Shown here: positions 1 through 36,592 of the stretch, piece after piece
Numbering within the stretch: position 1 is the first letter of the stretch
How the letters are laid out: the number at the start of each line of letters is the position of its first letter
IMG/VR virus record: IMGVR_UViG_2703718832_000006
Direction: 5' to 3' (one strand)
Source: a virus
Lineage: Duplodnaviria; Heunggongvirae; Uroviricota; Caudoviricetes
DNA: 36,592 nt
Notes under the pieces: model-generated
Told to the model about the DNA's origin: nothing
The model's input: the letters and a program-made list of their open reading frames with translations, nothing else
Database searches by the model: none
Program-made: the position numbers and the translations under genes

Positions 1-258
1 ATGCAAACCGTTATTTTTGGTCGTCCGGGTTGCCCTTACTGTGTGCGTGCAAAAGATCTGGCTGAGAAATTGAGCAATGAACACGATGATTTTCAGTATC
101 ACTATGTAGATATTCGTGCGGAAGGGATCACTAAAGAAGATCTACAACAAAAGGCAGGTAAACCCGTAGAAACCGTGCCGCAGATTTTTGTCGATCAGCA
201 ACATATCGGCGGCTATACCGATTTTGCTGCATGGGTGAAAGAAAATCTGGACGCCTGA
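1..258 (+). CDS. grxA: glutaredoxin 1
   Basis: 85-aa ORF with CPYC active-site motif (GRPGCPYCVRAK); recognised as E. coli glutaredoxin 1 from memory of the sequence and its ybjM-ybjL neighbourhood. Confidence 0.93.
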   Translation: MQTVIFGRPGCPYCVRAKDLAEKLSNEHDDFQYHYVDIRAEGITKEDLQQKAGKPVETVPQIFVDQQHIGGYTDFAAWVKENLDA

Positions 259-267
259 TCGTCTGAC

Positions 268-300
268 AAGCCCTCGCGTTGAGGGCTTTACTGATTTTTT
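268..300 (+). terminator. putative rho-independent terminator downstream of grxA
   Basis: GC-rich hairpin (aagccctc / gagggctt) followed within a few nt by a T-run; read by eye, approximate. Confidence 0.45.
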
Positions 301-665
301 CTGTGCTGTGGTTTAAACAAACTACTGATAAATAAGAAACACAGTGCCCCCAGCGCACACCAGAACACCGCACTTAATAACCATGCCAGCTCTTGCCAGA
401 ATGAGCGCGTCGGTGAAAAAAACAGCCGCATAATGAGCATCGAACAGGGTGCCGCCAGCATTGCGCCAAACAGAGGTTTCAGGACTTCTCTACGCTGTGA
501 AAAGAAGCTGGCGACTGCTCCAGGAAGAATGAAAAATAGCAAGCCGATTTCAGGATGCCCGGCAGCCCGAAAAGCGCCTTTCATGTGCGTCGCCAGAAAA
601 AGGCACACCACAATGAAGAGGACAAAACAGCAGATTGCCCCCGCCCAACGTTGTTTATGTTTCAC
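288..665 (-). CDS. ybjM: inner membrane protein YbjM
   Basis: 125-aa strongly hydrophobic ORF, convergent with grxA and divergent from ybjL as in the E. coli K-12 grxA-ybjM-ybjL locus. Confidence 0.8.
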   Translation of the reverse strand: MKHKQRWAGAICCFVLFIVVCLFLATHMKGAFRAAGHPEIGLLFFILPGAVASFFSQRREVLKPLFGAMLAAPCSMLIMRLFFSPTRSFWQELAWLLSAVFWCALGALCFLFISSLFKPQHRKNQ

Positions 666-934
666 TCGTTCCTCCTGACACTGCGTCTATCGAACACATT
701 TTTCGCCAGTGTGGCGTTCAGTAAGATAAAGCCGCTTCGCATTCCATGCTAATATAGGCCAACGCAATTCATATAGCCGTTGATACCTAATGTGATTACA
801 CTAGTAAAATATATTGTTACTTTACTATCGTTTAGGTGCGCTGAATGAATCTGCGCCCTGAATTCTGGTAAAAAACATTATCGTAAATTACCATTTCTTT
901 CAACAGCTTACTAGTAAACAAGAAGTTAGCCTCC

Positions 935-2620
935 GTGAATATAAACGTCGCCGAATTGTTAAATGGGAATTACATTCTGTTATTATTTGTGGTCCTCGCG
1001 CTTGGGCTATGTCTCGGAAAGTTACGACTTGGTTCGATCCAACTGGGTAATTCCATTGGCGTTTTAGTCGTATCGCTGTTATTAGGCCAACAACATTTCA
1101 GCATTAACACCGATGCGCTTAATCTTGGCTTTATGCTGTTTATTTTCTGCGTCGGGGTCGAAGCCGGACCGAACTTTTTTTCCATTTTTTTTCGCGATGG
1201 GAAAAATTACCTAATGTTAGCACTGGTGATGGTTGGCAGTGCGCTGGTGATCGCCTTAGGGTTAGGTAAGCTGTTTGGCTGGGATATTGGCCTGACGGCC
1301 GGTATGTTAGCAGGCTCTATGACGTCGACACCGGTTCTGGTCGGTGCTGGCGATACACTGCGTCATTCCGGCATGGAAAGCAGGCAGCTCTCACTGGCAC
1401 TGGATAATCTGAGCCTCGGGTATGCCTTAACCTATTTAATCGGTCTGGTGAGTTTGATTGTTGGTGCGCGTTACTTGCCGAAATTGCAGCATCAGGACTT
1501 ACAGACCAGCGCCCAGCAAATCGCCCGCGAACGTGGCCTGGACACTGATGCCAACCGTAAGGTTTATTTACCGGTGATCCGCGCCTATCGCGTCGGCCCG
1601 GAACTGGTGGCCTGGACCGACGGCAAAAATCTGCGTGAACTGGGTATTTATCGACAAACCGGCTGCTACATTGAACGTATTCGACGTAACGGGATTCTGG
1701 CAAATCCAGACGGTGATGCCGTGCTACAAATGGGCGATGAAATAGCGTTGGTAGGCTATCCCGACGCCCATGCCCGACTCGATCCCAGCTTCCGTAACGG
1801 TAAAGAAGTTTTCGATCGTGACCTTCTCGACATGCGTATCGTCACTGAAGAAGTGGTCGTTAAAAACCATAACGCTGTAGGTAAACGTCTCGCACAACTG
1901 AAGTTGACCGATCACGGTTGCTTCCTTAACCGCGTCATTCGTAGCCAGATTGAGATGCCGATAGATGACAACGTCGTGCTTAACAAAGGTGACGTTTTAC
2001 AAGTCAGCGGCGATGCCCGCCGCGTAAAAACCATCGCCGATCGCATCGGCTTTATCTCGATTCACAGCCAGGTCACTGACCTGCTGGCATTCTGCGCCTT
2101 CTTTGTTATTGGGCTGATGATCGGGATGATCACCTTCCAGTTCAGCACATTCAGTTTCGGCATGGGGAACGCTGCCGGGTTGTTATTCGCCGGAATTATG
2201 CTGGGCTTTATGCGTGCTAACCACCCGACCTTCGGTTACATTCCGCAGGGTGCATTAAGCATGGTGAAAGAGTTCGGCTTGATGGTGTTTATGGCAGGCG
2301 TTGGTCTGAGCGCCGGTAGCGGTATTAATAACGGCCTGGGCGCGATTGGCGGTCAGATGTTGATTGCCGGATTGATTGTCAGTCTGGTGCCCGTGGTTAT
2401 CTGTTTCTTGTTCGGTGCTTATGTATTGCGAATGAACCGCGCGCTGTTGTTCGGCGCAATGATGGGCGCACGTACCTGCGCGCCGGCAATGGAGATCATC
2501 AGTGATACAGCTCGCAGTAACATCCCGGCGCTGGGCTATGCGGGCACCTATGCAATCGCCAACGTCCTGCTGACGCTGGCAGGGACAATCATCGTCATGG
2601 TATGGCCAGGATTAGGATAA
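935..2620 (+). CDS. ybjL: putative transporter YbjL (membrane transporter with central soluble domains)
   Basis: 561-aa ORF with hydrophobic N- and C-terminal blocks flanking a soluble middle; N-terminus [17 protein letters not shown] recognised as YbjL. Confidence 0.88.
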
Positions 2621-2732
2621 AACTGAAGTTGCCCTGAAAATGAAATTTTTTTGCACAACCGCAGAACTTTTCCGCAGGGCATCAGTCTTAATTAGTGCCA
2701 CTGCTTTTCTTTGATGTCCCCATTTTGTGGAG

Positions 2733-2776
2733 CCCATCAACCCCGCCATTTCGGTTCAAGGTTGATGGGTTTTTTG
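2733..2776 (+). terminator. putative rho-independent terminator after ybjL
   Basis: Inverted repeat cccatcaacc ... ggttgatggg followed directly by tttttt. Confidence 0.55.
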
Positions 2777-2855
2777 TTGCCTGAAATTTAAGCTGTTTAA
2801 AATCATGATGTTAGAAACACTGTTTTTTAACGATGGCGACAAAATGGCGGCAGCG

Positions 2856-3074
2856 TCAAAGAGAGAGCGCCACCTGTCCTGATTTCATTGGATGCGGCTG
2901 AACCGGATTTGACTCTTTTGGCGTTGCAATCGAACGAACAAAAGTTTCATGGGTAACAAAAGTATGGCTGCAGTTAATGTTCTGGCACTGGTTGTAACGC
3001 TCTTTGGTCAATGAAGATACCTGAAAACTGCTACGAGTATGGGCGGCACTTCCACACAGTGGGCAAATCATCAT
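2856..3074 (-). CDS. ogr: late gene transcription activator, Ogr/Delta zinc-finger family
   Basis: CPLCG...C..NC zinc-finger pattern (MMICPLCGSAAHTRSS...KERYNQCQNINCSHTF) typical of P2 Ogr / 186 B; start placed at internal Met 12 of the track ORF 2856..3107, giving about 72 aa. Confidence 0.85.
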   Translation of the reverse strand: MMICPLCGSAAHTRSSFQVSSLTKERYNQCQNINCSHTFVTHETFVRSIATPKESNPVQPHPMKSGQVALSL

Positions 3075-3164
3075 TTTTCGAGTTCTCCCCATTTTTGCTA
3101 AATTCACAATAATGATACCGCATTATTCCATTTTGCAAACTTAAAAGTTCTCCATTGCGAAGAA

Positions 3165-4265
3165 TCATTCCATTTCGAAATCATCAATCCTCACTTCAAG
3201 CTCCAGACTGGTTGTAAAACCGTTATCGGGGCTGACGGTATGCGTCAGAGTCGTAATGGTCCATTCCGCATCATCTATCGGCTGTTTAAAGCCACTGACC
3301 TTCACAGGCATTTCTGTGTAGAGATCTGCCCGCCCTTCCGCCAGTTGTAGCGAGAATGATGCAACGCCGCGTTGCAGGCGTTCCCACTGCATTTTCGCTG
3401 CCCGTTCGGCGTTGCTCCGGTTGGCATAAGTGCGATTAAGTACCAGCACGTTTTCATCCGTACCCACCAGGTAATCGCCCTGCTTCGCTTCCGGCTCTTT
3501 CTTCTGCTTCTTAGTCCTGCGCTTACGCTTCACCGTGGTGCTTTCTTTCTTCGCGGGTTCGCGGGTATGCAACCAACTGGCAATTACGCCCGTGTAGGCT
3601 CCGCGATCTGCCAGGGTAAAGCGGTGACTGTCGCCGTCCTTACGTGTGATTGAGATCACCGGCAGTGGTTTACCGCTGGCGCTTTTGCCCTGTCCCTGCC
3701 GGATGAATAACAGATTGCCATTTTTCACCGACGCGATGGCACCGTACTGGCGCGCCAGCCGCATCAGAAAACTGCCGTCACTCTCATTAGTCTGGTCTAT
3801 ATGCTCCACGGGCTTATCCGACAGGTCTTTACCCAGTGCCATCTTCAGCTTATGACGCGCGGCTATTTCCTTCACCACTTCCCCGACAGTGGTCTTGTGC
3901 CACGATTTTTCACGGCGGGTATTCAGCGTTTCCCTAAAATCAGCACTTCGCGCCCGGATAGTCAGGCGATCCGGTGCGCCGGTGTGTTCAATCTCGTCCA
4001 CCGTGAATGCCCCTTTCGGGAAAAGCGGCTGCCCCTTCCAGCCCAGCGCCAGCGTGATGACCGCACCACGGCGCGGCAGCACGATTTTTCCGTCGGCGTC
4101 GTCCAGCTCCAGATCAAGCTGGTCTGCTTCAAAGCCCCGATTGTCCGTCAACGTCAGACTCATCAGGCGGTTATCCAGCACAGTGGTGATATCCTTCCCC
4201 TCAATACTGATGCTGAATGCGGGAGTTTTGTTGCCTTTGTTAAGCAGTTCAGAGCTGAAATTCAC
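3165..4265 (-). CDS. tail protein D (late control gene D protein)
   Basis: 366-aa ORF immediately upstream of ogr and downstream of U, the position of P2 gpD. Confidence 0.85.
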   Translation of the reverse strand: MNFSSELLNKGNKTPAFSISIEGKDITTVLDNRLMSLTLTDNRGFEADQLDLELDDADGKIVLPRRGAVITLALGWKGQPLFPKGAFTVDEIEHTGAPDRLTIRARSADFRETLNTRREKSWHKTTVGEVVKEIAARHKLKMALGKDLSDKPVEHIDQTNESDGSFLMRLARQYGAIASVKNGNLLFIRQGQGKSASGKPLPVISITRKDGDSHRFTLADRGAYTGVIASWLHTREPAKKESTTVKRKRRTKKQKKEPEAKQGDYLVGTDENVLVLNRTYANRSNAERAAKMQWERLQRGVASFSLQLAEGRADLYTEMPVKVSGFKQPIDDAEWTITTLTHTVSPDNGFTTSLELEVRIDDFEME

Positions 4266-4747
4266 GACAGCAGCCCTCCCACCGTTTTACTGATATCGCT
4301 TAAGGCAGACGTTGCCGTATCCTGCAAATTATTCAGCTGCGTACTGAGATCACCGAACATATCGGACAGGGATTCATCCACCCGTTTGAGCGACAGGGTA
4401 AACTCAATCCGGCGCGGCATACCATCGCGGAAAAACTCCGTTTTAGTCTGATTCAGTCCCTCAATCACATACATGCCATAAATCGTGCCGCTGCCTTCAA
4501 TCAGGGGCCATGCTTTCCCCTGTTCTGCCATCTGCTCCAGTGCCAGCAACGACATCCTGCCACCTGTTATCTCCGGCATAAGAACACCGGAAAGCGTCAG
4601 CATGTCGTTGTCCGGTCCCAGAAACTGCGTGGACGGACGTCGGTTTACCCGGCTGTTTGCCGCATGTCGCCAGCTGCGTTGATACTGCAGCTCCTGATAC
4701 GGCACGGTGCGCAGCATAAACACGTACAATCCCAGCACCATCATCAT
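4262..4747 (-). CDS. tail protein U
   Basis: 161-aa ORF between tape measure and D, overlapping both by 4 nt (translational coupling), as for P2 gpU. Confidence 0.8.
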   Translation of the reverse strand: MMMVLGLYVFMLRTVPYQELQYQRSWRHAANSRVNRRPSTQFLGPDNDMLTLSGVLMPEITGGRMSLLALEQMAEQGKAWPLIEGSGTIYGMYVIEGLNQTKTEFFRDGMPRRIEFTLSLKRVDESLSDMFGDLSTQLNNLQDTATSALSDISKTVGGLLS

Positions 4748-7700
4748 GCGTCGTATCCCCCCTGATCGCTGTAGTTACTCCTAGCTTTTGCCTTCAGCCT
4801 GCGTTCACGTTCATCAAGCTGGCGGGCCACCTCCCGCGCAATATCCTGCGCACTTTGTCCTGGCTGCGTCTGAATGATGATCTGCGTCGGTGCCTCAATC
4901 CGTTGAACGGGCGGCACAGTGGCTGCACGACTCACCATCGCTTCGCCGCCTTTCGCGGGAAGTGCCAAAGGATGTAACGATGGAAGCTCTGTAGGCGCGG
5001 CAGCAACGCCCATCATTCCGGCAACAACCGCAGCCAGTGCAGCGGTATTTCTCCGGCTGGTCACGTTTGCCGGGCCGTTGACAATTTCCGGCCCGTTTTC
5101 ACCGACGATGCCAAACTGCCCGCGCGGGATATAGCCGCCGCTGTCATACATCCCCGCAAAGCCATATCCCCATGACGGAAAACCACCCGATGGCATCATC
5201 ACTTTACCGTCTGCATTCACCGTCGCAGGTTGCTGACGCGTCACGCTTTCCGGCAGTTTCGCCTTTGCAGCCTCTTTACTGACAATGCCGAGTTTATCCA
5301 GCAACCAGGAAACGCCGGATTTCAGGGAGTCCAGCGGATGCATGACCATATTCAGCCCTTCCGCCAGTGCCTCCCCGAATCGTCGCCCCATTGCCGCTGC
5401 GCTCTGCAGTTCGGCAGAGGTCGACTTAACAGGCGTCAGCAGATCAGTAAACCAGCCCCACAGCGCCTGCACTTTGTCGCCAATCCACTGGAACACGGGC
5501 TTAAGTGGTTCAAACGCTGCACTGATGGGACCTGCCGCCGCTTTGAATCCTTCCACCACGCCACCGAGAAATGCGGTGATGGGTTGCCAGTATTTCCAGA
5601 CAACCAGCGCCACACCCGCCAGTGCAGTAACCACAAGACCTATCGGACTAAGCAGAGCACCTAACAGACCAGATATGGCATACAGGGCAACGCGCAGCAT
5701 CGCCAGCGGACCAGATGCAAGCACTCGCAGCAACGCGCCTGCGGCTGCCAGTCCACCGCGCAGTACCGCCAGAGGATTCATAAACATCACAGCAACAGCA
5801 CGTAAACCGGATAATCCAGACCGCAAAAGTGCAACTGGCGCACCTGCTACAGTTTTCAGGACATTTCCCGTCAGTGATGCCGTGCGGCGCAAAGACGACA
5901 ACAGCGCAGTAAGTAAACCTGCGGCGTTGCCCGATGAAGCAAGCCCGCGTCGCAGCAGTGCCAGTGGTGCGCCAGCCAGCCAGGACAACGCGCTGCTGGT
6001 TCGAGTTACTGCTGCCGTAACGGAAGATAACGTTTTGATACCCAACACAGAGAATCCCAGACGGATCACTGCCAGCGGCCCCAGCACTGCAGCCAGCGCC
6101 ACCGCTAAGGTGCCGAGGCCGACGGTAACCGCAGCCACAACAGCCGATGCTTTCATCAGTGTGCCTGTCAGTTCCGGGTTAGCTTCCACCCAGCGACGCA
6201 ACGCCCCCGTGACGCTTTTCACCGTGTACAGAATATCCATCAGCGGCTGGCGCAGCGTTTCGCCCAGGCTGCTGAAGGTGTTCTGCGCTCCGGTTTTGAC
6301 CAGCAACCACTGCGCAGAAAGTGAATCCTTGTTAATGTCGGATTCTTTCTGCATGGAGCCGAGCGCATCATTGCCCGCTGTCAGTTTTAACTGACGCTGC
6401 AGTTCCGGCAGGTTGTTTGCCAGTTTCGCCGCGTCATCGCCAAACTCTTTACCAAACAACATAGTCATGGCAGACAGGCGCTTGTCCTGCGGCAGCGCGT
6501 TTACCTTCTCCAGCACGCGCTGGATGGTTCCCATCGCATCCTTCGTCATCTGCTTTTCAATCACTTCAGGATTGAGTTTCAGCAGATTCATCCCTTCAAA
6601 GAAACTCTTGCTTTGCATGGTGGCAATGGACAATTCACGCACCATCGCGTTTGCTGCACTGGCTGCAACCTCTGGCGCAGCGCCCAGTGTCAGGAAGGTG
6701 GAACCCAGCGCCGCCGCTTTACGATAATCCAGACGGTCAGCCACACCGCCCAGACGTTGCATCACATCAATGATGTCTGCCCCTTTCGACATGGCGTTAT
6801 CATCCAGATAGTTCAGCGCATCACCGAGCTGTTCAATATTGCGGGTGGGGATTTTGTAGAGCTGGGCGATTTTCCCCAGACTTTCTGACAGTTCATCCGC
6901 TGGCAGCTCAAAGGCTGTTGCCGCCTTTGCTGCCGTACTGGCGAAGGCCAGCAGGTCACGTTTCTGATCTTCCCAGCTGTCGTCAGGGTTTGCGACGTTC
7001 ATGCGCGCACCACCTTCAACCAGTGCAGCGAAGTCCACCGCACCGTTTTCCATCGGCAACTGTTCGCTGGCAGCCTTGATGGCATCCTGCATTTCATAAA
7101 AACGTGCAGTGCGGTTGCCATTATCGTCACGCAGACCATTGACCTGCTTTGCCACACCTTTCATGGCATCTTCCATGCTGGTATAGCTTTTTACTGCCGC
7201 CATCACTGGCGCACCCATTGCCAGCCCTGCAGCCGTGGTGGTGGCTCCGGCACCTGCAATACGATCACGCACCTCCAGCGAACGGGCATAACTGGCACGC
7301 GCTGCATTCATCCTGCGCTGAGCTTCCCCCAGTCGCTTCAGCCGCGCCTCCTGTTTCGAAAGTTCCTGGTTATAACGTGATGTTTCACGGGCTAAACGGG
7401 CAGTTGCTCCCGCATCGTCTTTCGCAGAAATTCCCGCCCGGTACAGTTCAGCACGCACAAGCGCCGTCTGCTGCTGCAGCTTTTTCTGGCGTTCTTCCAG
7501 GCGCTGAACAGCCAGCCGTTGACGGCCCAGAGCAACAACCTGACGTTGCGAAGGCGGCCCCATCGCTCCCAGTTCCTGACTGAGCAAATTTGCACGCTGG
7601 CGGGCATAGTTCAGCCTGTCGCCTAATTTCTGATTTTCTGCCTGCAGCTTTCGGAAGCTGTCCAGACTGCTCCCGGCCTGATCAAGCTGCTTTATTGCAT

Positions 7701-7821
7701 CGCGGGATTTTTTGACAGCAGCAGCCAGTTCTCTTGAACTGGCCTGCGCAGATCGAAATGGGCGGGTGAGCTTGTCAACCGCATTAAGAATGACCTGCAG
7801 ACGCAGGTTGTTATCACTCAT
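4744..7821 (-). CDS. tail tape measure protein T
   Basis: 1025-aa ORF with coiled-coil-like N-terminal part and long Ala/Gly/Leu-rich repetitive hydrophobic stretches, following E/E' as in P2. Confidence 0.9.
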   Translation of the reverse strand: MSDNNLRLQVILNAVDKLTRPFRSAQASSRELAAAVKKSRDAIKQLDQAGSSLDSFRKLQAENQKLGDRLNYARQRANLLSQELGAMGPPSQRQVVALGRQRLAVQRLEERQKKLQQQTALVRAELYRAGISAKDDAGATARLARETSRYNQELSKQEARLKRLGEAQRRMNAARASYARSLEVRDRIAGAGATTTAAGLAMGAPVMAAVKSYTSMEDAMKGVAKQVNGLRDDNGNRTARFYEMQDAIKAASEQLPMENGAVDFAALVEGGARMNVANPDDSWEDQKRDLLAFASTAAKAATAFELPADELSESLGKIAQLYKIPTRNIEQLGDALNYLDDNAMSKGADIIDVMQRLGGVADRLDYRKAAALGSTFLTLGAAPEVAASAANAMVRELSIATMQSKSFFEGMNLLKLNPEVIEKQMTKDAMGTIQRVLEKVNALPQDKRLSAMTMLFGKEFGDDAAKLANNLPELQRQLKLTAGNDALGSMQKESDINKDSLSAQWLLVKTGAQNTFSSLGETLRQPLMDILYTVKSVTGALRRWVEANPELTGTLMKASAVVAAVTVGLGTLAVALAAVLGPLAVIRLGFSVLGIKTLSSVTAAVTRTSSALSWLAGAPLALLRRGLASSGNAAGLLTALLSSLRRTASLTGNVLKTVAGAPVALLRSGLSGLRAVAVMFMNPLAVLRGGLAAAGALLRVLASGPLAMLRVALYAISGLLGALLSPIGLVVTALAGVALVVWKYWQPITAFLGGVVEGFKAAAGPISAAFEPLKPVFQWIGDKVQALWGWFTDLLTPVKSTSAELQSAAAMGRRFGEALAEGLNMVMHPLDSLKSGVSWLLDKLGIVSKEAAKAKLPESVTRQQPATVNADGKVMMPSGGFPSWGYGFAGMYDSGGYIPRGQFGIVGENGPEIVNGPANVTSRRNTAALAAVVAGMMGVAAAPTELPSLHPLALPAKGGEAMVSRAATVPPVQRIEAPTQIIIQTQPGQSAQDIAREVARQLDERERRLKAKARSNYSDQGGYDA

Positions 7822-8250
7822 CGTTGGCCCCGCTTCTCTGAATCGCTTTATACCGCCATTCCAGCACTTCGGTCAGCGGCATAACGTCAGTAACGGATGG
7901 CGGCCAGTGAAAAATGGTGGCGATATCTGCCACCAGATCGTCAACCGTCAGGCTGTCGGTAAACCGGCAAGCACCGACTTCTTCAACAAAAAAGTGACAA
8001 CCTCAACCGACATGGCAGTGAGATCTGCCGGGTCCATCTCTGCAATTTCCTGTGCAGTCAGTGCCGGACTGGAGATGCGGGGGATCACGGTCATCATCGC
8101 GTTTACATCCATATCCATAATGGCCTGCAGGCGTGTACCGCGCAGCGCACCGGACTGCGGTTTACGCAGCACAATTTCGGTGATTTCTGTTTTACCGCGC
8201 TTGATGGGGGTATCCAGTTGAATGGTCTTTTCAGTCTGCTTATCGCTCAT
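7814..8250 (-). CDS. tail assembly chaperone E+E' (product of programmed -1 frameshift)
   Basis: Minus-strand T TTT TTG slippery heptamer at about 7987-7993 inside E; the -1 frame stays open for about 58 more codons and stops at about 7814, just after the T start codon; hand translation of the extension reads FFVEEVGACRFTDSLTVDDL... Confidence 0.6.
7948..8250 (-). CDS. tail assembly chaperone E
   Basis: 100-aa ORF between FII and T; contains the slippery heptamer used to make E'. Confidence 0.8.
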   Translation of the reverse strand: MSDKQTEKTIQLDTPIKRGKTEITEIVLRKPQSGALRGTRLQAIMDMDVNAMMTVIPRISSPALTAQEIAEMDPADLTAMSVEVVTFLLKKSVLAGLPTA

Positions 8251-8304
8251 TTTGCTGTCCTGTCAATTGGGTTCTGGCGCGGTATCCCGCGCCGTTCAGA
8301 TATA

Positions 8305-8820
8305 TCAGAGGCCGAGGGCGTTGCGGTGCGCTTCCATCAGGTCCACACCGTCCACAATTTCCACCATGTTGATAAGGTCCACTTCATAGAGCACCTCACC
8401 ATTGATGGTCAGCTTCGCGTAGCTGTTGGTACTGGTCACTTTGGTGGTGTTGCTTTCGCCCGTCTTCCACTCGCCGGAATCCACTTCTTTGTGACGTCCA
8501 CGCACGACAAGCTCCACGGCCTGCACTTCCCCGGTATCGTCACGCTGAATAGAGCCGGTAAAGCGCAGCTGGATGCCATCCACCGTGGCTTTACCCATCT
8601 GTTTAAACAGCAGCAATTCAGTACCACCAATGGAAAATTCTGTGTCCAGCGCACTGTCATCAAGCCCCAGATCCACATCCACCGCACCCGGCATTCCGCC
8701 GCCGCGATACTTCTCATATTTGCGGGTAAATTTCGGCAGCGTCAGCGACTCAACGATCCCCTGCCAGTTGTTCCCGTCGTTAAACAGGTTCAGGTGTTTT
8801 AATTTGCGTGGTAAAGCCAT
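8305..8820 (-). CDS. tail tube protein FII
   Basis: 171-aa ORF directly downstream of the sheath gene, P2 gpFII position and size. Confidence 0.88.
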   Translation of the reverse strand: MALPRKLKHLNLFNDGNNWQGIVESLTLPKFTRKYEKYRGGGMPGAVDVDLGLDDSALDTEFSIGGTELLLFKQMGKATVDGIQLRFTGSIQRDDTGEVQAVELVVRGRHKEVDSGEWKTGESNTTKVTSTNSYAKLTINGEVLYEVDLINMVEIVDGVDLMEAHRNALGL

Positions 8821-8829
8821 GTTGTCCCC

Positions 8830-10002
8830 TTACGCGCTGACCTGGCTGGCGAAATTCACCAGGTACTGATCGGTGATGCGCTGACGCAGCATCAGGTTTT
8901 CAAGTGGCGGCACTGGCGTGTAGTCGTAGTCGATGGTGAGTTTTCCGGCTTTCAGCGTGTCTTTGTCGTTCACCGACTCATCCAGCCAGCAATCACCACC
9001 AATGAGATAGCCCTGACTGACCAGTCTGCGCATTTTGGCGCGGATACCTTCGATAATGTCGCGGGCCAGCGACGGGTTAAGCGGTTTATCCACCGCCCAC
9101 ATGTGTGCTTCTGCCATCGTGTCCGTCAGCACCTGCGCCGTGCGGGTGTAGTTTTCGAAGGCAAAGAGCGGGTCATCACTCAGGCAGCGGGACCCCCAGA
9201 AGCGGAAACCGTCTTTACGCACAAGCGTGGTGACGTCGTTCTGGTTCAGCAGACCTGCATCGGTTGCCGGGTCCTGCAGATCCCAGAACACATCTGCAGA
9301 AATTCCGGTGACACCGTTCACGCCCACATTGGACAGGCTTTTGTGCCATCCGGTCTGCTCGTCAATTTTGGCGCGCAGACCAAGCGCACGGGCGGTGGCA
9401 TATGCCGTTGCTTCGGCATTCAGCACCGTGTCCCAGCCAGTAAAGTCAGGCCAGATCAGCATCCCTTCGCGCTGGCTGAAGTTTTCGCGGTAAGTGATCG
9501 CCTCCTGCACTGTCTTGCAGCCATACGCTGACAGGTAAGCAAATCCACGCAGGCTTTGCGCCACGCTCAGCAACTCAGTAGCTACCGCCTTGGTGTCGTG
9601 GCCTGGCACGCCGAGAATGCGCGGTTTAACGCCGAGCTGTGACTGGGCAGATAACAGGGCTTTCATACCTGTTTTTTTACCTTCAGCAGTCACTGCGCCG
9701 ATGATATTGGTCGTGGTTTCGTCTTCCGTTTCACCCTGCGGCACACGCACAACAATGGTCACGGGTTTTGCCTGGTCAGCGATGGCATCCAGCGAACGGG
9801 CCAGAGTACCGGACTCACCCGCTTTACCGCTGGCAGTCAGCACATCAGTGATCAGCACGGGTTTATTAAGAGGAAACATTTTTGCATCGGCATCATCGCC
9901 CGTGCAGACCATACCCACGATGGCGGTGCTCACCGTGGTAATAGATCGGGTGCCTTCGTTGACTTCAACAACGCGCACCCCGTGGTGGTAATCCTGAGCC
10001 AT
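8830..10002 (-). CDS. tail sheath protein FI
   Basis: 390-aa ORF with AGGAGG-like RBS, upstream of FII, P2 gpFI position and size. Confidence 0.9.
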
Positions 10003-10078
10003 AGTGGCGAACCTCCTGATTGGATTAGGCTTCGCCCTATGTTGAAGTGATTGTGCCTGACAAACAGCTAAGCGCAGT

Positions 10079-10096
10079 TGTGTCGTTATTCACACA
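10079..10096 (-). promoter_or_regulatory. putative Ogr-dependent late promoter element (TGT-N12-ACA) upstream of FI
   Basis: Exact TGT-N12-ACA dyad centred about 85 bp upstream of the FI start codon. Confidence 0.45.
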
Positions 10097-10144
10097 AAAT
10101 AACGGTATTTGTCTGCTTGCAGGGATAATCAACATAATGCTGAT

Positions 10145-10717
10145 TCAGGGGGATTCATTACTCTTATTTGCCGGAAATTTTCTATAAATTGTGGAAACAC
10201 CCACATCAAAAATCAGTGCAATACGCTGTCTTGATTCTCCGGCCTCGAGTAAGCGTCCAATCTGTGCCCACTGTTCGGTGGTCAACTTAGGACGGCGTCC
10301 ACCTACTCTGCCTTTATCACGAGCTGCAGCCAGCCCCGCCCTGGTACGTTCAACTATCAGTTCGCGTTCCATTTCAGCTAGGGCACCCATGACATGAAAA
10401 AAGAAACGGCCCATTGGGGTACTGGTATCAATACTGTCAGTCAGGCTTCTGAAATTCACACCACGCTGGCGCAACTCTTCTATCAGCGTAACAAGATGCC
10501 GCATACTGCGCCCCAACCTGTCCAGCTTCCAGACAACCAGCGTGTCTCCTGCCGATAGTGTCCTGAGTAGTTTTTTCAGCCCCGGTCTGTCGGACTTAGT
10601 GCCACTGATTTTGTCCTCAAAAATCCGCTCACATCCCGCGCAGTTCAGTGCATTACGTTGCAAATCGGTGTTCTGGTCATTTGTTGACACGCGTACATAG
10701 CCAATAAGCATGATCAT
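10145..10717 (-). CDS. site-specific DNA invertase, Hin/Gin/Cin/Pin serine recombinase family
   Basis: 190-aa ORF starting MIMLIGYVRVSTNDQNTDLQ (catalytic-serine region of small serine invertases) with a C-terminal HTH; inverted crossover sites flank the adjacent tail-fibre segment. Confidence 0.9.
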   Translation of the reverse strand: MIMLIGYVRVSTNDQNTDLQRNALNCAGCERIFEDKISGTKSDRPGLKKLLRTLSAGDTLVVWKLDRLGRSMRHLVTLIEELRQRGVNFRSLTDSIDTSTPMGRFFFHVMGALAEMERELIVERTRAGLAAARDKGRVGGRRPKLTTEQWAQIGRLLEAGESRQRIALIFDVGVSTIYRKFPANKSNESP

Positions 10718-10738
10718 CCCCCTGAATAAAAACCGGAG

Positions 10739-11137
10739 ATGATGCCAGTTAGCTGTTACCTCTGCATTTTCTTAAACGTTGGTTTGGGAGAAGCGGCGAA
10801 AAGGGATGTGGGCACAGGAGATAATCAGATACCGGATATGGGAGCATTCGCTTCTGGTTCGGGATGGTTCAGGCTACCAGGTGGATATATTGTTCAGTTT
10901 GGCACTTTTTCAGGAAACACGACCCGCTTTATCAGTGGACACTTCCCTATACCATTCCCTAATCAGCCGATGGTTTCAGTCAGTGTTATGTCTGATGCCG
11001 TTCAGTCAGACCCGTCGATTCCTGCCCCGCAGGTTTTGTCTGTAAATTTTGAACGTATCAGTAATTCAGCGTGGCGTGTGGCAACCAGTGATATCTCACA
11101 GCAATACAGATTCAGTTATATTTCGATAGGACGGTAG
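10739..11137 (+). CDS. alternate tail-fibre C-terminal coding segment (silent in this orientation)
   Basis: Frame open across the crossover site, where it encodes ...GLGE... exactly as H does at its own site; an inversion would fuse it in frame to the constant part of H. Confidence 0.6.
   Translation: MMPVSCYLCIFLNVGLGEAAKRDVGTGDNQIPDMGAFASGSGWFRLPGGYIVQFGTFSGNTTRFISGHFPIPFPNQPMVSVSVMSDAVQSDPSIPAPQVLSVNFERISNSAWRVATSDISQQYRFSYISIGR
10767..10792. repeat. inversion crossover site (hix/gix-like 12-2-12 site), invertase-proximal copy
   Basis: ttttcttaaacg tt ggtttgggagaa; the right half-site is identical to the half-site in H at 12646-12657 in inverted orientation. Confidence 0.6.
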
Positions 11138-11139
11138 AA

Positions 11140-11580
11140 ATGCAGAAATATATTTTCAGTGCCGATAAAAATGCGTTTTTCCCTGTGGAGCTTAAAATCG
11201 CTTATCAGGAATCCGGCGAATGGCCCGATGATGGAATCGAAATTGACGACACTGTTGCTGCCGAATTTATGAAGGAAGCACCAGAAGGAAAATACAGAGG
11301 TGTCATCGACGGAATGCCTGCATGGATTGATATTCCACCGCCAACTCATGAGGAACAAATTGCCGCAGCCGAACTGAAAAAGCAGCAATTGATTAATCAG
11401 GTCAACGAATACATAAACAGTAAGCAATGGCCTGGTAAAGCGGCGATTGGTCGCCTGAAAGGTGAGGAACTGGTGCAATATAATTTGTGGCTGGATTATC
11501 TGGACGCACTGGAACTGGTCGATACTTCCGGTGCGCCAGATATTGAATGGCCTACGCCTCCGGCAGTTCAGGCCAGATGA
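11140..11580 (+). CDS. tail fibre assembly chaperone (alternate, partner of the silent fibre segment)
   Basis: 146-aa ORF directly after the alternate fibre segment; its C-terminus (DTSGAPDIEWP) parallels that of the G-like protein on the opposite strand (DTSTAPDVIWP). Confidence 0.65.
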   Translation: MQKYIFSADKNAFFPVELKIAYQESGEWPDDGIEIDDTVAAEFMKEAPEGKYRGVIDGMPAWIDIPPPTHEEQIAAAELKKQQLINQVNEYINSKQWPGKAAIGRLKGEELVQYNLWLDYLDALELVDTSGAPDIEWPTPPAVQAR

Positions 11581-12154
11581 CATCAGGCGCGGTGCTGGTA
11601 TCTGTTGCCGTCACCGCGTCAATATAATCCAGCACAGCGTTAAGTCGGGTTGTTTCTGCCTGCGTCAGCTTCCGTCCGGCCTGTAATTTCAGTTGAATCA
11701 GACTGATGGAAGACATTGCTGCATCAATCAGTGACTGGCGCTGTGCTTCTGCCGCTTCTACTGCGGCGCTATGCTGTGCCTCAGTATCCGTCACCCATTT
11801 CTCACCATCCCATTTATCATATGGCGTTAACGGGGCGATAGTGGTTGTATTTTCAGGGTAATCACCCAGAGATGTGATTTCTTTCGATTCTCCTGTTTCG
11901 GTGCTATAGATGATTTCACCGCGATGGTCTGGCACATATTCCCATGAGTTAAAATCTGCAGAGCGGCAGATTGCATAACCGGCTTTATGTGTACCTGGTG
12001 CATCTAAGCATGAATACGCCGGAATACCGACACCCACAGCAAGGTATTCGGTTGATGTGGAAAGATATTCCTTCGTCTCAGCATCAAAATTATAAACGGT
12101 AATGTTTCCTGCCTTTGTAGTAATGAGTTCGCTATTTAATACGGCTTTATTCAT
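11552..12154 (-). CDS. tail fibre assembly protein G
   Basis: 200-aa ORF whose start overlaps the H stop by 1 nt; P2 gpG position. Confidence 0.8.
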   Translation of the reverse strand: MNKAVLNSELITTKAGNITVYNFDAETKEYLSTSTEYLAVGVGIPAYSCLDAPGTHKAGYAICRSADFNSWEYVPDHRGEIIYSTETGESKEITSLGDYPENTTTIAPLTPYDKWDGEKWVTDTEAQHSAAVEAAEAQRQSLIDAAMSSISLIQLKLQAGRKLTQAETTRLNAVLDYIDAVTATDTSTAPDVIWPELPEA

Positions 12155-13707
12155 CAGGCTGCCCTCACGATATAGTTAAATGCGACGTTGCGCGGGTAAC
12201 CTTCTTGGTTTCCAAAGGTGGGGCTCTGCGTAGTCACAGAAGTAGCAGAGTTGTTGTTTGTCCCGCCGCTGCCGCCAAGTGATCGGATAACGCCGCCGTC
12301 GCCTGCTGTCGCTGCTGGCCCTAACTCCCTACCGTTCTGCGATGGTACAGTTGTACTAGTTGGGATGCTGCCGCTAGCCGATGTCCAAATTTCCAAGCCG
12401 TGGACGTGCGATCCTGGAGACCATCCCTGGCTAGACCCTATCGAACGCCCTGGATCAACCCCTCGCCCATCATCCCATCCACGAATAAATTCACCGCGCA
12501 GGTCTGGCAGCAAAAGACCGGGGTAAGCGAGAGCAAGCTTCGGATATTGGGAGGCGATAAATGGCGCACCGTTGCATTTCAACCAGCCTGTTGGCGGAGT
12601 TGCTAAAGGCCACGGAACAGGGACACCAACAGGTAATGCAGAGCCTTCTCCCAAACCAAGGTATGCGAGAAGACCAGCAACATCCTTTCCACTCAAATTA
12701 GTCAGCGTATTGTCCAGCGGTTGTTTACCTGCCAGTGCATTAAGCATTGTCGTGGCAAAGTTCGGGTCATTCCCCAGCGCCGCCGCCAGTTCGTTCAGTG
12801 TATCCAGTGCCGCAGGTGCAGAACCCACCATTGCCGCAATCGCCGATTTCACAAAAGCCGTGGTGGCAATCTGTGTATTGTTGACCGACTGCGCCGCCGT
12901 GGGGGCTGTTGGCGTTCCGGTGAGTGCCGGACTCGACAGCGGCGCTTTCAGTGCCAGCGCATTGTTAATGGTGGTACTGAATTTCGGATCATTGTTAATG
13001 GCTACGGCTATTTCTTTCAGCGTGTCCAGCGTGGCTGGCGCACCATTAATAAGAGCCGTCAGTGCCTCCTGAACAAACGCGGTGGTCGCAACCTGCGTGG
13101 TGTTATTCCCCGCCGCTGGCGTTGGCGCTTTGGGTGTCCCGGTAAACGTAGGACTTTCTTTCTGTGCATACTGTGAATGCGGGTCCGGTGCGGCAAGATG
13201 TTTTGCCATCTGATCATCCGCGTACACCTTCAGCTCCAGTACCTTATCATCCACATACTTGCGGGTTGCCAGCACTACGGCAGGGTCGATTTTCAGGGTG
13301 ATATTGTCCGTGCTGCTGGTAATCAACACCATACGCACGGTCTGGGTACGCCCGCTGCCTTCAGCCAGTTGCGGCTTATAGCTTTCCGGGCAGTTGCCCA
13401 CGGCAATCAATGCCCCGGACTCATCAAACAGGCCCACTTCACGTATCCACCAACCGCCCTCGTTTTCAGGGATCACCTGTTCAGCAATAATCTGGCTGCT
13501 GTTCTGCGGGTCGATATAGAGCATATTCAGCGCAGCCCGGCGTTTCTCATTTACCAGTGCCGTCTGCTTTGCGTCCGGCGTTGGCAATACTCCGCCGCCA
13601 TCGCCCACCGCCATATGGGTAATTTTTAGCGGCACACCGAGCGCGGCGGCGCTGGCAAGTTTCGCCGCGCCAATATCCGTCAGCAGGGTATAAAATTTTG
13701 TGCTCAT
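12154..13707 (-). CDS. tail fibre protein H (currently expressed variant)
   Basis: 517-aa ORF; N-terminal MSTKFYTLLTDIGAAKLASAA... resembles the P2 gpH N-terminus; the C-terminal roughly 165 aa lie inside the invertible segment. Confidence 0.9.
   Translation of the reverse strand: MSTKFYTLLTDIGAAKLASAAALGVPLKITHMAVGDGGGVLPTPDAKQTALVNEKRRAALNMLYIDPQNSSQIIAEQVIPENEGGWWIREVGLFDESGALIAVGNCPESYKPQLAEGSGRTQTVRMVLITSSTDNITLKIDPAVVLATRKYVDDKVLELKVYADDQMAKHLAAPDPHSQYAQKESPTFTGTPKAPTPAAGNNTTQVATTAFVQEALTALINGAPATLDTLKEIAVAINNDPKFSTTINNALALKAPLSSPALTGTPTAPTAAQSVNNTQIATTAFVKSAIAAMVGSAPAALDTLNELAAALGNDPNFATTMLNALAGKQPLDNTLTNLSGKDVAGLLAYLGLGEGSALPVGVPVPWPLATPPTGWLKCNGAPFIASQYPKLALAYPGLLLPDLRGEFIRGWDDGRGVDPGRSIGSSQGWSPGSHVHGLEIWTSASGSIPTSTTVPSQNGRELGPAATAGDGGVIRSLGGSGGTNNNSATSVTTQSPTFGNQEGYPRNVAFNYIVRAA
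12646..12671. repeat. inversion crossover site (hix/gix-like 12-2-12 site) inside H
   Basis: ttctcccaaacc aa ggtatgcgagaa; lies in H codons 347-354 (LAYLGLGE). Confidence 0.6.
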
Positions 13708-14309
13708 GGATTCACTCTCATTGTGTCAATAACATGGACCGCCCCGCCTTCATGCGCGGTGCCACCGGAAATAATCGTTTCGTTGATATACGGATAGATC
13801 GTGATTTCTTCGCCAAGATAGCTGGCGGCTCCCACCCAATACGGGCCGCTGGTCTGCAGATTGATGGACATGCCGATCATGTGGCGGCTACATGGTTTGG
13901 CATCGCTTATCAGTCGCTCAAGTTCCAGATAGGTATCTTCAGTGATGCCCTGGTCCTGCACGCCGATATCCAGGCGAAACGTGCCCGGTGCCTCTCCGGT
14001 TTGCCACCACTCAATAATGCGGATCAGAAAGCCGAACGGCTCCACCACCCGCCGCACGGCACTGGTGGTCCCTTTATGCTGATGAATATAAAAAGCATCC
14101 TTCACCACCTGGCGCTTGACGCTTTCTGTCCAGCCTTCGTCCCAGCGATCCACAGAGAACGCCCAGGCGAGATAAGGCAGGAAGCTGACCGGGCAGGTAG
14201 CCGGATTCCACAAGTCACGCAGCGGCACCTGCAGATCAGAAATCCCGCTGCACGTTTGCGCCAGTCGGCGCTCCAGTGAAGTTGACCCCGATGGCAGCAG
14301 ACTATTCAT
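13704..14309 (-). CDS. baseplate/tail protein I
   Basis: 201-aa ORF between J and H, P2 gpI position. Confidence 0.8.
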   Translation of the reverse strand: MNSLLPSGSTSLERRLAQTCSGISDLQVPLRDLWNPATCPVSFLPYLAWAFSVDRWDEGWTESVKRQVVKDAFYIHQHKGTTSAVRRVVEPFGFLIRIIEWWQTGEAPGTFRLDIGVQDQGITEDTYLELERLISDAKPCSRHMIGMSINLQTSGPYWVGAASYLGEEITIYPYINETIISGGTAHEGGAVHVIDTMRVNP

Positions 14310-15210
14310 CCGTTCCCCCGTTGGTCACGCTCCACTCCGTACATGATGCCGCCTGCGTTTTGTTCAAAACCACATCCGCCAGCGGCGAAGCCAGCTCCAC
14401 ACGCTGTACACCCTCAACATGCAGGGCGGCAAAGATGGCGCTACGGCGAATATCCCTACCAAGCCGCGTCTGACTGGCGATGTATTTCTGCAGGCTGGCT
14501 TTTGCCGCTGCCATTACCGGCTCTGCTTCCGGCCCCGGATAGAGAAAAATGGTGGCTTCCACGCGATACGGGATGATTTCTGCGCTGCGAACCGTCAGAC
14601 GGTCAGCCACCGGGCGAACGTTCTCACTGTTCAGAGCTTTTTCCACCACGTCCAGCAGGTCTTTTTCTGCTGTTCCGTCGCCTTCACGGCTTAGGACCGT
14701 AAGCACCACCTCTGCAGGTGCCGGGCTGGTTGCACTGGCATCCGCCACCCGACCGTCGGCGCTTCGGGCATGAAATTCATAAGCTGCGGTTGGCCCCGCA
14801 ACCGAAAGCCCTTCAAAAGCCGCAGGCACACGCAGGCGTAACGCTTCATCGCTTTCCATCACAGCCGCAACGGGTGGCACAGCGTCATTATCAGCAGGCG
14901 TCACCGTCAGGCGTTTCACGTTGTAGTTGGCAGCGAGCTGGTCAAGATCGCCGCCCATCGCGTAAGCCACCATCACAGCATGCGCGGCTTCGTTAATGCG
15001 CTGGCGCAGAAGCAACTCACGGTAAGCGTTCTCCTGAAGCAATTTGGTGACGGGTTCAGATTCCAGTTCCAGCGTGCGGATCACTGCTTCCTGCTCATCT
15101 TTCGGATGAAGCGCAACAAATTCGGCCTTGCGTTCGGCAAGCAGCGTCTCAAAGTCCGGCACATCCACAATCTGCGGCGCAGGCAACTGCGAAAGGTCAA
15201 TCACTGCCAT
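14302..15210 (-). CDS. baseplate assembly protein J
   Basis: Start placed at internal Met 14 (MAVIDLSQLPAP...), which resembles the P2 gpJ N-terminus; about 302 aa. Confidence 0.85.
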   Translation of the reverse strand: MAVIDLSQLPAPQIVDVPDFETLLAERKAEFVALHPKDEQEAVIRTLELESEPVTKLLQENAYRELLLRQRINEAAHAVMVAYAMGGDLDQLAANYNVKRLTVTPADNDAVPPVAAVMESDEALRLRVPAAFEGLSVAGPTAAYEFHARSADGRVADASATSPAPAEVVLTVLSREGDGTAEKDLLDVVEKALNSENVRPVADRLTVRSAEIIPYRVEATIFLYPGPEAEPVMAAAKASLQKYIASQTRLGRDIRRSAIFAALHVEGVQRVELASPLADVVLNKTQAASCTEWSVTNGGTDE

Positions 15211-15556
15211 TCTCTGCTCCTGTTGATACGGAAAGGGAAACAGGCACACCGTTATTACGCCGCCCGGTCAGCTCCACCACCATTGAACCGTCAAAATTGC
15301 TGTTAATGGTGATGGAATCCAGCGTCAGCCGTGGCTCCCAGCGACTCAGCGCCACATACACTGCCGACATGACCTGCAGGCGTAATGCCGGATTTTGTGG
15401 CTGGTCTATCAGTGCCGACAGCAGGGAACCATATTCCCGACGGGCAATGCGGCTACCCTGCGGCGTCAGCAAAATGTCCCGCACCGACTGGCGCAGATGG
15501 TCAATATCAGTAATGGCTTTACCGCTGGTATTGTTCATCCCGCTATAAAGCGTCAT
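15197..15556 (-). CDS. baseplate wedge protein W
   Basis: 119-aa ORF between V and J, P2 gpW position and size. Confidence 0.85.
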   Translation of the reverse strand: MTLYSGMNNTSGKAITDIDHLRQSVRDILLTPQGSRIARREYGSLLSALIDQPQNPALRLQVMSAVYVALSRWEPRLTLDSITINSNFDGSMVVELTGRRNNGVPVSLSVSTGAENGSD

Positions 15557-16131
15557 ACCGGGCCTCCGGTTGTATCGCCGCCTTTCAGGACGCCAGTATG
15601 CTGATGTGCATCAACCACGATCCCGTTAGAACTCATCGCTCCGCCGCCCTGAGTAACGCCACCATTGACCACCACTTCGCTGTTAATACGCGTGCACTCA
15701 GCCTCCAGCACAAACTCACTGGTTTTCAGGGTGATGTTATCGGCAGCCTCAATGACCATGGATTTGATGCCCCTGACATACCAGCGCCCGGTGGCAGGTT
15801 CGTATTCAAACCAGCCACCGTCAGGATGTTCTGTCACGCAGGCGTCCGCCGACGTCGACGGTGGTGCGAACTGATTCGAATAGATGGCGGGCAGCGCAAA
15901 AGCTGTTTCCAGATTACCGCCCATACTCAGCAGCACCACCTGCTCACCTTCCGATGGTCGCCACCATGTCCGGGCATTCCCGGCACGCAGCGTCAGCCAG
16001 CTGATCCAGTTGGTTTCAAGGTCGCCCGTTTTCACCCGGCAAAGCCAGTTTGTCCTGTCCACTTCGGTGACTACCCCAGTGCGGATCAGGTTGGTGATAA
16101 GGCGCATGATTTCGGTTAATTGTGCGTTCAT
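15553..16131 (-). CDS. baseplate spike/assembly protein V
   Basis: 192-aa ORF; ...NLIRTG... N-terminal region and Gly-rich C-terminus resemble P2 gpV. Confidence 0.85.
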   Translation of the reverse strand: MNAQLTEIMRLITNLIRTGVVTEVDRTNWLCRVKTGDLETNWISWLTLRAGNARTWWRPSEGEQVVLLSMGGNLETAFALPAIYSNQFAPPSTSADACVTEHPDGGWFEYEPATGRWYVRGIKSMVIEAADNITLKTSEFVLEAECTRINSEVVVNGGVTQGGGAMSSNGIVVDAHQHTGVLKGGDTTGGPV

Positions 16132-16177
16132 AGGGAAAGGTTGCCATCAGGGGAAGAAAGGCGGCAGTGCTGCAACT

Positions 16178-16195
16178 TGTATCAGTGCTGATACA
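16178..16195 (-). promoter_or_regulatory. TGT-N12-ACA dyad upstream of V (possible Ogr site)
   Basis: Exact TGT-N12-ACA centred about 55 bp upstream of the V start codon; spacing differs from the O and FI sites, so the function is less certain. Confidence 0.3.
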
Positions 16196-16199
16196 AAAA

Positions 16200-16646
16200 T
16201 CACCCCGCCAGCCATTGCAGAATCATGTCGCGGGTCATTGCCTCAACATCATCATTTACACCCAGAAGGCGACGCTCTGCGTAACGGACCTCCGGTCCTT
16301 TGCGGCTGACGCGATCACGTAAGCCGTAGTGATGAACACGGGCAATGCGCTGTACCTTGCCTTCAAACTGCACGCTGGCAGAGTCGGCGCTGGCGGAAGT
16401 TTTCAGGTATTTTGTGGTGCGCAGCTTTGCAAACATCTGACGTTTGATACGGCCTTTTTTACTGCGTGCTGTTACCCGTCGCGGTTCATAACTGCTGCCA
16501 TCTGGATTGCGCTGCATTCTGATATTTTGCTGCTGTGTCCGGCGTAGTTCCTGCGCCAGCTGGCGCATCATGCGGCTTCTTGCGGCTGGCTCCAGATTCG
16601 CCAGCAAGGCACTCAGCCAGTCGTCCACTTTCTGCAGTTCAGCCAC
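16200..16646 (-). CDS. tail completion protein S
   Basis: 148-aa ORF downstream of R, P2 gpS position. Confidence 0.82.
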   Translation of the reverse strand: MAELQKVDDWLSALLANLEPAARSRMMRQLAQELRRTQQQNIRMQRNPDGSSYEPRRVTARSKKGRIKRQMFAKLRTTKYLKTSASADSASVQFEGKVQRIARVHHYGLRDRVSRKGPEVRYAERRLLGVNDDVEAMTRDMILQWLAG

Positions 16647-17091
16647 GTTTCACCGTCCACATTTCTTCAGGTTCATCGGGTTCCGTTATCGCTTCAACGC
16701 TCGACACACTTCCGTCAGTGCTGACCAGCACACGCTCCGTCAGCTGCAGGTTCAGGCTGATATCACAGACATCGTTGCGCAGAATATCCACCTCAAAGGT
16801 GAATAGCTTTTCCCGTAACGTCGGGTTATTGATGGCATCAGACTGGTTATCCCGCAGCCACAGCAAAACCGGGGCCATCAGCAGATTCTGGTCGCCGCTG
16901 AAATCTTCAATTACCACGTTCAGGGTGTAGCGGTACTCCCATGACATGGAGCTGGCCCCAGTGGCAACCAGCGAACCGTTATCCACAAACAGATGCAGTT
17001 TGTCCGGGTTATTACGGACATAAGGCACTGCTTTATTGAGGGCGTGGCGCAGGGATTGTGGTTTGTTCACTGTTTCGCTCCTGACACGCAA
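16639..17091 (-). CDS. tail completion protein R
   Basis: 150-aa ORF, P2 gpR position; the true start may be slightly downstream (a GTG at the VNKPQSLR... residue). Confidence 0.78.
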   Translation of the reverse strand: MRVRSETVNKPQSLRHALNKAVPYVRNNPDKLHLFVDNGSLVATGASSMSWEYRYTLNVVIEDFSGDQNLLMAPVLLWLRDNQSDAINNPTLREKLFTFEVDILRNDVCDISLNLQLTERVLVSTDGSVSSVEAITEPDEPEEMWTVKRG

Positions 17092-17323
17092 TAATCATGT
17101 CCACTTTGTCTGCACAGACCGCCCAGGCGGCCTCCGTTTCATCCAGCAATGCGTTCAGATCACCGTTATTGTGTGGCGCTGCCTGATCCAGCTGACACGG
17201 CGTCACTCGCGGACAACCACTGACGGTAAGCTGCACCTCCGGTGAGTGCCGGACGTTCCCGCAGCCGGATAATGTCAGCAGGCAAAGGAGTATCAGCCCA
17301 GCGGCGTAAATCCTCGTTCTCAC
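17033..17323 (-). CDS. outer-membrane spanin lipoprotein (LysC/Rz1-like)
   Basis: 96-aa ORF with a signal peptide and lipobox (LTLSGC), overlapping the 3' part of the i-spanin gene out of frame, the classic overlapped spanin arrangement. Confidence 0.6.
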   Translation of the reverse strand: MRTRIYAAGLILLCLLTLSGCGNVRHSPEVQLTVSGCPRVTPCQLDQAAPHNNGDLNALLDETEAAWAVCADKVDMIIACQERNSEQTTIPAPRPQ

Positions 17324-17594
17324 GTTTCAGTTCCTCAATCCGGCGTTGTCGTTGTCTCAGCAGTGCACTGGTCTGTTCTGCTTCGGCATAGAGCCGCGCC
17401 TGCTCCCGGTTGTTAGTTTCAGTCAGAATGGACAGGCTGATAAGCTGGTTGTTGCTCTTTGCCAGCGCCTGGCTTTTGCTCTGCAGCTCGTCTGCCTGCG
17501 TGCTGATGGTCTGGCTGGCATCAGCCAGCCGCCACGTCTGCCAGCCCAGCGACGCCAGTAATAACGCCAGCACAACCAGCAGCAACCGGTTCAT
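17166..17594 (-). CDS. inner-membrane spanin (LysB/Rz-like)
   Basis: 142-aa ORF with an N-terminal transmembrane helix followed by charged coiled-coil-like sequence. Confidence 0.7.
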   Translation of the reverse strand: MNRLLLVVLALLLASLGWQTWRLADASQTISTQADELQSKSQALAKSNNQLISLSILTETNNREQARLYAEAEQTSALLRQRQRRIEELKRENEDLRRWADTPLPADIIRLRERPALTGGAAYRQWLSASDAVSAGSGSATQ

Positions 17595-17968
17595 GCTGCT
17601 ACCTGTTGCGCCATCTGGTTACGGGTGATCCAGAAGACAATAACGGTCAGCAGATAAAAGACCAGGGTAATAGCCCACCCCGTCCAGGCGAGACTTACGA
17701 CAATCAGCAATCGCATAACCCAGCTGATAAATACGTTTTCTTTTCGGGTAATGCTCTTCAGCAAAGATGCCCTCAACTCCTGCCAGAGCGGGCCATTCTG
17801 AATTAACGCAGCCAGTGCTACCGGAATTACCGCCCATGTCAGCAAACAGGCTACCCAAACGCCGGACGCTGCCAGTACCGGAAAGATCCCCTGCGGATAC
17901 ACCATTGCTGCGATTAACAGCGCCATCCATAACATCAGAAACAGTCCGCTGATTAATTTCTTTTTCAT
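17591..17968 (-). CDS. LysA-like membrane protein (lysis timing)
   Basis: Start placed at internal Met 25 (MKKKLISGLFLMLW...), 2 nt after the endolysin stop; multi-pass hydrophobic protein. Confidence 0.6.
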   Translation of the reverse strand: MKKKLISGLFLMLWMALLIAAMVYPQGIFPVLAASGVWVACLLTWAVIPVALAALIQNGPLWQELRASLLKSITRKENVFISWVMRLLIVVSLAWTGWAITLVFYLLTVIVFWITRNQMAQQVAA

Positions 17969-17969
17969 T

Positions 17970-18482
17970 TCAGTTTGCTCCCTGTAAGCACCAGGCCATC
18001 TCCCGCGCACGGCGGTTATCCAGCCCCTGATTAAAAACACCTTTCACATAAACCCAGCGCGGCAACTGTCGGCACGCATCCGCCCAGCGCCGCTGATTGA
18101 GCAATTTCACCAGCGTGGAGCTGCAGGCATTGCCTGTCCCCACGTTGAAGGCAAATGACACCACCGCGTCATACACTTTCTGCGGTGGCTGTTGCTTCAC
18201 ACACCTTTCCAGTGACCGCTCCACACGCAGCACGTTGGAGATAAGCCCTTCTGCTGCCTGTCGTTCCGTAATGGTTTTGCCGGGAATGACGCCCGACGTA
18301 TTACCAATGCCGTCGGTCCAGACGCCCGCGCTGCACTGATACGGCTGCAGACGACAGCCTTCGTAATCGGCGATCAGTTTCAGTCCCTCCACGGAGGTGT
18401 GAAGCTGCTGAAAACCCGGCAGCGTGGCAGCAATAGCCAGCACAACCCCGACAAGGCAGCGTTTAACGATTGATGGATTCAT
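17970..18482 (-). CDS. endolysin, phage lysozyme with N-terminal signal-anchor-release (SAR) domain
   Basis: 170-aa ORF; hydrophobic Gly/Ala-rich N-terminal segment (CLVGVVLAIAATLPGF) followed by an E-x8-D-x5-T lysozyme catalytic motif (EGLKLIADYEGCRLQPYQ...T). Confidence 0.82.
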   Translation of the reverse strand: MNPSIVKRCLVGVVLAIAATLPGFQQLHTSVEGLKLIADYEGCRLQPYQCSAGVWTDGIGNTSGVIPGKTITERQAAEGLISNVLRVERSLERCVKQQPPQKVYDAVVSFAFNVGTGNACSSTLVKLLNQRRWADACRQLPRWVYVKGVFNQGLDNRRAREMAWCLQGAN

Positions 18483-18678
18483 AGTCCTCCCGCGAGATCT
18501 GCCCGTCGCGCAGAAGCTGGTAGGCTTTGTGTTTGTAGTACCAGTTGATAGCCAGCATCAGCACACCGATCATCAGGCCGCCCAGCGTTGAGGCATCCTT
18601 GATGGACAAATCGCCCAGCCAGGCTAGCACGACGGCGATGCAATACGTGATAAAGGCGCTGATTCGCTCAAGCGTCAT
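18463..18678 (-). CDS. holin (small two-transmembrane type, pinholin-like)
   Basis: 71-aa ORF with two hydrophobic helices and a charged C-terminus, immediately upstream of the endolysin. Confidence 0.7.
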   Translation of the reverse strand: MTLERISAFITYCIAVVLAWLGDLSIKDASTLGGLMIGVLMLAINWYYKHKAYQLLRDGQISREDYESINR

Positions 18679-18681
18679 AAT

Positions 18682-18885
18682 TCAGTCCCATAGCTGGACG
18701 GTCTGCACGGTGGTGGTTGTCGGAATGTCCGGCAGCTCCACCTGCAGCCCGTGAGGTAAAAAGGGGCCGTATTCGGCAAGCCCCGGATTTGCCTTCAGTA
18801 CCTGCTCCGTGACACCCTGCGTGCGCCCGTAATGACGCCAGCAAAGCGCGTCCACCGTGTCATACTGATGCGCACGCACTTTCAT
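18682..18885 (-). CDS. tail protein X
   Basis: 67-aa ORF in the P2 gpX position and of the P2 gpX size. Confidence 0.8.
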   Translation of the reverse strand: MKVRAHQYDTVDALCWRHYGRTQGVTEQVLKANPGLAEYGPFLPHGLQVELPDIPTTTTVQTVQLWD

Positions 18886-19412
18886 CAGATAAGCTCCACT
18901 GTGCAGTGCGGCGCATCCTGCACCCGGCTGATGGCCCAGCGGGCGTCACGCCATAAATCACCGCTTGCTTCCGCCAGTTCCTCGCCTCGCTTCGCACCGG
19001 ATGCCGTGGCGTCATAGTCCTGGTAACGTTCGTTGAGCATGGCGCGTGCCCAGCAGTAAACCGCGTTGAAATAGTGCTGAATGCGCTCGCTTTTGCCGTC
19101 CAGTTGTTCCGCCGGGACTTCTGCCAGCGAGGCATACCCCAGCATCTGCTGGCGTCTGCGAAACTCATACAGCTCTGCGTTGACCTCCGAAATTGCCGAC
19201 AGCGCAACCTGCTTTAAACGCGGCTGCGTCACCGTGCCGTCAGTGCGCATGACACTGCGAAACTCCGACAGGTCCACATCAGGCCAGAACGGCGTATTTC
19301 TGATGATTTCCGCCTGTTCCGGTGCCTGTTCTGGCGCAACAAACTTCATGCTGCTTTCTCCTGAAATAAAGGGCGGTGGACGGGGTTTTGATGTGGCAGT
19401 GCCTTTCGCCAC
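18885..19412 (-). CDS. head completion/stabilisation protein L
   Basis: 175-aa ORF between M and X; P2 gpL position and size. Confidence 0.8.
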   Translation of the reverse strand: MAKGTATSKPRPPPFISGESSMKFVAPEQAPEQAEIIRNTPFWPDVDLSEFRSVMRTDGTVTQPRLKQVALSAISEVNAELYEFRRRQQMLGYASLAEVPAEQLDGKSERIQHYFNAVYCWARAMLNERYQDYDATASGAKRGEELAEASGDLWRDARWAISRVQDAPHCTVELI

Positions 19413-19444
19413 CCCGTGCCGCCCGTGCGCGGGGGCACGTTCTG

Positions 19445-20095
19445 TCAGCGGCTGTCATTGCGCAGTCTGCGCTCCAGCTGCTGTTTGTCTTTTTTCACGC
19501 CACAGCGGGGATCGAGCTGTAACGCATGGTTGAGATGATTAAGGGCGGAAGCCGGGTTGCTTTCACTCAGGACAGCGCCAATCGCTTTATGCAGACGCGC
19601 CCGTGACTGGTCCGGCATATCCAGACCGTCTGTCAGCTCCAGCGTCTGCAGCAACAGATCGGCATCAAAGCCGGTGGCGGCAAGCATTGCGCTCTGCGCT
19701 GCATCTGCCATTTCCTCTGCCAGCACGGTCTGCACGTTGCGGTTACCCAGCGGCATCACCCAGCCATGACGCAGGGCATGACGCCCGATCTCCAGCGCCC
19801 CGGCATAATCTCCGGCATCAATGCGCCACAGCATCACGTACATCAGCACGTCATCCTGTTGAGCGCCTCCGGCAGCCAGGACGCCCTCCGCCCAGGCGGC
19901 ATATTTCGGCAGCAGCTCCACCTTTATTTCCGCTTTTTTCACCGTGGACTGAACGCCCTTGAGACGGCGGCGGTCTTCCGCCAGTTGCAGCAGCATCAGG
20001 TCATAGCCCGACGCGTGGCGAACACTGCCACCCTCGCGAGCGGCCTGTTCAGCCTGAACGCGCAGGCGATGCTGCCGTGCGGGACTCAGGCTCAT
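19445..20095 (-). CDS. terminase small (endonuclease) subunit M
   Basis: 216-aa ORF directly after the capsid gene, P2 gpM position. Confidence 0.82.
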   Translation of the reverse strand: MSLSPARQHRLRVQAEQAAREGGSVRHASGYDLMLLQLAEDRRRLKGVQSTVKKAEIKVELLPKYAAWAEGVLAAGGAQQDDVLMYVMLWRIDAGDYAGALEIGRHALRHGWVMPLGNRNVQTVLAEEMADAAQSAMLAATGFDADLLLQTLELTDGLDMPDQSRARLHKAIGAVLSESNPASALNHLNHALQLDPRCGVKKDKQQLERRLRNDSR

Positions 20096-20098
20096 GAA

Positions 20099-21157
20099 TT
20101 ACGCTCCGGTTTCTGCTGCGGCGGCGCTGAAGTCACCAATCTGGATGTTTTCCACCAGTGCAGCGCAGCGATAGTCCTCAACCACATAGGCTTCGTTAAC
20201 GGATTCAAAATTTTCAATCCGGTCACGTTTCGGGTTGTCGATAACTGAACGGCGGCGGGTATCTTCCTGCCAGTAGATGGACAGGTTATCCAGACGGGTG
20301 ATCAGCAGCGCATTCGGCGGGAAGAACGGCGCACGCACCGCCTGCAGGCCACCCATGCGTTTCTGACTGATGATCATATCGGCAGCCAGTTTTTCACTGT
20401 TTTCCTGCTCTTTGTTGACCAGCGGGAAATACTTGTCAGACAGCAGTTCACGCCCGCAAATCACCACCAGATCGTCATCGTCCTGATAGACAACGTCGAT
20501 AAGCTCATTGACGGCATCCATCACCACGGCGTCCAGGTTGGCATATTCGCCACCTTTACCGACTTTCACCGCACGCGGTGTGGTTTCACCGCCCGTGGTG
20601 CTGCTGCCCATGACGTGATCCGGTGCATCCTCACGGATTTTCTGTAACCAGCCTTTGTTCACATCCTGCAGCAGCGGGTTTTCGCTACGGTTGGAGGTTT
20701 TCGCACGCTTCACGCCGTTAAAGCCGATCATGATGCGGTCCAGTGCCTGACGTTTCACGATGGCGTCACGGATACGCACCTGGAAATCCTGAAACTTCGC
20801 CCACAGGTCCAGCTTCGCGTAGGTCAGTACCGTGTCAAAGTTGGTCTGCTCGCATTTGTATTCCACATCGACCATCAGCGTAGGATCGACAGGTTCACGC
20901 TCTTTCGCGGTGGTGTCAGTGGTTCCGGCAATGGTGCTGCCAACACCCAACCCCAGCAGCTGACCGGACTGCTCAGTCACTGGCGTGACGTTAATCAGCG
21001 TCAGGAAAGCGGCGGACTGCTGGATCTGGTCTTCCAGCGTCTGCTGTACAGACGGCTCCACGGTGAACTTGCTGGACAGTTCTTCAACTGCCACACCGTT
21101 CAGACGCGCCAGCTGCTGCAGGTAAGCGTTAAAAGCAAAGCGGGTATTCTTCTTCAT
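20099..21157 (-). CDS. major capsid protein N
   Basis: 352-aa ORF between the scaffold and terminase small-subunit genes, P2 gpN position. Confidence 0.88.
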   Translation of the reverse strand: MKKNTRFAFNAYLQQLARLNGVAVEELSSKFTVEPSVQQTLEDQIQQSAAFLTLINVTPVTEQSGQLLGLGVGSTIAGTTDTTAKEREPVDPTLMVDVEYKCEQTNFDTVLTYAKLDLWAKFQDFQVRIRDAIVKRQALDRIMIGFNGVKRAKTSNRSENPLLQDVNKGWLQKIREDAPDHVMGSSTTGGETTPRAVKVGKGGEYANLDAVVMDAVNELIDVVYQDDDDLVVICGRELLSDKYFPLVNKEQENSEKLAADMIISQKRMGGLQAVRAPFFPPNALLITRLDNLSIYWQEDTRRRSVIDNPKRDRIENFESVNEAYVVEDYRCAALVENIQIGDFSAAAAETGA

Positions 21158-21173
21158 CGGGTTTTGTGCTCCA

Positions 21174-22007
21174 TCAGCAATTGGTCAGAGTGTCAGCGGG
21201 GGCGTTACCGCCTGTTGCACGCTGGCGGTAGTCCTGGCGGCTGTCTTCATGACTCAGCTTGTCCACCAGTTCGTTAAAGGCGGTTTGCTGTGCCTGCAGG
21301 GCAGTCTCCAGCTCAGACAGGCGTTCTTCCTGCTCAGACAGGGATTTTTCGGTGCGTGCGCTCAGGTTCTGCTGCTCAGTGGCGACCAGCTCCACGGCCT
21401 TATGCACATCAGAGAACCGGGCGTCATCGGACTGCTCTTTTTTGGTAAACAGCGCCGTGACACGGGCAAACAGGGACGGTTTGTCGTCCTGGATTTCTTC
21501 CAGTTCGATCACCGTTTCCTCTGCAGCGGTAAAGAGATTGGCAGGATTCTGCTTGCGGTTTGCCAGTGGGTTATGGGCTGCACTGGCGCTGAATGTCAGC
21601 ATTTCAGTGCCCAGACTGGCAGGGTCATCAGTGGCAGCCAGGCCGACCAGGTAGGCTTTGCCCGTATCAGCGAACTTCGGGCTGACTTCCATAGAGGTGA
21701 ATAATTTCTGGCCTTTTTTCACCAGCTCCACCAGGGACTCCGTTGGCTCAACGTCGGCATACAGCGCCATCTTGCCTGCCAGCGGACCTTCCGTGATTTC
21801 TTCAGCAAACAGCGCCGTCACCTTGCCGTAGCGGTTAAAGGTGCTGTCCGGCAGATAAGACTTGATGTGCTCAAGGTTAATCAGCGCGGTATACACCGCC
21901 GGGTTGTAGCTGGCTGCCATCTGTTCCAGCCATTCACGCTGGATTTCGCGTCCGTCGGTGGTGGCACCTTCCACCCCGATGCGAAAACGCTTTGCTTTCA
22001 CTGTCAT
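21174..22007 (-). CDS. capsid scaffolding protein O
   Basis: 277-aa ORF, divergent from P, with a coiled-coil-like acidic C-terminal half. Confidence 0.85.
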   Translation of the reverse strand: MTVKAKRFRIGVEGATTDGREIQREWLEQMAASYNPAVYTALINLEHIKSYLPDSTFNRYGKVTALFAEEITEGPLAGKMALYADVEPTESLVELVKKGQKLFTSMEVSPKFADTGKAYLVGLAATDDPASLGTEMLTFSASAAHNPLANRKQNPANLFTAAEETVIELEEIQDDKPSLFARVTALFTKKEQSDDARFSDVHKAVELVATEQQNLSARTEKSLSEQEERLSELETALQAQQTAFNELVDKLSHEDSRQDYRQRATGGNAPADTLTNC

Positions 22008-22085
22008 GAGCCGTGCTCCGTTAGAAAAAACTTACTGGAGCCTTATGGTTGCGGTGATGGGGGCAGTGAAACAATGCGCGGTATT

Positions 22086-22103
22086 TGTACCGACAACCAC
22101 ACA
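22086..22103 (-). promoter_or_regulatory. putative Ogr-dependent late promoter element (TGT-N12-ACA) in the O-P intergenic region
   Basis: Exact TGT-N12-ACA dyad (tgt accgacaaccac aca) centred about 87 bp upstream of the O start codon and about 55 bp upstream of the P start codon. Confidence 0.5.
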
Positions 22104-22149
22104 AACCGCAGGCGGGGAAAGCCGTCATTCAAGGCTGTAGGTTTGTGCC

Positions 22150-23916
22150 ATGAACACCACACTGACACCCGCAGATCTCGATCCCCGTCGGCAGGCCATG
22201 CTGCTGTACTTTCAGGGATACCGCGTAGCCCGCATTGCTGAAATGCTGGGCGAGAAAGTTGCAACCGTTCACAGCTGGAAAAAACGCGACAAGTGGGGTG
22301 ACTATGGGCCGCTGGATCAGATGCAGCTCACCACCGCCGCACGCTACTGCCAGCTCATTATGAAGGAGCACAAAGAAGGGAAAGATTTCAAAGAGATTGA
22401 CCTGCTGGCGCGCCAGTCTGAGCGCCACGCGCGGATCGGCAAGTTTAACAATGGCGGCAACGAAGCCGACTTAAACCCTAACGTCACCAACCGCAATAAA
22501 GGCCCACGCCGTCAGCCGGAAAAGAATGTTTTCACCGATGAGCAGATTGAGAAGCTGGAAGAAATCTTCCATTCCTCCATGTTCAACTACCAGCGCCACT
22601 GGTGGGAAGCCGGAAAAACCAACCGCATCCGCAACCTGCTGAAGTCACGCCAGATCGGCGCGACCTTCTATTTTGCCCGTGAAGCCCTGATTGACGCCCT
22701 GCTTACCGGACGTAACCAGATTTTCCTTTCTGCCAGTAAGGCTCAGGCCCACGTCTTTAAACAATACATCATCGACTTCGCCAAAGAAGTCGAGGTGGAG
22801 CTAAAAGGCGATCCGATGGTGCTTCCTAACGGAGCCACGCTTTACTTCCTCGGCACCAATGCCCGCACGGCCCAGAGTTATCACGGCAACCTGTATCTGG
22901 ATGAATATTTCTGGATACCGAAATTCCAGGAGCTGCGCAAAGTGGCTTCCGGGATGGCTATTCACAAAAAATGGCGACAAACCTATTTTTCCACGCCATC
23001 CAGCCTGACCCACAGTGCTTATCCGTTCTGGTCCGGTGCGCTGTTCAACCGTGGACGCAACAAAGCTGACAAGGTGGACATCGACCTGTCCCACAGCAAT
23101 TTGGCCCCCGGCCTGCTGTGCGCAGACGGGCAATACCGCCAGATAGTCACCGTGGAAGATGCGGTGCGCGGCGGCTGTAACCTGTTCGACCTCGACCAGC
23201 TACGCATGGAGTACAGCCCGGACGAATACCAGAACCTGCTGATGTGCGAGTTCGTGGACGATCTCGCGTCCGTGTTCCCGCTCAGCGAACTGCAGGCGTG
23301 CATGGTGGACAGCTGGGAAGTCTGGACCGACTTTCATGCACTGGCCCTGCGCCCGTTTGGCTGGCGCGAAGTGTGGATCGGTTATGACCCGGCAAAAGGT
23401 ACGCAGAACGGCGACAGTGCCGGATGCGTGGTGGTGGCTCCGCCAGCCGTGCCGGGTGGTAAGTTCCGCATTCTTGAGCGTCACCAGTGGCGCGGGATGG
23501 ACTTCCGCGCCCAGGCTGACGCCATCAAAAAACTCACCGAACAGTACAACGTGACCTATATCGGTATCGACTCAACCGGCGTTGGTCACGGGGTTTATGA
23601 GAACGTGAAAGCGTTCTTTCCTGCCGTCCGGGAGTTTGTCTACAACCCCAATGTTAAAAACGCCCTGGTACTCAAGGCCTACGACATTATCAGCCACCGC
23701 CGTCTGGAGTTTGACGCCGGGCACACCGACATTGCGCTGTCATTCATGGCAATCCGTCGCGCCACCACCGCCAGCGGCAACCGCCCGACCTATGAAGCCA
23801 GCCGCAGCGAAGAAGCCAGCCACGCCGATCTGGCCTGGGCAACGATGCACGCACTGTTTAACGAACCGCTGCAGGGTGAATCCGCCAATACCAGCAATAT
23901 TGTGGAGATTTTTTGA
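22150..23916 (+). CDS. terminase large (ATPase) subunit P
   Basis: 588-aa ORF divergent from O; P2 gpP position and size. Confidence 0.9.
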   Translation: MNTTLTPADLDPRRQAMLLYFQGYRVARIAEMLGEKVATVHSWKKRDKWGDYGPLDQMQLTTAARYCQLIMKEHKEGKDFKEIDLLARQSERHARIGKFNNGGNEADLNPNVTNRNKGPRRQPEKNVFTDEQIEKLEEIFHSSMFNYQRHWWEAGKTNRIRNLLKSRQIGATFYFAREALIDALLTGRNQIFLSASKAQAHVFKQYIIDFAKEVEVELKGDPMVLPNGATLYFLGTNARTAQSYHGNLYLDEYFWIPKFQELRKVASGMAIHKKWRQTYFSTPSSLTHSAYPFWSGALFNRGRNKADKVDIDLSHSNLAPGLLCADGQYRQIVTVEDAVRGGCNLFDLDQLRMEYSPDEYQNLLMCEFVDDLASVFPLSELQACMVDSWEVWTDFHALALRPFGWREVWIGYDPAKGTQNGDSAGCVVVAPPAVPGGKFRILERHQWRGMDFRAQADAIKKLTEQYNVTYIGIDSTGVGHGVYENVKAFFPAVREFVYNPNVKNALVLKAYDIISHRRLEFDAGHTDIALSFMAIRRATTASGNRPTYEASRSEEASHADLAWATMHALFNEPLQGESANTSNIVEIF

Positions 23917-24959
23917 TGGGAAAGAGTAAGAAAAACCGCGCTGCGGCGACGAATCAGCTCAAGCATAAAAGCCAGACTTCAGCCGAAGCATTCAGCTTTG
24001 GCGATCCCGTTCCTGTTCTGGACCGCCGTGAACTGCTGGACTATGTGGAATGCGTACAGATGGACCGCTGGTATGAGCCGCCCGTCAGCTTTGACGGACT
24101 GGCACGAACCTTCCGCGCTGCCGTGCATCACAGCTCACCGATTGCAGTAAAATGCAACATTCTGACCAGTACCTACATCCCTCACCCGCTGCTCAGCCAG
24201 CAGGCTTTTTCACGTTTTGTGCAGGACTATCTGGTATTTGGTAACGCCTACCTGGAGAAACGCACGAACCGCTTCGGTGAAGTTATCGCCCTTGAGCCTG
24301 CTCTGGCAAAATATACCCGACGCGGGTTAGACCTGGATACCTACTGGTTTGTGCAATACGGTATGACAACCCAGCCGTATCAGTTCACGAAAGGCAGCAT
24401 TTTTCATCTGATGGAACCGGACATCAACCAGGAGATCTACGGCCTGCCAGGTTATCTTTCTGCCATTCCGTCAGCCCTGCTCAACGAGTCCGCCACGCTG
24501 TTCCGCCGGAAGTATTACATTAACGGCAGTCATGCAGGCTTCATCATGTACATGACCGATGCCGCGCAGAACCAGGAAGATGTGAACAACCTCCGCAATG
24601 CGATGAAAAGCGCCAAAGGTCCGGGCAACTTCCGCAACCTGTTTATGTACTCGCCTAACGGCAAAAAGGACGGGCTTCAGATTATCCCATTGTCAGAAGT
24701 TGCGGCGAAGGATGAGTTTCTGAATATCAAGAACGTGAGCCGTGATGACATGATGGCTGCGCACCGCGTGCCGCCGCAAATGATGGGGATTATGCCTAAT
24801 AATGTTGGAGGGTTTGGGGATGTGGAAAAAGCCGCGAAGGTTTTTGTCAGAAATGAGTTGGTTCCTTTGCAGAAAAGACTAGTTGAGCTAAACACCTGGA
24901 TAAATCAAAATATTGTGTCATTTAATGACTACATCCTTGACCAAGATAAGGGCATTTAA
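23913..24959 (+). CDS. portal (capsid vertex) protein Q
   Basis: 348-aa ORF overlapping the P stop by 4 nt; P2 gpQ position and size. Confidence 0.9.
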   Translation: MMGKSKKNRAAATNQLKHKSQTSAEAFSFGDPVPVLDRRELLDYVECVQMDRWYEPPVSFDGLARTFRAAVHHSSPIAVKCNILTSTYIPHPLLSQQAFSRFVQDYLVFGNAYLEKRTNRFGEVIALEPALAKYTRRGLDLDTYWFVQYGMTTQPYQFTKGSIFHLMEPDINQEIYGLPGYLSAIPSALLNESATLFRRKYYINGSHAGFIMYMTDAAQNQEDVNNLRNAMKSAKGPGNFRNLFMYSPNGKKDGLQIIPLSEVAAKDEFLNIKNVSRDDMMAAHRVPPQMMGIMPNNVGGFGDVEKAAKVFVRNELVPLQKRLVELNTWINQNIVSFNDYILDQDKGI

Positions 24960-25747
24960 TGCCCTTTTTTATCCTCATAAGCAACGTCATCGTATAATTT
25001 TAAGGCACCTAAATCATGTAATTGCTGCTTGAATTCCTTACTTAAACTAAACCCCTGAAGGAGAGAATATTTTTCAATAAATTTCTTGGCAGGCTTTCCT
25101 ACCGATGAAAAACCATTTAATAGCATCGCGCCAGATTCTATAGAAGATATTTGTGCTCTAACTAATTTCGCATACTTGGTTTTTTCTTTCTCAGTCAAAT
25201 AGTTAGAGTCATTGATATGTTTAAAAATATGGTAAATATTCCTGAAATAATGTCCCACATTCGCAAAATTGTCACCTTCCAGATAAACCATATTAACTGA
25301 AAGCTCTAACCTTTCATCCAAAGGAAGTGAATCATCCACAATATTAAGTAGGTTAAACTTCACTTCGGTAATGTATAATGAAAGAGCCTCCCGTCCTACA
25401 TACACTTTTCCATCTGAATACGTTGTTTTAATTTCTGATAAGTTATCTTTATGAAATCTTAGTAACTCAAATAACACAGACTCGAATGACTGAATAGATG
25501 ACTGCCTAGATGTAGAATATAGTGTGAAACAAACAAGCATGATAGAGATAAAGGCCAGAGCAGGATTCAGTACACCACCAATATAATCGCCAAACTGTCC
25601 CCATTTCTCTACGGAATCACTCCATGAATACATTCCAAATTTACAAACATAGCTAACAAACACTATCAGCATTAAAATAAAAGCCAAAAACAACAGTGAA
25701 TAAATAATGGCATAACGCTTAATATTTCGAAGAATGGCACCACACAT
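24956..25747 (-). CDS. membrane protein with two N-terminal transmembrane helices and a roughly 190-aa soluble C-terminal domain (cargo, function unknown)
   Basis: The track ORF 24956..25813 begins with a non-ATG codon and overlaps the upstream gene; the first ATG (Met 23, at 25747) has an AAGG about 10 nt upstream; two hydrophobic helices (AIIYSLLFLAFILMLIVFV and ALAFISIMLVCFTLY); AT-rich codon usage. Confidence 0.55.
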   Translation of the reverse strand: MCGAILRNIKRYAIIYSLLFLAFILMLIVFVSYVCKFGMYSWSDSVEKWGQFGDYIGGVLNPALAFISIMLVCFTLYSTSRQSSIQSFESVLFELLRFHKDNLSEIKTTYSDGKVYVGREALSLYITEVKFNLLNIVDDSLPLDERLELSVNMVYLEGDNFANVGHYFRNIYHIFKHINDSNYLTEKEKTKYAKLVRAQISSIESGAMLLNGFSSVGKPAKKFIEKYSLLQGFSLSKEFKQQLHDLGALKLYDDVAYEDKKGH

Positions 25748-25758
25748 CTCACAATACC

Positions 25759-26136
25759 TTATATATAATCCATATTTAAATCTATTGTATAAATACCTTT
25801 CCTCGCCACACAAGGAATAGATTTCTTTAAAATTCTAACATTTTTAATTTCCCACACATAATAACCTGGAGACCAAGGCTTATTAAGAGTTGTTTCTTGG
25901 TTTTGTTTTAAGTAATCCTCATATGACCAATTTCTAACTGAAACAAAATCGACAATAGCCATAGCCACCCCATGATCTATATCGCTTTGATTTTTAAGAT
26001 ATTTATCATTCTGAACAAGAATGACGTTTTTTAATGGTATCGTTTCAGGATACCACGACCGTATTTCGATAGATTTAGAACCATTTATAATATTTTCTAC
26101 CGCTGGAGTCAAAATCGATATAGCTTGAAACTTCAT
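25759..26136 (-). CDS. ASCH-domain protein (PUA-like fold)
   Basis: 125-aa ORF with the N-terminal GxKxxExR signature of ASCH domains (GSKSIEIR). Confidence 0.6.
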   Translation of the reverse strand: MKFQAISILTPAVENIINGSKSIEIRSWYPETIPLKNVILVQNDKYLKNQSDIDHGVAMAIVDFVSVRNWSYEDYLKQNQETTLNKPWSPGYYVWEIKNVRILKKSIPCVARKGIYTIDLNMDYI

Positions 26137-26201
26137 GCTCTATCCTCTACTATGCTAAGGCTATAACATTCTAACATAAATAAATAAACGGAGGTAATAC
26201 T

Positions 26202-26747
26202 ATGTTAATTTTCATAGCAGGTGTTCATGGTGTAGGCAAAGGTTACTTGTGTTCATTTGCAAAAGATGATTTCGGGGTAACTCATGTAAGCGCAAGCGAA
26301 CTTATAAAAAATAATTCTAATATTAAATTTGATAACAGTAAGTTAACGGCCACACCTGATAAAAACCAATCAATATTACTTACGGCACTTAATGCATTAA
26401 AGTTAAAGGTATCCAATATTTTATTGGATGGTCATTTTACCTTAATAAATAAAAATGGAGATATTGAAGTTCTCAAGCAAGAAGTATTTGAGGAAATGGG
26501 GCTAGATGGAGTAATTTTAGTTGAGGAGTCTCCCGATACAATTAGAGAACGAATAATGAAACGAGATGGGAGTGATATTACTTATGATTTAAATAAGCTG
26601 ATGGAAGCTGAAAGAGAAAACGCAAAATATGTTACAAATAAAATCAATGTACCATTAATTATCTTAGAATCCCCAACAACAAACGATTTATCTATTGCCC
26701 TAGAAAAACTGGGCATGGTTAAGAAACATGCCCAGACAACATTATAA
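26202..26747 (+). CDS. small P-loop NTPase, kinase-like
   Basis: 181-aa ORF with a Walker A-like loop at the N-terminus (IFIAGVHGVGKGYL) and a hydrophobic-strand aspartate (ILLDGHF); GGAGG RBS before the ATG. Confidence 0.65.
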   Translation: MLIFIAGVHGVGKGYLCSFAKDDFGVTHVSASELIKNNSNIKFDNSKLTATPDKNQSILLTALNALKLKVSNILLDGHFTLINKNGDIEVLKQEVFEEMGLDGVILVEESPDTIRERIMKRDGSDITYDLNKLMEAERENAKYVTNKINVPLIILESPTTNDLSIALEKLGMVKKHAQTTL

Positions 26748-27134
26748 ATAACGATAAGACTGTGGGGCGACGCCGCCGGGAATCAACTCATTTAAGTCGA
26801 CAGGGAATTTATATCTTTTAGGGCTTTTGATGGAAATAGCAAAAGCCTTTTCTCTTTGGTGGAAATAATCTTTAAAAAAAGAATGTGTAATTCCTGCATG
26901 AGCTTTCGTTTTATCCCACAATTCTGAAGGGGATAGAGCAAGAATATCTCCTACTTTAAATTCACCTATTACTTTGCCAACCGGCATCGTTGCGTAAATA
27001 ACTATCGTATCAACATTTTTATTTCTAAAAATATTTTTCCGAAACTCATATTTTTTTTTACCAGAAAGTATACTCTCTGCATACTCTGGCTTAATCGATA
27101 ATAAAACTTTCATCAACACCTCCCTGTAAGACAA
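26742..27134 (-). CDS. ASCH-domain protein (PUA-like fold)
   Basis: 130-aa ORF with the ASCH GxKxxExR signature (SGKKKYEFR); the start may be Met 8 (27113); its stop overlaps the convergent kinase stop by 6 nt. Confidence 0.6.
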   Translation of the reverse strand: MSYREVLMKVLLSIKPEYAESILSGKKKYEFRKNIFRNKNVDTIVIYATMPVGKVIGEFKVGDILALSPSELWDKTKAHAGITHSFFKDYFHQREKAFAISIKSPKRYKFPVDLNELIPGGVAPQSYRYL

Positions 27135-27672
27135 TCTGCTTAAATGCTGAATCAGTTAGTGGTAAAAAACCCCAATAATCACTATTGGTATAACCTGTAA
27201 TATTCATGATTTCATCACGAATAACTCTTTTTTCCAAAGGGAAATTATAAGTAAACCGTATAATTATCGGATAATTTTTTTTCATATATAGAAGCTGTAA
27301 CTCATCTTCATCAAAAACGCTATAAGGTTCACAGTAATTCTTAAATTCCTCATAAGTTAAGAAATCGTGAATATCTTTAATTTCCTGAACCACACACACT
27401 GAAGTTGCAACAGATCTAAACCGAGCTGGACCTTGTCCATCTGAAGTACGATAAATAAGCAAATTATCTCCAGGCTTTAGGCTGGCTACCCCATGCATTT
27501 TTGTTAAGTATACTTTTTCAATACTGTTGGTATGTGATATATCAGCGATGATACCAGCACTCTCATTGTGGAGTTTTGACTCAGGGAAAAGACGTGTATG
27601 CCATGCAGGATAAATACTTAATAAATAATTTCTCCCCTGCAATTTGACTAAGGGATAATTAGCATAGCTCAT
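27091..27672 (-). CDS. hypothetical protein (193 aa), middle gene of the GNAT-ASCH operon
   Basis: ORF packed between the GNAT and ASCH genes with a 3-nt gap upstream and an overlap downstream; no motif I can assign with confidence. Confidence 0.5.
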   Translation of the reverse strand: MSYANYPLVKLQGRNYLLSIYPAWHTRLFPESKLHNESAGIIADISHTNSIEKVYLTKMHGVASLKPGDNLLIYRTSDGQGPARFRSVATSVCVVQEIKDIHDFLTYEEFKNYCEPYSVFDEDELQLLYMKKNYPIIIRFTYNFPLEKRVIRDEIMNITGYTNSDYWGFLPLTDSAFKQIVLQGGVDESFIID

Positions 27673-27675
27673 TTT

Positions 27676-28146
27676 TTACTCCTTCCATACCAAGTTTTTA
27701 AAGTATACACCTTCTTGCCCATTAATCGTAGAAAGATTTTTCCTCGCCTTTAAAACAAAACCATATTTAGTTAATAAGCGAATTAATCCTGAATGCTTAT
27801 CAAATATAGTAACATATACTTCTTTTAGTTTGTTTCTCATAGCAAATTGAAACATAATTCTAATAAAACGCTCTCCAAGTTTGGTTCCATGAGCATCGAT
27901 TTTAAATGTGCCAAGCTTTACTCGCTTCATCTTTGGAAACGTTGGAGTCATATCACTCAACTCTTCATCTTCTATTTTCAAATAGAGAAAACCATCGATT
28001 TCACCTAATTCATTACGTGATACAAACGCCTTATTTTTACCTTTTGAGAGAAACCAAACATCAAATCCTTCATAATCAGCTCTTAGGCTGTTAAAAAACG
28101 GATCTTTTAAATCGATATCACTAAAAAATTTTTCCTCGATAGACAT
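27676..28146 (-). CDS. GNAT-family N-acetyltransferase-like protein
   Basis: 156-aa ORF with a GNAT-like core pattern (HGTKLGERFIRIMFQFA ... LIRLLTKYGF); fold assignment is by eye only. Confidence 0.5.
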   Translation of the reverse strand: MSIEEKFFSDIDLKDPFFNSLRADYEGFDVWFLSKGKNKAFVSRNELGEIDGFLYLKIEDEELSDMTPTFPKMKRVKLGTFKIDAHGTKLGERFIRIMFQFAMRNKLKEVYVTIFDKHSGLIRLLTKYGFVLKARKNLSTINGQEGVYFKNLVWKE

Positions 28147-28320
28147 CCAGTTCCTCTTCTAATGGCAGCGAGCAAGTGACCTTATCCTTACATGTTAATA
28201 GATAACCACAGCTGTAGGCAATTACATACATTAAGCTCTATCAAACAACGAGCAAACTTAAGCACCGCTACAACTCAACCTAGCTGATGCCTGTTTTGAC
28301 GATTACCCTATCAGCGCGCG

Positions 28321-28339
28321 CTCGTATCCCCGCCACGCC
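28321..28339 (-). other. cos-like cohesive-end site
   Basis: Minus-strand GGCGTGGCGGGG..., matching from memory the first 12 nt of the 19-nt cohesive ends of P2 and 186. Confidence 0.4.
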
Positions 28340-28380
28340 TGCCCGCTTTATGTAGTGGTTTTCATGCACCTGCATGATCT

Positions 28381-28408
28381 ACGCAAAAGCCCGCCAGTTC
28401 TGGCGGGC
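28381..28408 (-). terminator. putative rho-independent terminator after the DinI-like gene
   Basis: Stem gcccgccag / ctggcgggc with a 3-nt loop, followed on the minus strand by TTTTGCG. Confidence 0.45.
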
Positions 28409-28543
28409 CTTAGCAAAAACGATCCTCAAACGATCATGCGATCTCATGCGGCATAGACATGCACTACAGAGCTAACGCCTCGCAAGGGCTCGTTGTTCAA
28501 CCTTGCTGACGCCAGAAGCAAGTTCAGACGCCAGCAACGTTTC

Positions 28544-28777
28544 TTAATGCAGCCAGCTGTCGTCTTCCCACACCTTCTGCATAATTTTCATCACTTGTTT
28601 TCTTTCTTCGTCCTGTTGCAGCCCAGTCAGTTCCACACCGTTAGAGCTACCTTTGCGGATACGAATTACCGTTTTGGGATACAGGGGGCGCAGATTGCGG
28701 TAAAGCTCGGATTCAAGGGCGTCCAGGGTAGACTGGCTAATCTTCTGCTCTTTATCGATCATTATTTCAATGCGCAT
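28544..28777 (-). CDS. DinI-like protein (DNA-damage-inducible protein I family; 186 Tum C-terminal domain-like)
   Basis: Start placed at internal MRIEIMIDK... of the track ORF 28544..28849; about 77 aa; DinI-like N-terminus and acidic/aromatic C-terminus (WEDDSWLH). Confidence 0.72.
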   Translation of the reverse strand: MRIEIMIDKEQKISQSTLDALESELYRNLRPLYPKTVIRIRKGSSNGVELTGLQQDEERKQVMKIMQKVWEDDSWLH

Positions 28778-28787
28778 AAAAGACCCC

Positions 28788-28976
28788 TCAGCTGATGACA
28801 TCCATTGAGCGGTTGTATTCGTGGCTTCTGATTTTTGCCATGAGTTCATCTGTCAGTTCAGAAACCCACTGCAGGGCCAGCCCCTTCTCTTCATCACTAC
28901 ACTCACTAGCCGCTACAAGCTTAAGAAAAAAATCAATGCGCTGGAGCTTCAAAGACTCCAAAAAATAGTCCTGCAT
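28788..28976 (-). CDS. small hypothetical protein (62 aa), first gene of the SOS-box operon
   Basis: Internal ATG (Met 35 of the track ORF) preceded by AGGAGG at good spacing; a LexA box lies about 45 bp upstream. Confidence 0.5.
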   Translation of the reverse strand: MQDYFLESLKLQRIDFFLKLVAASECSDEEKGLALQWVSELTDELMAKIRSHEYNRSMDVIS

Positions 28977-29017
28977 CTTTCCTCCTATGACACCACAAGC
29001 AATACTGTATGTATAAC

Positions 29018-29037
29018 CACTGTTTATATTTACAGTA
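29018..29037. promoter_or_regulatory. LexA (SOS) box
   Basis: caCTGTttatatttACAGta, a perfect CTGT-N8-ACAG match with an AT-rich spacer, immediately upstream of the small ORF / DinI-like operon. Confidence 0.65.
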
Positions 29038-29129
29038 TATAATAATCTTACTGATGTAAAACGTTTTTTTACGTTCATCAGCCTGATATGCCTGGTATTA
29101 TTAAGAGCACGAATTGTTAACCCGCGTAA

Positions 29130-31544
29130 TTAATACAGGTTCCGCCACTTATCATCTTCCTGCAAACGCTGGTTCCGATAGAAGATACGCAGGCCTGCTC
29201 CTGACGGAATGCTGCCGCCGCGAAGGAGTAAATCGACTTCTTTCTCGCTGCCATCAAATCCTCTGGACTTCAGTTCATAGACGAGCTGCTGTCGTTGATG
29301 GTCTGTAATTCGCTGTTTGTAGTCTCTACGCCGTTTCGGTTTCACCAGGCGTAACCTTACAGCCAGTTCCCGGCGCTCTTTTTTGTTCATACTGTGCAGG
29401 TAATCGTGCAACTCCTTGTCATCCATACGGGTGATATCCGTTCTGGTATCCCCATCAGCTGATTTGTCTTTCCCTTGTTGGTACAAATTTTCAGCAAGGG
29501 GACAGTTATTGCCACGAGTCCAAGGGGCGCAAGCGCCCTGGTCGGCTGCCGCCTCCTGAACGTCAACGGCCTTACGAACCATTTTCCACTTCACTGCATG
29601 AGTGCAAATCTTGCCCTGTACAATGGGTGACCAGATGCCATAAATACGAATACCGTGATCGCCATAAGCAGTCGGCTCTTCGTTAATTTCATAAGCTGTT
29701 CTGATAAGGTGATATTTGCGGGGAACCAGTACGCCGCCCTGCTTCATGATGTAGGTGGCAAAACAACCAGCATCAGCAGCAGCCAGGATGGCATCAAGGC
29801 GCGGGTTATCCAGTACCGGCGCACCTGCTTTTTTGTCCCCCTGTTGCCTTGCCGCCTGACCAGCCAGCAATCGCAGTTCACGGTAAGCCTGACGCCCCGG
29901 AATGCCAAAGAAGCGGAATTGCTGAACACGATGCAGAGACGCCCAGGCATTAACGTATTCAGCATTATCACGCAGGGATTTACCCGTTTCCTTGCTGATC
30001 TCGCCAGCCAGACCACGCCCGTCAATGTTCTTACTGATGTATTTCGCGATGTAGCTTGTCGGTGTTCCTTTGCGTGGGTTTATCAGCTCAGATTTAAAGC
30101 GTGGACCAGTGTTATTACCCAGTTCCTCGCGGTCTTCACGGATGGCAAACTTACGCAACAATGCAGTAATGGCGCGGCGGTCTTTTTTGCGCATGAAACA
30201 CATGAGATGCCAGTGCACAGTACCGTCATGGTGCGGCTCAGCCACCCGCACGCCATACCAGCGCAACCCGGCTTTGTGCATAGCCTTACGAAATGCAGCA
30301 AACATGCCGACCAGATAATCGCTGCTTTGTCTTACCGTCGCATTTGTCCAGGTCGGGTTGGGTCTGCCGTTGTTGAGCGTGGAATGGAAACGTGACGGAC
30401 AGGTGATAGTGTAGAAAACGGCGCAGTCACCACGCATTTCTGCGATAAGCTCCAGACCTTTAACACAGGCCATCATCTCATTGCGGCGATGTGCCGGGTT
30501 GCTGCTGCTGGCGTTTACCACATCTTCCATATCCAGCGTGTCGCCGTCTTCGTTCACCAGTTCATGAGAACGGAAAAACTCCAGCGACTTACGGCGCTGC
30601 TCACGTTTATGCGTCACGGCTTCATAGCTGACATAGGGAGATGCTTTTTTGCTGACCAGGCAGACAGCACGCAACTGCTCTTCCCGCCATTCGCAACGCA
30701 TCTTCCACAATTTTCGATACCACCAGTCGGCGCAAAGCATACGTGCCAGCGAACCCGGTATGAGTTCATAGGGCACGGGTTTGCGGCGGTTTCTTTTCCG
30801 GCGGAGTTGCTCAAACGCAGGCGGGATAACATCCAGTCGCAGGGTTTCCGCTGCCACCTTTTCCCATGTCTTGCGGATTTCTTCTGGCTTAACGTCATCG
30901 GTGGCATATAAATCGCCACAAGCGGCATCAAGGCACATGCTCATATGCGCAGCTACCAGGGTGGACAGGCGTTTTACCTGATCCTGACTCATTTCAGGCA
31001 GGATCAGCAGGCCCTCAAGCCCTTGATGGCTTGCCATAAAACGGAAAGAAGCGGATAGCTGACTGTCGCGTACACAATCCAGTCGCTCCAGACATGGCTT
31101 AATCGTCTCACGCAAATAGCGGGAATAAGCCTTTGGCCTGCCCAGGCTGCTGAAGTATTCGATACGTTGCATCAGCGGCTTGCTGATGTGGGTAGGCTGG
31201 GCGCTGACATCTGCCAGAATGACCATGTCCGGGTTAAAAAGCTGCTGCTCATGCGCAAGCTTTGCGCGGCTAATGAGCTTATCCTGCTCCATTTCGCGCT
31301 GGACAGGATCACGGGATTCATTAAAGAAATAACGCTCCCAGACCTGCTCACTCAGTGCCTCGCGGCGCAGTTGTTCCTGCTCGTTATCGGCAGCATACAG
31401 AGTGATCAGGTTTGAAAGTGCAGACTCCGGCGCAAATTCCGCCGGGTCCAGATAAGGGTTAATGGCCTTTTTCGGGCCGTTCCATGAAAATGATGCAGCG
31501 GCCTCGTTAAAGCCGCTAGAGTTGCTCATATCGTCATGACTCAT
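29130..31544 (-). CDS. replication initiation protein A (rolling-circle nicking protein)
   Basis: 804-aa ORF in the position of P2/186 gene A; contains a tyrosine pair (YIAKYI) resembling the rolling-circle initiator active site. Confidence 0.88.
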
Positions 31545-32398
31545 ACACGCACCTCGTACACAGCAGAACTATCTACGCCACGCGAAGGATCAAATCCCAC
31601 CCAGCAGCGCGCCCCGGAAACAGCAATGATTTCTGTTGCAGATTTACTATCACCAGCTGCCACACCGATGCTGCGTTTTGCCTTGATGTAGTGGTGAGTA
31701 AAATTGCGATACAGCGAACGGATCAGGGATGTGTCACTGTTAGAAACAATGACGGGATGTCCTTCTGATGACCGATGTTCAAGAACGGATGCCAGGTGAT
31801 ACTGGTCATCTTCAGTGAAGCCGTCAGTGTGATAACCGGAAAACGTACCGTCATAAGGCGGATCGCAATACACCACATCCCCCACCTGCAGCATCGCCAG
31901 CGTTTCATCAAAGCTGGCGCAGATAAACGTTGCTCGCTGGGCTTTCTCTGCAAATGCGCGAATTTCTTTTTCAGGGAAATACGGATTTTTATAATTACCG
32001 TAGGGAATGTTGAAATGCCCGCTCTTGTTATAGCGACATAAACCACGGTAACCGTGACGATTGAGATACAGGAAATATACCGCTTTCATGAAATCAGTAA
32101 TTTCAGTTGAGTAATTAAACTCCTGCCTTATGTTGTAATAAGCCACCTCCCTGTTTGCGATCTCAAATAAAACTCTGGCGCGAGATATAAACGATTCACA
32201 ATCAGCGGCAACCTTTTTATAGAGGTTGATTAAATCAGGATTAATATCCGCAACCAGATAGCTGGGATAATCCGTCTCCATCATCACAGCACAGGAACCC
32301 GCGAAAGGTTCAACCAGTCGCGGGCCAGCAGGAAGATGTTTTTTCAGTTCGGACATTATGGCAGTTTTATTTCCCGCCCATTTCAGGATGGTGCTCAT
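31541..32398 (-). CDS. DNA N6-adenine methyltransferase (Dam family)
   Basis: Start placed at Met 21 ([11 protein letters not shown]...); DPPY catalytic motif (VYCDPPYDG) and an N-terminal AdoMet-binding region (FAGSCAV). Confidence 0.85.
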
Positions 32399-32622
32399 AC
32401 AGCACCTCCGTTGTAATGTTTGCCTTTCAGCTCTGCGATTTCCTGACAGGTAATGCAAAGCTGCACACCCGGAATGGCACGGCGGCGTGCTGGCGGAATT
32501 GGCGCTTCACACTCAATGCAAAGCACGCGGGACACGCCCGGCGTTTTGGCACGGGCAGCACGGATATGGCGTTGGCGTTCTTCTTCAACGCGCTGCTGTA
32601 CGAGATCCATTGCATCAGCCAT
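32395..32622 (-). CDS. TraR/DksA-family C4 zinc-finger protein
   Basis: 75-aa ORF with CIECEAPIP...CITCQ four-cysteine pattern. Confidence 0.7.
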   Translation of the reverse strand: MADAMDLVQQRVEEERQRHIRAARAKTPGVSRVLCIECEAPIPPARRRAIPGVQLCITCQEIAELKGKHYNGGAV

Positions 32623-32861
32623 TAGTGGATCTCCTGCGCTTCGTTCTGGATTGCTTCAGCAGTCACACGAAGCAGTTCTGCCGCTTCGACGTGGGTTAGC
32701 TGGCGGGATGTAATATGACACGCCAGGCTATCAAGGCGAGCTGCCATTGCTTCAGCCCTTGCCCGGCGTTCTTCCAGACGAGCCTCTGTCAGTAAAATAT
32801 TAAGCCCTGCGTCATCCGGTCCGGTTTTGGTCGAGAGGGTTTCAATATTACGCATAATCAA
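32622..32861 (-). CDS. hypothetical protein (79 aa)
   Basis: ORF packed between neighbouring early genes on the same strand; no recognisable motif. Confidence 0.45.
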   Translation of the reverse strand: MIMRNIETLSTKTGPDDAGLNILLTEARLEERRARAEAMAARLDSLACHITSRQLTHVEAAELLRVTAEAIQNEAQEIH

Positions 32862-32922
32862 TTCTCCTGAATTTAGATAAAGGGATGCCCGGCGGGTTTA
32901 CGCCATTAATTTCATTGGTTGG

Positions 32923-33264
32923 TTAATTCGGCATGGTTAGCCGTCTGGGAAATAAGCTCACCACTGCACGAAAATGATTCATTGCTTTAATCAACTCCCG
33001 CTTTTCGTCAGTGGTCAGCTCATTAATGCTGATGCTATGACGTTCAGCTGGAATTTTTGCCATAAAGAATATGGCAGCCAGTGCCCGTTTATTTTGTTCG
33101 TTATTGATATCCCGTGGATCACGCATATCTTTAATAAACCGCTCAAGCTCTGACTCAATATTCAGGCCAAATACTTTCGCCCTTAATTCCGCAATGTGAT
33201 TAAGTCCATTCAGGCGTTCTCCGGGGCTTAATGGAACAGTCGCCGCAGCGCCATTAATTGCCAT
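32923..33264 (-). CDS. hypothetical protein (113 aa)
   Basis: ORF in the early operon on the same strand as the CII-like gene and A. Confidence 0.45.
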   Translation of the reverse strand: MAINGAAATVPLSPGERLNGLNHIAELRAKVFGLNIESELERFIKDMRDPRDINNEQNKRALAAIFFMAKIPAERHSISINELTTDEKRELIKAMNHFRAVVSLFPRRLTMPN

Positions 33265-33286
33265 ACTTCATATCCCCCAAACGCAC

Positions 33287-33511
33287 CTATCGTTCTTTGT
33301 TCTTACGGTAACGCTCAAGGGGAGATACATTTTTTCGTACCGTCTCTTTAACCTGCTCTCCCCGTAAAAACGTCCCATCCTTTAGCGTGAAAAAGTAACT
33401 GCCATCGCCCGACAACGACGGATAACAACAGAGCAAATCATCTTCAGGTACTGAATAACTCTCCCCTCTGTAACAAAACTGATAAACCACTTCACTTTCC
33501 GCTGCATACAT
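33287..33511 (-). CDS. hypothetical protein (74 aa)
   Basis: ATG preceded by GGAG at about 10 nt; overlaps an alternative-frame ORF (33382..33708). Confidence 0.45.
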   Translation of the reverse strand: MYAAESEVVYQFCYRGESYSVPEDDLLCCYPSLSGDGSYFFTLKDGTFLRGEQVKETVRKNVSPLERYRKNKER

Positions 33512-33685
33512 TTTGACTTTCTCCGTTTCCTCGTGGTCAATTCAGACAGCAATTCATCTTGTGAATGACATGGATGCCAGCGTTTTCCATCCTCACCCAT
33601 GATCCAGCCGTGACCGTAGTGCATTGCCGGGCTTTGCTTTACCAGCAGCGATGCAAATGATGGTTCTTTCGTCAGCATAAGCACC

Positions 33686-34201
33686 TCACAGCAAACCGAA
33701 TGAAGCACCGAGGCCGGTCACGGTATCAACTGCACTCGCCATCGCAGGGTTAGCCTGTAAACGGGCCTGCAATGAAACAGCAGCCAACGCCATCAGTCGT
33801 GTTACAGAGTTAATGCTGCTGATAGCATCACGACGACCTGCACTGGTTTTTACATCGCCAGATACCGCACCTGCAGCAACACGCCCGATCTCTGCGGTTG
33901 CACTCATGACGTAATGTGGCAGTTTCTCTTTTGCCACCTCATTAATCGGTACACATGGCAGACAATGAATCTGTGCCAGAAAACCATCTACCAGCGTTGA
34001 ATCTTCAGTCAGATCGGTAAGCAGCCAGATTTCTGGTGCGGTTAATAGATGAGGCTGAGCTGGGTTCAGCTTGTTCCGCAGAATCTGCACATTCATGCCT
34101 GCACGTTCTGCCAGTTGCACCAGATTGTGGCGCAGTGCAAATGCACGACAGGCTTCATCAAAATGTGGATGTTTGGAAACTTGGTAATCAAACATGGTCA
34201 A
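33686..34201 (-). CDS. CII-like lysogeny-establishment regulator (phage 186 CII / CP76-type); P2 B-like not excluded
   Basis: 171-aa ORF immediately downstream of Apl/Cox with an HTH-like segment ([19 protein letters not shown]); N-terminus recalled as typical of 186-type CII proteins. Confidence 0.6.
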
Positions 34202-34227
34202 TGCCTCTGATGTATTTCAGAATCGAA

Positions 34228-34449
34228 CTAATTAAGGTTTAGATTGCATTCTGAAAGCGCATCAACGGTCATGGCTGCTATGTTGATCATCACTTTTTCG
34301 CGTTTTTTATCTTTGCGCAAACGGTGACGGATAAGGCGTCCGTCAGCCAACATGTCATTGATGGTATCGATGGACAGCCCTGTCAGCTCGCTATAGCGCT
34401 CAATAGTCACATGAGGCGTGGTAAGAGTGATTGAAATGTTAGGTCTCAT
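34228..34449 (-). CDS. Apl/Cox-like excisionase and transcriptional regulator
   Basis: 73-aa basic ORF with an HTH-like segment ([21 protein letters not shown]), divergent from the repressor gene. Confidence 0.65.
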
Positions 34450-34568
34450 GATGCAACATTCCTCGTTTAATGATGATTAATCAGGACGAATACGGATCGT
34501 TTGTATTTTGTGAACACCATAAACATACGATCGCACAATGAAATCGTCAAGATAAAAGTTCACTTGGA

Positions 34569-35144
34569 GTGACCATGAATTTGGAGAAAGGCGGACGAGG
34601 CGCTATAGAGCGCATGGTAGAAGCTTATGGATTCAAAACTCGACAGGCGTTGTGCGATCATTTAGGAATCTCTAAAAGTACACTCGCCACACGCTACATG
34701 CGTGACTCATTCCCAGCAGAATGGGTAATCCAGTGCGCCCTTGAAACGGGCACCTCGCTTAATTGGCTCACAACCGGACATGGTTCAAAGCAAACTTCAG
34801 GTAATACAAATACTATGGAAGTTGCTAAATATGTATTATCTGATGGTGCCTTGCGTGAAGACGGTTTTTATATTTTTGATAAGGGATTTCTACCCTCTAC
34901 GTTTAAAAAACCTTTTGTCATCACAGATAACAATTCTGAATTTATTTGTGATAAAGAATTTGATGATATACGTGATGGTAAATGGGTAATAAGTATTGAT
35001 GGCGAAGTAACGATCCGTGACATTACTCGTTTACCCGGTGGAAGAATCTTCGTCGAGGGTGGAAACAGAGCCTTCGAATGTAAGATAGAAGACATTGAAA
35101 TAATTGGTAAAATTATAAGTTTAACAGTCAAGTATGTTAAATAG
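34569..35144 (+). CDS. immunity repressor CI (186-type, about 190 aa)
   Basis: 191-aa ORF with an N-terminal HTH (RQALCDHLGISKSTLATRYMRD) and a C-terminal domain; divergent from apl and upstream of int. Confidence 0.8.
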   Translation: MTMNLEKGGRGAIERMVEAYGFKTRQALCDHLGISKSTLATRYMRDSFPAEWVIQCALETGTSLNWLTTGHGSKQTSGNTNTMEVAKYVLSDGALREDGFYIFDKGFLPSTFKKPFVITDNNSEFICDKEFDDIRDGKWVISIDGEVTIRDITRLPGGRIFVEGGNRAFECKIEDIEIIGKIISLTVKYVK

Positions 35145-35159
35145 TACCGGGAGGAAACT

Positions 35160-35351
35160 ATGCTTGGTAAGGTATTTTTTGTGGTTTTGTCATGTTCTTT
35201 GTTATTAAACCCACTAACTACCTATGCTAGAAATTATCCCTGCTCAGGGAAAAAGGGAGGTGTTTCTCACTGTACCTCAGATGGCAAATTCGTTTGCAAT
35301 GATGGAACTATTAGTAAATCCAAAAAAATCTGTACTAAAAACTCACGATAA
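35160..35351 (+). CDS. small secreted cysteine-containing protein (63 aa)
   Basis: GGGAGG RBS 6-7 nt before the ATG; signal-peptide-like N-terminus ([23 protein letters not shown]) and a roughly 40-aa mature part with four Cys. Confidence 0.5.
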
Positions 35352-35539
35352 CTTTTGCTTTTATATCTGCGTCTAAAATAAAAATGAGCCGCAGGTTAAC
35401 CGCAAAAGTTACATGCTCACATAGCAAAAAGAATAGCCAACTTCATTATGGCTTCAGTGAGATGTATGGTCGTAGGATTTCATACATTGACACTGGTTAT
35501 ACATACAGTAAAAATGCTCTCTACTGGAGGGCATTTTTT

Positions 35540-36592
35540 ATGGCAGTACGAAAACTCACCACAGGGAAATGGCTTTGCGAATGTTACCCCGCCGGACGAA
35601 GTGGGCGTCGTGTGCGTAAACAATTCGCCACCAAAGGCGAAGCTCTGGCTTTTGAGCGTCACACTATGGAAGAAACCGAATCAAAGCCATGGCTGGGCGA
35701 ATCAGTGGATCGTCGAACCCTGAAAGACGTGGTTGAGCTATGGTTCAAACTACATGGTAAATCTCTGACTGCTGGGCAGCATGTCTATGACAAATTGCTG
35801 CTGATGGTTGACGCTCTGGGCAATCCTCTTGCAACCGATCTCACCTCTAAAATGTTTGCCCACTATCGAGATAAACGCCTGACAGGCGAGATCTACTTCA
35901 GCGAGAAATGGAAGAAAGGAGCAAGCCCGGTCACCATTAACCTGGAGCAAAGCTATCTAAGTAGTGTTTTTAGCGAACTATCCCGTCTGGGCGAATGGTC
36001 GTATCCGAACCCACTGGAGAACATGCGAAAATTCACCATCGCAGAAAAAGAGATGGCATGGCTTACCCATGAGCAGATTGTTGAATTACTGGCTGATTGC
36101 AAACGTCAGGACCCAATTCTAGCACTGGTAGTTAAGATATGCTTAAGCACAGGCGCACGCTGGCGAGAAGCCGTAAATCTTACTCGTTCACAGGTGACCA
36201 AATACCGAATTACCTTTGTAAGAACGAAGGGGAAGAAAAACAGAAGTATCCCTATCAGTAAAGAGCTTTACGAAGAGATCATGGCGCTTGATGGGTTCAA
36301 TTTCTTCACAGACTGCTATTTTCAATTTTTATCCGTGATGGAAAAAACGTCTATCGTGCTCCCTCGCGGTCAACTCACACACGTTCTGCGCCATACGTTT
36401 GCGGCGCACTTCATGATGTCGGGTGGAAACATTCTGGCCTTACAAAAAATTCTCGGACACCACGATATAAAAATGACTATGCGTTACGCACATCTGGCAC
36501 CGGATCATCTGGAAACGGCGCTCCGTTTCAATCCTCTGGCAACGCTGCCAAGTGGCGACAAAGTGGCGGCAGCGGTTGGCATTACCCCGTAA
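35540..36592 (+). CDS. int: tyrosine integrase
   Basis: Start placed at Met 53 of the track ORF (GGAGGG about 10 nt upstream), about 350 aa; C-terminal catalytic signature R...HxxR...Y (LRHTFAAHF ... MRYAHL). Confidence 0.9.
   Translation: MAVRKLTTGKWLCECYPAGRSGRRVRKQFATKGEALAFERHTMEETESKPWLGESVDRRTLKDVVELWFKLHGKSLTAGQHVYDKLLLMVDALGNPLATDLTSKMFAHYRDKRLTGEIYFSEKWKKGASPVTINLEQSYLSSVFSELSRLGEWSYPNPLENMRKFTIAEKEMAWLTHEQIVELLADCKRQDPILALVVKICLSTGARWREAVNLTRSQVTKYRITFVRTKGKKNRSIPISKELYEEIMALDGFNFFTDCYFQFLSVMEKTSIVLPRGQLTHVLRHTFAAHFMMSGGNILALQKILGHHDIKMTMRYAHLAPDHLETALRFNPLATLPSGDKVAAAVGITP

Follow-up and report, generated by a model that had tools for sequence, protein, structure and literature searches.

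A probable Gin/Cin/Pin-type inversion switch in the tail-fiber operon of a P2-like prophage

Does the tail-fiber gene H of this virus have a single 3' end, or can it be joined to either of two? The question is raised by a pair of short inverted repeats, one inside H and the other beside a DNA invertase gene, in the 36,592-nt stretch of DNA analyzed here (the window). The locus is very probably an inversion switch of the Gin/Cin/Pin type located in the tail-fiber operon of a P2-like (Peduoviridae, 186/Fels-2-type) prophage, and public contigs show that the segment has been inverted precisely at these sites in nature. The gene order, J-I-H-G followed by the switch and then FI-FII-E-T-U-D, matches the P2 tail order, as judged from the open reading frames of the window and from the Pfam families of the identical genes on an E. 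coli assembly contig (L002, described below). The features of the locus are collected in Table 1.

Table 1. Features of the invertible tail-fiber locus (positions in the window).
Feature	Position	Strand	Description
Crossover site L	10767-10792	+	26 bp, 12-2-12; TTTTCTTAAACG TT GGTTTGGGAGAA
Crossover site R	12646-12671	-	26 bp; reverse complement TTCTCGCATACC TT GGTTTGGGAGAA; inside H
Invertible segment	10779..12659	.	1881 bp, core dinucleotide to core dinucleotide
DNA invertase gene	10145..10711	-	188 aa from ATG 10711; in-frame upstream ATG 10717 would give 190 aa
Putative recombinational enhancer (Fis-binding region)	10622..10693	.	5' end of invertase gene, nt 19-90
Constant N-terminal part of H (about 350 aa)	12660..13707	-	Outside the invertible segment; Pfam Phage_tail_fib N-terminal domain
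Fiber tip A, currently expressed (H residues 351-517)	12154..12657	-	Pfam Collar domain; phrog_523 tail collar fiber protein
Chaperone A, partner of tip A, gpG position	11552..12154	-	200 aa; Pfam Caudo_TAP, E 2e-32; phrog_105
Silent fiber tip B	10781..11137	+	118 aa from GLGE; Pfam Gp53-like_C; PHROG tail fiber and virion structural families
Chaperone B, partner of tip B, tail-fiber assembly	11140..11580	+	146 aa; Pfam Caudo_TAP, E 9e-34; phrog_188 tail fiber assembly protein

A preliminary description of this DNA had placed two inverted 26-bp sites of the 12-2-12 form at these positions, both within reading frames encoding the peptide GLGE, and repeat and site scans recover them. When site R is read as its reverse complement the two are identical at 21 of 26 positions, with a perfect shared stretch of 15 bp (TTGGTTTGGGAGAAG). 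They constitute the top-ranked inverted repeat between positions 9900 and 13900 and the sole matches to the site sequence across the window. Each scores 20/24 in a window scan against a gix/cix-type consensus, compared with 15 for the next best site in the window and a maximum of 17 among 50 shuffles. GLGE is encoded at H residues 351-354 and, as part of VGLGE, in the + strand ORF 10739-11137. Site R does lie inside H, at nt 1037-1062 of the gene, although it extends over codons 346-354 and not 347-354 as first given; its core dinucleotide falls within codon 350. The cores of the aligned sites read TT/TT, so that religation after inversion is possible, and a pair of imperfectly palindromic 26-bp 12-2-12 sites in inverted orientation with equal cores is what the Hin/Gin/Cin/Pin subfamily of recombinases demands. 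Among related phages, the sequence of site R is identical in all four examined, and site L is nearly identical in these four, which carry different cassettes. A third site, as in a shufflon, was looked for by the site scan of the window and none was found; the locus has two sites only.

The gene adjoining site L encodes a full-length invertase with Pfam Resolvase (E 7e-53) and HTH_7 (E 1.5e-15) domains. It is 75% identical to Mu Gin, with which it aligns end to end, and 79% identical to P1 Cin, and Mu Gin is also its best solved-structure match (3UJ3/4M6F, E 3e-93). In size, catalytic Ser, and C-terminal helix-turn-helix (HTH) the protein is a small serine recombinase of the Hin/Gin/Cin/Pin type, in agreement with the family assignment first made for it. 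The reading frame is complete and the catalytic motifs are intact: Ser9 is kept, and the motifs YVRVSTNDQ and VVWKLDRLGRS are identical to those of Gin. The second of the two in-frame ATGs (10711) is the more likely start, being better spaced from a GGGGG ribosome-binding sequence and also the start called in relatives.

Several features suggest that inversion would depend on Fis and an enhancer, as it does in the related systems, which also require negative supercoiling. The M114V allele of Gin is Fis independent, and the invertase described here has the wild-type Met114 (ALAEMEREL) together with a QxGRL motif (QIGRLL). Fis- and enhancer-dependent invertases uniquely conserve Hin residues Q151, R154, and L155 as well as the basic helix-B residues 47, 48, and 51 (PMC3798978), and equivalents of these are present, the former within QIGRLL and the latter as K46, K47, and R50. 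The putative enhancer corresponds by homology to cin nt 19-90, the annotated enhancer of the P1 record, and is 78% identical to cin and 72% identical to gin; this part of the gene is also the coding sequence of the conserved catalytic N-terminus. A Fis-like 15-mer at gene nt 71-85 is common to the invertase gene, gin, and cin according to a degenerate consensus, which did not pin down the second of the two expected Fis sites and yielded this one conserved 15-mer only. The region starts ~86 bp away from the site L core, a distance similar to the value of about 100 bp given for hixL (PMC3798978). A 12-nt perfect inverted repeat that brackets the invertase ORF was considered as a regulatory pairing and rejected; it is absent from three of four relatives, being present only in Cartapus, and is probably due to chance.

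The fiber genes are laid out as in known phage invertible tail-fiber segments such as Mu G, P1 C, e14 P, and p15B Min, with a constant N-terminus outside the segment, a crossover within the ORF, and convergent cassettes that each include a chaperone. The tips belong to different families (Collar for tip A vs. Gp53-like_C for tip B), and no similarity was detected between the two or, at E 1e-3, between either and the tips of Mu, P1, and P2. Tip B lacks its own start codon at the site, and the ORF call from 10739 is a spacer artefact. A consensus scan found no promoter-like site upstream of tip B on the + strand, in line with the earlier view of the segment beside the invertase gene as a promoterless alternate. 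The two chaperone genes overlap antisense at their 3' ends by 29 nt (11552-11580), and their products are 35% identical over the C-terminal 80 residues, ending in ...APDIEWPTPPAVQAR and ...APDVIWPELPEA; both the overlap and the likeness of the C-terminal peptides had been pointed out previously. A consensus scan for a terminator between the cassettes gave scores at background level.

Inversion of the segment had been predicted to fuse the constant part of H to the other tip and to swap the chaperones. Carried out in silico at the TT/AA cores, inversion of these 1.9 kb places H residues 1-350 in frame with the 118-aa tip, producing a 468-aa protein where the orientation read here encodes a 517-aa fiber ending in tip A, and sets the 146-aa chaperone directly downstream. 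The constant part of H is unchanged in both orientations, in the in-silico product and in natural contigs alike. An exact-protein look-up found the predicted 468-aa fusion, letter for letter, in public assemblies. The E. coli assembly contig L002 agrees with the in-silico inverted window at every one of 13,407 nt, without a gap, and hence public sequences represent this one prophage in both orientations; detection of one orientation only, which the preliminary description had named as evidence against a switch, is not what the public contigs contain. The flipped-form contigs L002-L007, obtained in different assemblies and sequencing runs, match the in-silico inverted window at 99.99-100% identity, and none of their single alignments is longer than the 13,407 nt just mentioned. 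The natural breakpoints map within 10779-10793 and 12645-12659, that is, inside the 15 bp common to the sites.

Both forms are common in K. pneumoniae, with 197 and 113 contigs for the 517-aa form and 97 and 37 for the 468-aa form. Among complete E. coli genomes the native junction occurs in none at coverage of at least 80% and the flipped junction in 31; the tip B form is common in E. coli. The idea that orientation tracks host genus was rejected: Klebsiella has both forms, and the tip B form is shared by E. coli, Klebsiella, and Salmonella. None of the phage-collection records spans the in-silico flipped junction on both sides; the matches show mostly mosaic breakpoints at the site. An exact scan for site R in species-representative genomes returned only two stretches, in one Escherichia sp. 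genome. A 1860-bp Escherichia sp. contig considered as a case of within-culture heterogeneity was set aside, as it represents a different invertible segment with ~70-bp repeats.

A mechanism can be proposed from these elements. H would be transcribed from the - strand by the late operon, with its first ~350 codons fixed, and the reading frame would enter the segment, bounded by the inverted 26-bp sites, at codon 350. In the present orientation H ends in tip A (517 aa in all) and is followed by the 200-aa chaperone, whereas in the inverted orientation it ends in tip B (468 aa) and is followed by the 146-aa chaperone, the unused cassette in either case presumably lacking a promoter and a start codon. 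The 188-aa serine invertase is encoded just outside the segment by a gene that, like gin of Mu, is transcribed away from it. If the enzyme acts as Gin and Hin do, its dimers would bind the two sites, the bound sites would synapse on the enhancer that Fis occupies in the 5' part of the gene, and both would be cut at the central TT/AA, rotated by 180 degrees, and religated.

The resident invertase is presumably the agent of flipping. Hin, Gin, Cin, Pin, and Fin cross-complement one another, and a real switch might be flipped in trans by another Gin/Pin-family invertase of the host, such as Pin of e14 or that of another prophage, with the resident gene dispensable or poorly expressed. Such an arrangement would be consistent with the abundance of such loci in E. 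coli, which often has several (up to 5-7 places per genome), and with a consensus scan for a sigma-70-like promoter of the resident gene, which found no clear candidate above background. It is nevertheless very unlikely: in every relative examined the resident gene adjoins the sites without exception, it is intact and highly conserved, and the inversion forms occur also in Klebsiella and Salmonella, genera without e14.

The two tips are expected to confer different host ranges. Tip B is short (118 aa), and a possible host-side use of such variation has been raised (PMC4272514), so that inversion might leave host range unchanged, the second cassette being degenerate, non-functional, or devoted to something else, for instance tailocin targeting that benefits the host. 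There is little probability of this, however, as tip B has a recognized fiber C-terminal domain and an intact chaperone of its own, the pair recurs at 98.5% nucleotide identity in phage SKA5 under the annotations side tail fiber protein and tail fiber assembly protein, and the tip B form is kept at 97-100% in hundreds of contigs. With a change of host range the preferred reading, one may ask whether the tips recognize receptors that are distributed differently among E. coli, Klebsiella pneumoniae, and Salmonella enterica, all of which harbor near-identical copies (97-100%) of the prophage and its fiber forms. This seems doubtful; orientation in sequenced lysogens is independent of genus and so neither supports nor excludes it. 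If true, the switch would let one P2-like lineage move between genera.

Beyond annotation the locus is of little importance. It is best annotated as one fiber gene with two alternative 3' ends, with ORF 10739-11137 and its 180-181-aa counterparts in flipped contigs treated as a silent cassette instead of a gene in its own right. In phage-therapy or tailocin studies of Klebsiella and E. coli, lysates of the prophage can be expected to hold two virion types, and the two pairs of tip and chaperone are ready-made modules for receptor studies.

The suggestion that the two orientations reflect rare RecA-dependent recombination between short repeats, or assembly artefacts, with no active switch, can be dismissed as extremely improbable: although the evidence compares assemblies of different isolates and not a single culture, RecA requires identity much longer than the 15 bp that match perfectly here, the repeat is shorter than assembler k-mer sizes, which makes mis-orientation by the assembler impossible, the junctions are base-precise in several independent assemblies and sequencing runs, and the flipped form is frequent across three genera. 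An active switch is also what has been described at the same kind of locus in other P2-like prophages, where inversion in EPEC and ST131 has been demonstrated by whole-genome sequencing and by PCR, the latter within clonal cultures (PMC4272514, in which the Fels-2 Fin paper is reference 43; bioRxiv 10.1101/2022.05.07.487787).

P2 itself lacks the switch, as the preliminary description stated: in its record the gene between G and FI is fun(Z), and there is no invertase. The rarity that this statement implied does not hold, many P2-like phages and prophages with such a switch having been published. The proposal that the invertase occupies the P2 Z/fun position is upheld by the P2 record, the gene lying between the invertible segment and the sheath gene FI. 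The Z/fun hotspot and the invertases found in it have been described (bioRxiv 10.1101/2024.10.15.618418), and related Peduoviridae records annotate the same layout. P2-like invertible fiber loci are found in the EPEC E2348/69 prophages, the ST131 P88-like prophage, Cartapus, 500465-2, MET_P1_103_31, T22 'P2', and Klebsiella phage KP12. The Fin locus of Fels-2 is presumably a further P2-like example. The slot between the fiber chaperone and FI is identical in these relatives, and only the cargo differs, i.e., the combination of tips and chaperones. Across the entire module KP12 shows 99.6% identity, with its gene annotated as 'DNA invertase', while 500465-2 also has this module, but with the invertase flanked in its record by tail genes other than FI. 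One EPEC locus is a three-site shufflon, in contrast to the two sites here, and in some relatives the repeats are longer, at ~70 bp, and take in constant H sequence.

Systems of this kind are already known, the Mu G, P1 C, and e14 P segments working the same way, and the sole local particulars are two tips that bear no relation to the tips of Mu, P1, or P2. The likeness to Mu and P1 that had been drawn at the outset is evident in their records, which show the same layout. In the Mu G segment (Gin, with gix sites and the sis enhancer) the constant 5' part of the fiber gene likewise lies outside, the crossover falls inside the ORF, and two convergent cassettes each comprise a tip and a chaperone. 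The Mu invertase gene is likewise just past the far site, on the fiber-gene strand and pointing away from the segment, with a distance from site to start of ~67 bp vs. ~55-60 bp here, and the gix sites are likewise 26 bp and of the same form. The differences lie in the host phage (Mu-like vs. P2-like), in the length of the segment (about 3.1 kb in Mu vs. 1.9 kb) and of the constant fiber part (about 170 aa in Mu vs. about 350 aa), in the chaperone genes, which are 28 bp apart in Mu and overlap at their 3' ends here, and in the tips, Mu S and S' having no detectable similarity to those described here. Salmonella Hin/hix belongs to the same recombinase subfamily, its sites are also 26 bp long, and its invertase gene likewise contains an enhancer bound by Fis; the Fis-contact residues are conserved here. 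Hin, however, flips a promoter and is located inside its own segment, whereas here the 3' end of a coding sequence is swapped and the invertase lies outside. In P1, cin points towards the C segment and shares its 3' end with cixL, while the invertase gene here points away; the C segment is 4.2 kb long vs. 1.9 kb, and its tips are unrelated. The P1 site cixR (TTCTCTTAAACCAAGGTATTGGATAA) nonetheless matches site R at 21 of 26 positions, and residues 256-412 of P1 S are 80% identical to residues 184-340 of the constant part of H.

The tail-fibre locus lies within a P2-type tail cluster, where the fibre gene H, comprising a constant part (residues 1-350) and tip A, is followed by the gene for its partner, chaperone A. 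Three window ORFs stand between chaperone A and the sheath gene FI: chaperone B, a plus-strand open frame encoding tip B, and an invertase. Pfam assignments for the fibre, chaperone and invertase proteins are consistent with PHROGs. After in-silico inversion of positions 10779-12659, H residues 1-350 read in frame into the plus-strand frame; this yields a 468-aa fibre directly followed by the 146-aa chaperone, and leaves tip A and the 200-aa chaperone as the silent cassette. This 468-aa protein was recovered with all residues exact from public E. coli assemblies by exact-sequence look-up, as was the 517-aa H of the window. The look-up covered 24 contigs encoding the 468-aa form, six of which were retrieved for alignment; their flanks are 100% identical to the window and the 1.88-kb segment is reversed, with breakpoints within 10779-10793 and 12645-12659. 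One contig (L002, GCA_014080365.1) is identical to the in-silico inverted window at 13,407 of 13,407 positions, L003, L005, L006 and L007 match it at 100% identity, and L004 carries one mismatch. Outer half-sites remain with the flanks and inner half-sites are exchanged, as predicted for site-specific exchange at the core. Thus, both orientations of one prophage have been sequenced, in independent isolates. The preliminary description had proposed an invertible tail-fibre switch, detectable in both orientations, that fuses the constant part of H to a second tip and swaps the chaperone. The public contigs confirm this as an observation, the in-frame fusion and chaperone swap are borne out both in silico and by the exact 468-aa protein, and the interpretation is supported.

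Features of the fibre locus and other prophage regions (window coordinates)
Feature	Position	Strand	Remarks
J	14302-15249	-	P2-type tail cluster
I	13704-14309	-	P2-type tail cluster
H, 517 aa	12154-13707	-	Pfam Phage_tail_fib N-terminal domain and Collar domain
Site R	12646-12671		reverse complement TTCTCGCATACC TT GGTTTGGGAGAA
Chaperone A, gpG-like, 200 aa	11552-12154	-	Pfam Caudo_TAP
Chaperone B, 146 aa	11140-11580	+	Pfam Caudo_TAP
Open frame (tip B)	end at 11137	+	Pfam Gp53-like_C
Site L	10767-10792		TTTTCTTAAACG TT GGTTTGGGAGAA
Invertase, 188-190 aa	10145-10711/10717	-	Pfam Resolvase and HTH_7
Sheath FI	8830-10002	-	P2-type tail cluster; tube FII further along this strand
285-aa protein	within 24956-29078		putAbiC domain; weak PADLOC AbiC match
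AAA_17 kinase-like protein	26202-26747
PDC-M11B	26742-27134		candidate system PDC-M11
PDC-M11A, two same-frame ORFs	27676-28146 and 27091-27672		split by TAA stop
RybB sRNA gene	2700-2778		105 bits
Asp-Al_Ex permease gene, YbjL/YidE-type	935-2620		adjoins RybB gene
Integrase	35384-36592		opposite window end from RybB gene

The segment is bounded by two inverted 26-bp sites, L and R, of 12-2-12 form, which agree at 21 of 26 positions (15 of them consecutive) and rank first among the inverted repeats of the region. Matches to the site sequence in the whole window are limited to these two. Each scores 20/24 against a gix/cix-type consensus; the next score in the window is 15, and the maximum in 50 shuffles was 17. 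The gixL and gixR sites of Mu and cixL and cixR of P1, read from the phage records, have the same form and much of the same sequence, and P1 cixR agrees with site R at 21/26 positions. Site coordinates and description in the preliminary account were correct, and translation upheld its reading that GLGE is encoded in frame at both sites. One site does lie inside H, as it held, but spans codons 346-354 rather than 347-354. Gene finders start the silent cassette too far upstream, at an ATG that occurs by chance in the site-invertase spacer (10739-10780). The resulting upstream-extended ORF is 132 aa in the window and a 180-181 aa 'Collar' gene in flipped contigs (L002 8424-8966); these extended ORFs are annotation artefacts, not separate genes.

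The invertase probably starts at 10711. Crystal structures of Mu Gin align with it over its full length (E 3e-93), and its identity is 75% with Gin and 79% with Cin. It shares with Gin, unchanged, the catalytic Ser9 motif YVRVSTNDQ and the motif VVWKLDRLGRS; a Met occurs where both Gin crystal constructs have Val. No truncation or frameshift was found in the alignment to Gin, and the full-length gene is free of the inactivating lesions that would have counted against a switch. Residues unique by conservation to Fis/enhancer-dependent invertases include Hin Q151/R154/L155 and basic residues of helix B (PMC3798978). The counterparts kept here are QIGRLL (equivalent to Hin Q151/R154/L155) and helix-B K46, K47 and R50. 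The Cin enhancer is annotated at cin nt 19-90 in the P1 record, and the corresponding stretch of the invertase gene (10622-10693), beginning about 86 bp from the site L core, has identities of 78% with cin and 72% with gin. All three genes keep a Fis-like 15-mer at nt 71-85. The stretch is regarded only as a putative recombinational enhancer, because a second Fis site could not be placed confidently and these nucleotides double as coding sequence for the conserved catalytic N-terminus.

A consensus scan found no convincing sigma-70 promoter for the invertase. Expression may be weak, as is usual among invertases of this family, or transcripts of the late operon, which runs on that strand too, may read through into the gene. 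Flipping of the segment in trans by a related invertase is highly improbable. A perfect 12-nt inverted repeat (10143-10154 / 10716-10727; ATTCAGGGGGAT / ATCCCCCTGAAT) flanks the invertase ORF, and on the mRNA the 3' end covering the stop codon would pair with the ribosome-binding region. The repeat is found in Escherichia phage Cartapus and is missing from three of the four relatives compared, which have different sequence at the annotated invertase 3' ends (one gene being annotated shorter); given this absence, it is probably due to chance or particular to this lineage.

Mechanism and architecture are the same as in Mu G/Gin, P1 C/Cin and e14 P/Pin. The closest gene arrangement is that of Mu, with the invertase past the far site and transcribed away from the segment, whereas cin of P1 is directed towards it. 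In the P2 record fun(Z) lies between G and FI, without an invertase, which agrees with the proposed placement of a Hin/Gin-family invertase at the P2 Z/fun position. According to a survey of phage hotspots, this one often encodes a DNA invertase, with inversion of adjacent genes (bioRxiv 10.1101/2024.10.15.618418). Whole-genome sequencing detected inversion in two EPEC E2348/69 prophages of P2-like type, and PCR validated one of them, a three-repeat shufflon (Goldberg et al., 2014, PMC4272514); a PCR-confirmed inversion altering gpH was described in an invertase-carrying P88-like prophage of ST131 isolates (bioRxiv 10.1101/2022.05.07.487787). Systems of this kind are thus already known, and the very sequence of this locus is already in public deposits in both orientations.

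The nearest phage record is Klebsiella phage KP12, with 99.6% identity over the module, the same orientation, and annotation of a 'DNA invertase' and two assembly proteins. Four more diverged Peduoviridae (Salmonella phage MET_P1_103_31, Escherichia phages 500465-2 and Cartapus, and 'P2' of strain T22) have this layout too, with no change in site R, very little in site L, and cassettes that differ in part. Several phages lose homology to the window exactly at the crossover site, and phage SKA5 carries tip B and its chaperone at 98.5% nucleotide identity under features named side tail fiber protein and tail fiber assembly protein; the site is thus a boundary of module exchange as well. Tips A and B show no relation to each other or to the Mu, P1 and P2 tips. 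The repeat-rich constant residues 184-340 of H (12688-13158) are 80% identical in protein to P1 S residues 256-412 and also match another stretch of P1 S at 53%, a case of mosaicism that connects a P2-like fibre with the shaft of the P1 fibre. An 1860-bp contig of Escherichia sp. MOD1-EC7003 (L016) consists entirely of a further invertible fibre segment, whose two tips and chaperones are different ones. At its ends stand inverted copies of some 70 bp, which contain about 44 nt from the constant part of H as well as the 26-bp site; these repeats are far longer than those of the window and like those reported for a P88-like prophage.

A homology search found the 468-aa form (97-100% identity) in E. 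coli, K. pneumoniae and Salmonella enterica; an entry from S. Typhi is labelled 'probable variable tail fibre protein'. K. pneumoniae has two 468-aa variants (on 97 and 37 contigs) and Klebsiella also has the 517-aa form (on 197 and 113 contigs). With both forms in Klebsiella and the 468-aa form in three genera, orientation does not track host genus. The difference between the two tip families is what suggests that inversion would change host range.

Elsewhere, the tail end of the prophage (gene D at 3165) starts a few hundred bases beyond the RybB gene, which places the apparent integration site of the prophage next to rybB; the window contains no tRNA or tmRNA genes. Flipped contigs L003 and L005 lack exactly 1652 bp (16410-18061), the region of lysozyme, LysA, gpR and gpS, and are 100% identical to the flipped prophage outside this gap; both are deletion derivatives, presumably defective. 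Between the portal and gpA genes, 24956-29078 corresponds to the P2 old/tin hotspot and carries cargo resembling defence genes. Three bases past the TAA stop that splits PDC-M11A is an ATG preceded by a good GGAGG.

Follow-up and report, generated by a model that had tools for sequence, protein, structure and literature searches.

The window, a 36,592-nt stretch of DNA from a Caudoviricetes virus (IMG/VR record IMGVR_UViG_2703718832_000006), carries an AT-rich island at positions 24960–28313, between a P2-like portal gene and a cos-like block. The six ORFs placed there by the first-pass annotation lie at the coordinates that it gave, and eight E. coli genomes have the same six in their RefSeq annotation. 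The locus is made up as follows:

23913..24959, plus strand: portal gene Q of the P2-like prophage, bounding the island on the left (so named by RefSeq in the identical region; ORF list)
24948..24966, no strand: terminator-like hairpin where the portal Q and putAbiC genes converge, common to both ends (consensus scan)
24956..25747, minus strand: putAbiC-family membrane protein, 263 aa from the RefSeq start (Pfam PF16872 putAbiC, 1.2e-18)
25759..26136, minus strand: second ASCH-like protein, 125 aa, divergent from the kinase gene (Pfam ASCH, 0.0017, under the gathering score)
26202..26747, plus strand: NMP-kinase-like P-loop protein, 181 aa, convergent with the ASCH gene (Pfam AAA_17, 3e-18; ADK, 4e-5)
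26742..27113, minus strand: ASCH protein, 123 aa, PDC-M11B and GevA-like, overlapping the end of the EVE-half ORF (Pfam ASCH, 6e-9)
27091..27672, minus strand: EVE/ASCH-like PUA-fold reader half of the split GNAT–EVE protein, 193 aa (C-terminal part of PDC-M11A)
27670..27686, minus strand: split junction, read directly from the sequence
27676..28146, minus strand: GNAT acetyltransferase half of the split GNAT–EVE protein, 156 aa, GevT-like (N-terminal part of PDC-M11A)
28147..28313, no strand: island-specific non-coding leader 5′ of the GNAT ORF, the presumed promoter region (backbone comparison)
28314..28465, no strand: cos-like block of the conserved P2-like backbone, bounding the island (GGCGTGGCGGGGA and cross-genome conservation)

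The G+C content of the island is 0.337 versus 0.527 in the rest of the window, and in a sliding check the lowest 3.35-kb window outside it reaches 0.442 (mean 0.537, s.d. 0.034), bearing out the AT-richness seen initially. The island is compositionally uniform, because each of its six ORFs has a G+C content of 0.31–0.34; they form three transcription units on alternating strands. At its left end, the hairpin shared with portal Q has a stem of 8 bp and then a run of T. The extent originally given, 24956–28146, captured the island but stopped short on the right, where it runs about 170 bp further, to 28313; backbone similarity with other Peduoviridae starts again at 28313/28314. The additional leader is conserved with the Klebsiella copy, other Peduoviridae backbones have no similarity there, and a consensus scan found no sigma-70-like site in it upstream of the operon. 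The expected cos-like site is present as GGCGTGGCGGGGA on the minus strand (28327–28339), in a block kept in 1277 E. coli genomes as well as in L002, L005, L007 and L084. As it matches the phage 186 cos only partially, and a P2 cos sequence has no match within 3 mismatches, we name the site only 'cos-like'.

The island is mobile, AT-rich cargo in the variable slot that a P2-like prophage has between portal Q and the cos-like block. Among 5426 complete E. coli genomes, only 8 have the island, compared with the 1277 that carry the flanking block, and in six near-identical backbones the slot is filled differently, with a protein of the TIR, Hypoth_Ymh, PIN or AIPR type, with DprA and a phosphoribosyltransferase, or with two hypotheticals. 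The proposal of a variable cargo hotspot is thereby upheld, in agreement with the description of the cos-proximal gpA–gpQ locus as a defence hotspot (Rousset 2022, PMC9122126).

The first two ORFs of the operon had been listed as a GNAT-like acetyltransferase and a separate protein of unknown type. Judged by their sequences, they belong together instead, as N-terminal and C-terminal half of a protein family of about 350 aa that is normally fused; of its more than 2200 homologues, nearly all are fused, whereas the gene is split in the enterobacterial phage lineage of the window. The GNAT fold of the 156-aa ORF stands; this half has no Pfam match, and its similarity to canonical GNATs is very low. 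The fold of the 193-aa 'unknown' is PUA-like (ASCH/EVE), and the island therefore holds three such domains rather than the two counted at first, both of which do have the GxKxxExR motif. The junction falls at the variable interdomain linker of the fused homologues and reads GGAAGGAG (27686–27679), a TAA stop (27678–27676), one codon and an ATG (27672–27670). This arrangement of GGAG-rich stretch, stop and start recurs in L002, L003, L004, L005, L007, L090, L101 and L102, where the stop is TAA or TGA, and suggests translational coupling of the two ORFs.

The ASCH gene that follows forms a tight overlapping bicistron with GNAT–EVE and adjoins it in 79 of 80 loci, across phyla. Its GxKxxExR motif (G18, K20, E23 and R25 in the 123-aa numbering) is at least 90% conserved among 80 sequences, and its dN/dS is 0.054. 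The Lys and Glu of this motif are essential, and 19 of 19 ASCH proteins assayed deacetylated tRNA ac4C (preprint 10.64898/2026.02.27.708502). The motif, with its catalytic Lys and Glu, is common to the N4-acetylcytidine amidohydrolases YqfB, TthASCH, EOLA1 and TRIP4 and to both island ASCH proteins; the former are housekeeping or stand-alone enzymes, whereas the activity of the island proteins is putative.

This core has known relatives. It matches the PADLOC PDC-M11A/B models at 1e-58, 6e-69 and 2e-49, the last being the ASCH partner against PDC-M11B. In a 2025 phage record (GenBank PV340567.1), homologues are labelled GevT toxin (44% identity) and GevA antitoxin (54% identity); our literature search found no publication behind the label. 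The gevT and gevA genes lie directly after cI in that lambdoid phage. This slot is presumably the one in which lambda carries rexAB. Modules of GNAT–EVE, ASCH and AAA_17 proteins, common in prophages, were predicted to be toxin–antitoxin systems by Bell, Wolf and Koonin (2020, PMC7641849), who report that DNA-base acetylation had been proposed by Iyer (2013). We equate the Iyer 2013/Bell 2020 modules with PDC-M11 and GevT/GevA. They share domains and gene order with the island: the GNAT domain precedes an EVE-like PUA fold, an ASCH gene follows with an overlap, an AAA_17 gene is often a neighbour and the setting is a gammaproteobacterial prophage. Unlike the Bell modules, the island has GNAT and EVE as separate ORFs and no PIN domain, and its second ASCH-like and putAbiC genes are unmentioned by Bell et al. 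By sequence, then, the core is a member of a predicted family of acetyltransferase and base-reader toxin–antitoxin/anti-phage modules, in an extended six-gene form. The matches to PDC-M11, to the Bell 2020 modules, to GevT/GevA and to putAbiC mean that the island is not a new kind of system. The first-pass annotation had held that it matched no defence system that could be named and was a candidate for a new one; neither view survives, the core having already been predicted. It is an unvalidated candidate, and we found no description of its variant form; PDC-M11 is itself a candidate only, and our literature search found no experiments on the PDC-M11/GNAT–EVE and ASCH family.

The remaining three ORFs are accessory to this core. 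The P-loop kinase-like assignment held: the profile matches PDB UMP/CMP kinase 1qf9 (5e-8, the closest) and adenylate kinases, and the protein scores far under the NCBIfam equivalog cut-offs. Its invariant residues are G7, H9, G12, K13, D76-G77-H78 and R121, its dN/dS is 0.17, and its gene overlaps the ASCH gene by 6 nt at the stop codons. The second ASCH-like gene, 11 nt upstream of the putAbiC gene, was found only inside the six-ORF cassette among the loci examined. Its product, which RefSeq names 'ASCH domain-containing protein', matches phrog_3193 (2e-33) and, weakly by hhalign, the PDC-M11B profile; it keeps the K, E and R of GxKxxExR in 8 of 8 cassette copies (dN/dS 0.25). The protein first described as a two-helix membrane protein does have two N-terminal hydrophobic helices (residues ~11–35 and ~55–78), but it is also a Pfam putAbiC member (67.9 bits in PF16872, cut-off 22; phrog_8999, 6e-85; PADLOC AbiC, a weak 1e-5), and its ORF, which could reach 25813, more likely starts at 25747, as in RefSeq. 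Its dN/dS is 0.068.

All six ORFs keep their order and orientation in 12 of 12 cassette contexts (the window, L002, L005, L007, L084, L087, L090, L091, L100, L101, L102 and L001, the last an E. coli sister genome with DNA 99.9% identical to the window). Ten of the 11 contexts examined for phage type are P2-like and one is lambdoid; the hosts are enterobacterial and differ between contexts. Those annotated or apparent from source names are Escherichia, Kosakonia, Providencia, Erwinia, Enterobacter, Klebsiella, Rahnella, Serratia, Hafnia and Cronobacter. Cassette identity falls to 38–60% with synonymous sites saturated, and dN/dS is 0.02–0.25 across all six ORFs; on these sequence comparisons, the cassette is under purifying selection. 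The ranking of cassettes by identity is the same for all six genes, indicating co-divergence. Every close putAbiC or kinase homologue with an examined context lies in the cassette, including the two putAbiC homologues checked at 43–49% identity and three at 57–61%. Across 80 loci, the kinase and putAbiC are the only families that recur beside the core, once phage backbone genes at the few P2-borne loci and one small family of 5 loci are set aside. Where the core pair lies outside phages, the two genes closest to it mostly have housekeeping functions or belong to mobile elements, and only a handful match defence models strongly (GajB, KwaB, a type I methyltransferase and a few PDC candidates), so embedding in defence islands is weak. 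We did not find the six ORFs described as one conserved cassette.

We are highly confident in the identity of the parts. Its most likely role is that of an exclusion or abortive-infection module of the prophage that works through acetylation and deacetylation of nucleobases. An exclusion or abortive-infection role is somewhat favoured, and whether the accessories are functionally integrated with the core is evenly balanced. We place at about one half the probability of the whole: one horizontally mobile six-ORF cassette with a GNAT–EVE/ASCH core, carried as cargo in the cos-proximal hotspot.

The main competing reading, which we consider possible but clearly less probable, takes the cassette for a small defence island whose two or three units are independent and merely travel together: a GevTA-like GNAT–EVE/ASCH pair, a stand-alone putAbiC abortive-infection gene (perhaps partnered by the second ASCH gene) and an accessory kinase. 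The core occurs without accessories in about 62 of 80 loci and in P2-borne L004 and L097, and with putAbiC alone in L003; in the Kosakonia copy (L002), the kinase is a pseudogene and the other cassette genes are intact. The core can therefore do without the accessories. Independent units would also fit the three transcription units on alternating strands and a distant putAbiC homologue that stands alone in a Pseudomonas prophage, and AbiC is treated as a single-gene system. Merely travelling together is, however, hard to square with strict order and orientation in all 12 contexts despite saturated synonymous divergence and two phage types, with the co-divergence of the six genes or with the confinement to the cassette of every close putAbiC and kinase homologue with an examined context. 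The kinase homologue, moreover, adjoins GNAT–EVE/ASCH in about 16 of 80 loci across phyla, lying between the two core genes in L064, and in Bacteroides (L078) a putAbiC–kinase fusion follows the ASCH gene.

Three further readings concern the core. As a toxin–antitoxin addiction module, it would stabilise the prophage or its cargo slot with no anti-phage function, which would suit the labels in the GenBank record, the tight bicistron, the prediction of Bell 2020 (PMC7641849) and the scattering of the pair as a two-gene insertion among housekeeping genes of many phyla, typical of such modules. Recurrence in slots typical of lysogen-expressed exclusion genes (the P2 cos hotspot and after cI in a lambdoid phage) and linkage to a putAbiC protein make this unlikely, and anti-phage and addiction roles are not mutually exclusive. 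Bell et al. suggested phage benefit or counter-defence for the PIN-less form, reasoning that GNAT–EVE without PIN is mostly prophage-borne and that the PIN-containing form would be the host's answer (PMC7641849); the targets of phage-borne GNAT–EVE would be modified nucleic acid of host or phage, or aminoacyl-tRNA, and their acetylation would shield the phage from host restriction or subdue the host. Many deposited temperate phages do carry the GNAT–EVE/ASCH pair, but its location in hotspots known for lysogen-expressed exclusion systems (PMC9122126), its co-inheritance with the putAbiC protein and the many fused-form copies in chromosomes without nearby phage genes leave this reading improbable. 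Hardly credible is a decaying remnant, in which a nonsense mutation, the in-frame stop in GNAT–EVE, would have inactivated the gene and left the system dead. Homologues are nearly all fused, the halves in the window share a frame with a single stop codon between them, and L018 has an apparent true nonsense mutation that no start codon follows; yet the GGAG-rich stretch, stop and ATG or GTG persist in at least 11 diverged lineages with differing stop codons, the two ORFs are in different frames in L091 and L100, both halves have low dN/dS (GNAT, 0.066; EVE, 0.024) and PHROGs holds a separate 193-aa family for the split form, phrog_30943.

Under the preferred reading, an exclusion module built on base acetylation, the GNAT and EVE products would reassemble and the EVE-like pocket would pick a nucleobase on RNA, DNA or a nucleotide. 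The GNAT would then acetylate an exocyclic amine, most parsimoniously cytosine N4. The ASCH partner, with its Lys/Glu amidohydrolase motif, would strip the acetyl group in the manner of DarT/DarG, and the toxin would be held in check because of this removal. Infection would upset the balance between toxin and ASCH partner, halting translation or replication. The kinase, second ASCH-like protein and putAbiC protein co-evolve with the core in this lineage and would probably contribute a nucleotide-level step and a membrane effector. The earlier idea of acetylation and deacetylation fits the domains, a GNAT fold and two ASCH proteins keeping GxKxxExR; the specific cytosine acetyl writer and eraser chemistry is a tentative, rather doubtful element.

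DarT/DarG pairs a toxin that writes on nucleic-acid bases with an eraser antitoxin in anti-phage defence. The proposal resembles it in joining a nucleobase modifier to an adjacent reversing enzyme as antitoxin, and differs in acetylation rather than ADP-ribosylation; with no sequence or fold relationship, it may serve as a working analogy only. The type II toxins TacT, AtaT and KacT, which acetylate aminoacyl-tRNA (cited by Bell 2020, PMC7641849), likewise combine a GNAT fold of some 150 aa with a small neighbouring partner gene. Their partner is an RHH or Xre DNA-binding antitoxin, whereas that of the island is an ASCH enzyme-like protein, and the island GNAT, unlike theirs, works with a PUA-like reader domain. 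The island membrane protein is like AbiC/PF16872 in Pfam score, N-terminal transmembrane helices and prophage location; its subfamily differs in being tied to the cassette in every examined context and fused to the kinase in L078. Other defence proteins with PUA-like folds recognise or process modified bases, namely the modification-dependent nucleases (VcaM4I, PD-T4-3 and the McrB N-terminal domain) and BapA. Searches of the six island proteins against Pfam, PADLOC, NCBIfam and PHROGs found no nuclease or glycosylase domain; the effector domain of the island, unlike theirs, is a GNAT. ASCH-fold enzymes that remove cytosine modifications from phage DNA do exist in validated defence: BapA is an ASCH-fold glucosyl hydrolase that partners Brig3 in a validated system (PMC13160076).

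The window is a P2-like (Peduoviridae) prophage that also carries a DinI-like gene and a Dam methylase gene. From the stop codon of portal gene Q to position 28313 its G+C content is 0.337, compared with 0.527 in the remainder; every other 3.35-kb stretch has a G+C content of at least 0.442, and each of the six ORFs of the AT-rich segment lies between 0.31 and 0.34. These values bear out the first-pass annotation, which had proposed a six-gene AT-rich island between Q and a cos-like site, 24956-28146. Those coordinates are correct except at the right end, which fell about 170 bp short: in related Peduoviridae backbones the match to the window starts again at 28313/4, and the island reaches 28313.

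Features of the island and its flanks (coordinates in the window, strand where given, product and profile matches)
22150-23916, terminase P
23913-24959, portal Q
24956-25747, minus strand, putAbiC membrane protein, 263 aa; PF16872, 67.9 bits against a cut-off of 22, E 1.2e-18
25759-26136, minus strand, second ASCH-like protein, 125 aa; Pfam ASCH 0.0017, under threshold
26202-26747, plus strand, NMP-kinase-like protein, 181 aa; Pfam AAA_17 3e-18
26742-27113, minus strand, ASCH partner, 123 aa; PDC-M11B 2e-49, Pfam ASCH 6e-9
27091-27672, minus strand, EVE/ASCH-like half of GNAT-EVE, 193 aa; PADLOC PDC-M11A 6e-69, profile positions 166-357 of 357
27676-28146, minus strand, GNAT half of GNAT-EVE, 156 aa; PADLOC PDC-M11A 1e-58, profile positions 11-160 of 357
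29130-31544, replication endonuclease A

The cos-like sequence GGCGTGGCGGGGA, at 28327-28339, lies just within the conserved backbone block and resembles the 186 motif in part only. A search of the window with GGCGAGGCGGGGAAAGCAC, which we take to be the P2 cos sequence, gave no match with up to three mismatches, and we therefore keep the label 'cos-like'.

The island is present in 8 of 5,426 complete E. coli genomes, at 99.4-99.9% identity, and the flanking block in 1,277. Six near-identical backbones hold other cargo in the same slot: a Hypoth_Ymh, TIR, PIN or AIPR protein in four, and two hypothetical proteins or DprA with a phosphoribosyltransferase in the other two. The slot is thus variable across related prophages, as had been predicted, and the cos-proximal locus between gpA and gpQ of P2-like phages is an established defence hotspot (Rousset et al. 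2022, PMC9122126). Direct and inverted repeats flanking the island, sought as insertion marks, were only short and at chance level. More likely, the cargo was exchanged by recombination within the conserved flanks, Q and cos, because a copy in a lambdoid Klebsiella prophage retains both of them. Searches for RNA elements and tandem repeats within the island returned none, and a promoter scan was uninformative: consensus sites were rarer than in shuffled sequence, and the region 5′ of the GNAT ORF had none.

The position of the cos-like block (window 28313-28465) differs among comparison loci from other genomes. In the window, Kosakonia L002 and Erwinia L007 it is on the side towards gene A, placing the cassette between Q and cos; in Enterobacter L084 (4439-4577) and Providencia L005 (11388-11511) it lies on the portal side, placing the cassette between cos and gene A. 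The same cargo is therefore found on both sides of cos. In L084, from Enterobacter hormaechei, the portal gene and the cos-like block are separated by one more gene (2998-4362), which encodes 454 aa, has no Pfam match and may be further hotspot cargo beside the cassette.

By their profile matches, the 156-aa and 193-aa ORFs are two halves of one PADLOC profile, PDC-M11A. Nearly all of the more than 2,200 homologues of GNAT-EVE are single proteins of about 350 aa, and the split point falls in their variable interdomain linker; in the island the EVE-like (PUA-like) domain follows the GNAT domain in a separate ORF. A sequence-only search of the PDB with the 193-aa domain found nothing, and structure prediction was required. 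The ORF scored against PDC-M11B, 26742-27134, overlaps the end of the C-terminal PDC-M11A ORF. Both ASCH proteins of the island share with ASCH N4-acylcytidine amidohydrolases the octapeptide GxKxxE/TxR with its catalytic Lys and Glu/Thr, as GKKKYEFR in the PDC-M11B-like protein and GSKSIEIR in the second ASCH-like protein, which RefSeq also names ASCH. The GxKxxExR motif is at least 90% conserved among 80 PDC-M11B homologues, and its K, E and R are present in all eight copies of the second protein.

The kinase family has an invariant P-loop, LDGH motif and R121, and its profile is nearest to UMP/CMP kinase (1qf9, 5e-8) and adenylate kinases. The protein is not a member of the NCBIfam adenylate, UMP-CMP or (d)CMP kinase equivalogs, the best score being 32 bits against a cut-off of 155, and a match to PADLOC VakA (E 0.007) is too weak to use. 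The putAbiC protein has two N-terminal hydrophobic helices and passes the PF16872 gathering score; its match to PADLOC AbiC is weak (1.1e-5, 23 bits) and covers residues 160-234 only, with AbiP at 3e-4. The island thus comprises three PUA-like domains, one GNAT domain, one NMP-kinase-like protein and one AbiC-type membrane protein.

The two halves of GNAT-EVE meet in the window at GGAAGGAG-TAA-AAA-ATG, and the in-frame stop could be read as the mark of a pseudogene. This reading is rejected on three observations: L002, L003, L004, L005, L007, L090, L101 and L102 repeat the GGAG-rich stretch with its following stop (TAA or TGA) and start; in two lineages, L091 and L100, the halves are out of frame with each other, through a 2-nt spacer or an ATGA overlap; and dN/dS relative to the Klebsiella copy is only 0.066 and 0.024 for the two halves. 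The different frames in L091 and L100 also mean that stop-codon readthrough is not obligatory. Judged from these comparisons, the split is a maintained feature. A single origin of the split is contradicted by a neighbour-joining tree in which the fused homologues P0001, P0003, P0004 and P0006 are nested among split ones. Fused and split states thus appear from the tree to interconvert, and wherever the halves share a frame the change requires only one base. A model of the fused GNAT-EVE protein had a high pTM, which suggests that the two halves may be able to reassemble. A Serratia fonticola protein, P0110, is another split homologue. In a Granulicella metagenome-assembled genome (L018), a TAG at about 1645 within the GNAT-EVE linker has no start codon after it and, in contrast to the enterobacterial split, is probably a true nonsense mutation or an assembly error.

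GNAT-EVE and ASCH genes are adjacent in 79 of 80 loci, drawn from 80 genomes of many phyla. Setting aside a small five-locus family and, in the few loci that are P2-borne, the phage backbone genes, the only recurrent neighbours in these loci are the kinase/AAA_17 family (about 16 loci) and putAbiC. In Psychromonas (L064) the kinase gene lies between the two core genes. Directly 3′ of the GNAT-EVE and ASCH genes of Bacteroides sp. OM05-12 (L078, 9396-10757), a 454-aa ORF joins a putAbiC-like part (about residues 10-261) to an AAA_17 kinase (286-436).

Among Enterobacterales, close homologues of the kinase or of putAbiC had, in each context examined, the order and orientation of all six ORFs intact around them. 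The full cassette occurs in Enterobacter L084, Klebsiella L087, Rahnella L090, L091, Serratia L100 and Hafnia L101 (both by source name), Cronobacter L102, Kosakonia L002, Providencia L005 and Erwinia L007. These copies fall to 38-60% identity with synonymous sites saturated; all six genes have dN/dS of 0.02-0.25, indicating purifying selection, and rank the loci identically by identity. The unity of the cassette has limits: L004 and L097 carry the core pair only, L003 has the core and a fragmented putAbiC gene, and one distant putAbiC homologue stands alone elsewhere. In Kosakonia oryzendophytica (L002; 9404-9970, minus strand) the kinase gene is a pseudogene, with several in-frame stops and its P-loop destroyed, and the remainder is intact.

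The Klebsiella pneumoniae copy (L087, 4551-8206, corresponding to window 24753-28409) lies in a lambdoid prophage, with the O/P replication genes on one side and the DinI/RusA/Q region on the other. It retains roughly 200 bp of P2 gene Q, from the gene's 3′ end, together with the cos-like block and must therefore derive from a P2-like phage; the preserved flanks indicate that the whole P2 hotspot segment entered a lambda-like phage through recombination. Outside phages, the two genes nearest to the core pair were scanned in 68 non-P2 loci and are mostly housekeeping and mobile-element genes with few defence matches, a distribution that looks closer to that of a toxin-antitoxin module than to classic defence-island embedding. 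The argument from such embedding is weak, and a defence role is favoured mainly because of the hotspots occupied in phages and the association with putAbiC.

The initial reading of the island had found no defence system to match it and proposed a candidate for a new one. The first statement does not hold, since the two PDC-M11A halves and the adjacent PDC-M11B protein constitute a PADLOC candidate system. PDC-M11 has the same A protein, here as two ORFs, and the same neighbouring B protein; it is a candidate system only, mentioned in one paper as part of a strain inventory. The proposal of novelty stands in part: the core is of a known, predicted kind, and the island varies from it in having its toxin split and in a conserved set of six ORFs that includes the second ASCH-like and putAbiC proteins. 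The island is thus a variant of a predicted family, not a new kind of system.

That family is the class of EVE domains fused to GNAT for which Bell, Wolf and Koonin predicted a toxin-antitoxin function, with none of the modules characterized at that time (2020, PMC7641849). In its passages on these modules, that paper credits Iyer et al. 2013 with a proposal of DNA-base acetylation and makes no mention of an AbiC or transmembrane partner. The island shares the GNAT domain, the adjacent ASCH gene and the AAA_17 gene with the published module, which differs in having GNAT and EVE in one polypeptide. GNAT-EVE/ASCH pairs were predicted to be conflict systems already in 2013, and our literature search found no experimental paper on PDC-M11, GNAT-EVE, GevT/GevA or phage PhiR47.

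The names GevT and GevA come from GenBank PV340567.1 (Escherichia phage PhiR47_2, our L099), in which homologues 44% and 54% identical to the island proteins are labelled 'GevT toxin' and 'GevA antitoxin'. This label, for which the literature search found no underlying publication, is the sole indication that the core may comprise a toxin neutralized by its partner. The labelled genes (L099, 3506-4934) lie immediately 3′ of cI in this lambdoid phage, the position at which lambda carries rexAB. The core pair is also found in Salmonella phage SopEPhi, Lactobacillus prophage Lj965 and seven more records of Escherichia phages (4A7 twice, D2, 1W, 3W, Lambda_4C10 and IdasGreatGrand); in these seven the tblastn identity, E-value and score are the same, and each must therefore carry a very similar gene.

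Two other classes of system differ from the island. GNAT toxins of type II toxin-antitoxin systems (TacT, AtaT and KacT) have an RHH or Xre antitoxin, whereas the island GNAT is adjoined by an ASCH protein, and a search of the six proteins gave no HTH or RHH domain. Type IV modification-dependent restriction likewise uses a PUA-like reader, there joined to a nuclease; in the island no HNH, PD-(D/E)xK, GIY-YIG or PLD family was matched in Pfam, NCBIfam, PADLOC or PHROGs, and this reading was rejected.

The folds, motifs, genomic linkage and purifying selection are observations; the pathway that we propose is an inference, in which the EVE-like pocket would pick a base, the GNAT domain would acetylate an amine close by and the ASCH partner would undo the modification. 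By analogy, cytosine N4 is the favoured target, because hydrolysis of N4-acylcytosine is the only chemistry shown for ASCH proteins, because the ASCH motif is conserved in the families of both island proteins and because the accessory kinase is nearest to UMP/CMP kinases. In a recent preprint, 19 of 19 tested ASCH proteins deacetylated tRNA ac4C, and the Lys and Glu of GxKxxExR were needed (10.64898/2026.02.27.708502). Aminoacyl-tRNA, as for TacT and AtaT, and modified phage DNA, as in Iyer's proposal, are possible alternatives, again by analogy. For the latter there is a precedent in BapA of the Brig3 defence system, an ASCH-fold glucosyl hydrolase active on glucosyl-5hmC DNA; ASCH-type folds are therefore capable of processing phage DNA. 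A role of the putAbiC protein as membrane effector is suggested by its family name and its linkage, these being its whole basis.

Extending cytosine acetylation to the entire cassette, the split GNAT/EVE writer would mark cytosine, or a modified form of it specific to the phage, within nucleic acid or the nucleotide pool; the two ASCH amidohydrolases would remove or sense the acetyl mark; the CMP/UMP-kinase-like enzyme would handle the resulting nucleotide; and the putAbiC protein would carry out abortive infection. That all six ORFs form one such integrated immune pathway of writer, ASCH erasers or sensors, kinase and putAbiC, with nucleobase acetylation as its currency, strikes us as improbable. 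If true, no anti-phage system based on acetylation would have been demonstrated before it, and an AbiC-type effector would gain an upstream pathway.

GNAT-EVE/ASCH pairs are very widespread, with more than 2,200 protein clusters in many phyla, and are common cargo in temperate phages. The island is a compact E. coli version, 3.4 kb long and carried naturally by a phage, in a hotspot for which cloning and plaque assays are routine. Its split toxin sets the reader apart from the writer, and its three co-evolving partners could reveal the substrate (kinase) and the effector (putAbiC). Acetylation of nucleobases or nucleotides, if this is the mechanism, would be a new chemistry for bacterial immunity and would give ASCH deacetylases a biological role; if the island is inert, one PADLOC candidate can be retired.

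Other parts of these prophages yielded further observations. In the P2 early region of a sister prophage, the P2-like prophage of E. coli KS-NP019 (L094, 9092-9394), another small PUA-like gene, encoding a DUF3850 (ASCH-like) protein, lies between Dam methylase and TraR/DksA genes. In the window, a Hin/Gin-type DNA invertase gene (10145-10717, minus strand) beside tail-fibre-like ORFs (10739-12154), where G+C is lower at 0.44-0.49, suggests an invertible tail-fibre segment. AT-rich genes (G+C of 0.37-0.40) for a CI-like repressor (34569-35144) and for an integrase that continues past the window end (35384-36592) presumably represent the prophage's lysogeny module together with its attachment end.

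Follow-up and report, generated by a model that had tools for sequence, protein, structure and literature searches.

A second ASCH gene and an AbiC-type membrane protein gene at the distal end of an extended PDC-M11 candidate defence cassette in a P2-like prophage

Results

The window, by which we mean the whole stretch of DNA analysed, is a P2-like prophage with an accessory cassette of six ORFs (24956-28146, 33% GC). A gene for an AbiC-type membrane protein and a gene for an ASCH-fold protein (ASCH-2) form the distal end of this cassette (Table 1). Both ORFs were recovered at the coordinates of the preliminary description, on the minus strand. RefSeq annotates identical boundaries in E. coli MLI104K1, where the two proteins are named 'putative phage abortive infection protein' (WP_000333697) and 'ASCH domain-containing protein' (WP_000671717).

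The gpA-gpQ region of P2 is an established anti-phage defence hotspot, and the same gene arrangement appears by WP accession in Table S5A of Rousset et al. 2022 (PMC9122126). The cassette was not found in the main text or the other text supplements of that paper, with no sign of it among the systems cloned and tested there, and a literature search returned nothing on this cassette and a single incidental mention of PDC-M11. Scanning the island for repeats gave only chance AT-rich matches. A search with a P2 cos sequence yielded no match, an uninformative result. Promoter scanning returned 7 promoters compared with 14.7 expected from shuffles, i.e. no enrichment.

Table 1. Features of the prophage cassette and its surroundings.
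Feature	Position	Strand	Size	Basis or remarks
P2-like prophage	whole window		36,592 nt	accessory cassette at gpA-gpQ hotspot
Terminator-like hairpin	24948..24966		8-bp stem	AAGGGCAT TTA ATGCCCTT, T run after; spans overlapping stop codons of convergent portal and AbiC genes
AbiC/AbiP-family ('putAbiC') inner-membrane protein	24956..25747	minus	263 aa	Pfam, PADLOC, hydropathy, AF2, RefSeq name
Spacer, ASCH-2 stop to AbiC start	25748..25758	minus	11 nt	terminator-free
ASCH-2, divergent ASCH-fold (PUA-like) protein	25759..26136	minus	125 aa	Pfam, AF2, Foldseek
Divergent intergenic region, ASCH-2/kinase gene	26137..26201		65 bp	
NMP-kinase-like P-loop protein	26202..26747	plus	181 aa	Walker A GVHGVGKG
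ASCH-1 (PDC-M11B)	26742..27113	minus	123 aa	from RefSeq start; ORF reaches 27134
PDC-M11A, C-terminal half	27091..27672	minus	193 aa	own ORF
PDC-M11A, N-terminal half	27676..28146	minus	156 aa	own ORF; GNAT-acetyltransferase-like

Two N-terminal transmembrane helices had been proposed for the membrane protein, which is supported by hydropathy and by structure prediction. Kyte-Doolittle analysis placed hydrophobic helices at approximately residues 12-36 and 55-78, and the AF2 model (pLDDT 87.7) contains helices at residues 13-37 and 46-105. The predicted layout is N-in, with two transmembrane helices that lead into a long stalk helix and then into a domain of ca. 185 aa that is helical throughout. 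Based on a positive-inside N-terminus and on relatives in which an ATP-dependent kinase domain is fused to the C-terminus, the C-terminal domain is predicted to be cytoplasmic and membrane-anchored. A soluble domain of about 190 aa without any placeable motif had been described at this position. The domain is indeed present, but a motif can be placed in it, as residues 163-231 match Pfam PF16872 (putAbiC) with 68.1 bits (cut-off 22; E 9.9e-19).

The protein further matched the PADLOC models for AbiC (9.4e-6) and AbiP (3e-4), as did 29/37 (AbiC) and 22/37 (AbiP) of its family members, the best at 1.6e-8 and 1.9e-12, respectively. Because of the putAbiC domain and these matches we assign it to the AbiC/P group as a distant member, the likeness to lactococcal AbiC and AbiP being partial (E 1e-5 to 1e-12 over ca. 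75-100 residues). Invariant residues in the family alignment are Q86, E89, H166-Y-x-R169-N170, Y192, Q199, S201 and E204. More than 400 relatives were found in a set of one genome per species. When plasmids were searched by tblastn, using an AbiC-like homologue from a Firmicute as the query, no Lactococcus record was reached. In PHROGs, the family corresponds to phrog_8999, whose function is listed as unknown. Structure comparison assigned no function to the AbiC-type protein here, and the same is described for the AbiC/P group in a review (PMC13064643).

Prophage-encoded AT-rich cargo specifying an inner-membrane protein, with no function attached to its PHROGs family, could also represent a lysogenic-conversion or superinfection-exclusion protein (e.g. 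one blocking DNA entry) or a generic moron, in which case the ASCH gene would be cargo with no connection to it. We regard this explanation as very improbable. Apart from the putAbiC domain and the AbiC/AbiP model matches, the conserved polar residues are located in the cytoplasmic domain, and lactococcal AbiC acts after DNA entry, leaving DNA replication unaffected and reducing capsid protein (review PMC13064643). AbiC homologues elsewhere adjoin GmrSD, OLD-like and DUF1016 nucleases, with GmrSD or DUF1016 located downstream of some, and these nuclease neighbours support a defence role. A Foldseek search against viral structures returned no match, which rules out a known virion or exclusion-protein fold.

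ASCH-2 had been recognised by its GSKSIEIR motif. This stretch (G19-S-K-S-I-E-I-R26) represents the ASCH signature GxKxxExR and is unchanged in 13 homologues. The Pfam ASCH model (PF04266) scores 19.5 bits, just under its gathering cut-off of 21.2. Using the AF2 model (pLDDT 84.5), the top 14 Foldseek matches in the PDB were all ASCH domains (probability 0.97-1.0, TM 0.48-0.63), the best being CXorf40A/EOLA1, the TRIP4 ASCH domain and ZmASCH (probability 1.0, TM 0.5-0.63). Searched against PDB sequences, the ASCH-2 profile gave chance matches only. Close homologues, with identities of at least 63%, come from enterobacteria and the wider family is small, comprising 210 representatives at E<=1e-3 among 1.84 billion proteins. 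Relatives are fused to GNAT domains (5/10 scanned), to a dCMP/cytidine deaminase domain and to a nucleotidyltransferase (NTP-transferase) domain. The E. coli ASCH protein YqfB is an N4-acylcytidine amidohydrolase. Its catalytic T stands where ASCH-2 has the E of G-x-K-x-x-E-x-R. An enzymatic activity of ASCH-2 cannot be inferred.

The island does contain two ASCH genes, as had been noted, but they are not close paralogues. BLASTP detected no similarity between ASCH-1 and ASCH-2 and hhalign aligned only a 23-residue N-terminal motif region, so that recent paralogy was rejected. At this hotspot, two such genes are not the unusual feature that had been suggested, given 143 mentions of 'ASCH' in Table S5A of Rousset et al. 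2022 (PMC9122126) and given that the 'old-tin' construct, which the same authors cloned from phage P2, has a DUF3850/ASCH match in its third gene.

The remaining genes include both defining components of PDC-M11, one of 145 candidate defence systems (Payne et al., bioRxiv 10.1101/2024.01.29.577857). ASCH-1 matches PDC-M11B (PADLOC, 2e-49) as well as Pfam ASCH (6e-9) and DUF3850. PDC-M11A is split. The N-terminal half covers profile positions 11-160 (1.1e-58) and matches phrog_13728 'acetyltransferase' (3.9e-52), while the C-terminal half covers positions 166-357 of 357 (5.9e-69) and has no Pfam domain and no PDB sequence match. As the two-ORF form is kept in all P2-type cassettes, with three different junction configurations, we rejected pseudogenization as an explanation for the split. 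PDC-M11A and PDC-M11B are adjacent (26742-28146) and lie outside the coordinates of the ASCH-2/AbiC pair, which itself matches no PDC-M11 model: AbiC matches the AbiC and AbiP models only and ASCH-2 no PADLOC model at all. The product of the oppositely oriented gene is, judged by its sequence, related to adenylate and UMP-CMP kinases (Pfam AAA_17 3e-18 and ADK 4e-5, NCBIfam adenylate and UMP-CMP kinase models, PDB adenylate kinase 1 at 4e-6, phrog_761 'thymidylate kinase').

ASCH-2 and AbiC are likely encoded on one transcript. The proposed co-transcription is consistent with their shared orientation and with a spacer in which a terminator scan found no terminator-like site. The gap is as short as had been described, although it measures 11 nt and not 12. 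Corresponding spacings of 9-24 nt are found in Kosakonia, Providencia and Erwinia (L002-L004). Upstream of ASCH-2, the divergent intergenic region holds TGTTAGAAT, which resembles an extended -10 element, and a Shine-Dalgarno sequence (AGAGGA), both read by eye. A consensus promoter scan gave no strong site on the minus strand of the divergent intergenic region, and for this reason we only infer a promoter for ASCH-2.

We then compared loci across viral, genomic and metagenomic sequences. All locus frequencies given here are approximate since the samples consist of the best-80 matches of pattern-seeded scans. Orthologues with 42-83% identity and the same arrangement occur in at least eight enterobacterial genera, and the cassette gene order recurs in 17 IMG/VR contigs as well as in prophages of Kosakonia, Providencia, Erwinia and Serratia. 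Irrespective of backbone identity, the genes diverge together, with identities falling from 100 to 59% for the C-terminal half of PDC-M11A, from 100 to 44% for ASCH-2 and from 100 to 42% for AbiC.

The preliminary description had interpreted ASCH-2 and the membrane protein as a sensor-effector pair. As a dedicated abortive-infection module, ASCH-2 would sense phage nucleic acid and release or activate the effector, with the rest of the island being a neighbouring system. The co-orientation and the short, terminator-free spacing kept in other genera would fit such a module, as would the presence of ASCH-2 in 17/19 P2-type AbiC-bearing viral loci and the divergent intergenic region upstream of ASCH-2, which could hold its own promoter. 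ASCH domains bind RNA or DNA, and TRIP4-dsDNA complexes are among the PDB fold matches. However, AbiC is missing without remnant from 7/24 ASCH-2-bearing viral loci, and in three P2-type cassettes (L010, L102 and L103) it directly follows ASCH-1 in the absence of ASCH-2. AbiC homologues are overwhelmingly solitary (74/80 genomic loci, best 80), with heterogeneous and unrelated upstream neighbours. Among the loci sampled, every copy of the pair was accompanied by PDC-M11A/B and the kinase, this AbiC copy and its clade always lie within a PDC-M11 cassette, and strict co-occurrence of ASCH-2 and AbiC as an independent unit was not observed. ASCH-2 also lacks any PADLOC match. We therefore consider a dedicated two-gene unit unlikely. 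The best reading of these data is that ASCH-2 and the membrane protein gene are the end of a larger conserved prophage cassette and not a self-contained module.

ASCH-2 accompanies the kinase gene, which lies beside it in 24/24 loci (frameshifted in one, L002/L089) and is jointly absent with it from L010, L102 and L103. ASCH-2 might be the partner of the NMP-kinase-like or the GNAT protein in making, reading or erasing a modified nucleotide, its adjacency to AbiC reflecting nothing but operon packing. An ASCH-1::kinase fusion following M11A (L172), the fusions of ASCH-2 relatives listed above and the amidohydrolase activity of YqfB are in line with this idea. On the other hand, all non-P2 variants have the kinase without ASCH-2, the E of ASCH-2 occupies the catalytic T position of YqfB, and AbiC, where present with ASCH-2, is always directly downstream of it. 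We view this explanation as possible but doubtful. ASCH-2 is nonetheless probably tied to the GNAT/kinase part of the cassette, and its distribution shows it to be an optional, lineage-restricted enterobacterial accessory.

AbiC without ASCH-2 is also found in Bacteroidales-type operons (L072, L154, L162-L170), which occur in unrelated contexts and consist of M11A and ASCH-1 followed by an AbiC::kinase fusion, the two parts of which are individual genes in L154. Full-length putAbiC+AAA_17 fusion proteins form ca. 75 clusters. The conserved association of both AbiC and the kinase with PDC-M11A/B thus spans phyla and includes AbiC::kinase and ASCH::kinase fusions. In metagenomic PDC-M11A loci with downstream room (ca. 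51), AbiC was present in ca. 24 and the kinase in ca. 28, while A and B occurred alone in 22 of these loci and in 48/80 viral ones (best 80). Because many PDC-M11A loci carry only A and B, neither AbiC nor the kinase is indispensable, and the two could instead make up a distinct system that is often inserted next to PDC-M11. P2-cassette AbiCs and fusion AbiCs did not form sister clades in a rough NJ tree; either the association could have two origins, or the tree could be unreliable.

Discussion

We favour, as the probable explanation, an extended version of the candidate defence system PDC-M11 that includes a membrane component of the AbiC type. It would lie in a P2-like prophage hotspot and be composed of a split GNAT-type PDC-M11A, ASCH-1 (PDC-M11B), an NMP-kinase-like protein, ASCH-2 and an AbiC/AbiP-family membrane protein. 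Expressed in the lysogen, the cassette would abort infection by other phages. The GNAT/ASCH/kinase part would act on or read a nucleotide or nucleic acid arising in infection, and the AbiC-type protein may serve as the membrane-anchored executor, blocking late phage development as do lactococcal AbiC and AbiP. ASCH-2, on the same mRNA as AbiC, would be an accessory modulator that binds nucleic acid or a nucleotide and was gained in the P2 version of enterobacteria, rather than an obligatory sensor for AbiC. The earlier suggestion of abortive infection fits this picture in that the membrane protein belongs to an AbiC-named family and the locus is the gpA-gpQ anti-phage hotspot.

A bolder proposal, which we put forward as an improbable one, is that GNAT, ASCH, NMP-kinase and AbiC proteins form one defence system. 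During infection, its cytosolic enzymes would synthesise, recognise or remove a modified (e.g. N4-acylated) cytosine nucleotide or nucleic acid, and this signal would gate the AbiC-type protein. In enterobacterial P2 prophages, ASCH-2 would act as an additional reader or eraser that adjusts the switch. If this is true, AbiC, a puzzle since 1992, would gain its first mechanistic handle, and a class of nucleotide-modification-coupled membrane effectors would be defined. The widespread AbiC-family proteins are as mechanistically opaque as the founding lactococcal AbiC. One clade is hard-wired to a GNAT-ASCH-kinase module in two phyla, by conserved operons and by gene fusion, and provides AbiC with partners that can be tested and with candidate ligands. 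For annotation, we recommend the name 'AbiC-family protein' for the membrane protein and advise against listing the ASCH and membrane protein pair as a system of its own. The locus data further suggest that PDC-M11 is often a three- to five-component rather than a two-gene system.

Compared with known systems, the AbiC-type protein shares with lactococcal AbiC (pTN20) and AbiP an N-terminal transmembrane anchor (two helices in AbiC), an all-helical soluble domain, putAbiC, carriage on mobile elements and a family in which most members are single genes. AbiP binds RNA and ssDNA and requires its transmembrane anchor. The present protein differs in being distant in sequence (E ca. 1e-5) and in residing in a Gram-negative prophage, where it shares a cassette with genes for GNAT, ASCH and kinase proteins; kinase fusions are found elsewhere. 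ASCH-2 resembles known ASCH domains (TRIP4/ASC-1, EOLA1/CXorf40A, the ZmASCH ribonuclease and E. coli YqfB) in its PUA-like beta-barrel and GxKxxExR signature, but falls under the Pfam gathering score and lacks a sequence-level PDB match. Like the old/tin cargo of P2, the cassette is AT-rich and swappable and is flanked by the replication and portal genes. Finally, both genes defining PDC-M11 in PADLOC (A and B) lie immediately upstream with strong scores, whereas A is split into two ORFs here and three genes, encoding the kinase, ASCH-2 and the AbiC-type protein, are added.

Results and discussion

ASCH-2 and its neighboring membrane-protein gene belong to an AT-rich island of six ORFs, across which (24960-28200 of the window) the GC content drops from ca. 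55% to 33%. This position is the cos-proximal gpA-gpQ locus, an anti-phage hotspot in P2-like phages (Rousset et al., PMC9122126). The convergent portal and AbiC-type genes share 4 nt of their stop codons within a hairpin, leaving no room for cos, which must thus be located at the opposite end of the island, within the non-coding stretch 28150-28540 that contains a hairpin at 28383-28414. Of the complete E. coli genomes in RefSeq (5,426), 8 are annotated with identical island gene boundaries, and in each of these the island sequence matches at 99.7% identity or more. Elsewhere in the window, RybB lies between ybjM/ybjL and the prophage end, ca. 390 nt from gpD, and the prophage may be integrated beside rybB. 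The serine invertase adjoins tail-fibre C-terminal and tail-fibre-assembly ORFs in opposite orientation, a region that looks like an invertible host-range switch, while the D12-class methyltransferase gene is located upstream of the replication gene.

Coordinates of the features in the window
Feature	Position	Strand	Remark
Host genes ybjM and ybjL, RybB sRNA	288-2778		left end of window
RybB sRNA gene	2700-2778	+	Rfam, 105 bits
P2/186-like prophage	gpD (3165-4265) through CI repressor and integrase		reaches right edge of window
Hin/Cin-type serine invertase (Resolvase+HTH_7)	10145-10717	-	within 10145-11583
Portal gene	23913-24959	+	one flank of island
Hairpin (8 bp), then T run	24948-24966		spans portal and AbiC-type gene stops
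AbiC-type membrane-protein gene	24956-25747	-
ASCH-2 gene	25759-26136	-	125 aa
Split PDC-M11A	27091-28146	-
DinI-like gene and replication gene	29130-31544	-	other flank of island
D12-class (Dam-like) N6-adenine DNA methyltransferase	31541-32458	-	prophage early region

The assignment of ASCH-2 to the ASCH domain in the preliminary description was borne out. Its GSKSIEIR motif corresponds to the ASCH signature GxKxxExR, and its Pfam ASCH score is slightly below cut-off. When its AF2 model (pLDDT 84.5) was compared with PDB folds, the top-ranking matches were exclusively ASCH domains. Outside the N-terminal motif, no similarity to ASCH-1 was detectable. An exhaustive HMMER search of 1.84 billion representatives yielded only 210 relatives at E<=1e-3, and close homologues (at least 63% identical) are enterobacterial throughout. 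A Pfam scan covered ten relatives, of which nine clearly exceed ASCH-2 in length, and revealed fusions to GNAT acetyltransferase (5/10), dCMP/cytidine deaminase (1/10) and nucleotidyltransferase (NTP_transf_6, 1/10) domains in the distant relatives P0225, P0227, P0233, P0258, P0268, P0249 and P0222. These fusions hint at a cytosine- or nucleotide-centred chemistry of the subfamily.

The membrane-protein gene starts at ATG 25747. The close spacing reported earlier holds, with no terminator-like site found between the two genes, but the gap measures 11 nt instead of 12. An alternative upstream TTG start, overlapping ASCH-2, is supported by neither homologues nor RefSeq. As described earlier, the protein carries two strongly hydrophobic helices; the structure prediction suggested at that time (AF2, pLDDT 87.7) shows a transmembrane hairpin, a 60-residue helix continuing from TM2 and an all-helical domain. 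This soluble domain, previously considered motif-less, is Pfam putAbiC (PF16872, E 1e-18). The protein also matches the PADLOC AbiC and AbiP models, as do 29 and 22 of 37 aligned family members, respectively, and RefSeq names it 'putative phage abortive infection protein'. Two lines of evidence indicate that the C-terminal domain is cytoplasmic, namely the positively charged N-terminus and the ATP-dependent kinase domain joined C-terminally to AbiC in putAbiC::AAA_17 fusion proteins (ca. 75 clusters at 90% identity, 420-467 aa; P0080-P0158; L072:5974-7272), which come mostly from gut and environmental metagenomes.

The AbiC-type family has at least 402 relatives (one genome per species) in many phyla. 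The gene stands alone at 74 of the 80 best loci, and no recurring family was found among the 45 co-directional upstream neighbors. Some homologues have a GmrSD-type or DUF1016/YhcG nuclease directly downstream or an OLD-like ATPase upstream, neighbors that fit a defence role. Four genes directly 3' of otherwise solitary AbiC-like genes (L075:6752-8551, L076:2281-4077, L058:7200-9533, L037:6900-7916) encode three GmrSD-type modification-dependent nucleases and one DUF1016/YhcG PD-(D/E)XK nuclease, with overlaps of 8-11 nt in two cases; these pairs may be further AbiC-containing two-gene systems.

The island represents an extended cassette of the candidate system PDC-M11 with the gene order M11A_N, M11A_C, ASCH-1, kinase (reversed), ASCH-2, AbiC, then portal. 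ASCH-1 is PDC-M11B (2e-49), and the NMP-kinase-like P-loop gene lies on the strand opposite to the other island genes. PDC-M11A consists of separate ORFs, a GNAT-like N-half and a C-half without known domain, where the stop (27676-27678), one codon and the ATG at 27672 share one frame. Every P2-type cassette keeps this two-ORF form, but the junction varies: the ORFs directly adjoin in frame, are separated by one codon, or overlap by 13 nt in different frames. Outside P2, PDC-M11A is a single polypeptide of ca. 350 aa. Identical cassette order was observed in P2-like prophages from four genera (Kosakonia, Providencia, Erwinia and Serratia) and in contigs from IMG/VR (17) and from metagenomes (8). 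All cassette components show parallel divergence, which is independent of the identity of the prophage backbone, indicating that the cassette moves as a unit. Searches seeded with ASCH-2 returned nothing outside the PDC-M11 cassette.

The preliminary description had proposed ASCH-2 and the membrane protein as a two-gene sensor-effector pair. This may hold as a local interaction but is not favoured by comparative genomics, in which ASCH-2 is strictly associated with the kinase gene, not with AbiC. Kinase and ASCH-2 occur without AbiC, or any remnant of it, at seven loci from viruses and one from a metagenome, and AbiC directly follows ASCH-1 without kinase or ASCH-2 at L010, L102, L103, L195 and L196. 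In the Kosakonia-type cassette (L002:4996-5492 / L089:5957-6453), the kinase is frameshifted with ASCH-2 and AbiC intact.

Outside P2 phages, PDC-M11A is unsplit, and what comes after it and ASCH-1 is a co-directional kinase, kinase and AbiC (L154), or an AbiC::kinase fusion, the latter in L072, three further diverged lineages (L162-L170) and 14 metagenome loci. In all four lineages whose gene context was inspected (L072, P0126, P0104, P0144), PDC-M11A and an ASCH gene precede the fusion gene. A second Rosetta-stone link by gene fusion is provided by an ASCH-1-like::NMP-kinase protein (L172:541-1500, P0165), whose gene follows a C-terminal fragment of PDC-M11A. About half of the PDC-M11A loci with enough flank contain only A and B. 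In a rough NJ tree, P2-cassette and fusion AbiCs are placed apart within the family, which implies either two origins of the association or an unreliable tree, and we put no weight on it.

With domain identities, membrane topology logic, and genomic and fusion linkage established, we propose that the cassette would act as an anti-phage system expressed from the prophage. Its cytosolic GNAT/ASCH/kinase part may recognise or act on a nucleotide or nucleic acid, and the AbiC-type protein would be the membrane-anchored executor. ASCH-2, presumably co-translated with AbiC and not needed by the AbiC family, would be an accessory modulator.

Comparison with known systems

The gene families are already known, PDC-M11 is a published defence candidate, and the cassette arrangement is contained, uncurated, in a published supplementary table (Table S5A, PMC9122126). 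In the literature searched, the recurrent coupling of AbiC-family and NMP-kinase genes to PDC-M11, fusions included, and the P2-specific ASCH-2 insertion appear undescribed. Lactococcal AbiC has two TM helices and a soluble domain superimposable on AbiP, which has one TM helix, depends on this TM segment and binds RNA more strongly than ssDNA; AbiC reduces the production of capsid protein, with DNA replication unaffected, and fold comparison gave no function for either protein (2026 review, PMC13064643). The cassette is of value mainly as a way of approaching the mechanism of AbiC.

Follow-up and report, generated by a model that had tools for sequence, protein, structure and literature searches.

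Is a GNAT acetyltransferase-like protein encoded in tight coupling with an ASCH protein an unusual partnership, or does it belong to a system that is already known? The question was raised by a minus-strand gene trio within a 36,592-nucleotide stretch of tailed-phage DNA (IMG/VR record IMGVR_UViG_2703718832_000006), the whole of which is referred to here as the window. The original prediction had taken the trio for three separate genes, encoding a GNAT-like protein, a 193-aa middle protein and an ASCH protein, and had considered a GNAT and ASCH pairing unusual. Neither view held. The pairing is widespread and has been described (Bell et al., 2020, crediting Iyer et al., 2013; PADLOC PDC-M11), and the middle gene is not separate by origin, as it encodes the reader domain that is usually fused to the GNAT domain. 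Thus, the GNAT-EVE plus ASCH system is already known, while its split variant is new.

Gene arrangement, family and prophage setting

The three minus-strand genes were found where they had been predicted (28146-27676, 27672-27091 and 27134/27113-26742; Table 1), with a 3-nt gap between the genes for the 156-aa and 193-aa proteins and a 23-nt overlap between the latter and the ASCH gene, and the translational coupling proposed for these packed genes was borne out. The ASCH gene was also present and ASCH-like as expected, but the predicted length of 130 aa was revised, most likely to 123 aa from the ATG at 27113. This start is preceded, 5 nt upstream, by GGAGG and is the one used in RefSeq; moreover, it matches the N-terminus of every ASCH homologue (MKVLLSIKPE), and it is the start from which the 23-nt overlap follows. 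The packing is not due to chance, since 78 of the 80 genome loci covered by our linkage counts had the ASCH gene linked to the gene for the GNAT-reader protein (directly downstream and overlapping in 73); the two loci without this linkage were cut by contig ends. At its other end, the ASCH gene converges with the kinase gene, and both stop codons lie within the palindrome TTATAA (26742-26747). Rfam and tRNA scans of the island gave no match. A promoter scan returned 7 sites, below the 14.7 obtained in shuffled controls, and therefore no promoter was assigned.

Table 1. Features of the module and its flanks, in positions of the window; the elements of the fission junction were taken directly from the sequence.
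Feature	Position	Strand	Remarks
N half of the split putative toxin gene (156 aa)	27676..28146	-	GNAT acetyltransferase domain; corresponds to the N-terminal domain of GevT / PDC-M11A
Fission junction	27670..27684	-	AAGGAG 27684-27679 (codons K-E), TAA 27678-27676, AAA 27675-27673, ATG 27672-27670
C half of the split putative toxin gene (193 aa)	27091..27672	-	PUA-like (EVE/ASCH-fold) beta-barrel reader, without GxKxxExR
ASCH protein (123 aa)	26742..27113	-	GevA / PDC-M11B homologue; putative antitoxin or eraser
AAA_17 / NMP-kinase-like P-loop protein (181 aa)	26202..26747	+	facultative third component
Second ASCH-like protein (125 aa)	25759..26136	-	motif GSKSIEIR; possible extension of the module
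putAbiC-like membrane protein (263 aa)	24956..25747	-	neighbouring cargo or possible effector
Portal gene gpQ	23913-24959		
Replication gene gpA	29130-31544		

The locus almost certainly belongs to the GNAT-EVE plus ASCH operon family that PADLOC lists as its candidate PDC-M11. Prophages of beta- and gamma-proteobacteria commonly carry operons of GNAT-EVE, ASCH and AAA_17 genes (Bell, Wolf and Koonin, 2020, PMC7641849), and these authors trace the recognition of the GNAT-EVE/ASCH operon by comparative genomics back to 2013 (Iyer et al., 2013, NAR). The locus studied here, also in a gamma-proteobacterial prophage, has the same content and order: the GNAT domain is followed by the PUA-like reader and then by the ASCH gene, which overlaps its upstream neighbour, while an AAA_17 gene is optional. 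It differs from the described operons and from PDC-M11 in that GNAT and reader are separate polypeptides, in that the AAA_17 gene is inverted in this clade, and in that a second ASCH gene and an AbiC-like gene follow.

Homologues of the pair are annotated as GevT toxin and GevA antitoxin in Escherichia phage PhiR47_2 (GenBank PV340567.1, 2025), directly downstream of cI, and the PhiR47_2 module was present in 275 of 5,426 complete E. coli genomes (approximately 5%). In phmmer comparisons, the N half and the C half matched GevT with E-values of 1e-36 and 2e-59, respectively, and the ASCH protein matched GevA with 2e-45; identity over the reader half was approximately 49%. The position after cI is the one that rexAB occupies in lambda. 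Both modules have the A-then-B gene order with a 23-nt overlap, and both occupy the position of a lysogen-expressed moron of a temperate phage. GevT is, however, a single 357-aa chain, encoded in a lambdoid phage after cI and without a kinase, in contrast to the split gene of the P2 hotspot, which is accompanied by a kinase. Our literature search found no paper containing the name GevT, and the toxin/antitoxin label therefore rests on the depositor's annotation. Similarly, searches for PDC-M11, GNAT-EVE, GevT and GevA yielded no experimental paper and no published substrate or mechanism, and neither this locus nor a sequence-verified homologue is the subject of any experiment in the searchable literature.

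The module lies between gpA and the portal gene gpQ of an E. coli P2-like prophage, that is, inside the defence hotspot of variable cargo defined by Rousset et al. (2022), who do not mention the GNAT-EVE plus ASCH system. The island is low-GC cargo (33%), and homologues were found at the same gpA-gpQ position in six further loci (L002-L005, L007 and L082). When the island was compared by megablast with phage genomes in the databases, the only match was to the DinI region in its flank; phage homologues of the module were found by tblastn. A search with a P2 cos sequence, up to 3 mismatches being allowed, gave no match, from which nothing is concluded about cos.

One GNAT-reader protein in two halves

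The first two open reading frames of the trio lie in one frame, and only the TAA stop and a single AAA codon stand between them. When compared with the PADLOC model PDC-M11A (PDLC04419), the 156-aa ORF covered model positions 11-160 (E 1e-58) and the 193-aa ORF positions 166-357 (E 6e-69). In addition, at least 1,953 homologues of this gene (at least 1,900 protein clusters from many phyla) were retrieved, nearly all of them single chains of 349-351 aa. The two ORFs are thus the GNAT half and the PUA-like reader half of one normally fused protein of approximately 350 aa. PDC-M11 has a single fused A polypeptide; here, this protein is divided by an in-frame TAA, the split being conserved in the clade, and the locus was therefore classed as a variant of PDC-M11.

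The GNAT-like core that had been predicted for the 156-aa protein was confirmed, in that the GNAT alpha/beta fold was found. AF2 modelling supported the fold assignments (pLDDT 88, pTM 0.85). Motif A, which binds the acetyl-CoA pyrophosphate and usually reads R/Q-x-x-G-x-G/A, is atypical in this family, as the invariant H-G-T-K/R-L/M-G-E-R-F of the GNAT half aligns to the Q-K-H-G-L-G-K of PaiA with a 2-residue insertion. A Pfam scan of the GNAT half gave no match at E<=1, its score with the NCBIfam PaiA model was 17.7 bits, where the cutoff is 250, and PF00583 was carried by only 1 of 120 homologues among the matches listed. The Pfam EVE model PF01878 had no sequence match in the 193-aa half. 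As Pfam and NCBIfam gave no usable match for either protein, both halves were identified through PADLOC, PHROGs, profiles and structure. No sequence relationship was detected by hhalign between the reader domain and the ASCH partner, which are therefore not detectable paralogues.

The same fission was observed in six other Enterobacterales lineages (L002, L003, L004, L005, L007 and L087), and the resulting seven share 55-79% amino-acid identity. The first half ends in TAA or TGA, the spacer measures 0, 2 or 3 nt and the second half begins with ATG or GTG; an SD-like GGAG(A) accompanies the start codon in every one of them. In the N half, the C half and the ASCH gene alike, pN was 0.14-0.32 and pS 0.7-0.97, with synonymous sites saturated in the split lineages. 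Both halves retain all invariant residues of the family, each matches a PHROG family of its own, and the split point falls exactly within the variable interdomain linker. Since stops and spacers differ among lineages and all parts are under purifying selection, the fission, as judged from these comparisons, is evolutionarily maintained and not the mark of a pseudogene, and the split is very probably functional. That the TAA is instead a nonsense mutation in a decaying GNAT-EVE gene, with the 193-aa ORF as its untranslated remnant, would fit the prevalence of single-chain homologues, the single in-frame codon from stop to ATG and the existence of lone damaged copies (L018, with an in-frame TAG and no restart codon, and L067, degraded), but is extremely improbable given a split common to seven lineages with varied stops and spacers, one of them out of frame, and always with a start and SD-like sequence, together with the low pN of both halves against saturated synonymous sites, the loss of not one invariant residue and the placement of the stop in the linker.

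Termination-reinitiation coupling probably accounts for the synthesis of both halves, with the Shine-Dalgarno sequence in the last codons, followed by the stop and the ATG. Stop readthrough or recoding, which would restore the fused protein, was considered and rejected because stop contexts are not conserved and the 2-nt spacer of Dickeya chrysanthemi places the second half out of frame.

The ASCH partner and the neighbouring genes

The prediction that the last gene of the trio encodes an ASCH protein was upheld, both by Pfam PF04266 (36.9 bits, cutoff 21.2) and by the motif GxKxxExR. Residues G18, K20, E23 and R25 were invariant across 45 ASCH homologues, as were Y40 and P117-Q118-S119. The protein was modelled by AF2 with a pLDDT of 95, matched PDC-M11B with an E-value of 2e-49 and, as a profile, ZmASCH (ZMO0922, PDB 5GUQ/5GUS) with 6e-18; ZmASCH itself matches PDC-M11B (E 3e-29). 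The YAT tyrosine and the serine of the C-terminal PQS correspond to Tyr47 and Ser128 of ZmASCH. By alignment, therefore, the ASCH partner is a ZmASCH-family protein whose predicted Lys/Glu catalytic dyad is intact.

This assignment changes the enzyme with which the protein is best compared. The original prediction had chosen E. coli YqfB, an N4-acetylcytidine amidohydrolase with which the 123-aa protein does share the ASCH fold and the conserved lysine of the octapeptide. Enzymes of the YqfB type, however, have free nucleosides as their substrates and a threonine in the motif (GKTR), whereas the 123-aa protein has a glutamate, Glu23 (GKER), and falls in the ZmASCH branch. ASCH proteins including ZmASCH deacetylate N4-acetylcytidine (ac4C) in tRNA in vitro through the lysine and glutamate of the motif (Statkeviciute et al., 2026, preprint); free ac4C is not hydrolysed by ZmASCH, which has also been reported as a single-stranded RNA nuclease. 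For ZmASCH, ssRNA cleavage and, in vitro only, tRNA ac4C removal are reported; for the 123-aa protein both would be putative activities. The two also differ in context: the ASCH gene studied here overlaps the GNAT-reader operon, whereas that of ZmASCH adjoins an unrelated 375-aa gene without a GNAT-EVE gene. The possibility that ZmASCH is itself a member of a GNAT-EVE operon was rejected, as this upstream neighbour had no PADLOC match and no similarity to the family profile. Accordingly, ASCH proteins of the M11B type can act independently.

The kinase-like protein matched Pfam AAA_17 (E 3e-18) and phrog_761, 'thymidylate kinase' (E 1.5e-19), its nearest solved relatives being adenylate kinase 1 and UMP/CMP kinase (E 4e-6). 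Homologues occurred in 16 of the 80 loci, across phyla, within approximately 400 nt of the pair or, in L073, directly beside a displaced ASCH gene. The NMP-kinase-like gene is hence a recurrent accessory, in line with the AAA_17 genes noted in GNAT-EVE operons by Bell et al. (2020, PMC7641849). The second ASCH-like protein scored below the Pfam ASCH cutoff (E 0.0017) and matched phrog_3193 (E 2e-33); its gene accompanies the split module in L002, L005 and L007, and is also found in L087, but in a different, integrase-adjacent context. The putAbiC-like protein matched Pfam putAbiC (E 1.2e-18) and PADLOC AbiC (E 1e-5). Its gene was found in L002, L005 and L007 and, in broken form, in L003; in L041, a more distant AbiC-like homologue immediately precedes the fused gene.

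Function and chemistry of the module

A toxin-antitoxin or defence role is likely. This reading is based on the location in the P2 hotspot, the GevT/GevA annotation and transposon sequencing (Tn-seq) of Dickeya dadantii, in which the ASCH gene Dda3937_01763 and the neighbouring cI gene 01765 are essential, and the GNAT gene 01764, beside 01763, gives a growth defect. The Dickeya genes were equated with GevT and GevA through annotation and gene order only, not through sequence. A growth defect is unlike what is expected of a simple toxin gene and could reflect a polar effect on the ASCH gene. Taken by itself, the relation of toxin to antitoxin between the GNAT-reader and the ASCH protein is probable, and an anti-phage role has slightly better than even chances; no anti-phage phenotype was found in the literature searched, PDC-M11 being only a 'candidate' in PADLOC.

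The best overall explanation, in which we place moderate confidence, is a split GevT-like toxin with an ASCH antitoxin in the P2 hotspot. The two halves would assemble into a GevT-like toxin, whose reader domain would direct the GNAT active site to an amine linked to nucleic acid. The target would most likely be RNA of the translation apparatus, either the N4 of a tRNA cytidine or the amino group of an aminoacyl-tRNA, and less likely the cytosine of phage DNA. In uninfected lysogens, the ASCH protein would keep the toxin harmless, as it would either hydrolyse the acetyl mark that the toxin makes or itself occupy the substrate; phage infection would tip the balance, and translation or phage replication would be blocked.

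Acetyl writing and erasing by GNAT and ASCH, as originally proposed, is a plausible though putative chemistry for the family. The idea is compatible with the 2026 preprint, in which ASCH proteins such as ZmASCH remove ac4C from tRNA in vitro through the motif lysine and glutamate, and the eraser is made plausible by the invariance of K20 and E23 in PDC-M11B proteins; enzymatic erasing by the ASCH protein of this locus nevertheless remains a tentative proposal. The fuller scheme, a reversible nucleic-acid acetylation switch in immunity with a separate GNAT writer, a PUA-like reader that targets in trans, an ASCH eraser acting on an ac4C-like mark and the kinase as accessory, seems rather unlikely.

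The proposed toxin and antitoxin resemble the type II systems of GNAT and RHH proteins (TacAT, AtaRT, KacAT and ItaRT), in which a small GNAT toxin is co-translated with a neutralising partner, and aminoacyl-tRNA is a candidate substrate here too, as proposed by Bell et al. They differ in that the toxin gene comes first, an extra PUA-like reader is present and the partner is an ASCH protein. Pfam and PADLOC detected no RHH/DUF1778 antitoxin in any island protein, and no match to the toxins of the GNAT/RHH systems. The locus might nonetheless be a classical GNAT addiction module of type II, stabilising the prophage or its cargo without any role in phage defence, with ASCH as a stoichiometric inhibitor or transcriptional regulator. 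The depositor's toxin/antitoxin annotation speaks for this, as do the essentiality of the ASCH gene in Tn-seq in the absence of phage, the name 'predicted transcriptional regulator' given to the ASCH partner in some sources and the existence of HTH-ASCH fusions. Yet the antitoxin partners of known GNAT toxins are RHH/DUF1778 proteins, of which the island has none; the catalytic lysine, glutamate and arginine of ASCH are invariant across phyla, although a mere binder need not keep them; and the module is repeatedly sited at exclusion loci, both the gpA-gpQ hotspot of P2 and the site directly downstream of the lambdoid cI. We consider a pure addiction module improbable.

Equally improbable, in our view, is a system confined to DNA, in which the GNAT domain would acetylate a cytosine, possibly modified, or another base, the PUA-like domain would read the mark, the ASCH protein would remove it and the kinase would process precursors, either to restrict hypermodified phages or to shield the prophage from host restriction. 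Acetylation of DNA bases was predicted earlier (Iyer et al., 2013, as related by Bell et al.), and Bell et al. also mention a proposal that phages are shielded by GNAT-EVE against restriction-modification systems. Furthermore, EVE and ASCH domains bind modified DNA bases, a system against T-even phages includes BapA, a protein of the ASCH fold that acts on glucosyl-5hmC DNA, and the kinase resembles (d)NMP kinases. On the other hand, the annotated flanks of the P2-like prophage hold no base-hypermodification pathway, RNA is the substrate of the closest ASCH relative to have been characterised, PIN-fused relatives likewise point to RNA, and the essentiality of the Dickeya ASCH gene fits self-toxicity better than a neutral mark on DNA.

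If the reversible acetylation switch described above were true, it would be the first acetylation-based writer-reader-eraser in bacterial antiviral defence, and the natural split would show that reader and writer need no covalent link. Should the GNAT protein write an acetyl mark that the ASCH protein erases, a biological role would be found for the ac4C-deacetylase activity recently reported for ASCH proteins; if the ASCH protein is not an eraser, the locus would be another member of a catalogued candidate family of defence or toxin-antitoxin systems. In either case, the copy in the E. coli P2 prophage is genetically tractable, and evolution has already separated its catalytic and targeting domains. 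This makes it easier to ask whether toxicity needs both halves, whether they form a complex, and whether the ASCH protein neutralises by catalysis, through Lys20 and Glu23, or by binding.

Gene arrangement and domain identity

ORF calling and direct reading of the DNA bore out the original prediction of three packed minus-strand ORFs in 26742-28146. ORF1 and ORF2 share one frame (...V-W-K-E-TAA-AAA-ATG-S-Y-A-N-Y-P..., read directly from the DNA), with an AAGGAG hexamer at 27684-27679, 6 nt 5' of the ORF2 ATG. For ORF3, ATG 27113 is the most likely start, given a GGAGG 5 nt upstream, the RefSeq annotation and the start used in all homologues; read from there, it overlaps ORF2 by 23 nt.

Features of the cargo and its flanking genes (window positions)
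Feature	Position	Strand	Description
Portal gene gpQ	23913-24959		One side of the cargo
ASCH2 (second ASCH-like gene), then putAbiC-like gene	24956-26136	-	125 aa, motif GSKSIEIR; 11 nt on, membrane protein of 263 aa
AAA_17 / NMP-kinase-like protein	26202-26747	+	Convergent with ORF3; Pfam E 3e-18
ORF3, ASCH	27113-26742	-	123 aa from ATG 27113
ORF2	27672-27091	-	193 aa
ORF1	28146-27676	-	156 aa
Replication endonuclease gpA	29130-31544		Opposite side of the cargo, together with a DinI-like gene

A Pfam scan recognised ORF3 alone and neither ORF1 nor ORF2. Both of the latter matched a single PADLOC model of 357 positions, PDC-M11A (ORF1, positions 11-160, E 1e-58; ORF2, positions 166-357, E 6e-69), so the 193-aa "middle gene", earlier taken as a separate component, is actually part of the putative toxin. 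At least 1,953 homologues of this GNAT-reader (A) protein were found in many phyla, at 45-65% identity, and nearly all of them form one continuous chain of 349-351 aa. In the family alignment, two conserved blocks flank the short, variable linker in which the TAA is located, and no invariant residue is missing from the window copy. A confident AlphaFold model of a 65%-identical fused homologue had a pLDDT of 88 and a pTM of 0.85, the latter suggesting a fixed interface that could keep the halves together. The A-family profile also reached PaiA (E 6.7e-5), in a match that spans GNAT motifs A and B, in line with the GNAT-like core proposed for the first ORF; motif A of this family is atypical. 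The GxKxxExR motif was not present in the C domain (ORF2), and a comparison of this domain with ORF3 revealed no sequence similarity.

Prophage setting and known relatives

By gene content, the window comes from an E. coli P2-like prophage, in which the cargo occupies the gpA-gpQ interval, a P2 defence hotspot as defined by Rousset et al. 2022. G+C content was 33% across 24956-28200 vs. 50-58% in the surroundings. Near the window start, a full-length RybB sRNA gene (2700-2778, plus strand; Rfam RF00110, 105 bits) marks the host chromosome adjoining the prophage end. Among 5,426 complete E. coli genomes, 8 contained the same cargo (at least 99.8% identity) and 2 a fused P2-hotspot version. No DNA-level match to the cargo was found among deposited phage genomes.

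Homologues of the locus were detected in lambdoid coliphages by tblastn of phage records. In Escherichia phage PhiR47_2 (PV340567.1, L086 3506-4934) they are labelled 'GevT toxin' (357 aa) and 'GevA antitoxin' (125 aa), and the homology was confirmed by phmmer. The two genes lie directly 3' of cI; at the corresponding spot, lambda carries rexA and rexB (rexAB). This lambdoid version occurred at ≥99% identity in 275 of the 5,426 genomes, O157:H7 strains among them. A literature search found no paper using the Gev names and no phage phenotype for the GNAT-EVE/ASCH family.

This exact operon, a GNAT-EVE fusion with ASCH in almost all operons and often AAA_17, was described by Bell, Wolf and Koonin (2020) as common in beta- and gamma-proteobacterial prophages; they proposed that it follows toxin-antitoxin logic, possibly acting on aminoacyl-tRNA, and stated that none of these modules had been characterised. 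Of 80 genome loci with the A gene, 78 also had the ASCH gene (both exceptions are cut by contig ends), which lay directly 3' and overlapped the A gene in 73. The pairing, initially thought unusual, is common. Further, a Tn-seq preprint on Dickeya dadantii 3937 classed the prophage ASCH gene Dda3937_01763 as essential, the adjoining Dda3937_01764 ('Acetyltransferase, GNAT family') as growth-defect and Dda3937_01765 (cI) as essential, in the same gene order as PhiR47_2. Essentiality of the ASCH gene is expected if it encodes an antitoxin; with genes matched by annotation and order only, this would constitute independent support.

Fission of the A gene

The A gene was fused in 73 of the 80 loci and cleanly split in five, all Enterobacterales P2-like prophages (Kosakonia, Pantoea, strain LSJC7, Providencia and Erwinia); a Dickeya chrysanthemi locus beyond the 80 added another split copy. 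The junctions vary in stop (TAA or TGA), spacer (0, 2 or 3 nt) and start (ATG or GTG), and each contains a GGAG(A)-like sequence within the W-K/R-E/D codons. Readthrough was excluded as the point of the arrangement, since the 2-nt Dickeya spacer is out of frame. In all three parts (N half, C half and ASCH gene), pN between split lineages was 0.14-0.32, against saturated synonymous sites (pS 0.7-0.97). In a neighbour-joining tree, five split copies formed one clade and the sixth grouped with fused relatives, implying a minimum of one or two changes of state. PHROGs holds a family for each half (phrog_13728 and phrog_30943) besides the fused phrog_6345. From these sequence comparisons we concluded that ORF1 and ORF2 represent a maintained gene fission, probably linked by stop-start translational coupling.

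A Granulicella MAG copy (L018 1157-2239) has an in-frame TAG at the same linker without a restart codon, and an Arcobacteraceae copy (L067 7995-9047) is fragmented; unlike the maintained split, both resemble genuine pseudogenes or errors of assembly.

Linked genes, the ASCH protein and the probable target

The closest solved relatives of the kinase-like protein were adenylate kinase 1 and UMP/CMP kinase (E 4e-6), and it matched the PHROG 'thymidylate kinase'. Homologues stood beside the A-ASCH pair in 16 of 80 loci, in unrelated phyla and several orientations, making the kinase a facultative component. The last sense codon and stop of the kinase gene and of ORF3 lie within the 6-nt palindrome TTATAA (26742-26747); no terminator separates them there, so their transcription must collide. 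A 2.7-kb fragment of Enterococcus phage IME_EF3 (H42/H52; PQ520180.1 882-2234) encodes a distant homologue of the reader half together with a kinase homologue, and extends the kinase linkage to Firmicutes phages.

The ASCH2 and putAbiC-like pair accompanies the split module in the Kosakonia, Providencia and Erwinia prophages, as does ASCH2 without the putAbiC-like gene at the integrase-adjacent Dickeya chrysanthemi locus (L087); a more distant AbiC-like homologue lies directly upstream of the fused A gene in Methylomicrobium (L041). The pair may extend the system or serve as its effector; alternatively, it may form an abortive-infection module of its own.

ORF3 was assigned to ASCH by Pfam (36.9 bits) and matched PADLOC PDC-M11B (E 2e-49). 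Residues G18, K20, E23, R25, Y40 and P117-Q118-S119 are invariant among its homologues, in agreement with the GxKxxExR signature predicted for the last gene. Its homology to ZmASCH (E 6e-18) places it in the Glu-type branch, not the Thr-type branch of YqfB, the comparator first chosen. Unlike ORF3, the ZmASCH gene adjoins an unrelated gene, of 375 aa; M11B-type proteins can therefore act on their own. The product of this conserved, immediate upstream neighbour of ZMO0922 (Zymomonas mobilis L083 4825-5952) had no Pfam or PADLOC match and may be the functional partner of ZmASCH, the much-studied, crystallised ASCH protein that ZMO0922 encodes.

Beyond the domain identities, the fission, the linkage and the hotspot location, all of which are shown here, we infer that both halves would assemble into a GevT-like toxin, in which the reader domain would carry the GNAT to a nucleic-acid-linked amine and which the ASCH protein would neutralise. 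By analogy, RNA is the favoured target, based on four points: ZmASCH binds and cleaves ssRNA, according to its published study; in vitro, 19 of 19 tested ASCH proteins, ZmASCH included, strip E. coli tRNA of ac4C, using the Lys and Glu of the motif; a PIN RNase is a further part of related architectures (Bell, Wolf and Koonin 2020); and ORF3 (26745-27113, minus strand) resembles the extra domain of NCBIfam NF008917 (positions 191-298, E 4e-12). This family is a '50S ribosomal protein L22/unknown domain fusion protein' whose matched C-terminal part is non-ribosomal, a hint that the ribosome may be where this ASCH branch acts. A DNA base is a possible target as well: the ASCH fold occurs in proteins that act on modified phage DNA, BapA being one. 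The prediction of DNA-base acetylation goes back to Iyer et al. (2013), as cited by Bell, Wolf and Koonin (2020).

Taken together, the observation underlying the original prediction was confirmed and its interpretation partly supported; the idea that GNAT and ASCH write and erase an acetyl mark is reasonable by analogy, once the YqfB branch, the unusual pairing and the separate middle gene are corrected as above. The system itself is already catalogued as PDC-M11, GNAT-EVE/ASCH and GevTA; what is new here is the conserved split of the toxin, with a kinase and a second ASCH gene attached.

Follow-up and report, generated by a model that had tools for sequence, protein, structure and literature searches.

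The window, by which we mean the whole stretch of DNA analyzed here (36,592 nucleotides; IMG/VR virus record IMGVR_UViG_2703718832_000006), contains a P2/186-like prophage in which a 3.2 kb island of 32%–36% GC lies within a backbone of 52%–57% GC, between the portal gene and the genes for DinI and a replication endonuclease. P2-like phages carry anti-phage cargo at this position. The plus strand of the island carries a gene for a 181-aa protein with an ATG start (26202–26747), named "ATP-binding protein" in RefSeq (WP_000904469.1), which we interpret as an AdkA/AK6-like P-loop phosphotransferase and the accessory third component ("K") of PDC-M11, or GNAT-EVE-ASCH. It is referred to below as the kinase. 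Its coordinates, start and length, together with the GVHGVGKG loop, match the original prediction for this locus, which also described a 6-nt stop-stop overlap with a convergent ASCH gene. That overlap is real, since the six nucleotides that close the kinase ORF, TTA TAA (26742–26747), when reverse-complemented give the final sense codon and stop codon of the ASCH gene on the minus strand.

Judged from its sequence, the kinase ORF is a genuine gene rather than a chance ORF, because the 32%–36% GC island is rich in stop codons, the product matches Pfam AAA_17, and homologues exist. The latter reach down to approximately 30% identity, and the family comprises 776 cluster representatives at E ≤1e-30 in a library of 1.84 billion proteins. 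A strong Shine-Dalgarno sequence (GGAGG, 26190–26194) can be read 7 nt upstream of the ATG. This sequence and a promoter-like TTGAAA-17-TACTAT (26125–26153), found by consensus scan, together span 26125–26194 on the plus strand, at the 65-nt divergent intergenic region separating the kinase from an ASCH-like gene. The promoter-like site is a pattern match only, as the scan gave seven sites, fewer than the mean of 14.7 in shuffled sequence.

Gene content of the island

The convergent ASCH gene (26742–27134, minus strand; 130 aa from a TTG, or 123 aa from the RefSeq start, an ATG at 27113) encodes PDC-M11B (PADLOC PDLC04425, 2e-49). Its product matches Pfam ASCH (6.2e-09; 36.9 bits against a cut-off of 21.2) and PDB 5gus (E 5.1e-12), and belongs to the same family as ZmASCH (PDB 5GUQ). 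Two further minus-strand genes correspond to the two halves of PDC-M11A (PADLOC profile PDLC04419). The N-terminal half is a GNAT acetyltransferase of 156 aa (27676–28146; 1.1e-58, positions 11–160 of 357), which also matches PHROG 13728 "acetyltransferase" at 3.9e-52, and the C-terminal half is an EVE-like protein of the PUA superfamily (193 aa, 27091–27672; 5.9e-69, positions 166–357 of 357). We considered and rejected the possibilities that the stop between these ORFs is a fresh nonsense mutation or a site of programmed read-through. The split is kept in all enterobacterial versions, all three stop codons are used, and the reading frames of the two ORFs differ at some loci; hence, the arrangement of ORFs is that of a translationally coupled split.

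Pfam EVE did not match the 193-aa protein of the window, and was weakly matched by 5 of 36 fused A homologues and by long forms (maximum 23.5 bits, cut-off 23). A PDB profile search with the GNAT-EVE alignment returned GNAT structures and no EVE structure, so the EVE assignment rests on the weak Pfam matches in relatives and on the description of such proteins by Bell et al. (BMC Biol 2020, PMC7641849).

On the other side of the kinase, and divergent from it, lies a gene for an ASCH-like protein of 125 aa, here called b2 (25759–26136, minus strand). Its match to Pfam ASCH is below the cut-off (0.0017; 19.5 bits against 21.2), and hhalign aligned it to PDC-M11B with a probability of 51% over 27 columns. 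The view that the kinase sits between two ASCH-containing operons therefore stands for the gene at 26742–27134, whereas the second "ASCH" is an ASCH protein at motif level only. Downstream of b2 is a gene for a putAbiC-family membrane protein (24956–25813, minus strand; Pfam putAbiC 1.2e-18; 263 aa from the RefSeq start at 25747). This gene is an optional add-on found in some enterobacterial versions only.

The kinase could conceivably work with the divergent b2/putAbiC pair as a separate abortive-infection module, as the 65-nt divergent region would offer common control of the kinase and b2, and b2 accompanies the kinase in every enterobacterial-type locus seen and is present in every split-A, convergent version of the system encountered. 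However, most lineages have the kinase without either gene: loci L011–L015, L018–L043 and L143–L189 in our numbering contain the kinase and PDC-M11A/B, with neither b2 nor putAbiC. putAbiC is also missing in L009/L010, L144–L153 and L173, and the fusions described below are to PDC-M11B-type ASCH. We consider this pairing very improbable and rejected it.

Distribution of the cassette

The island was found in 8 of 5,426 complete E. coli genomes, and every copy was at least 99% identical, making close relatives useless for dissecting it. A megablast search of the island against the phage collection gave no match. More distant homologues, at 71%, 54% and 44% identity, lie in the same six-gene block, carried in Serratia and Enterobacter by P2-like prophages and in Klebsiella by a lambdoid prophage, at its replication/nin region. 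The presence of the same block at differing prophage sites indicates that the cassette moves as a unit. This enterobacterial prophage version is distinctive in its split GNAT and EVE genes, convergent kinase, extra ASCH-like gene and optional putAbiC gene.

Linkage of the kinase to PDC-M11

To place the kinase in its wider genomic context, ORFs at loci carrying kinase-family members were scored with HMMs for the island's genes. PDC-M11A (GNAT plus EVE-like) and/or PDC-M11B (ASCH) lay adjacent to the kinase in 107 of 109 loci, and the two loci without such a neighbor were sequence ends. In a species scan (one genome per species, 28 loci with a kinase-family member), PDC-M11A adjoined the kinase in 27 species-representative genomes, the exception being at a contig edge. 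Both A and B were present in 63 of 66 IMG/VR viral contigs, with the other three cut by the locus end, and in all 15 homologue contexts. Hosts in the species scan included Pseudomonas, Acidovorax, Colwellia, Desulfobulbus, cyanobacteria, Verrucomicrobiota and Saccharibacteria, among others, and the linkage overall spans Proteobacteria, Cyanobacteria, Verrucomicrobiota, Saccharibacteria and Firmicute-like phages.

The order of the genes varied (A-B-K, K-A-B, A-K-B, B-K-A and convergent), which favors selection on co-occurrence over inherited synteny. Most taxa have the kinase gene pointing the same way as A and B, with stops and starts that overlap. For example, in L011 the kinase is followed co-directionally by a 356-aa protein and then ASCH, while in L013–L015 a 495-aa protein is followed by ASCH and then the kinase. 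Partners of this type matched the PADLOC models for PDC-M11A (E 1e-134 to 1e-140) and PDC-M11B (E 1e-37 to 1e-52), both of which also match the window's own genes. L009 and L010, the loci of homologues with 38%–41% identity to the kinase, carry no putAbiC gene.

These data bear on the suggestion that the kinase is a stand-alone, independent defense gene, or else an ordinary phage dNMP kinase that landed in the island. Its location on the opposite strand, with its own Shine-Dalgarno sequence and promoter-like site, is in keeping with independence, and PHROG 761 "thymidylate kinase" matches it at 1.5e-19 (over profile positions 20–217 of 362 only). Nonetheless, PDC-M11A/B genes stand alongside in 107 of the 109 loci, with sequence ends accounting for the rest; the kinase overlaps the stops and starts of co-directional A/B genes in most taxa; and fusions to ASCH exist. 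The original prediction's term "stand-alone" is thus contradicted. A common phage dNMP kinase fares no better, since the kinase has no near phage relative in sequence or structure: Pfam Thymidylate_kin did not match the window's kinase, and the viral structure library BFVD held no near relative, its best hit (TM 0.63) being a giant-virus adenylate kinase. We regard both forms of this explanation as barely credible.

Linkage in the reverse direction is partial. Of 80 viral PDC-M11A loci, 28 (35%) have the kinase and 65% do not, indicating that the core system works without the kinase and that the kinase is an accessory third subunit. PDC-M11A is a large family (3,366 clusters at E ≤1e-5). When pairwise distances were compared, the kinase tracked A and B (Mantel r 0.50, P 0.001) less closely than A tracked B (r 0.93), as expected of a dedicated but accessory component. 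A Salmonella lineage, moreover, retains a decayed copy of the kinase without a P-loop. We conclude that the kinase belongs to PDC-M11 as a third component, dedicated but accessory, and that it is obligately linked to PDC-M11A/B across phyla. The idea that it is connected to the acetylation module is accordingly supported, so that the original prediction was partly right. For annotation purposes, the gene is a third subunit of PDC-M11 rather than a lone "ATP-binding protein."

Predicted fold and conserved residues of the kinase

The kinase matched Pfam AAA_17 (66.8 bits, cut-off 27) and AAA_18 (35 bits, cut-off 29.4), and its AlphaFold2 model, built with 30 homologues in the alignment, had a pLDDT of 91.1 and a pTM of 0.87. 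The modelled fold has a three-layer core in which the NMP-binding and LID segments are present. In structure searches it came closest to true, nucleotide-bound NMP kinases, led by an archaeal adenylate kinase, which ranked well above models of zeta-toxin and polynucleotide kinase, two other folds that had been put forward as candidates. We rejected zeta-toxin, polynucleotide kinase and phage dNMP kinase as identities for the protein, all of which fell far below archaeal adenylate kinase in the fold searches. The kinase does not conform to the T4 Pnk type, for which one would expect the closest fold match together with a conserved catalytic Asp after strand 2. The proposal that the gene encodes a P-loop kinase was borne out by the AAA_17 score, the predicted NMP-kinase fold and the conservation of ATP-site residues.

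Conservation was assessed in an alignment of 164 unique sequences. In the Walker A motif (GVHGVGKG, residues 7–14; 26220–26243, plus strand), G7, H9, G12 and K13 are invariant, with G7, G12 and K13 found in 162–164 of the 164 sequences. Residue 14 is S, T or G (Ser/Thr in approximately 70%, G in 48/164). The window's kinase reads GKGY, with no Ser/Thr behind the Lys, a pattern of the enterobacterial subgroup that resembles the GKGT of adenylate kinase. A Walker-B-like LDGHF (residues 75–79; 26424–26438, plus strand) is at least 95% conserved, aligns with the "DTH" of Odinarchaeota adenylate kinase, and corresponds to the "DxH" motif of archaeal adenylate kinases. In the LID-type segment R117-x3-R121-D122 (26550–26567, plus strand), R121 occurs in 163 and R117 in 147 (90%) of the 164 sequences. 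Positions conserved in at least 95% of the members are G7, H9, G12, K13, S32, I35, K47, N55, Q56, L75, D76, G77, H78, F79, L81, R121 and E137. The protein thus has a kinase fold with conserved ATP-site residues, K13, D76 and R121 being invariant or nearly so. As read from the alignment, this amounts to an intact ATP site accompanied by conserved polar residues in the region where NMP kinases bind their acceptor.

Conserved basic residues are few, namely, K13, K47, R117 and R121, plus the mostly basic position 36 (K or R in 136/164). R117 and R121 are the sole conserved arginines. Canonical NMP kinases usually have more of both, and E. coli Adk, for example, binds phosphate through R36, R88, R123, R156 and R167. 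At position 80, the kinase family has T, C, V or A instead of the DGFPR-type Arg. However, archaeal AdkA likewise lacks a DGFPR-type motif, so the absence of this Arg is not decisive. Compared with the archaeal AdkA structures (Aeropyrum pernix 6LN3 and Odinarchaeota 7OWE), the kinase shares 17%–20% identity, has an invariant His in the P-loop where AdkA has Pro, and carries fewer conserved basic residues. NCBIfam adenylate kinase models give it at most 32 bits against cut-offs of at least 152. Moreover, AdkA is a housekeeping enzyme, whereas the kinase is confined to a mobile conflict system.

A conventional NMP kinase, converting AMP, CMP or UMP to the diphosphate and so feeding or draining the nucleotide pool of the system, has to be considered in light of these results. 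By analogy with viperin-adjacent kinases, such an enzyme might recycle nucleotides released by ASCH or make a substrate for GNAT. Consistent with this, a profile search against the PDB aligned the family with UMP/CMP kinase 1qf9 (2.3e-07), in which "SAGDLLR" is paralleled by the kinase motif "SAS-LI-K/R." NCBIfam adenylate, UMP-CMP and cytidylate kinase models match at 1e-7 to 1e-4, and the PADLOC VakA model, on which literature searches yielded nothing of relevance, matches the relative in L011 at 1.1e-09 (the window's kinase at E 0.007, 14.9 bits). On the other hand, no enzyme-specific NCBIfam kinase model passed its cut-off (best 32 bits against 155), Pfam ADK is sub-threshold (24.1 bits against 26.8), the LID is short, no Arg stands at the DGFPR position, and some members lack a basic residue at position 36. 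A housekeeping-type activity would also leave the confinement to one system and the fusion to ASCH unexplained. Hence, we consider a conventional NMP kinase improbable.

ASCH-kinase fusions

ASCH and the kinase form a single ORF in L027 and L036, and a database search with the fused protein recovered 43 clusters (310–342 aa; down to 33% identity), all with an N-terminal ASCH domain and a C-terminal kinase. Pfam detects both domains, and the ASCH is of the PDC-M11B type. AlphaFold2 modelled one fusion with a pLDDT of 90.4, a pTM of 0.87 and a well-ordered linker helix, which suggests that the two domains are held in a fixed arrangement, with the predicted rigidity resting on the pTM. From the recurrence of this fusion, we infer that the unfused kinase also binds the ASCH protein, making PDC-M11B its probable physical partner.

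A partner of this kind brings to mind AK6 (hCINAP, Fap7), an ATPase with the adenylate-kinase fold whose target protein binds RNA. The kinase may similarly be an ATP-driven switch or sensor, in which ATP hydrolysis loads, releases or licenses ASCH or GNAT-EVE, and in a variant of this idea it could report the ATP/AMP state of the cell during infection. The likeness to AK6/hCINAP/Fap7 is one of fold, as no specific sequence kinship was shown and the partner and biological context are unrelated. The NMP-binding region is kept, however, and the invariant polar residues S32, K47, N55 and Q56 suggest a specific small ligand or acceptor. As noted, true NMP kinases in nucleotide-bound form head the list of structural matches. 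A switch of this type is a possible explanation, to which we give a minor share of our confidence, ahead of the other alternatives considered here.

Relation to described systems

Operons of the type (PIN)-GNAT-EVE / ASCH / AAA_17 were reportedly set out by Iyer and colleagues in NAR in 2013. PADLOC-DB lists PDC-M11 as a two-gene candidate system ("PDC" denoting candidate), a definition that omits the kinase. Bell et al. (PMC7641849) report fusions of EVE domains to GNAT, in which a PIN domain often forms the N-terminus, and (PIN)-GNAT-EVE with ASCH and often AAA_17; according to them, beta- and gamma-proteobacterial prophages commonly encode GNAT-EVE proteins, and none of the modules had been experimentally characterized. 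The paper attributes both the first description and the idea of DNA base acetylation to Iyer et al. 2013, and it places AAA_17 proteins probably "in non-essential, regulatory capacities" (PMC7641849). The system studied here corresponds to PDC-M11 and to these operons, and the association was therefore already known in silico. Our literature searches on GNAT/EVE/ASCH defense found no experimental study of the system.

Like the operons of Iyer et al. and Bell et al., the window has GNAT-EVE, ASCH and AAA_17 P-loop proteins in a gamma-proteobacterial prophage. Unlike them, its GNAT and EVE halves are separate coupled genes, its kinase is convergent rather than co-directional, and two further genes are attached, one for another ASCH-like protein and one for a putAbiC membrane protein. 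Variants described by Bell et al. were reproduced among our loci, with GNAT detected in 23 of 36 fused A proteins and a weak PIN_3 at the N-terminus of long A forms. In cyanobacterial A proteins, T5orf172 replaces PIN, and Pseudomonas loci contain an HTH-ASCH variant.

Several results are new here. The AAA_17 protein, labelled "AAA+ ATPase" by Bell et al. 2020, is no AAA+ ATPase but has, according to the model, the fold of an NMP kinase, and its ATP site is conserved. Among the loci examined, the kinase family never occurred outside the PDC-M11 system. ASCH-kinase fusions are common and modelled as rigid, and the ASCH partner belongs to the ZmASCH family. Fold, confinement to the system and fusion to ASCH together single out the ASCH-kinase pair as the first unit to examine. 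GNAT-EVE/ASCH systems are widespread (>3,300 PDC-M11A clusters and about 780 kinase representatives at E ≤1e-30) and recur in prophages and defense neighborhoods.

Possible role of the kinase

The closest characterized relative of the kinase's partner PDC-M11B, though not of the kinase itself, is ZmASCH from Zymomonas mobilis (5GUQ/5GUS; Kim et al. 2017, PMC5615036). Nucleic-acid binding was reported for ZmASCH, as were a weak, Mg-dependent cleavage of ssRNA that prefers pyrimidine-A bonds and the removal of single 5' nucleotides; the RNase assay used 300 nM enzyme and 3 nM RNA, i.e., a 100-fold excess of enzyme (PMC5615036). The protein was examined in isolation, without genomic-context or phage work.

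Taken together, we favor, with a probability of roughly 0.55, a reading in which the gene encodes a phosphotransferase of approximately 20 kDa with an AK6/AdkA fold that is the third component of a GNAT-EVE plus ASCH system and phosphorylates a ligand held or released by ASCH. Our confidence in the substrate itself is lower than in the reading as a whole. In this scheme, the kinase would dock on the ASCH protein and transfer phosphate from ATP to the ligand that ASCH has bound or set free. Given the activities of ZmASCH, the only characterized member of this ASCH family, an RNA 5' end or a released nucleotide would be the most likely target; alternatively, the target would be a modified DNA base or a DNA end. 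When an invading phage's nucleic acid is acted on by the GNAT-EVE acetyltransferase, phosphorylation would serve to complete that action or to gate it. The anti-phage role of the system as a whole is likewise putative. The 65% of viral PDC-M11A loci without the kinase, and the decayed Salmonella copy, point against a central role for the kinase.

Small P-loop kinases acting on nucleic-acid ends or on a modified base are familiar from phage-host conflict, T4 Pnk and 5-hydroxymethyluracil DNA kinase being examples, and DNA-base kinases also occur in thymidine hypermodification pathways. These enzymes resemble the kinase in the type of reaction proposed, which is a functional analogy. A more specific and rather unlikely version of the ASCH-kinase reading is that ASCH reads a modified base or end on phage DNA or RNA, the kinase phosphorylates it, and GNAT-EVE acetylates the same or a neighboring position. 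If true, the ASCH-kinase pair would be a novel type of kinase directed at nucleic acids inside an immune system, and defense would consist of chemically rewriting the invader's nucleic acid rather than of cutting or metabolite depletion. The copy in the E. coli P2-like prophage is small, with five or six genes in the cassette, and its host is tractable.

Gene organization of PDC-M11A and its neighbors

The PDC-M11A component, which combines GNAT and EVE-like domains, is a single fused protein in most lineages, whereas in the window it is divided into two translationally coupled ORFs (27091-28146, minus strand), one for the GNAT half (27676-28146) and one for the EVE-like half (27091-27672). 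The junction sequence (27670-27678) reads ..WKE TAA AAA ATG.., and the upstream ORF carries a GGAG motif within its 3′ end. The split is retained across the enterobacterial versions of the system, with TAA, TGA, or TAG as the stop codon. Moreover, the GNAT and EVE-like ORFs occupy different reading frames in some loci, which rules out both a nonsense mutation and a read-through site at the junction. Hence, the enterobacterial PDC-M11A gene is genuinely split.

In the loci examined, every version of the system with a split PDC-M11A and a convergent arrangement was accompanied by an ASCH-like gene, which in the window encodes 125 aa and lies upstream of a gene for a putAbiC-family membrane protein (24956-26136 for the two genes, minus strand; Pfam putAbiC, 1.2e-18). 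The putAbiC gene likely starts at 25747, giving a product of 263 aa. It was found in only a subset of these versions (absent from L009/L010, L144-L153, and L173), and may be an added membrane effector. A terminator-like hairpin (24948-24966; AAGGGCATTTAATGCCCTT followed by a T-run) lies exactly between the ends of the portal and putAbiC genes. This candidate bidirectional terminator could shield the AT-rich cargo from the late operon of the phage.

The six-gene cassette of the window was also identified in Klebsiella (L001-L003), inside a lambdoid prophage, with a kinase 71% identical to that of the window (26202-26747, plus strand). There, the cassette has the O/P replication genes on one side and the DinI/antiterminator-Q region on the other, unlike in the window, where it occupies the P2 portal/replication-gene position. 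The cassette moves among prophages of unrelated types, and in both settings it has a DinI-like gene nearby.

Variation and apparent erosion of PDC-M11 components

Other loci illustrate further variation in the system. Two PDC-M11 systems occur in tandem in Acidovorax (L020, 4113-8540): one is a short GNAT-EVE and ASCH pair that lacks the kinase and has an extra GNAT-like ORF after it, and the other comprises a long (PIN-type) PDC-M11A with ASCH and kinase genes. In cyanobacteria and an alphaproteobacterium (L034, L038, L039, and L042), the N-terminus of the long PDC-M11A instead carries a T5orf172 (GIY-YIG-like) domain (Pfam 8.1e-06 in L034), where published descriptions of the system place a PIN domain.

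The ASCH protein of the window (26742-27134, minus strand) shares the PADLOC family PDC-M11B with the Zymomonas ASCH protein (PDB 5GUQ/5GUS; 4.7e-25), a weak, ssRNA-specific RNase studied by structure and biochemistry (Kim et al. 2017, PMC5615036). We found no mention in the literature consulted of the Zymomonas protein as a PDC-M11B family member. An HTH_3 domain precedes ASCH in the 275-281-aa PDC-M11B of Pseudomonas and viral contigs (L023, L025, L145, L147, L154, and L155), where, as in the window, the kinase gene is met convergently by a PDC-M11B-PDC-M11A operon. Among viral loci recovered using PDC-M11A as the seed (L044-L123), the median PDC-M11B length was 131 aa with the kinase versus 124 aa without it, although ORF-start calling may account for part of this difference. 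The additional residues may be a kinase-docking extension.

The kinase homolog P0003 of Salmonella enterica (163 aa; L129 and L130; 28 member sequences, 64 contigs) is a decayed copy, in which the N-terminal P-loop is absent and LLDGH is altered to LLGDH. The ASCH gene of L130 is also shortened (81 aa), and the PDC-M11 system appears to be eroding in this lineage.

Follow-up and report, generated by a model that had tools for sequence, protein, structure and literature searches.

A probable P2-family cos site of the Fels-2 type, flanked by a cargo island, in an Escherichia coli prophage at the rybB gene

The segment at positions 28314-28464, read on the minus strand, is very probably the cos site of an apparently intact prophage of the Fels-2 type (Peduoviridae) with a size of about 33.9 kb, which on sequence evidence is inserted at the 3′ end of the Escherichia coli rybB gene. 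The window, i.e., the whole stretch of DNA that was analyzed, comprises 36,592 nucleotides (IMG/VR record IMGVR_UViG_2703718832_000006). The site qualifies as cos by every available sequence criterion, since it shares the ungapped architecture of the P2, 186, and P4 sites, is nearly identical to that of Fels-2 and contains the 19-mer of phage SEN8. The cohesive-end type, the 55-bp core, the position between A and Q as well as the cognate terminase and portal genes, by which cos sites of the P2 family are recognized, were all found. An earlier sequence-only reading, which had interpreted a short motif at this place as cos, is thus supported. The type of cos, its position and the hotspot for foreign genes beside it are all described in the literature, and the finding is in this respect correct but known. 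The limits of the conserved block at the level of single bases, 28314-28464, are a small addition of the present work.

The motif in question is the 12-mer GGCGTGGCGGGG, which was confirmed at 28328-28339 on the minus strand and is the sole copy in the window. On the minus strand it opens a 26-mer, GGCGTGGCGGGGATACGAGCGCGCGC (28314-28339), which consists of the 19 nt GGCGTGGCGGGGATACGAG followed by CGCGCGC and is unique in the window even if three mismatches are allowed. If one mismatch is allowed, the 12-mer finds a match in 21 of 100 dinucleotide-preserving shuffles, as would be expected of a chance G+C-rich match or of a part of some other element unrelated to packaging. Such an origin is nevertheless exceedingly improbable, as neither the exact 12-mer (0 of 100 shuffles) nor the 26-mer was ever found in the shuffled sequences. 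Chance as the origin of the motif is excluded by the co-linear conservation over 151 bp and by the occurrence of the motif at one and the same place, between Q and A, in more than 100 loci, both of which are described below.

The 19-mer GGCGTGGCGGGGATACGAG at 28321-28339 (minus strand) is the predicted 19-nt 5′ cohesive end, based on homology to SEN8, Fels-2, 186, P2, and P4. Letter for letter, it agrees with the cos annotated in Salmonella phage SEN8 and also with Fels-2, and it matches 186 at 15 of 19 positions and P2 and P4 at 14 of 19 each. Its sequence is of the type GGCG(A/T)GGCGGGGA..., which defines the cohesive ends of the P2 family. The earlier reading took the 12-mer for the start of the cohesive ends of both P2 and 186; this is exact for 186 (GGCGTGGCGGGGAAAGCAT), whereas P2 is one base off within the 12-mer (GGCGAGGCGGGGAAAGCAC). 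The records of SEN8, EtG, P2, and 186 all start at the exact base corresponding to 28339, and in a BLAST comparison of the block with phage records those of SEN8 and EtG were found to end one base before the 19-mer. In addition, the 19-mer falls inside a feature named “putative cos” in the record of Escherichia phage Cartapus. The variant GGCGTGGCGGGGATACGAG has already been published for SEN8 (PMC5427200), and the cos assignments of SEN8, Cartapus, and Fels-2 were themselves made by similarity (PMC5427200; database records).

By analogy, the nicks are predicted 5′ of 28339 in the minus strand and between 28320 and 28321 in the plus strand. Because the overhang deviates from those of 186 and P2 at four to five of its 19 positions, its length and the cut positions could differ as well, so that the site would be cos but the terminase would cut elsewhere and leave an overhang other than the 19 nt of P2 and 186. 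The differences from 186 are located at positions 14, 16, 17, and 19 of the 19-mer, the assignments of this variant were all made by analogy (PMC5427200), and no physical mapping of the ends was found in the literature for the ATACGAG variant of cos. However, the bases flanking the nicks, GGGC-R before and GCGCGC after, are invariant in P2, 186, P4, Fels-2, and the window, and the ungapped spacing is identical, with one variable base (C or T) between the 19-mer and GCGCGC. A displaced cut is therefore given only a very small chance, and the 19-nt end is kept as the predicted one.

For the comparison with known sites, the right terminus of P2, 186, and P4 was in each case joined to the left one, both being annotated in the records, and the resulting junctions were set against the Fels-2 prophage and the minus-strand sequence of the window. 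Conservation with the termini of P2 and 186 reaches far beyond the 12-mer, as all five sequences align without a gap over 151 bp, from -125 to +25 if positions are counted from 28339, where the cohesive end starts. Over this block (28314-28464, minus strand), the number of positions identical to the window is 144/151 for Fels-2, 94/151 for 186, 92/151 for P4, and 78/151 for P2, compared to a mean of 38/151 in the other 151-nt windows of the Fels-2 genome, where the maximum is 57 apart from the true cos match. Fifty-four columns are invariant across all five elements. This invariant architecture comprises GCAT at -123, -110, -100, and -28, AAAACC, AAGnGGGC(A/G), GGCG(A/T)GGCGGGGAnA and, past the overhang, GCGCGC. 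The three phased GCAT motifs at -123, -110, and -100 are located at 28436-28463 on the minus strand, at the same ungapped positions in all five elements, and form a putative recognition arm for the terminase. Furthermore, the alignment revealed a proximal GCAT pair, ATGCAGGTGCAT, at -36 to -25 (28364-28375, minus strand), of which TGCAT at -29 is invariant in the five elements and ATGCA at -36 is common to the window, Fels-2, and 186.

The part of the block around the predicted cut sites, 28314-28368 on the minus strand, reads TGCAT-N-AAAACC...AAGCGGGC, followed by the 19-mer and CGCGCGC, and is the counterpart of a 55-bp core of the P2, P4, and 186 cos sites that was reportedly described by Ziermann and Calendar in 1990. 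The minimal functional cos is presumably about 125 bp long. The limits of the core were set from the five-way alignment, and the stretch so delimited, which shows an ungapped identity of 42/55 to P2, 44/55 to 186, and 43/55 to P4, is taken to be the published core. Two articles refer to a cos core of this size, about 55 bp, that surrounds the cut sites and is common to P2, P4, and 186 (PMC5694545, PMC9594776). The complete 151-bp block is a candidate minimal cos for packaging or transduction constructs.

A left-arm motif of P2 and 186 (approximately +50 to +80, CGTCTnAGCGC...) was also considered and then discarded as a requirement for cos in the lineage studied. No CGTCTnAGCGC-like stretch was seen by eye in the leader of the island (28147-28313, minus strand), a stretch of variable sequence that separates its first gene from the cos block, or in L081, a relative with an empty site. 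The only match above the gathering threshold in an Rfam scan of the whole window is the RybB sRNA gene (2700-2778, plus strand, 105 bits), and a scan of 28000-29200 by E-value gave no match, so that the cos region contains no known RNA family.

The conservation of the site was followed in relatives by scanning IMG/VR with the portal protein, which resulted in 80 loci with portals at least 92% identical. In 76 of these 80 relatives the 12-mer occurs once, downstream of Q and upstream of A and in the same orientation. The columns from -125 to about +25 are conserved in 77 relatives, mostly at 80% or above, and both flanks are variable: 52 distinct 30-mers were counted past +26 in 76 relatives, and 34 distinct 37-mers before -128. 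On the Q side the conserved stretch reaches only 7 nt beyond the 19-mer, and on the A side it begins about 125 nt ahead of it.

In a further scan, the exact 19-mer was searched in one genome per species, which gave 54 loci. In more than 30 species of Enterobacterales and in a Pasteurella it is located between Q, towards the left end, and A, towards the right end, in every case in which the fetched stretch included Q or A. In these species-level loci, cos is 197 to about 3000 bp away from the stop codon of Q. The exact 19-mer together with a recognizable cos block was also identified in contigs of Chitinimonas, which belongs to the Betaproteobacteria (L138, L094, L099, and L100), one of them with Q on the expected side of cos. 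The contig L138 shows a P4-like layout with AlpA, cos, a pair of an AAA_21/AAA_15 ATPase and a DUF4062 protein, and a P4-type integrase. A tblastn search with psu, sid, delta, and alpha of P4 against the 54 loci found only P4-type integrases, and it is the layout, AlpA, and the integrase of L138 that suggest a P4-like element. Among the other Chitinimonas copies, one has a VgrG gene right after cos and one has ParA/ParB genes 1-2.8 kb before cos.

The 19-mer was additionally observed in contigs of metagenome-assembled genomes (L096, L112, L133, L136, L140, and L143), which carry the labels Hydrogenedentota, Chloroflexia, Christensenella, Anaerolineae, Bacillota, and Geobacter. L140 looks like an enterobacterial contamination of its bin, as the Q and DinI that it encodes are 93% and 99% identical, respectively. 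L096, L133, and L143 may be chance or unrelated occurrences, because only 45-56 of the 151 positions of the block are identical.

On the A side of cos, a LexA-controlled operon (28544-29035) was identified. It comprises a LexA box with a perfect CTGT-N8-ACAG pattern (CTGTAAATATAAACAG, 29020-29035), an ORF coding for 62 amino acids (28788-28976, minus strand) and a DinI-like gene (28544-28777, minus strand; Pfam DinI, E = 6e-23). These three features alone were found, in line with the claim of the sequence-only reading that this side contains nothing but an SOS-box operon. The operon has the same layout as STM2728/STM2726.1 of Fels-2 and is comparable to the p95-tum region of 186. With 805 bp, the A side of the window is in its minimal state, as it is in 22 of 68 relatives, among which its length spans 803-5108 bp. 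A promoter and terminator scan of 27900-29300 was uninformative: no sigma-70 site was found, the LexA-box promoter was missed too, and the sole match was a weak 5-bp stem on the plus strand (28343-28358) at chance level.

About 135 nt downstream of the stop codon of the DinI-like gene, a G+C-rich hairpin, GCCCGCCAGAACTGGCGGGC, followed by TTTTGCG, is located at 28382-28408 on the minus strand (-69 to -43), within the cos block. The 51-nt stretch around it has a folding energy of -27.6 kcal/mol (z = -5.2), and the stem contains eight uninterrupted G-C/A-U pairs. The subsequent T run has only four T's before GCG, and a consensus terminator scan gave no call. The hairpin had been seen before as a terminator of the DinI-like gene. 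It is real, but it is not specific to this gene, as the hairpin and the T run are kept in nearly all relatives whatever gene lies upstream, with G-U and compensatory changes in the stem and a loop that flips between GAAC and GTTC. Most likely, it would act as a built-in intrinsic terminator that stops transcripts from the A side, e.g., of the DinI operon, before cos.

Alternatively, the hairpin (28389-28408) could be mainly a structural or recognition element of cos, bound by a protein or bending the DNA, and not a terminator. It is part of the conserved block irrespective of the upstream gene, and the hairpins that 186 and P4 have at the corresponding ungapped position are not followed by a T run, both of which would fit such a function. 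This explanation is nonetheless considered rather unlikely, since P2 lacks a hairpin at this place and stem and T run have been kept as a unit in this lineage, as a terminator predicts. The P2 terminase packages the DNA of both P2 and P4, of which P4 does have the hairpin. As it is absent at this place in P2, the hairpin is not a universal element of cos. The role as terminator remains the preferred one, and the two roles are not mutually exclusive.

The genes around the site are arranged in the order P, Q (plus strand), island, cos, DinI operon, and A (minus strand). The gene P (22150-23916, plus strand) encodes the large terminase subunit with a gpP-type N-terminal domain (Pfam Terminase_5, Terminase_6N, and Terminase_6C), and like P the portal gene Q (23913-24959, plus strand; Pfam Phage_portal) is read towards cos. 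The second terminase subunit is encoded by M (19445-20095, minus strand; Pfam Phage_term_smal). The right arm is bounded by the replication gene A (29130-31544, minus strand; Pfam Phage_GPA, E = 6e-128). Identity to the proteins of Fels-2 is 95% for gpM, 97% for gpP, 91% for gpN, 88% for gpQ, and 88% for gpA; Q is 61% identical to Q of P2 and of 186. The host is E. coli, and the prophage is located between ybjL/rybB and rcdA. The core of the attachment site, ATGGGTTTTTTGTT (2765-2778), is the 3′ end of the RybB sRNA gene. In E. coli MLI104K1 this core is repeated 75-88 nt past the stop codon of the integrase, and the second copy belonging to the prophage in the window would accordingly be expected just past the right end of the window. 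A serine DNA invertase gene (Resolvase and HTH_7; 10145-10717, minus strand), which neighbours the tail-fibre genes here and in Fels-2, suggests a segment for host-range switching.

It could be argued that the cos sequence is intact but the prophage is defective, the site being a relic that is never cut. One gene of the island, PDC-M11A, is interrupted by an in-frame stop codon, which indicates that some mutation has occurred; otherwise nothing positive speaks for a relic. On the other hand, Pfam recognized ogr, the terminase subunits M and P, the portal Q, A, CI, and the integrase, all of them full-length, and N is full-length by comparison with Fels-2, the remaining late genes being judged full-length by ORF size and order only. 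The genome of about 33.9 kb, compared to 33.6 kb for P2, suits the P2 capsid, and the block differs from that of Fels-2 at seven of 151 positions. A relic is hence held to be improbable, though slightly less so than a displaced cut, and the site is treated as the cos of a prophage that is probably viable.

On the basis of what is known of P2, 186, and P4, packaging can be assumed to proceed as follows. Terminases of the P2 type act on circular monomers. Once the DNA has been replicated, the gpM/gpP terminase would recognize the right-arm part of the block, i.e., GCAT at -123, -110, -100, and -28 and then AAAACC...AAGCGGGC, and would nick both strands in a staggered way, giving 19-nt 5′ overhangs of the sequence GGCGTGGCGGGGATACGAG (28321-28339). 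The DNA would then be threaded through the gpQ portal, and after injection the ends would anneal to form a circle again. The exact nick positions, the binding of the terminase to the GCAT arm and the viability of the prophage are predictions in this scheme. With cos at this place, the linear map of the prophage is fixed: it starts at 28339, its left end, proceeds from there in the direction of the island and Q, and has its right end on the DinI side.

Between cos and Q, an island of low GC content with a length of about 3.35 kb (24956-28313) was identified, which spans from the stop codon of Q, with an overlap at 24956-24959, to one base from the block. Its GC content is 32-36%, compared to 52-55% in the phage core, which marks it as foreign in composition. 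The previously claimed position of the island between cos and Q holds, with a distance of 3.36 kb from the Q stop codon to the 19-mer, and P2 was rightly said to have well under 1 kb here: from cosL to the Q stop codon there are 167 bp in P2 and 176 bp in 186. The first gene next to Q codes for a putAbiC-like protein of 285 amino acids (24956-25813, minus strand; Pfam putAbiC, E = 1e-18) and overlaps the Q stop by 4 nt. It is accompanied by a gene for an ASCH-like protein of 125 amino acids (25759-26136, minus strand; weak Pfam match) and, in divergent orientation, by a gene for an AAA_17/adenylate-kinase-like protein of 181 amino acids (26202-26747, plus strand; Pfam). Closer to cos, PADLOC reported candidates for PDC-M11B with an ASCH domain (26742-27134, minus strand) and for PDC-M11A, the latter as two in-frame ORFs (27091-27672 and 27676-28146, minus strand), with E = 1e-49 to 1e-69. 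No PADLOC system fits the putAbiC-like, ASCH-like, and kinase-like genes (24956-26747) as a set. Judging from these similarities, the genes of the island are probable defence cargo.

The PDC-M11A candidate is split by a TAA codon at 27676-27678 into ORFs of 156 and 193 amino acids, the second of which has a good ribosome-binding site (GGAAGGAG) and an ATG start codon. Its homologue in SopEPhi, orf12 with 369 amino acids, is 58% identical and uninterrupted, and the stop aligns with a serine in a linker. In the RefSeq annotation of E. coli MLI104K1 the two halves are separate proteins, and the same set of product names is found in seven further genomes. The split may be due to a nonsense mutation of recent date, or the protein may function in two pieces. 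A stretch of 155 nt in the PDC-M11B/A overlap (26959-27113) is 70% identical to genes of several lambda-like coliphages, homologues of the ASCH pair that one of the phage records (PhiR47_2) labels GevA and GevT; no paper describing either name was found in the literature, only unrelated ones.

Homology to other phages ends at about 28311-28314. The complete island is present in eight of 5426 complete E. coli genomes; a query including cos and the DinI segment matches 1279 genomes, and the partial matches listed correspond to that segment. Among the 80 IMG/VR relatives the island occurs only in L006.

The interval between A, cos, and Q (gpA-gpQ) is known as a hotspot of defence genes directly adjacent to cos (Rousset 2022, PMC9122126; PMC13586616), with a mean cargo of 3.2 kb (PMC9122126). 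An earlier article already names the region from cosL to Q among the places where P2-like phages gain foreign genes (PMC5694545, citing Dodd and Egan 1996 and Nakayama 1999). Corresponding to this hotspot, the island lies in the gpA-gpQ interval against cos, and the content of this interval varies among near-identical phages. Long distances between cos and Q are normal in this lineage and not exceptional, as the relatives range from 191 to 3523 bp, with about 1.7 kb as the median, and 75 of 76 lie above 500 bp. In total, the cargo between Q and A amounts to 4.2 kb in the window, compared to a median of 3.3 kb in the relatives. Since conservation does not extend further than 7 nt beyond the overhang on one side and about -125 on the other, the DNA outside of the block is free to vary and forms the hotspot adjacent to cos. 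Assigned to this hotspot, the island need not be counted as an odd insertion.

The lengths of the cargo on the Q side and on the A side were also compared in 68 relatives (L007-L085), which gave a Spearman coefficient of -0.25 to -0.29 (p 0.02-0.04). A trade-off between the two sides due to capsid capacity was considered, and the anticorrelation is too weak to rely on for it.

The PDC-M11A/B genes occupy the Q side of cos in the window (26742-28146) and the A side in SopEPhi, oriented alike with respect to cos. There (L148, AY319521, 9357-10978), PDC-M11 is located between DinI and cos, and the block follows right after the stop codon of PDC-M11B. This change of sides, the break points at +26 shared by dozens of relatives, and the 19-mer common to P2-like phages and a P4-like element as distant as that of Chitinimonas would fit the idea that the 151-bp block is a portable boundary module and that cargo is swapped through the cohesive ends themselves. 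Recombination mediated by the ends has been offered as speculation by Rousset et al. 2022 (PMC9122126). If it took place, a given cassette could be picked up by one end of the linear genome as well as by the other. It is regarded here as doubtful, because the position of the cargo break points at the edges of the block (+26 and about -125) suits selection on the block at least as well, and ordinary recombination beside a strongly constrained sequence fits the evidence equally well.

Among the known systems, the site is most similar to those of the Fels-2-type phages (Felsduovirus: Fels-2, SEN8, SopEPhi, and RE-2010) and of Cartapus (Elveevirus), with which it shares the identical 19-mer and the CGCGCGC flank. 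As in Fels-2, SEN8, and Cartapus, it is located between Q and the DinI/A side, with cargo genes between cos and Q. In contrast to these phages, each of which has a different cargo on the Q side, the prophage described here resides in E. coli and is integrated at rybB.

With P2, 186, and P4 the site has GCAT, AAAACC, AAGnGGGC, GGCGwGGCGGGGA, and GCGCGC at the same ungapped positions in common. The cos sites of these elements are likewise flanked by A-side and Q-side genes, P4 itself being without Q or A. Unlike in P2, 186, and P4, four to five of the 19 overhang bases are different; in addition, less than 200 bp separate cos and Q in P2 and 186, and P2 has no hairpin.

Compared to the published hotspot, there is no difference in kind, as hypervariable, defence-like genes of low GC content lie against cos in both cases, whereas the gene set itself, consisting of AbiC-like, ASCH, and kinase genes and a split PDC-M11, is a rare one, as the genome counts above show. 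Finally, the site is unlike the cos of lambda in sequence, to which it has no similarity, and in the overhang, which has a length of 12 nt in lambda, but it resembles lambda cos (cosN/cosB) in its design, in which a nicking site with an adjacent arm for terminase binding leads to 5′ cohesive ends.

Follow-up and report, generated by a model that had tools for sequence, protein, structure and literature searches.

A probable SOS induction operon of the split tumA/tumB-like form in a Fels-2/186-type P2-like prophage

In the record of phage 186, the promoter p95 and the gene tum are annotated with "SOS-dependent transcription" and "expression repressed by LexA; inhibits CI DNA binding," and a truncated Tum is annotated with "modulates SOS induction." As cited, the work of Shearwin et al. 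(1998) describes Tum as binding CI and preventing its binding to the operators. In phages Fels-2 and PSP3, tum is split in two, the upstream gene of PSP3 being the antirepressor and the downstream one a DinI homologue (Lemire 2011, PMC3121763), and the PSP3 record lists a tumA, "similar to 5' end 186 tum; UV induction of prophage," together with a tumB. The antirepressors GfoA, GftA, and FsoA of the Gifsy and Fels-1 prophages target non-cleavable repressors and are able to work in trans, and Gifsy induction was unaffected by non-polar dinI deletions (Lemire 2011, PMC3121763). For the Escherichia coli HS prophage DuoHS, the supplement of the Phollow paper (PMC12055606, Nat Microbiol 2025) identifies ECHS_RS04495 as the "tum" that was removed by in-frame deletion. 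This deletion abolished the induction of DuoHS by mitomycin C while the host SOS reporter still fired, and a non-cleavable LexA, lexA(Ind-), likewise abolished it (PMC12055606).

Here, we analyzed a stretch of viral DNA of 36,592 nucleotides, referred to below as the window, for which a preliminary description had proposed a Tum-like, LexA-controlled antirepressor module. All of the elements named in that description are present, on the minus strand, and their positions were good to within a few bases. The module itself is supported by homology to both halves of Tum, by a p95-like layout, by the presence of 186-type CI, CII, and Fil, and by identity with the "tum" of E. coli HS. We are confident that what the window carries is the split (tumA/tumB-like) form of the operon through which P2-like prophages of the Fels-2/186 type are induced in the SOS response.

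Layout of the operon

Read along the minus strand, the order of elements is promoter, LexA box, AGGAGG, a 62-aa ORF, a 10-nt gap, a gene for a 77-aa DinI-family protein, and hairpins. The tumA-type antirepressor gene (28788..28976) starts at ATG 28976 and ends with the TGA at 28790–28788. Its Shine-Dalgarno sequence AGGAGG, which had been noted before and was found at 28981..28986, lies 4 nt before the ATG and is conserved in Fels-2 and HS. The dinI-like gene, equivalent to tumB, occupies 28544..28777 in a different frame; the arrangement is as previously described, with the gap after the tumA stop codon being 10 nt rather than 11. The operon is located directly downstream of an 804-aa P2 gpA-like replication gene (29130–31544), at the end of the early region of a phage with a 186-type CI, and this synteny is common to the related loci.

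Two longer ORFs at the locus were rejected as genes. The 96-aa ORF (29078–28788) is mechanical, as its extension holds the promoter and the LexA box, and the divergent family members all begin at the MxD... position, matching the 62-aa start. The 101-aa ORF (28849–28544), by which the DinI-like gene had been seen to extend upstream in another frame and overlap the small ORF, does exist; the extension is not coding, and the DinI domain starts only at its residue 38. With its MRIEI, the 77-aa protein starts where PSP3 TumB does and where the truncated Tum of 186 begins, at an internal GTG.

A variable cargo region separates the dinI-like gene from the portal gene, and in it PADLOC reports a candidate defense system, PDC-M11 (26742–28146, minus strand). 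It consists of PDC-M11B, with an ASCH domain (26742–27134, minus strand), and of PDC-M11A in two parts on the same strand and in the same frame, at 27676–28146 (model positions 11–160 of 357) and 27091–27672 (model positions 166–357). PDC-M11A may have been divided by a nonsense mutation or may naturally be encoded by two genes in this variant, the latter being considered because separate PHROGs exist for each half. The cargo also includes an AAA_17/adenylate-kinase-like gene (26202–26747, plus strand) and a 285-aa ORF (24956–25813, minus strand) with weak similarity to AbiC/AbiP (E = 1e-5).

The tumA-type gene and its dinI-like partner

The identity of the downstream gene could be established directly. 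Its product matches the Pfam family DinI (PF06183) over the complete model (positions 1–63 of 63; 82.3 bits against a cut-off of 24.2, E = 3e-23), falls in phrog_189, "RecA filament binding protein DinI," and aligns end to end with the structure of E. coli DinI (1GHH chain A, residues 1–75 to 1–77, E = 1.6e-6). It is 41% identical to residues 71–145 of 186 Tum, and where the acidic C-terminal helix was compared, its terminal WEDDSW aligned with WEDESW of Tum; by tblastn, it is 76.6% identical to the tumB region of PSP3. From its family membership, the protein would be expected to bind RecA filaments and to modulate the coprotease activity. It is probably accessory, since many relatives of the operon lack it and the dinI deletions mentioned above left Gifsy induction unaffected.

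For the 62-aa ORF, BLASTP gave no alignment at E <= 100, either against 186 Tum or against PSP3 TumA, nor did TumA against Tum, so that homology to Tum rests on profiles. In a first search, all homologues were at least 82% identical, which is not diverse enough for profiles; the diversity came from an exhaustive search of representatives, which gave 67 representative clusters, nearly all of them stand-alone proteins of 50–100 aa, with the family motif ES..LQRI.L..RLVA...C...DKELAL.W..EL. Using hhalign, a profile of 30 family members matched the family of the 186 Tum N-terminal half with a probability of 96.9% and E = 1.5e-10, the match running from residues 4–44 to 4–44 (41 columns) at about 20% identity to 186 Tum. 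The family HMM scored 36.5 bits against 186 Tum (p about 2e-13), and at the profile level the ORF is homologous to Tum residues 4–48. The PHROGs database, which is independent of this profile comparison, links phrog_698 (the family of the 62-aa ORF), phrog_8554, phrog_1993 (PSP3 TumA), and phrog_189 (Tum) through cross-hits, the N-terminal half of 186 Tum matching phrog_698 at 6.7e-6 and phrog_1993 at 2e-23. Seen from the 62-aa family, PSP3 TumA is a weak match (HMM p = 0.002; hhalign probability 14%). The alignment of both ORFs with 186 Tum suggested in the preliminary description thus bore out the proposed relationship, through profiles in the case of the smaller one, and the sequence evidence shows true homology between the 62-aa protein and the N-terminal half of 186 Tum.

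AlphaFold predicts, with confidence (pLDDT 86.6), that this protein folds as a hairpin of two helices, at whose turn the conserved Cys26 is located. Foldseek searches of the model against the PDB returned only generic helical hairpins, none at E <= 0.001, and no informative neighbor, and the only Pfam match was a sub-threshold, spurious one to PPP1R21_C. The family has no Pfam model, is of "unknown function" in PHROGs 698, 1993, and 8554, and appears as "hypothetical protein" in the RefSeq (PGAP) records that were checked; one UniRef entry and one GenBank phage record name it "levan regulatory (domain) protein." It is also often predicted as a protein of 84–106 aa (including 96 aa), reading across its own promoter (P0001, P0004, P0009, and others).

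That no family library names a function, that the fold search gave generic hairpins only, and that CI alleles vary widely beside a near-invariant antirepressor would also suit a small SOS-induced protein with another job, such as a toxin, a cell-division inhibitor, or a modulator of RecA or LexA, with prophage induction proceeding through the DinI-like protein or some other factor. We regard this as improbable. The gene whose deletion alone abolishes the induction of DuoHS, in cells where the SOS reporter still fires, encodes the identical protein, and the homology to the N-terminal half of Tum also argues for a role in induction, as does a personal communication of G.E. Christie to which Lemire 2011 (PMC3121763), in the part concerned, refers via Bunny et al. 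2002. Moreover, many family members have a LexA box and no DinI partner, which marks the small gene as the conserved core. By analogy with the genetics of E. coli HS, therefore, the 62-aa protein of the window is likely to be needed for SOS induction.

One such group of tumA-like genes without a DinI-like partner, found at 6001–6186 in each of the loci L007–L019, encodes proteins of 61 aa with a GTG start and a LexA box 16 nt upstream, in prophages of Citrobacter, Enterobacter, Klebsiella, Raoultella, and others. In one of them, L008, the gene is followed by a cargo pair, an AAA-ATPase and a subtilase-like protein. Signs of decay are seen at some tumA-like loci: L010 and L018 have lost the LexA box, tumA is truncated or frameshifted in L020, L024, and L025, and gpA is fragmentary at some loci. 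In L017 and L020, the CI gene, and not gpA, is directly upstream of tumA.

The preliminary description had left open whether the two ORFs were a Tum homologue split by a frameshift or a genuine two-gene arrangement. The former would make them one tum gene broken by a frameshift, a nonsense mutation, or a sequencing error, and thus a pseudogene in a prophage that is not SOS-inducible. It finds some basis in 186, where Tum is a single polypeptide of 146 aa spanning both halves, and in the window itself, where the halves are in different frames, with 199 nt between their start codons, and the mechanical 101-aa ORF overlaps the end of the first gene. However, the layout, with its stop codon, 10-nt gap, and +1 frame offset, is the same base for base in Fels-2 and E. 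coli HS, and 1143 of the 5426 complete E. coli genomes carry the two-gene module. Both genes come with a ribosome-binding site and a start codon of their own, the split version of HS works in induction, and PSP3 has a separate tumA and tumB, the tum genes of Fels-2 and PSP3 being called split in the literature as well. Even 186 translates its DinI-like half separately, from an internal GTG, and the close relatives of its N-terminal half that were listed are mostly short stand-alone proteins, many of which stop soon after the N-terminal half and have no DinI part. A broken tum is, then, very improbable, and the two genes are a genuine pair.

No fused antirepressor-DinI protein was found among the 67 representative clusters of the 62-aa family. 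The arrangements form a series, from fused in 186, through split in frame (PSP3, L022, and L023) and split out of frame (the window, Fels-2, and HS), to the antirepressor alone (L007–L019), in which the fused form of 186 looks like the exception.

Promoter, LexA box, and terminator

The SOS promoter was recognized through comparison with p95 of 186. The -35 hexamer TTTACA (29055..29060), invariant in Fels-2 and E. coli HS, is followed after a 17-nt spacer by the -10 hexamer TACTGT (29032..29037), which is at the same time the left arm of the LexA box. The corresponding elements of p95 are TTCACA and TACTGT with an 18-nt spacer, and the box starts at the -10 hexamer in both. A generic promoter scan detected no promoter at the SOS operon because TACTGT, a poor match to the sigma-70 -10 element, agrees with it at only 3 of 6 positions.

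The predicted LexA (SOS) box, TACTGTAAATATAAACAGTG (29018..29037, minus strand), is identical in Fels-2 and HS and, as previously noted, has a perfect CTGT-N8-ACAG core. The bare 16-nt core alone is not improbable, as 0.44 occurrences are expected per window and at least one was found in 35 of 100 shuffles. The complete 20-mer matches the full consensus TACTGTATATATATACAGTA at 17 of 20 positions and is the sole such site in the 36.6 kb, with none in 100 shuffles. It is upstream of the 62-aa ORF, as had been described, at a distance from the end of the box to ATG 28976 of 41 nt and not about 45.

Conservation was assessed in a sample of 20 loci from other Enterobacterales genera, with relatives 34–60% identical to the 62-aa protein. 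A LexA-like box was found 14–36 nt before the start codon in 18 of these divergent loci, with 8 of 8 core positions in 13 and 7 of 8 in 5; therefore, the position of the box is conserved and not due to chance. The intact examples among the 20 are all P2-like prophages, in which gpA lies upstream and a 186-type CI/CII close by, and an equivalent box is also present in 186 and PSP3. As judged from its sequence and position, a LexA box overlaps the tumA promoter, as is characteristic of Tum/TumA-type antirepressors.

The idea that the box is a chance AT-rich palindrome, and the operon constitutive or under a phage regulator, draws on the expected frequency of the bare core and on the lack of a detected canonical sigma-70 promoter, and is very unlikely given the shuffling result for the full 20-mer, its placement exactly on the -10 hexamer as in p95, its retention before such divergent proteins in other genera, and the block of DuoHS induction, from the same promoter and box region, in a lexA(Ind-) host.

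A second site, CAGTGGTTATACATACAGTA (29003..29022, minus strand), overlaps the first by 5 nt. It has a good right arm and a poor left arm, matches the consensus at 14 of 20 positions, and has a core resembling that of the single functional-looking box of locus L006, TACTGGTTATACATACAGTG; its function is doubtful. A distance of 41 nt between the good box and the start codon is shared by the window, Fels-2, and HS, whereas other family members have 14–36 nt. The second site and this longer distance together suggest that the overlapping degenerate and good sites are a duplicated or displaced operator.

At the other end of the operon, the terminator was recognized through RNA folding of 28550–28370, for which z was -3.76, a figure for the whole stretch. 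A hairpin at 28499..28541, directly 3' of the dinI-like stop codon, may be compared with the partial terminator t95a after 186 tum. It is followed by a GC-rich 11-bp hairpin and UUUU at 28382..28411, the probable terminator of the operon, which a consensus terminator scan did not list. The dinI-like gene is directly followed by these structures, and no third SOS-operon gene is present in the window (28382–28543). Such a gene is found elsewhere, as orf97 in 186, as STM2726 in Fels-2, and, in E. coli HS and Klebsiella phages, as a gene for a hypothetical protein of 225 aa; its coordinates are L005:20166–20843, L029:1012–1689, L003:2993–3724, and L001:5605–6336. What appeared to be a 760-bp "insertion" interrupting tum in the Klebsiella phages is actually this third operon gene, downstream of dinI.

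The CI repressor and relation to known prophages

The presumed target of the antirepressor is the 186-type CI immunity repressor at 34569..35144 on the plus strand, which was identified by Pfam (Phage_CI_repr, 2.8e-33; Phage_CI_C, 5.4e-29) and is accompanied in the window by a 186-type CII and Fil. Since its score against Peptidase_S24 was 16.9 bits, below the 23.3-bit threshold, CI is not a self-cleaving repressor of the lambda type. The switch would operate as follows. Going by the sequence, the homology to p95, and the lexA(Ind-) genetics of HS, in an undamaged lysogen host LexA bound to the box over the -10 hexamer would keep the operon off; upon DNA damage, active RecA would lead to the self-cleavage of LexA, and the promoter would fire. 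The 62-aa helical-hairpin protein would then accumulate, bind the non-cleavable CI, and block its binding to the operators, freeing the early lytic promoter and inducing the prophage. Direct binding to CI with loss of operator binding is predicted here by homology to 186 Tum, for which alone direct contact with CI is known and which is about 20% identical over the 41 aligned columns. The co-transcribed 77-aa DinI-like protein most likely would act on RecA filaments, tuning or limiting the SOS signal, as an accessory.

The window CI is 96% identical to that of DuoHS. Antirepressors at least 97% identical to that of the window are also paired with CI alleles that are only 38–56% identical overall (window versus L028 and L030–L034); because near-identical antirepressors sit beside such divergent alleles, a strict one-to-one co-evolution with CI was not seen. 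Across eight prophages with TumA proteins at least 97% identical, the N-terminal HTH domains of CI are 57–100% identical and the C-terminal domains 23–93%, or 23–60% once two near-identical pairs (window/HS and Fels-2/Kp4865-2, at 90–93%) are set aside. In 13 prophages, whose pairs are not independent, TumA identity had a Spearman correlation of 0.77 with the CI N-terminal domain and of 0.16 with the C-terminal domain. A co-variation specific to the whole CI was rejected, since TumA correlates equally with gpA (0.62 versus 0.62), which leaves no specific signal, and the domain-split co-variation is suggestive only. The pattern of CI identity fits, without proving, recognition of the DNA-binding domain and possible cross-induction. 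Tentatively, the TumA-type antirepressor might recognize a conserved patch of the N-terminal DNA-binding domain of CI and not the variable oligomerization domain, in which case a single allele could act against several CI alleles and induce other Fels-2-like prophages resident in the same cell, in parallel to the Gifsy antirepressors. A modest lead on prophage cross-induction, and one open to testing, is that a single antirepressor allele occurs with several CI alleles.

The closest relative of the operon is found in DuoHS, where the protein of ECHS_RS04495 is 100% identical to the 62-aa protein, and the promoter, LexA box, gap, and DinI-like gene (ECHS_RS04500) are about 97% identical to those of the window at the DNA level. 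The types of flanking genes are also the same (a replication endonuclease upstream and a 186-type CI/CII/Fil), while the third gene of DuoHS past the DinI-like gene (678 bp, hypothetical) is missing from the window and the downstream cargo differs. In the Salmonella phage Fels-2, STM2728 is 97% identical to the 62-aa protein and STM2726.1 is 98.7% identical to the DinI-like protein, with identical LexA box, promoter, spacing, and frame offset. The Fels-2 CI, however, is only about 40% identical to that of the window (67% in the N-terminal domain and 26% in the C-terminal domain), and Fels-2 carries its orf97-like gene STM2726 in addition.

PSP3 has the same order as the window, with a LexA box, a 60-aa tumA, and a 77-aa DinI-like tumB downstream of a replication gene. 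Its TumA is nevertheless very divergent, with no BLASTP match and weak profile similarity to the 62-aa protein (PHROG 1993 versus 698), and tumA and tumB are in the same frame, separated by a stop codon and 3 nt, whereas the genes of the window are out of frame. Phage 186 resembles the window in the position of the operon, in the LexA box on the -10 hexamer, in having homologues of both genes as Tum halves, and in the same kind of CI target. It differs in that the halves are fused in a 146-aa Tum with extra internal starts, the N-terminal half being about 20% identical, and in having orf97 as a further gene of the operon. GfoA, GftA, and FsoA of the Gifsy and Fels-1 prophages, which were compared at the level of their descriptions, are likewise small, LexA-controlled antirepressors co-transcribed with a dinI homologue (Lemire 2011, PMC3121763), although these prophages are lambdoid, have dinI first, and have other repressor families.

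The SOS operon of the window is therefore a correct but ordinary finding, since the identical antirepressor gene was already the subject of genetic tests in E. coli HS. It offers little new biology, being the usual SOS trigger of a very common type of prophage and occurring in about 1 in 5 complete E. coli genomes, and its practical value is in annotation, as a P2-like prophage in which the module is spotted can be predicted to be SOS-inducible. As the "tum" deletion in HS, Fels-2, the tumA/tumB genes of PSP3, the study of Lemire 2011 (PMC3121763), and the complete E. coli genomes counted above all indicate, it is the already known DNA-damage switch of Fels-2/186-type P2-like prophages.

Follow-up and report, generated by a model that had tools for sequence, protein, structure and literature searches.

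A small gene lying between the repressor and integrase genes of a P2/186-like prophage raises the question of what its product is, whether it is made in the lysogen, and what it does there. The window analyzed here, a DNA stretch of 36,592 nucleotides, opens with about 2.8 kb of host DNA (grxA-ybjM-ybjL, as judged by ORF size and comparison), which is followed by the prophage, whose end is the int stop codon. Close to this end, cI, the ORF of interest, and int are co-oriented on the + strand, with the divergent apl/cox and cII genes to their left. An earlier note on this DNA had described the ORF as encoding a 63-aa protein with four cysteines, preceded by a strong ribosome binding site and located between cI and int on the same strand as cI, and this description is confirmed here. 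The features of the locus are the following.

34575 to 35144, + strand: cI repressor gene of the 186/HP1 type, predicted to be the first gene of the lysogenic transcript (Pfam Phage_CI_repr, 2.7e-33; Phage_CI_C, 5.2e-29)
34795 to 35479, + strand: low-GC swap cassette comprising the cI C-terminal domain, ydcA, and the 3' spacer (homology breakpoints and GC content)
35149 to 35154, + strand: Shine-Dalgarno sequence GGGAGG, 5 nt 5' of the ATG (read from the sequence)
35160 to 35351, + strand: ydcA-family gene, ATG start, 63 aa, stop codon included (ORF list)
35160 to 35228, + strand: predicted signal peptide, 23 codons (variable hydrophobic leader, invariant Ala at -1)
35229 to 35348, + strand: predicted mature basic domain of 40 aa with C28, C38, C46, and C58 (composition, conserved motif, pLDDT, and purifying selection)
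35540 to 36592, + strand: tyrosine integrase gene, 350 aa (Pfam Int_N, 3.2e-32; Phage_integrase, 7.2e-22)

The stop codon of cI (TAG, 35142-35144), a gene whose counterpart at the matching position in RefSeq is named "phage repressor protein CI," is separated by 15 nt, taccGGGAGGaaact, from the ATG of the ORF, and a spacer of 188 nt lies between the ORF and int. An overlapping 50-aa ORF (35224-35376) and the antisense ORFs were unsupported, and a 402-aa extension of int from 35384 was rejected, leaving 35540 as the int start. The leader of the product is built like a Sec signal peptide, with n-, h-, and c-regions; it contains a single basic residue, a core of 12 hydrophobic residues, a proline at -6, and T-Y-A at -3/-1. 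All 30 aligned homologues have Ala at -1, the rest of the leader varies freely, and residues 3 to 15 form a helix in the AlphaFold2 prediction. Judged by sequence rules and the family alignment, signal peptidase I probably cleaves after T-Y-A, in line with the signal-peptide-like N terminus and the roughly 40-aa four-cysteine mature part proposed earlier. The 40 aa of the mature part include 4 Cys, 7 Lys, 2 Arg, and 2 Asp residues (pI 9.7, charge of about +7), and the AlphaFold2 model contains a confident small β-rich core with pLDDT values of 84 to 92 across residues 31 to 60. A fifth cysteine, C12, which the earlier note had passed over, is part of the leader; most homologues, among them E. 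coli K-12 YdcA and the homologue of Haemophilus phage HP2, lack it.

The protein belongs to an existing named and annotated family, a point that had also been omitted from the earlier note. It scored 115.8 bits against NCBIfam NF007463 (PRK10040.1-2), for which the curated cutoff is 93, and the match spans profile positions 1 to 58 of 58; with NF007462, the score was 68.5 bits, below the cutoff of 118. Residues 3 to 59 matched positions 1 to 56 of 56 of PHROG 6000, a group of unknown function, with an E value of 1.9e-34. All close homologues carry the precomputed Pfam label PF27300 (YdcA), and an identical sequence is present in RefSeq as WP_000900883.1, "YdcA family protein," encoded between genes for a "phage repressor protein CI" and a "phage integrase." In alignments of 30 and 150 sequences, the motif PCSGxKGG..C...F.C.DG..S.SK..C is nearly invariant, with C28, C38, C46, C58, K32, G33, G34, F44, D48, G49, S52, S54, and K55 being invariant or nearly so. 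Between homologues, pN in the mature part is 0.09 to 0.24 versus a saturated pS of 0.67 to 1.0, a pattern that demonstrates, at the level of codon comparison, purifying selection on this part. Because of the NF007463 and PHROG 6000 scores and a pN far below pS, family membership is far beyond chance, and the ORF very probably encodes a real secreted YdcA-family protein.

Relatives are numerous. Searching 1.84 billion representative proteins with a profile yielded 464 clusters at 50% identity, and a word-indexed search yielded 1245 clusters at 90% identity, from Proteobacteria, phages, and plasmids; in IMG/VR, 493 viral stretches encode a relative. Several other matches were set aside. A Pfam scan with a model set that did not include PF27300 returned only a subthreshold GULLO2-like match (E value of 0.075), which was discarded; the same match reappears with an E value of 0.0033 for a homologue from an Acinetobacter plasmid. 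An NCBIfam lpg1681 match (E value of 0.11), which led to a Legionella study dealing with HGA susceptibility, was too weak, and a precomputed DUF3761 (PF12587) label on one member with a triple repeat was not reproduced upon rescanning. We found no functional study of YdcA in the literature. Both the gene and its family are already annotated, and the family is functionally uncharacterized; what is new here is the swap cassette, the conserved cI-ydcA-int order, which includes HP2, the relationship to Dis2, and the association with nucleases.

Comparison with related phages revealed that ydcA occupies an exchangeable slot. Nucleotide homology to phage vB_EcoM-813R9 ends at position 34794, within cI and past its DNA-binding domain, and resumes at 35480 with 96.9% identity, and the intervening cassette has a GC content of 0.34 to 0.37 versus 0.51 across the whole window. 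Between the same breakpoints, 813R9 encodes a 558-aa protein that PADLOC assigns to PD-Lambda-1 (3e-120), the slot is filled in Klebsiella phage 4LV2017 by a 349-aa gene of unknown function, and in phage 186, cI directly abuts int with nothing in between. These data show that ydcA is the cargo of a low-GC cassette of about 0.7 kb that recombines as a unit between the cI N-terminal domain and the int leader. The ydcA cassette was found in 631 of 5426 complete E. coli genomes (about 11.6%) and the int type in 1135, so that about half of the prophages with this integrase carry ydcA. A megablast search with 34460-35560 against a phage collection matched the int leader only (35482-35560), in Klebsiella phages; the cassette is therefore absent from the isolated phages of that collection. 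Previous work has described the cI-int interval as a defense hotspot in K139-like, P2-related Vibrio phages (PMC9122126), and 8% of P2 defense systems were reported to be located between integrase and primase (PMC13586616). The earlier proposal that the gene is a candidate for lysogenic conversion is supported insofar as the slot carries cargo and defense genes, as illustrated by PD-Lambda-1 in 813R9 and by the Vibrio phages; the suggestions of a toxin or bacteriocin and of surface modification, which had been offered along with it, were not supported, as detailed below.

The position next to cI is not confined to E. coli. Of 80 species-level loci encoding a relative, 25 are located within 6 kb of P2-like phage genes. 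At 9 loci, the gene directly follows a cI homologue on the same strand, and int usually lies downstream. The cI-ydcA arrangement was found in Escherichia, Buttiauxella, three Yersinia species, a Pasteurellaceae MAG, and two Haemophilus parainfluenzae strains, showing that this placement recurs across the Peduoviridae. Haemophilus phage HP2 and an S2 fragment contain an unannotated gene for a 60-aa homologue, the ATG of which overlaps the cI stop codon; it is followed by a gene for a signal-peptide OB-fold protein and then by int. Identities between the E. coli prophage and HP2 are 33% for cI, 49% for Int, and 54% for YdcA. The two Int proteins have the N terminus MAVRK in common, and in the alignment with HP2 YdcA, the mature core matches more closely than the leader. 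Family members are found on phages, on small mobilizable plasmids, and in contexts resembling mobile genetic elements (MGEs); those on Acinetobacter and Rhizobium plasmids include one on a five-gene MOBQ plasmid of 3.9 kb. In Moraxella siphophages, the ydcA gene follows the tail chaperone gene T, and in Acinetobacter phages, it lies in a different module.

As to whether the protein is made in lysogens, the annotated records of 186, HP2, and K139 have pL or PL driving cI and the downstream genes. The short gap after cI, the strong Shine-Dalgarno sequence, and the overlap of cI stop and ydcA start codons in HP2, H. parainfluenzae, and the Pasteurellaceae MAG argue for co-transcription and co-translation with cI, and ydcA is probably expressed together with cI in lysogens. 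No terminator-like site was found by a terminator scan between cI and the ORF on the + strand, and a consensus scan of the + strand upstream of cI did not locate the lysogenic promoter pL. The 188-nt spacer 3' of ydcA is unusually structured (z = -5.95), and the following signals were seen in this region.

35349 to 35411, + strand: stable stem-loop from the ydcA stop codon onward (RNA fold of 35347-35415, -20.5 kcal/mol, z = -5.0)
35487 to 35515, + strand: putative promoter-like sequence TTGACA-17-AAAAAT upstream of int (10/12 in a consensus scan)
35510 to 35538, + strand: terminator-like hairpin AAAAAUGCUCUCU-ACU-GGAGGGCAUUUUU (RNA fold of 35505-35548, -17.5 kcal/mol, z = -6.1)

The first stem-loop has no U-tract on the + strand. 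The hairpin before int has 13 bp, with an A-tract and a U-tract on opposite sides; it pairs the int Shine-Dalgarno sequence GGAGGG and ends 1 nt 5' of the int AUG. The terminator scan missed this hairpin, which RNA folding shows clearly. The promoter-like sequence, which lies in the int module shared with 813R9 and 4LV2017, would, as read from the sequence, start transcripts within the hairpin. An Rfam scan of 34200-35700 gave nothing credible. We hypothesize a maintenance transcript that effectively consists of cI and ydcA and from which int is insulated, with the hairpin before int probably stopping or silencing this transcript.

The composition of larger family members provides one indication of function. 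Long members consist of a signal peptide followed by the YdcA domain, a flexible linker, and a catalytic domain, the last being Endonuclease_NS, SNase, or PLDc_2, in addition to a weak HNH match; no other enzyme class was found as a fusion partner among the 20 long proteins scanned. PF27300 is combined with PF01223 in 15 of the best 120 clusters, and two of these cases lie in mobile-element or defense-like neighborhoods. At five species-level loci, a stand-alone ydcA gene is located directly beside a gene for a secreted SNase in the same orientation, and at a sixth, the two are fused. Tandem repeats of the YdcA domain also exist, and the core domain, with about 32 residues, has an average net charge of +3. 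These data show a link of the YdcA domain to secreted nucleases, with three nuclease folds represented. In the fusions, the same domain directly follows the signal peptide, and mobile-element contexts recur, whereas the prophage protein has no catalytic domain. According to a review, periplasmic nucleases encoded by MGEs block transformation (PMC12378983), and such enzymes, e.g., IdeA, which act against incoming DNA, provide a precedent in theme for the prophage protein.

A second indication came from structural comparisons. The only significant PDB match was Dis2 of Legionella pneumophila (Lpg0823; PDB 7MUC and 7MUD), with profile E values of 6e-5 and 4e-6 and with Dis2 also being the top Foldseek match (probability 0.97). 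Sequence identity is 39% over 38 columns, and both display the pattern CS-K-GG-x3-C ... VCN-G-xxS; Dis2 is a small periplasmic module pinned by disulfides, as is predicted for the phage protein. Dis2 lies under the outer membrane in the Dot/Icm outer-membrane cap, where it touches DotK, DotC, and DotD, and it has two similar lobes pinned by five disulfides; its authors considered it to be Legionella specific and without structural relatives, and its deletion had only subtle effects. Based on both the sequence profile and Foldseek, the YdcA mini-domain resembles one lobe of Dis2. The likeness in sequence and fold is to a single lobe and does not extend to a two-lobed protein built into a type IV secretion system (T4SS): the phage protein is a single lobe of 40 aa, and, unlike Dis2, it has as its neighbors the cI and int genes of a P2/186-like prophage lysogeny region.

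For a possible mode of action, the closest analogue by position and compartment is Glo of Vibrio phage K139. Glo is likewise a signal-peptide protein encoded in the cI-int interval of a P2-related phage, within the PL lysogenic operon, and the K139 record describes it as a "periplasmic protein; involved in phage exclusion." However, Glo has 137 aa and a different composition, and a BLASTP E value of 0.17 indicates no sequence similarity, so that it was rejected as a homologue and is regarded as an analogue rather than a family member. PD-Lambda-1 of 813R9 has the identical cI-int position and the same breakpoints, but its protein is unrelated, with 558 aa, DUF4041 and T5orf172 domains, and no signal peptide noted. 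A scan of the prophage ORF against PADLOC-DB 2.0 gave no family match at an E value of ≤0.01.

Taken together, these data suggest the following model. The ydcA gene would be transcribed with cI from the lysogenic promoter, and on this account, YdcA protein would be made continuously in lysogens. Signal peptidase I would cut the Sec signal peptide, releasing into the periplasm a Lys-rich peptide of 40 residues with four Cys, which would fold into a mini-domain locked by two disulfides. This domain may be a small basic module that binds DNA or an envelope partner close to the outer membrane, one that secreted nucleases of other bacteria carry at their N termini and would use for targeting. The free prophage domain would hinder foreign DNA from crossing the envelope, acting like Glo as a periplasmic superinfection-exclusion or anti-uptake factor. 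A lysogen-made periplasmic binding module that probably interferes with incoming DNA, by a mechanism of this kind, is the best explanation overall, and we put it forward tentatively, as somewhat short of probable. A function in exclusion or defense against incoming DNA is, taken by itself, possible but on the doubtful side. The link to nucleases is guilt by association and fits an anchoring, pro-domain, or inhibitor role equally well. It is of note that Dis2 binds proteins and not DNA and that its deletion has little effect, which counts against this model. Also to be counted against it are the genes of the Moraxella and Acinetobacter siphophages, which are placed in late or other modules and not beside a repressor.

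A broader version of this model is conceivable, although we regard it as unlikely. The YdcA domain could be a previously unrecognized periplasmic module devoted to DNA traffic across the envelope of Gram-negative bacteria, which either binds DNA or docks at DNA-transfer machinery close to the outer membrane. In this scenario, it would serve nucleases for targeting, Dis2 would represent a tandem version, and temperate phages and small plasmids would employ the domain on its own, as a minimal periplasmic factor of about 4 kDa and of a new class, against superinfection, conjugation, or natural transformation.

The prophage copy could alternatively be a host-benefit envelope factor that acts like chromosomal YdcA, for example, in tolerance to acid or organic-acid stress, and that would increase the fitness of the lysogen and have no role against incoming DNA. 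K-12 YdcA (b1419; PF27300/PRK10040 group) is a member of the same family, with 30 of 53 residues identical (about 57% overall for the mature part), the motif PCSGxKGGxSHC in common, and, as in the prophage copy, a signal peptide and a single domain of about 35 aa. It differs in that its gene is chromosomal, between rydC and hokB, whereas the prophage copy lies in the cI-int slot, falls under a different NCBIfam submodel, and has a different leader and its own C-terminal tail. In the literature, K-12 YdcA is listed as a protein with a signal sequence, predicted to be periplasmic and of unknown function. Its sole reported phenotype comes from E. coli W, in which a ydcA deletion caused sensitivity to 3-hydroxypropionate (3-HP; 300 mM), and the authors of that study cite acid-induced, YdcI-dependent ydcA expression. 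The location of this paralogue on the chromosome, outside any prophage, and 3-HP sensitivity as the only reported phenotype speak for a general envelope role. Many members, at 55 of the 80 loci, are likewise chromosomal without phage neighbors, and Dis2 touches OmpA-like and lipoprotein partners near the outer membrane. However, the association of the family with mobile elements and nucleases is strong, a proven defense gene occupies the same slot in the sister phage, and the 3-HP phenotype is a single observation without a mechanism that is overridden by a yieP deletion. We consider an envelope factor of this type rather unlikely.

The fusions to three nuclease folds and the adjacent, co-oriented SNase genes, together with the ability of MGE-borne periplasmic nucleases to block transformation, would also be consistent with the free domain being a partner or regulator that binds, inhibits, activates, or positions a periplasmic nuclease of the host, such as endonuclease I. 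This is decidedly unlikely, as no nuclease gene was noticed beside ydcA or among those ORFs of the window that were examined, K-12 ydcA is not adjacent to endA, there is no sign of a direct protein-protein contact, and substrate binding or anchoring explains the fusions equally well.

The product is small, cationic, Cys-rich, and secreted, features that are compatible with a toxin, a bacteriocin-like peptide, or a surface-modifying factor, as suggested in the earlier note. We consider this very improbable. The leader is of the ordinary Sec/signal peptidase I type and not of the double-glycine type, so that the dedicated leader of a bacteriocin or microcin is missing. The neighbors are cI and int only, and no immunity, export or transporter, maturation, or modification gene accompanies them. 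Furthermore, a housekeeping-like paralogue exists in K-12, the domain serves as an N-terminal module of larger enzymes and occurs in tandem repeats, and nothing would carry the product across the outer membrane; for surface modification, no support was found. Finally, an anchor through Cys12, making YdcA a lipoprotein akin to the exclusion lipoproteins Cor and Llp, is extremely improbable despite the V-L-S-C sequence in the leader and the label "Lipoprotein" given to one Yersinia homologue by its source database, because VLSC is the sole candidate for a lipobox (pattern sought, [LVI][ASTVI][GAS]C) and its cysteine comes too early, ahead of the usual position of a lipobox cysteine, and is not conserved, whereas the Ala-X cleavage site is invariant.

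In summary, we describe here a small secreted protein that, in the preferred reading, is a periplasmic binding module made by the lysogen. To a specialist, a small secreted cargo gene in a lysogeny operon is unsurprising; the family is abundant and tractable. About 1 in 9 complete E. coli genomes carries exactly this prophage cassette, and there are more than 1200 family clusters at 90% identity, yet no member has a known function. The links described here, namely, the nuclease fusions, the likeness to Dis2, and the conserved position within the lysogeny operon in hosts ranging from E. coli to Haemophilus, make a hypothetical protein testable and give Dis2 and K-12 YdcA a common context. If it is expressed with the repressor, YdcA would be a constant product of the lysogen and hence a simple candidate for a factor in prophage protection or envelope fitness, and the YdcA family could hint at a novel type of periplasmic factor.

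The interval between ydcA and int contains the following predicted RNA structures and promoter-like site:

35349-35411, stable stem-loop starting with the stop codon of ydcA (RNA fold -20.5 kcal/mol, z -5.0)
35487-35515, promoter-like TTGACA-17-AAAAAT, overlapping the 5' arm of the hairpin at 35510-35538
35510-35538, 13-bp hairpin (RNA fold -17.5 kcal/mol, z -6.1)

The 35510-35538 hairpin has an A-tract on its 5' side and a U-tract on its 3' side, its 3' boundary lies 1 nt upstream of the int AUG, and in the RNA fold the int Shine-Dalgarno sequence, GGAGGG, is base-paired within it. Since the promoter-like site overlaps the 5' arm, transcripts starting there would lack this inhibitory arm. This suggests that int is kept insulated from the cI transcript by a putative hairpin/promoter-like element, which is part of an int module common to the sister phage 813R9 and the Klebsiella phage 4LV2017. 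The stem-loop at 35349-35411 lacks a U-tract on the plus strand, and part of it was scored in a scan as a minus-strand terminator-like site (35405..35389). A near-consensus promoter-like site on the minus strand, TTAACA-17-TATAAT (35140..35112; 11/12 matches), lies antisense within the AT-rich 3' end of cI and may be a chance outcome of low GC content. Downstream of cII, also on the minus strand, a Fil-like region (33287-33708) is broken into two ORFs, 74 aa and 108 aa long, that overlap; its equivalent in strain TW14425 is a Fil-family pseudogene according to RefSeq.

In 813R9, the gene occupying the cI-int slot (4085-5761) is labelled "chromosome segregation ATPase" but is, judged from its PADLOC match (3e-120) and its DUF4041 and T5orf172 domains, a PD-Lambda-1 defence protein. 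Three items occupy the window's copy of the classical P2 hotspot, located between portal and gpA (24956-28146):

24956-25813, minus strand, putAbiC-like protein
26202-26747, plus strand, AAA_17 kinase-like ORF
27676-28146 and 27091-27672, minus strand, PDC-M11A candidate defence gene in two adjacent ORFs, matching the N-terminal and C-terminal halves, respectively, of a single profile

Haemophilus phage HP2 (NC_003315) has an unannotated 60-aa YdcA-family ORF at 2920-3102, its ATG start overlapping the stop codon of cI. It is followed by orf1(S) (3112-3876), the product of which has a signal-peptide-like N terminus and a tRNA_anti-like OB-fold domain (PF12869; 2.8e-13). A gene for a secreted SNase-type nuclease adjoins stand-alone ydcA in the same orientation at loci L139, L141, L161, L165, and L168; such neighbor loci occur in Xanthobacter, Aquabacter, and several MAGs, and in a Methylococcales MAG (L149) the two are fused. 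The 3916-bp MOBQ mobilizable Acinetobacter pittii plasmid pApiMCR53a carries five genes, one of them YdcA family (728-904) and flanked by a TraD-family gene and a gene for a 243-aa hypothetical protein. A setting of this type may be the source of the UniRef label "Conjugal transfer protein" on the E. coli prophage YdcA protein.

Variants of ~105 to 150 aa (P0056, P0058, P0060-P0062, P0108, and P0132) have an additional C-terminal CxC...CTGPRGGxYC...G.K.Y segment, and those with a named source are betaproteobacterial. This segment is another small basic cysteine module, scoring as a PBCV basic adaptor domain (PF08789) in two variants. Finally, Dis2 (Lpg0823; PDB 7MUC chain AN), a component of the Legionella Dot/Icm outer-membrane cap, gave a YdcA-type match (profile E value, 4e-6; Foldseek probability, 0.97). 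While the published view is that Dis2 is Legionella specific and has no structural relatives, from the profile and Foldseek matches it appears to be a divergent tandem YdcA-type domain.
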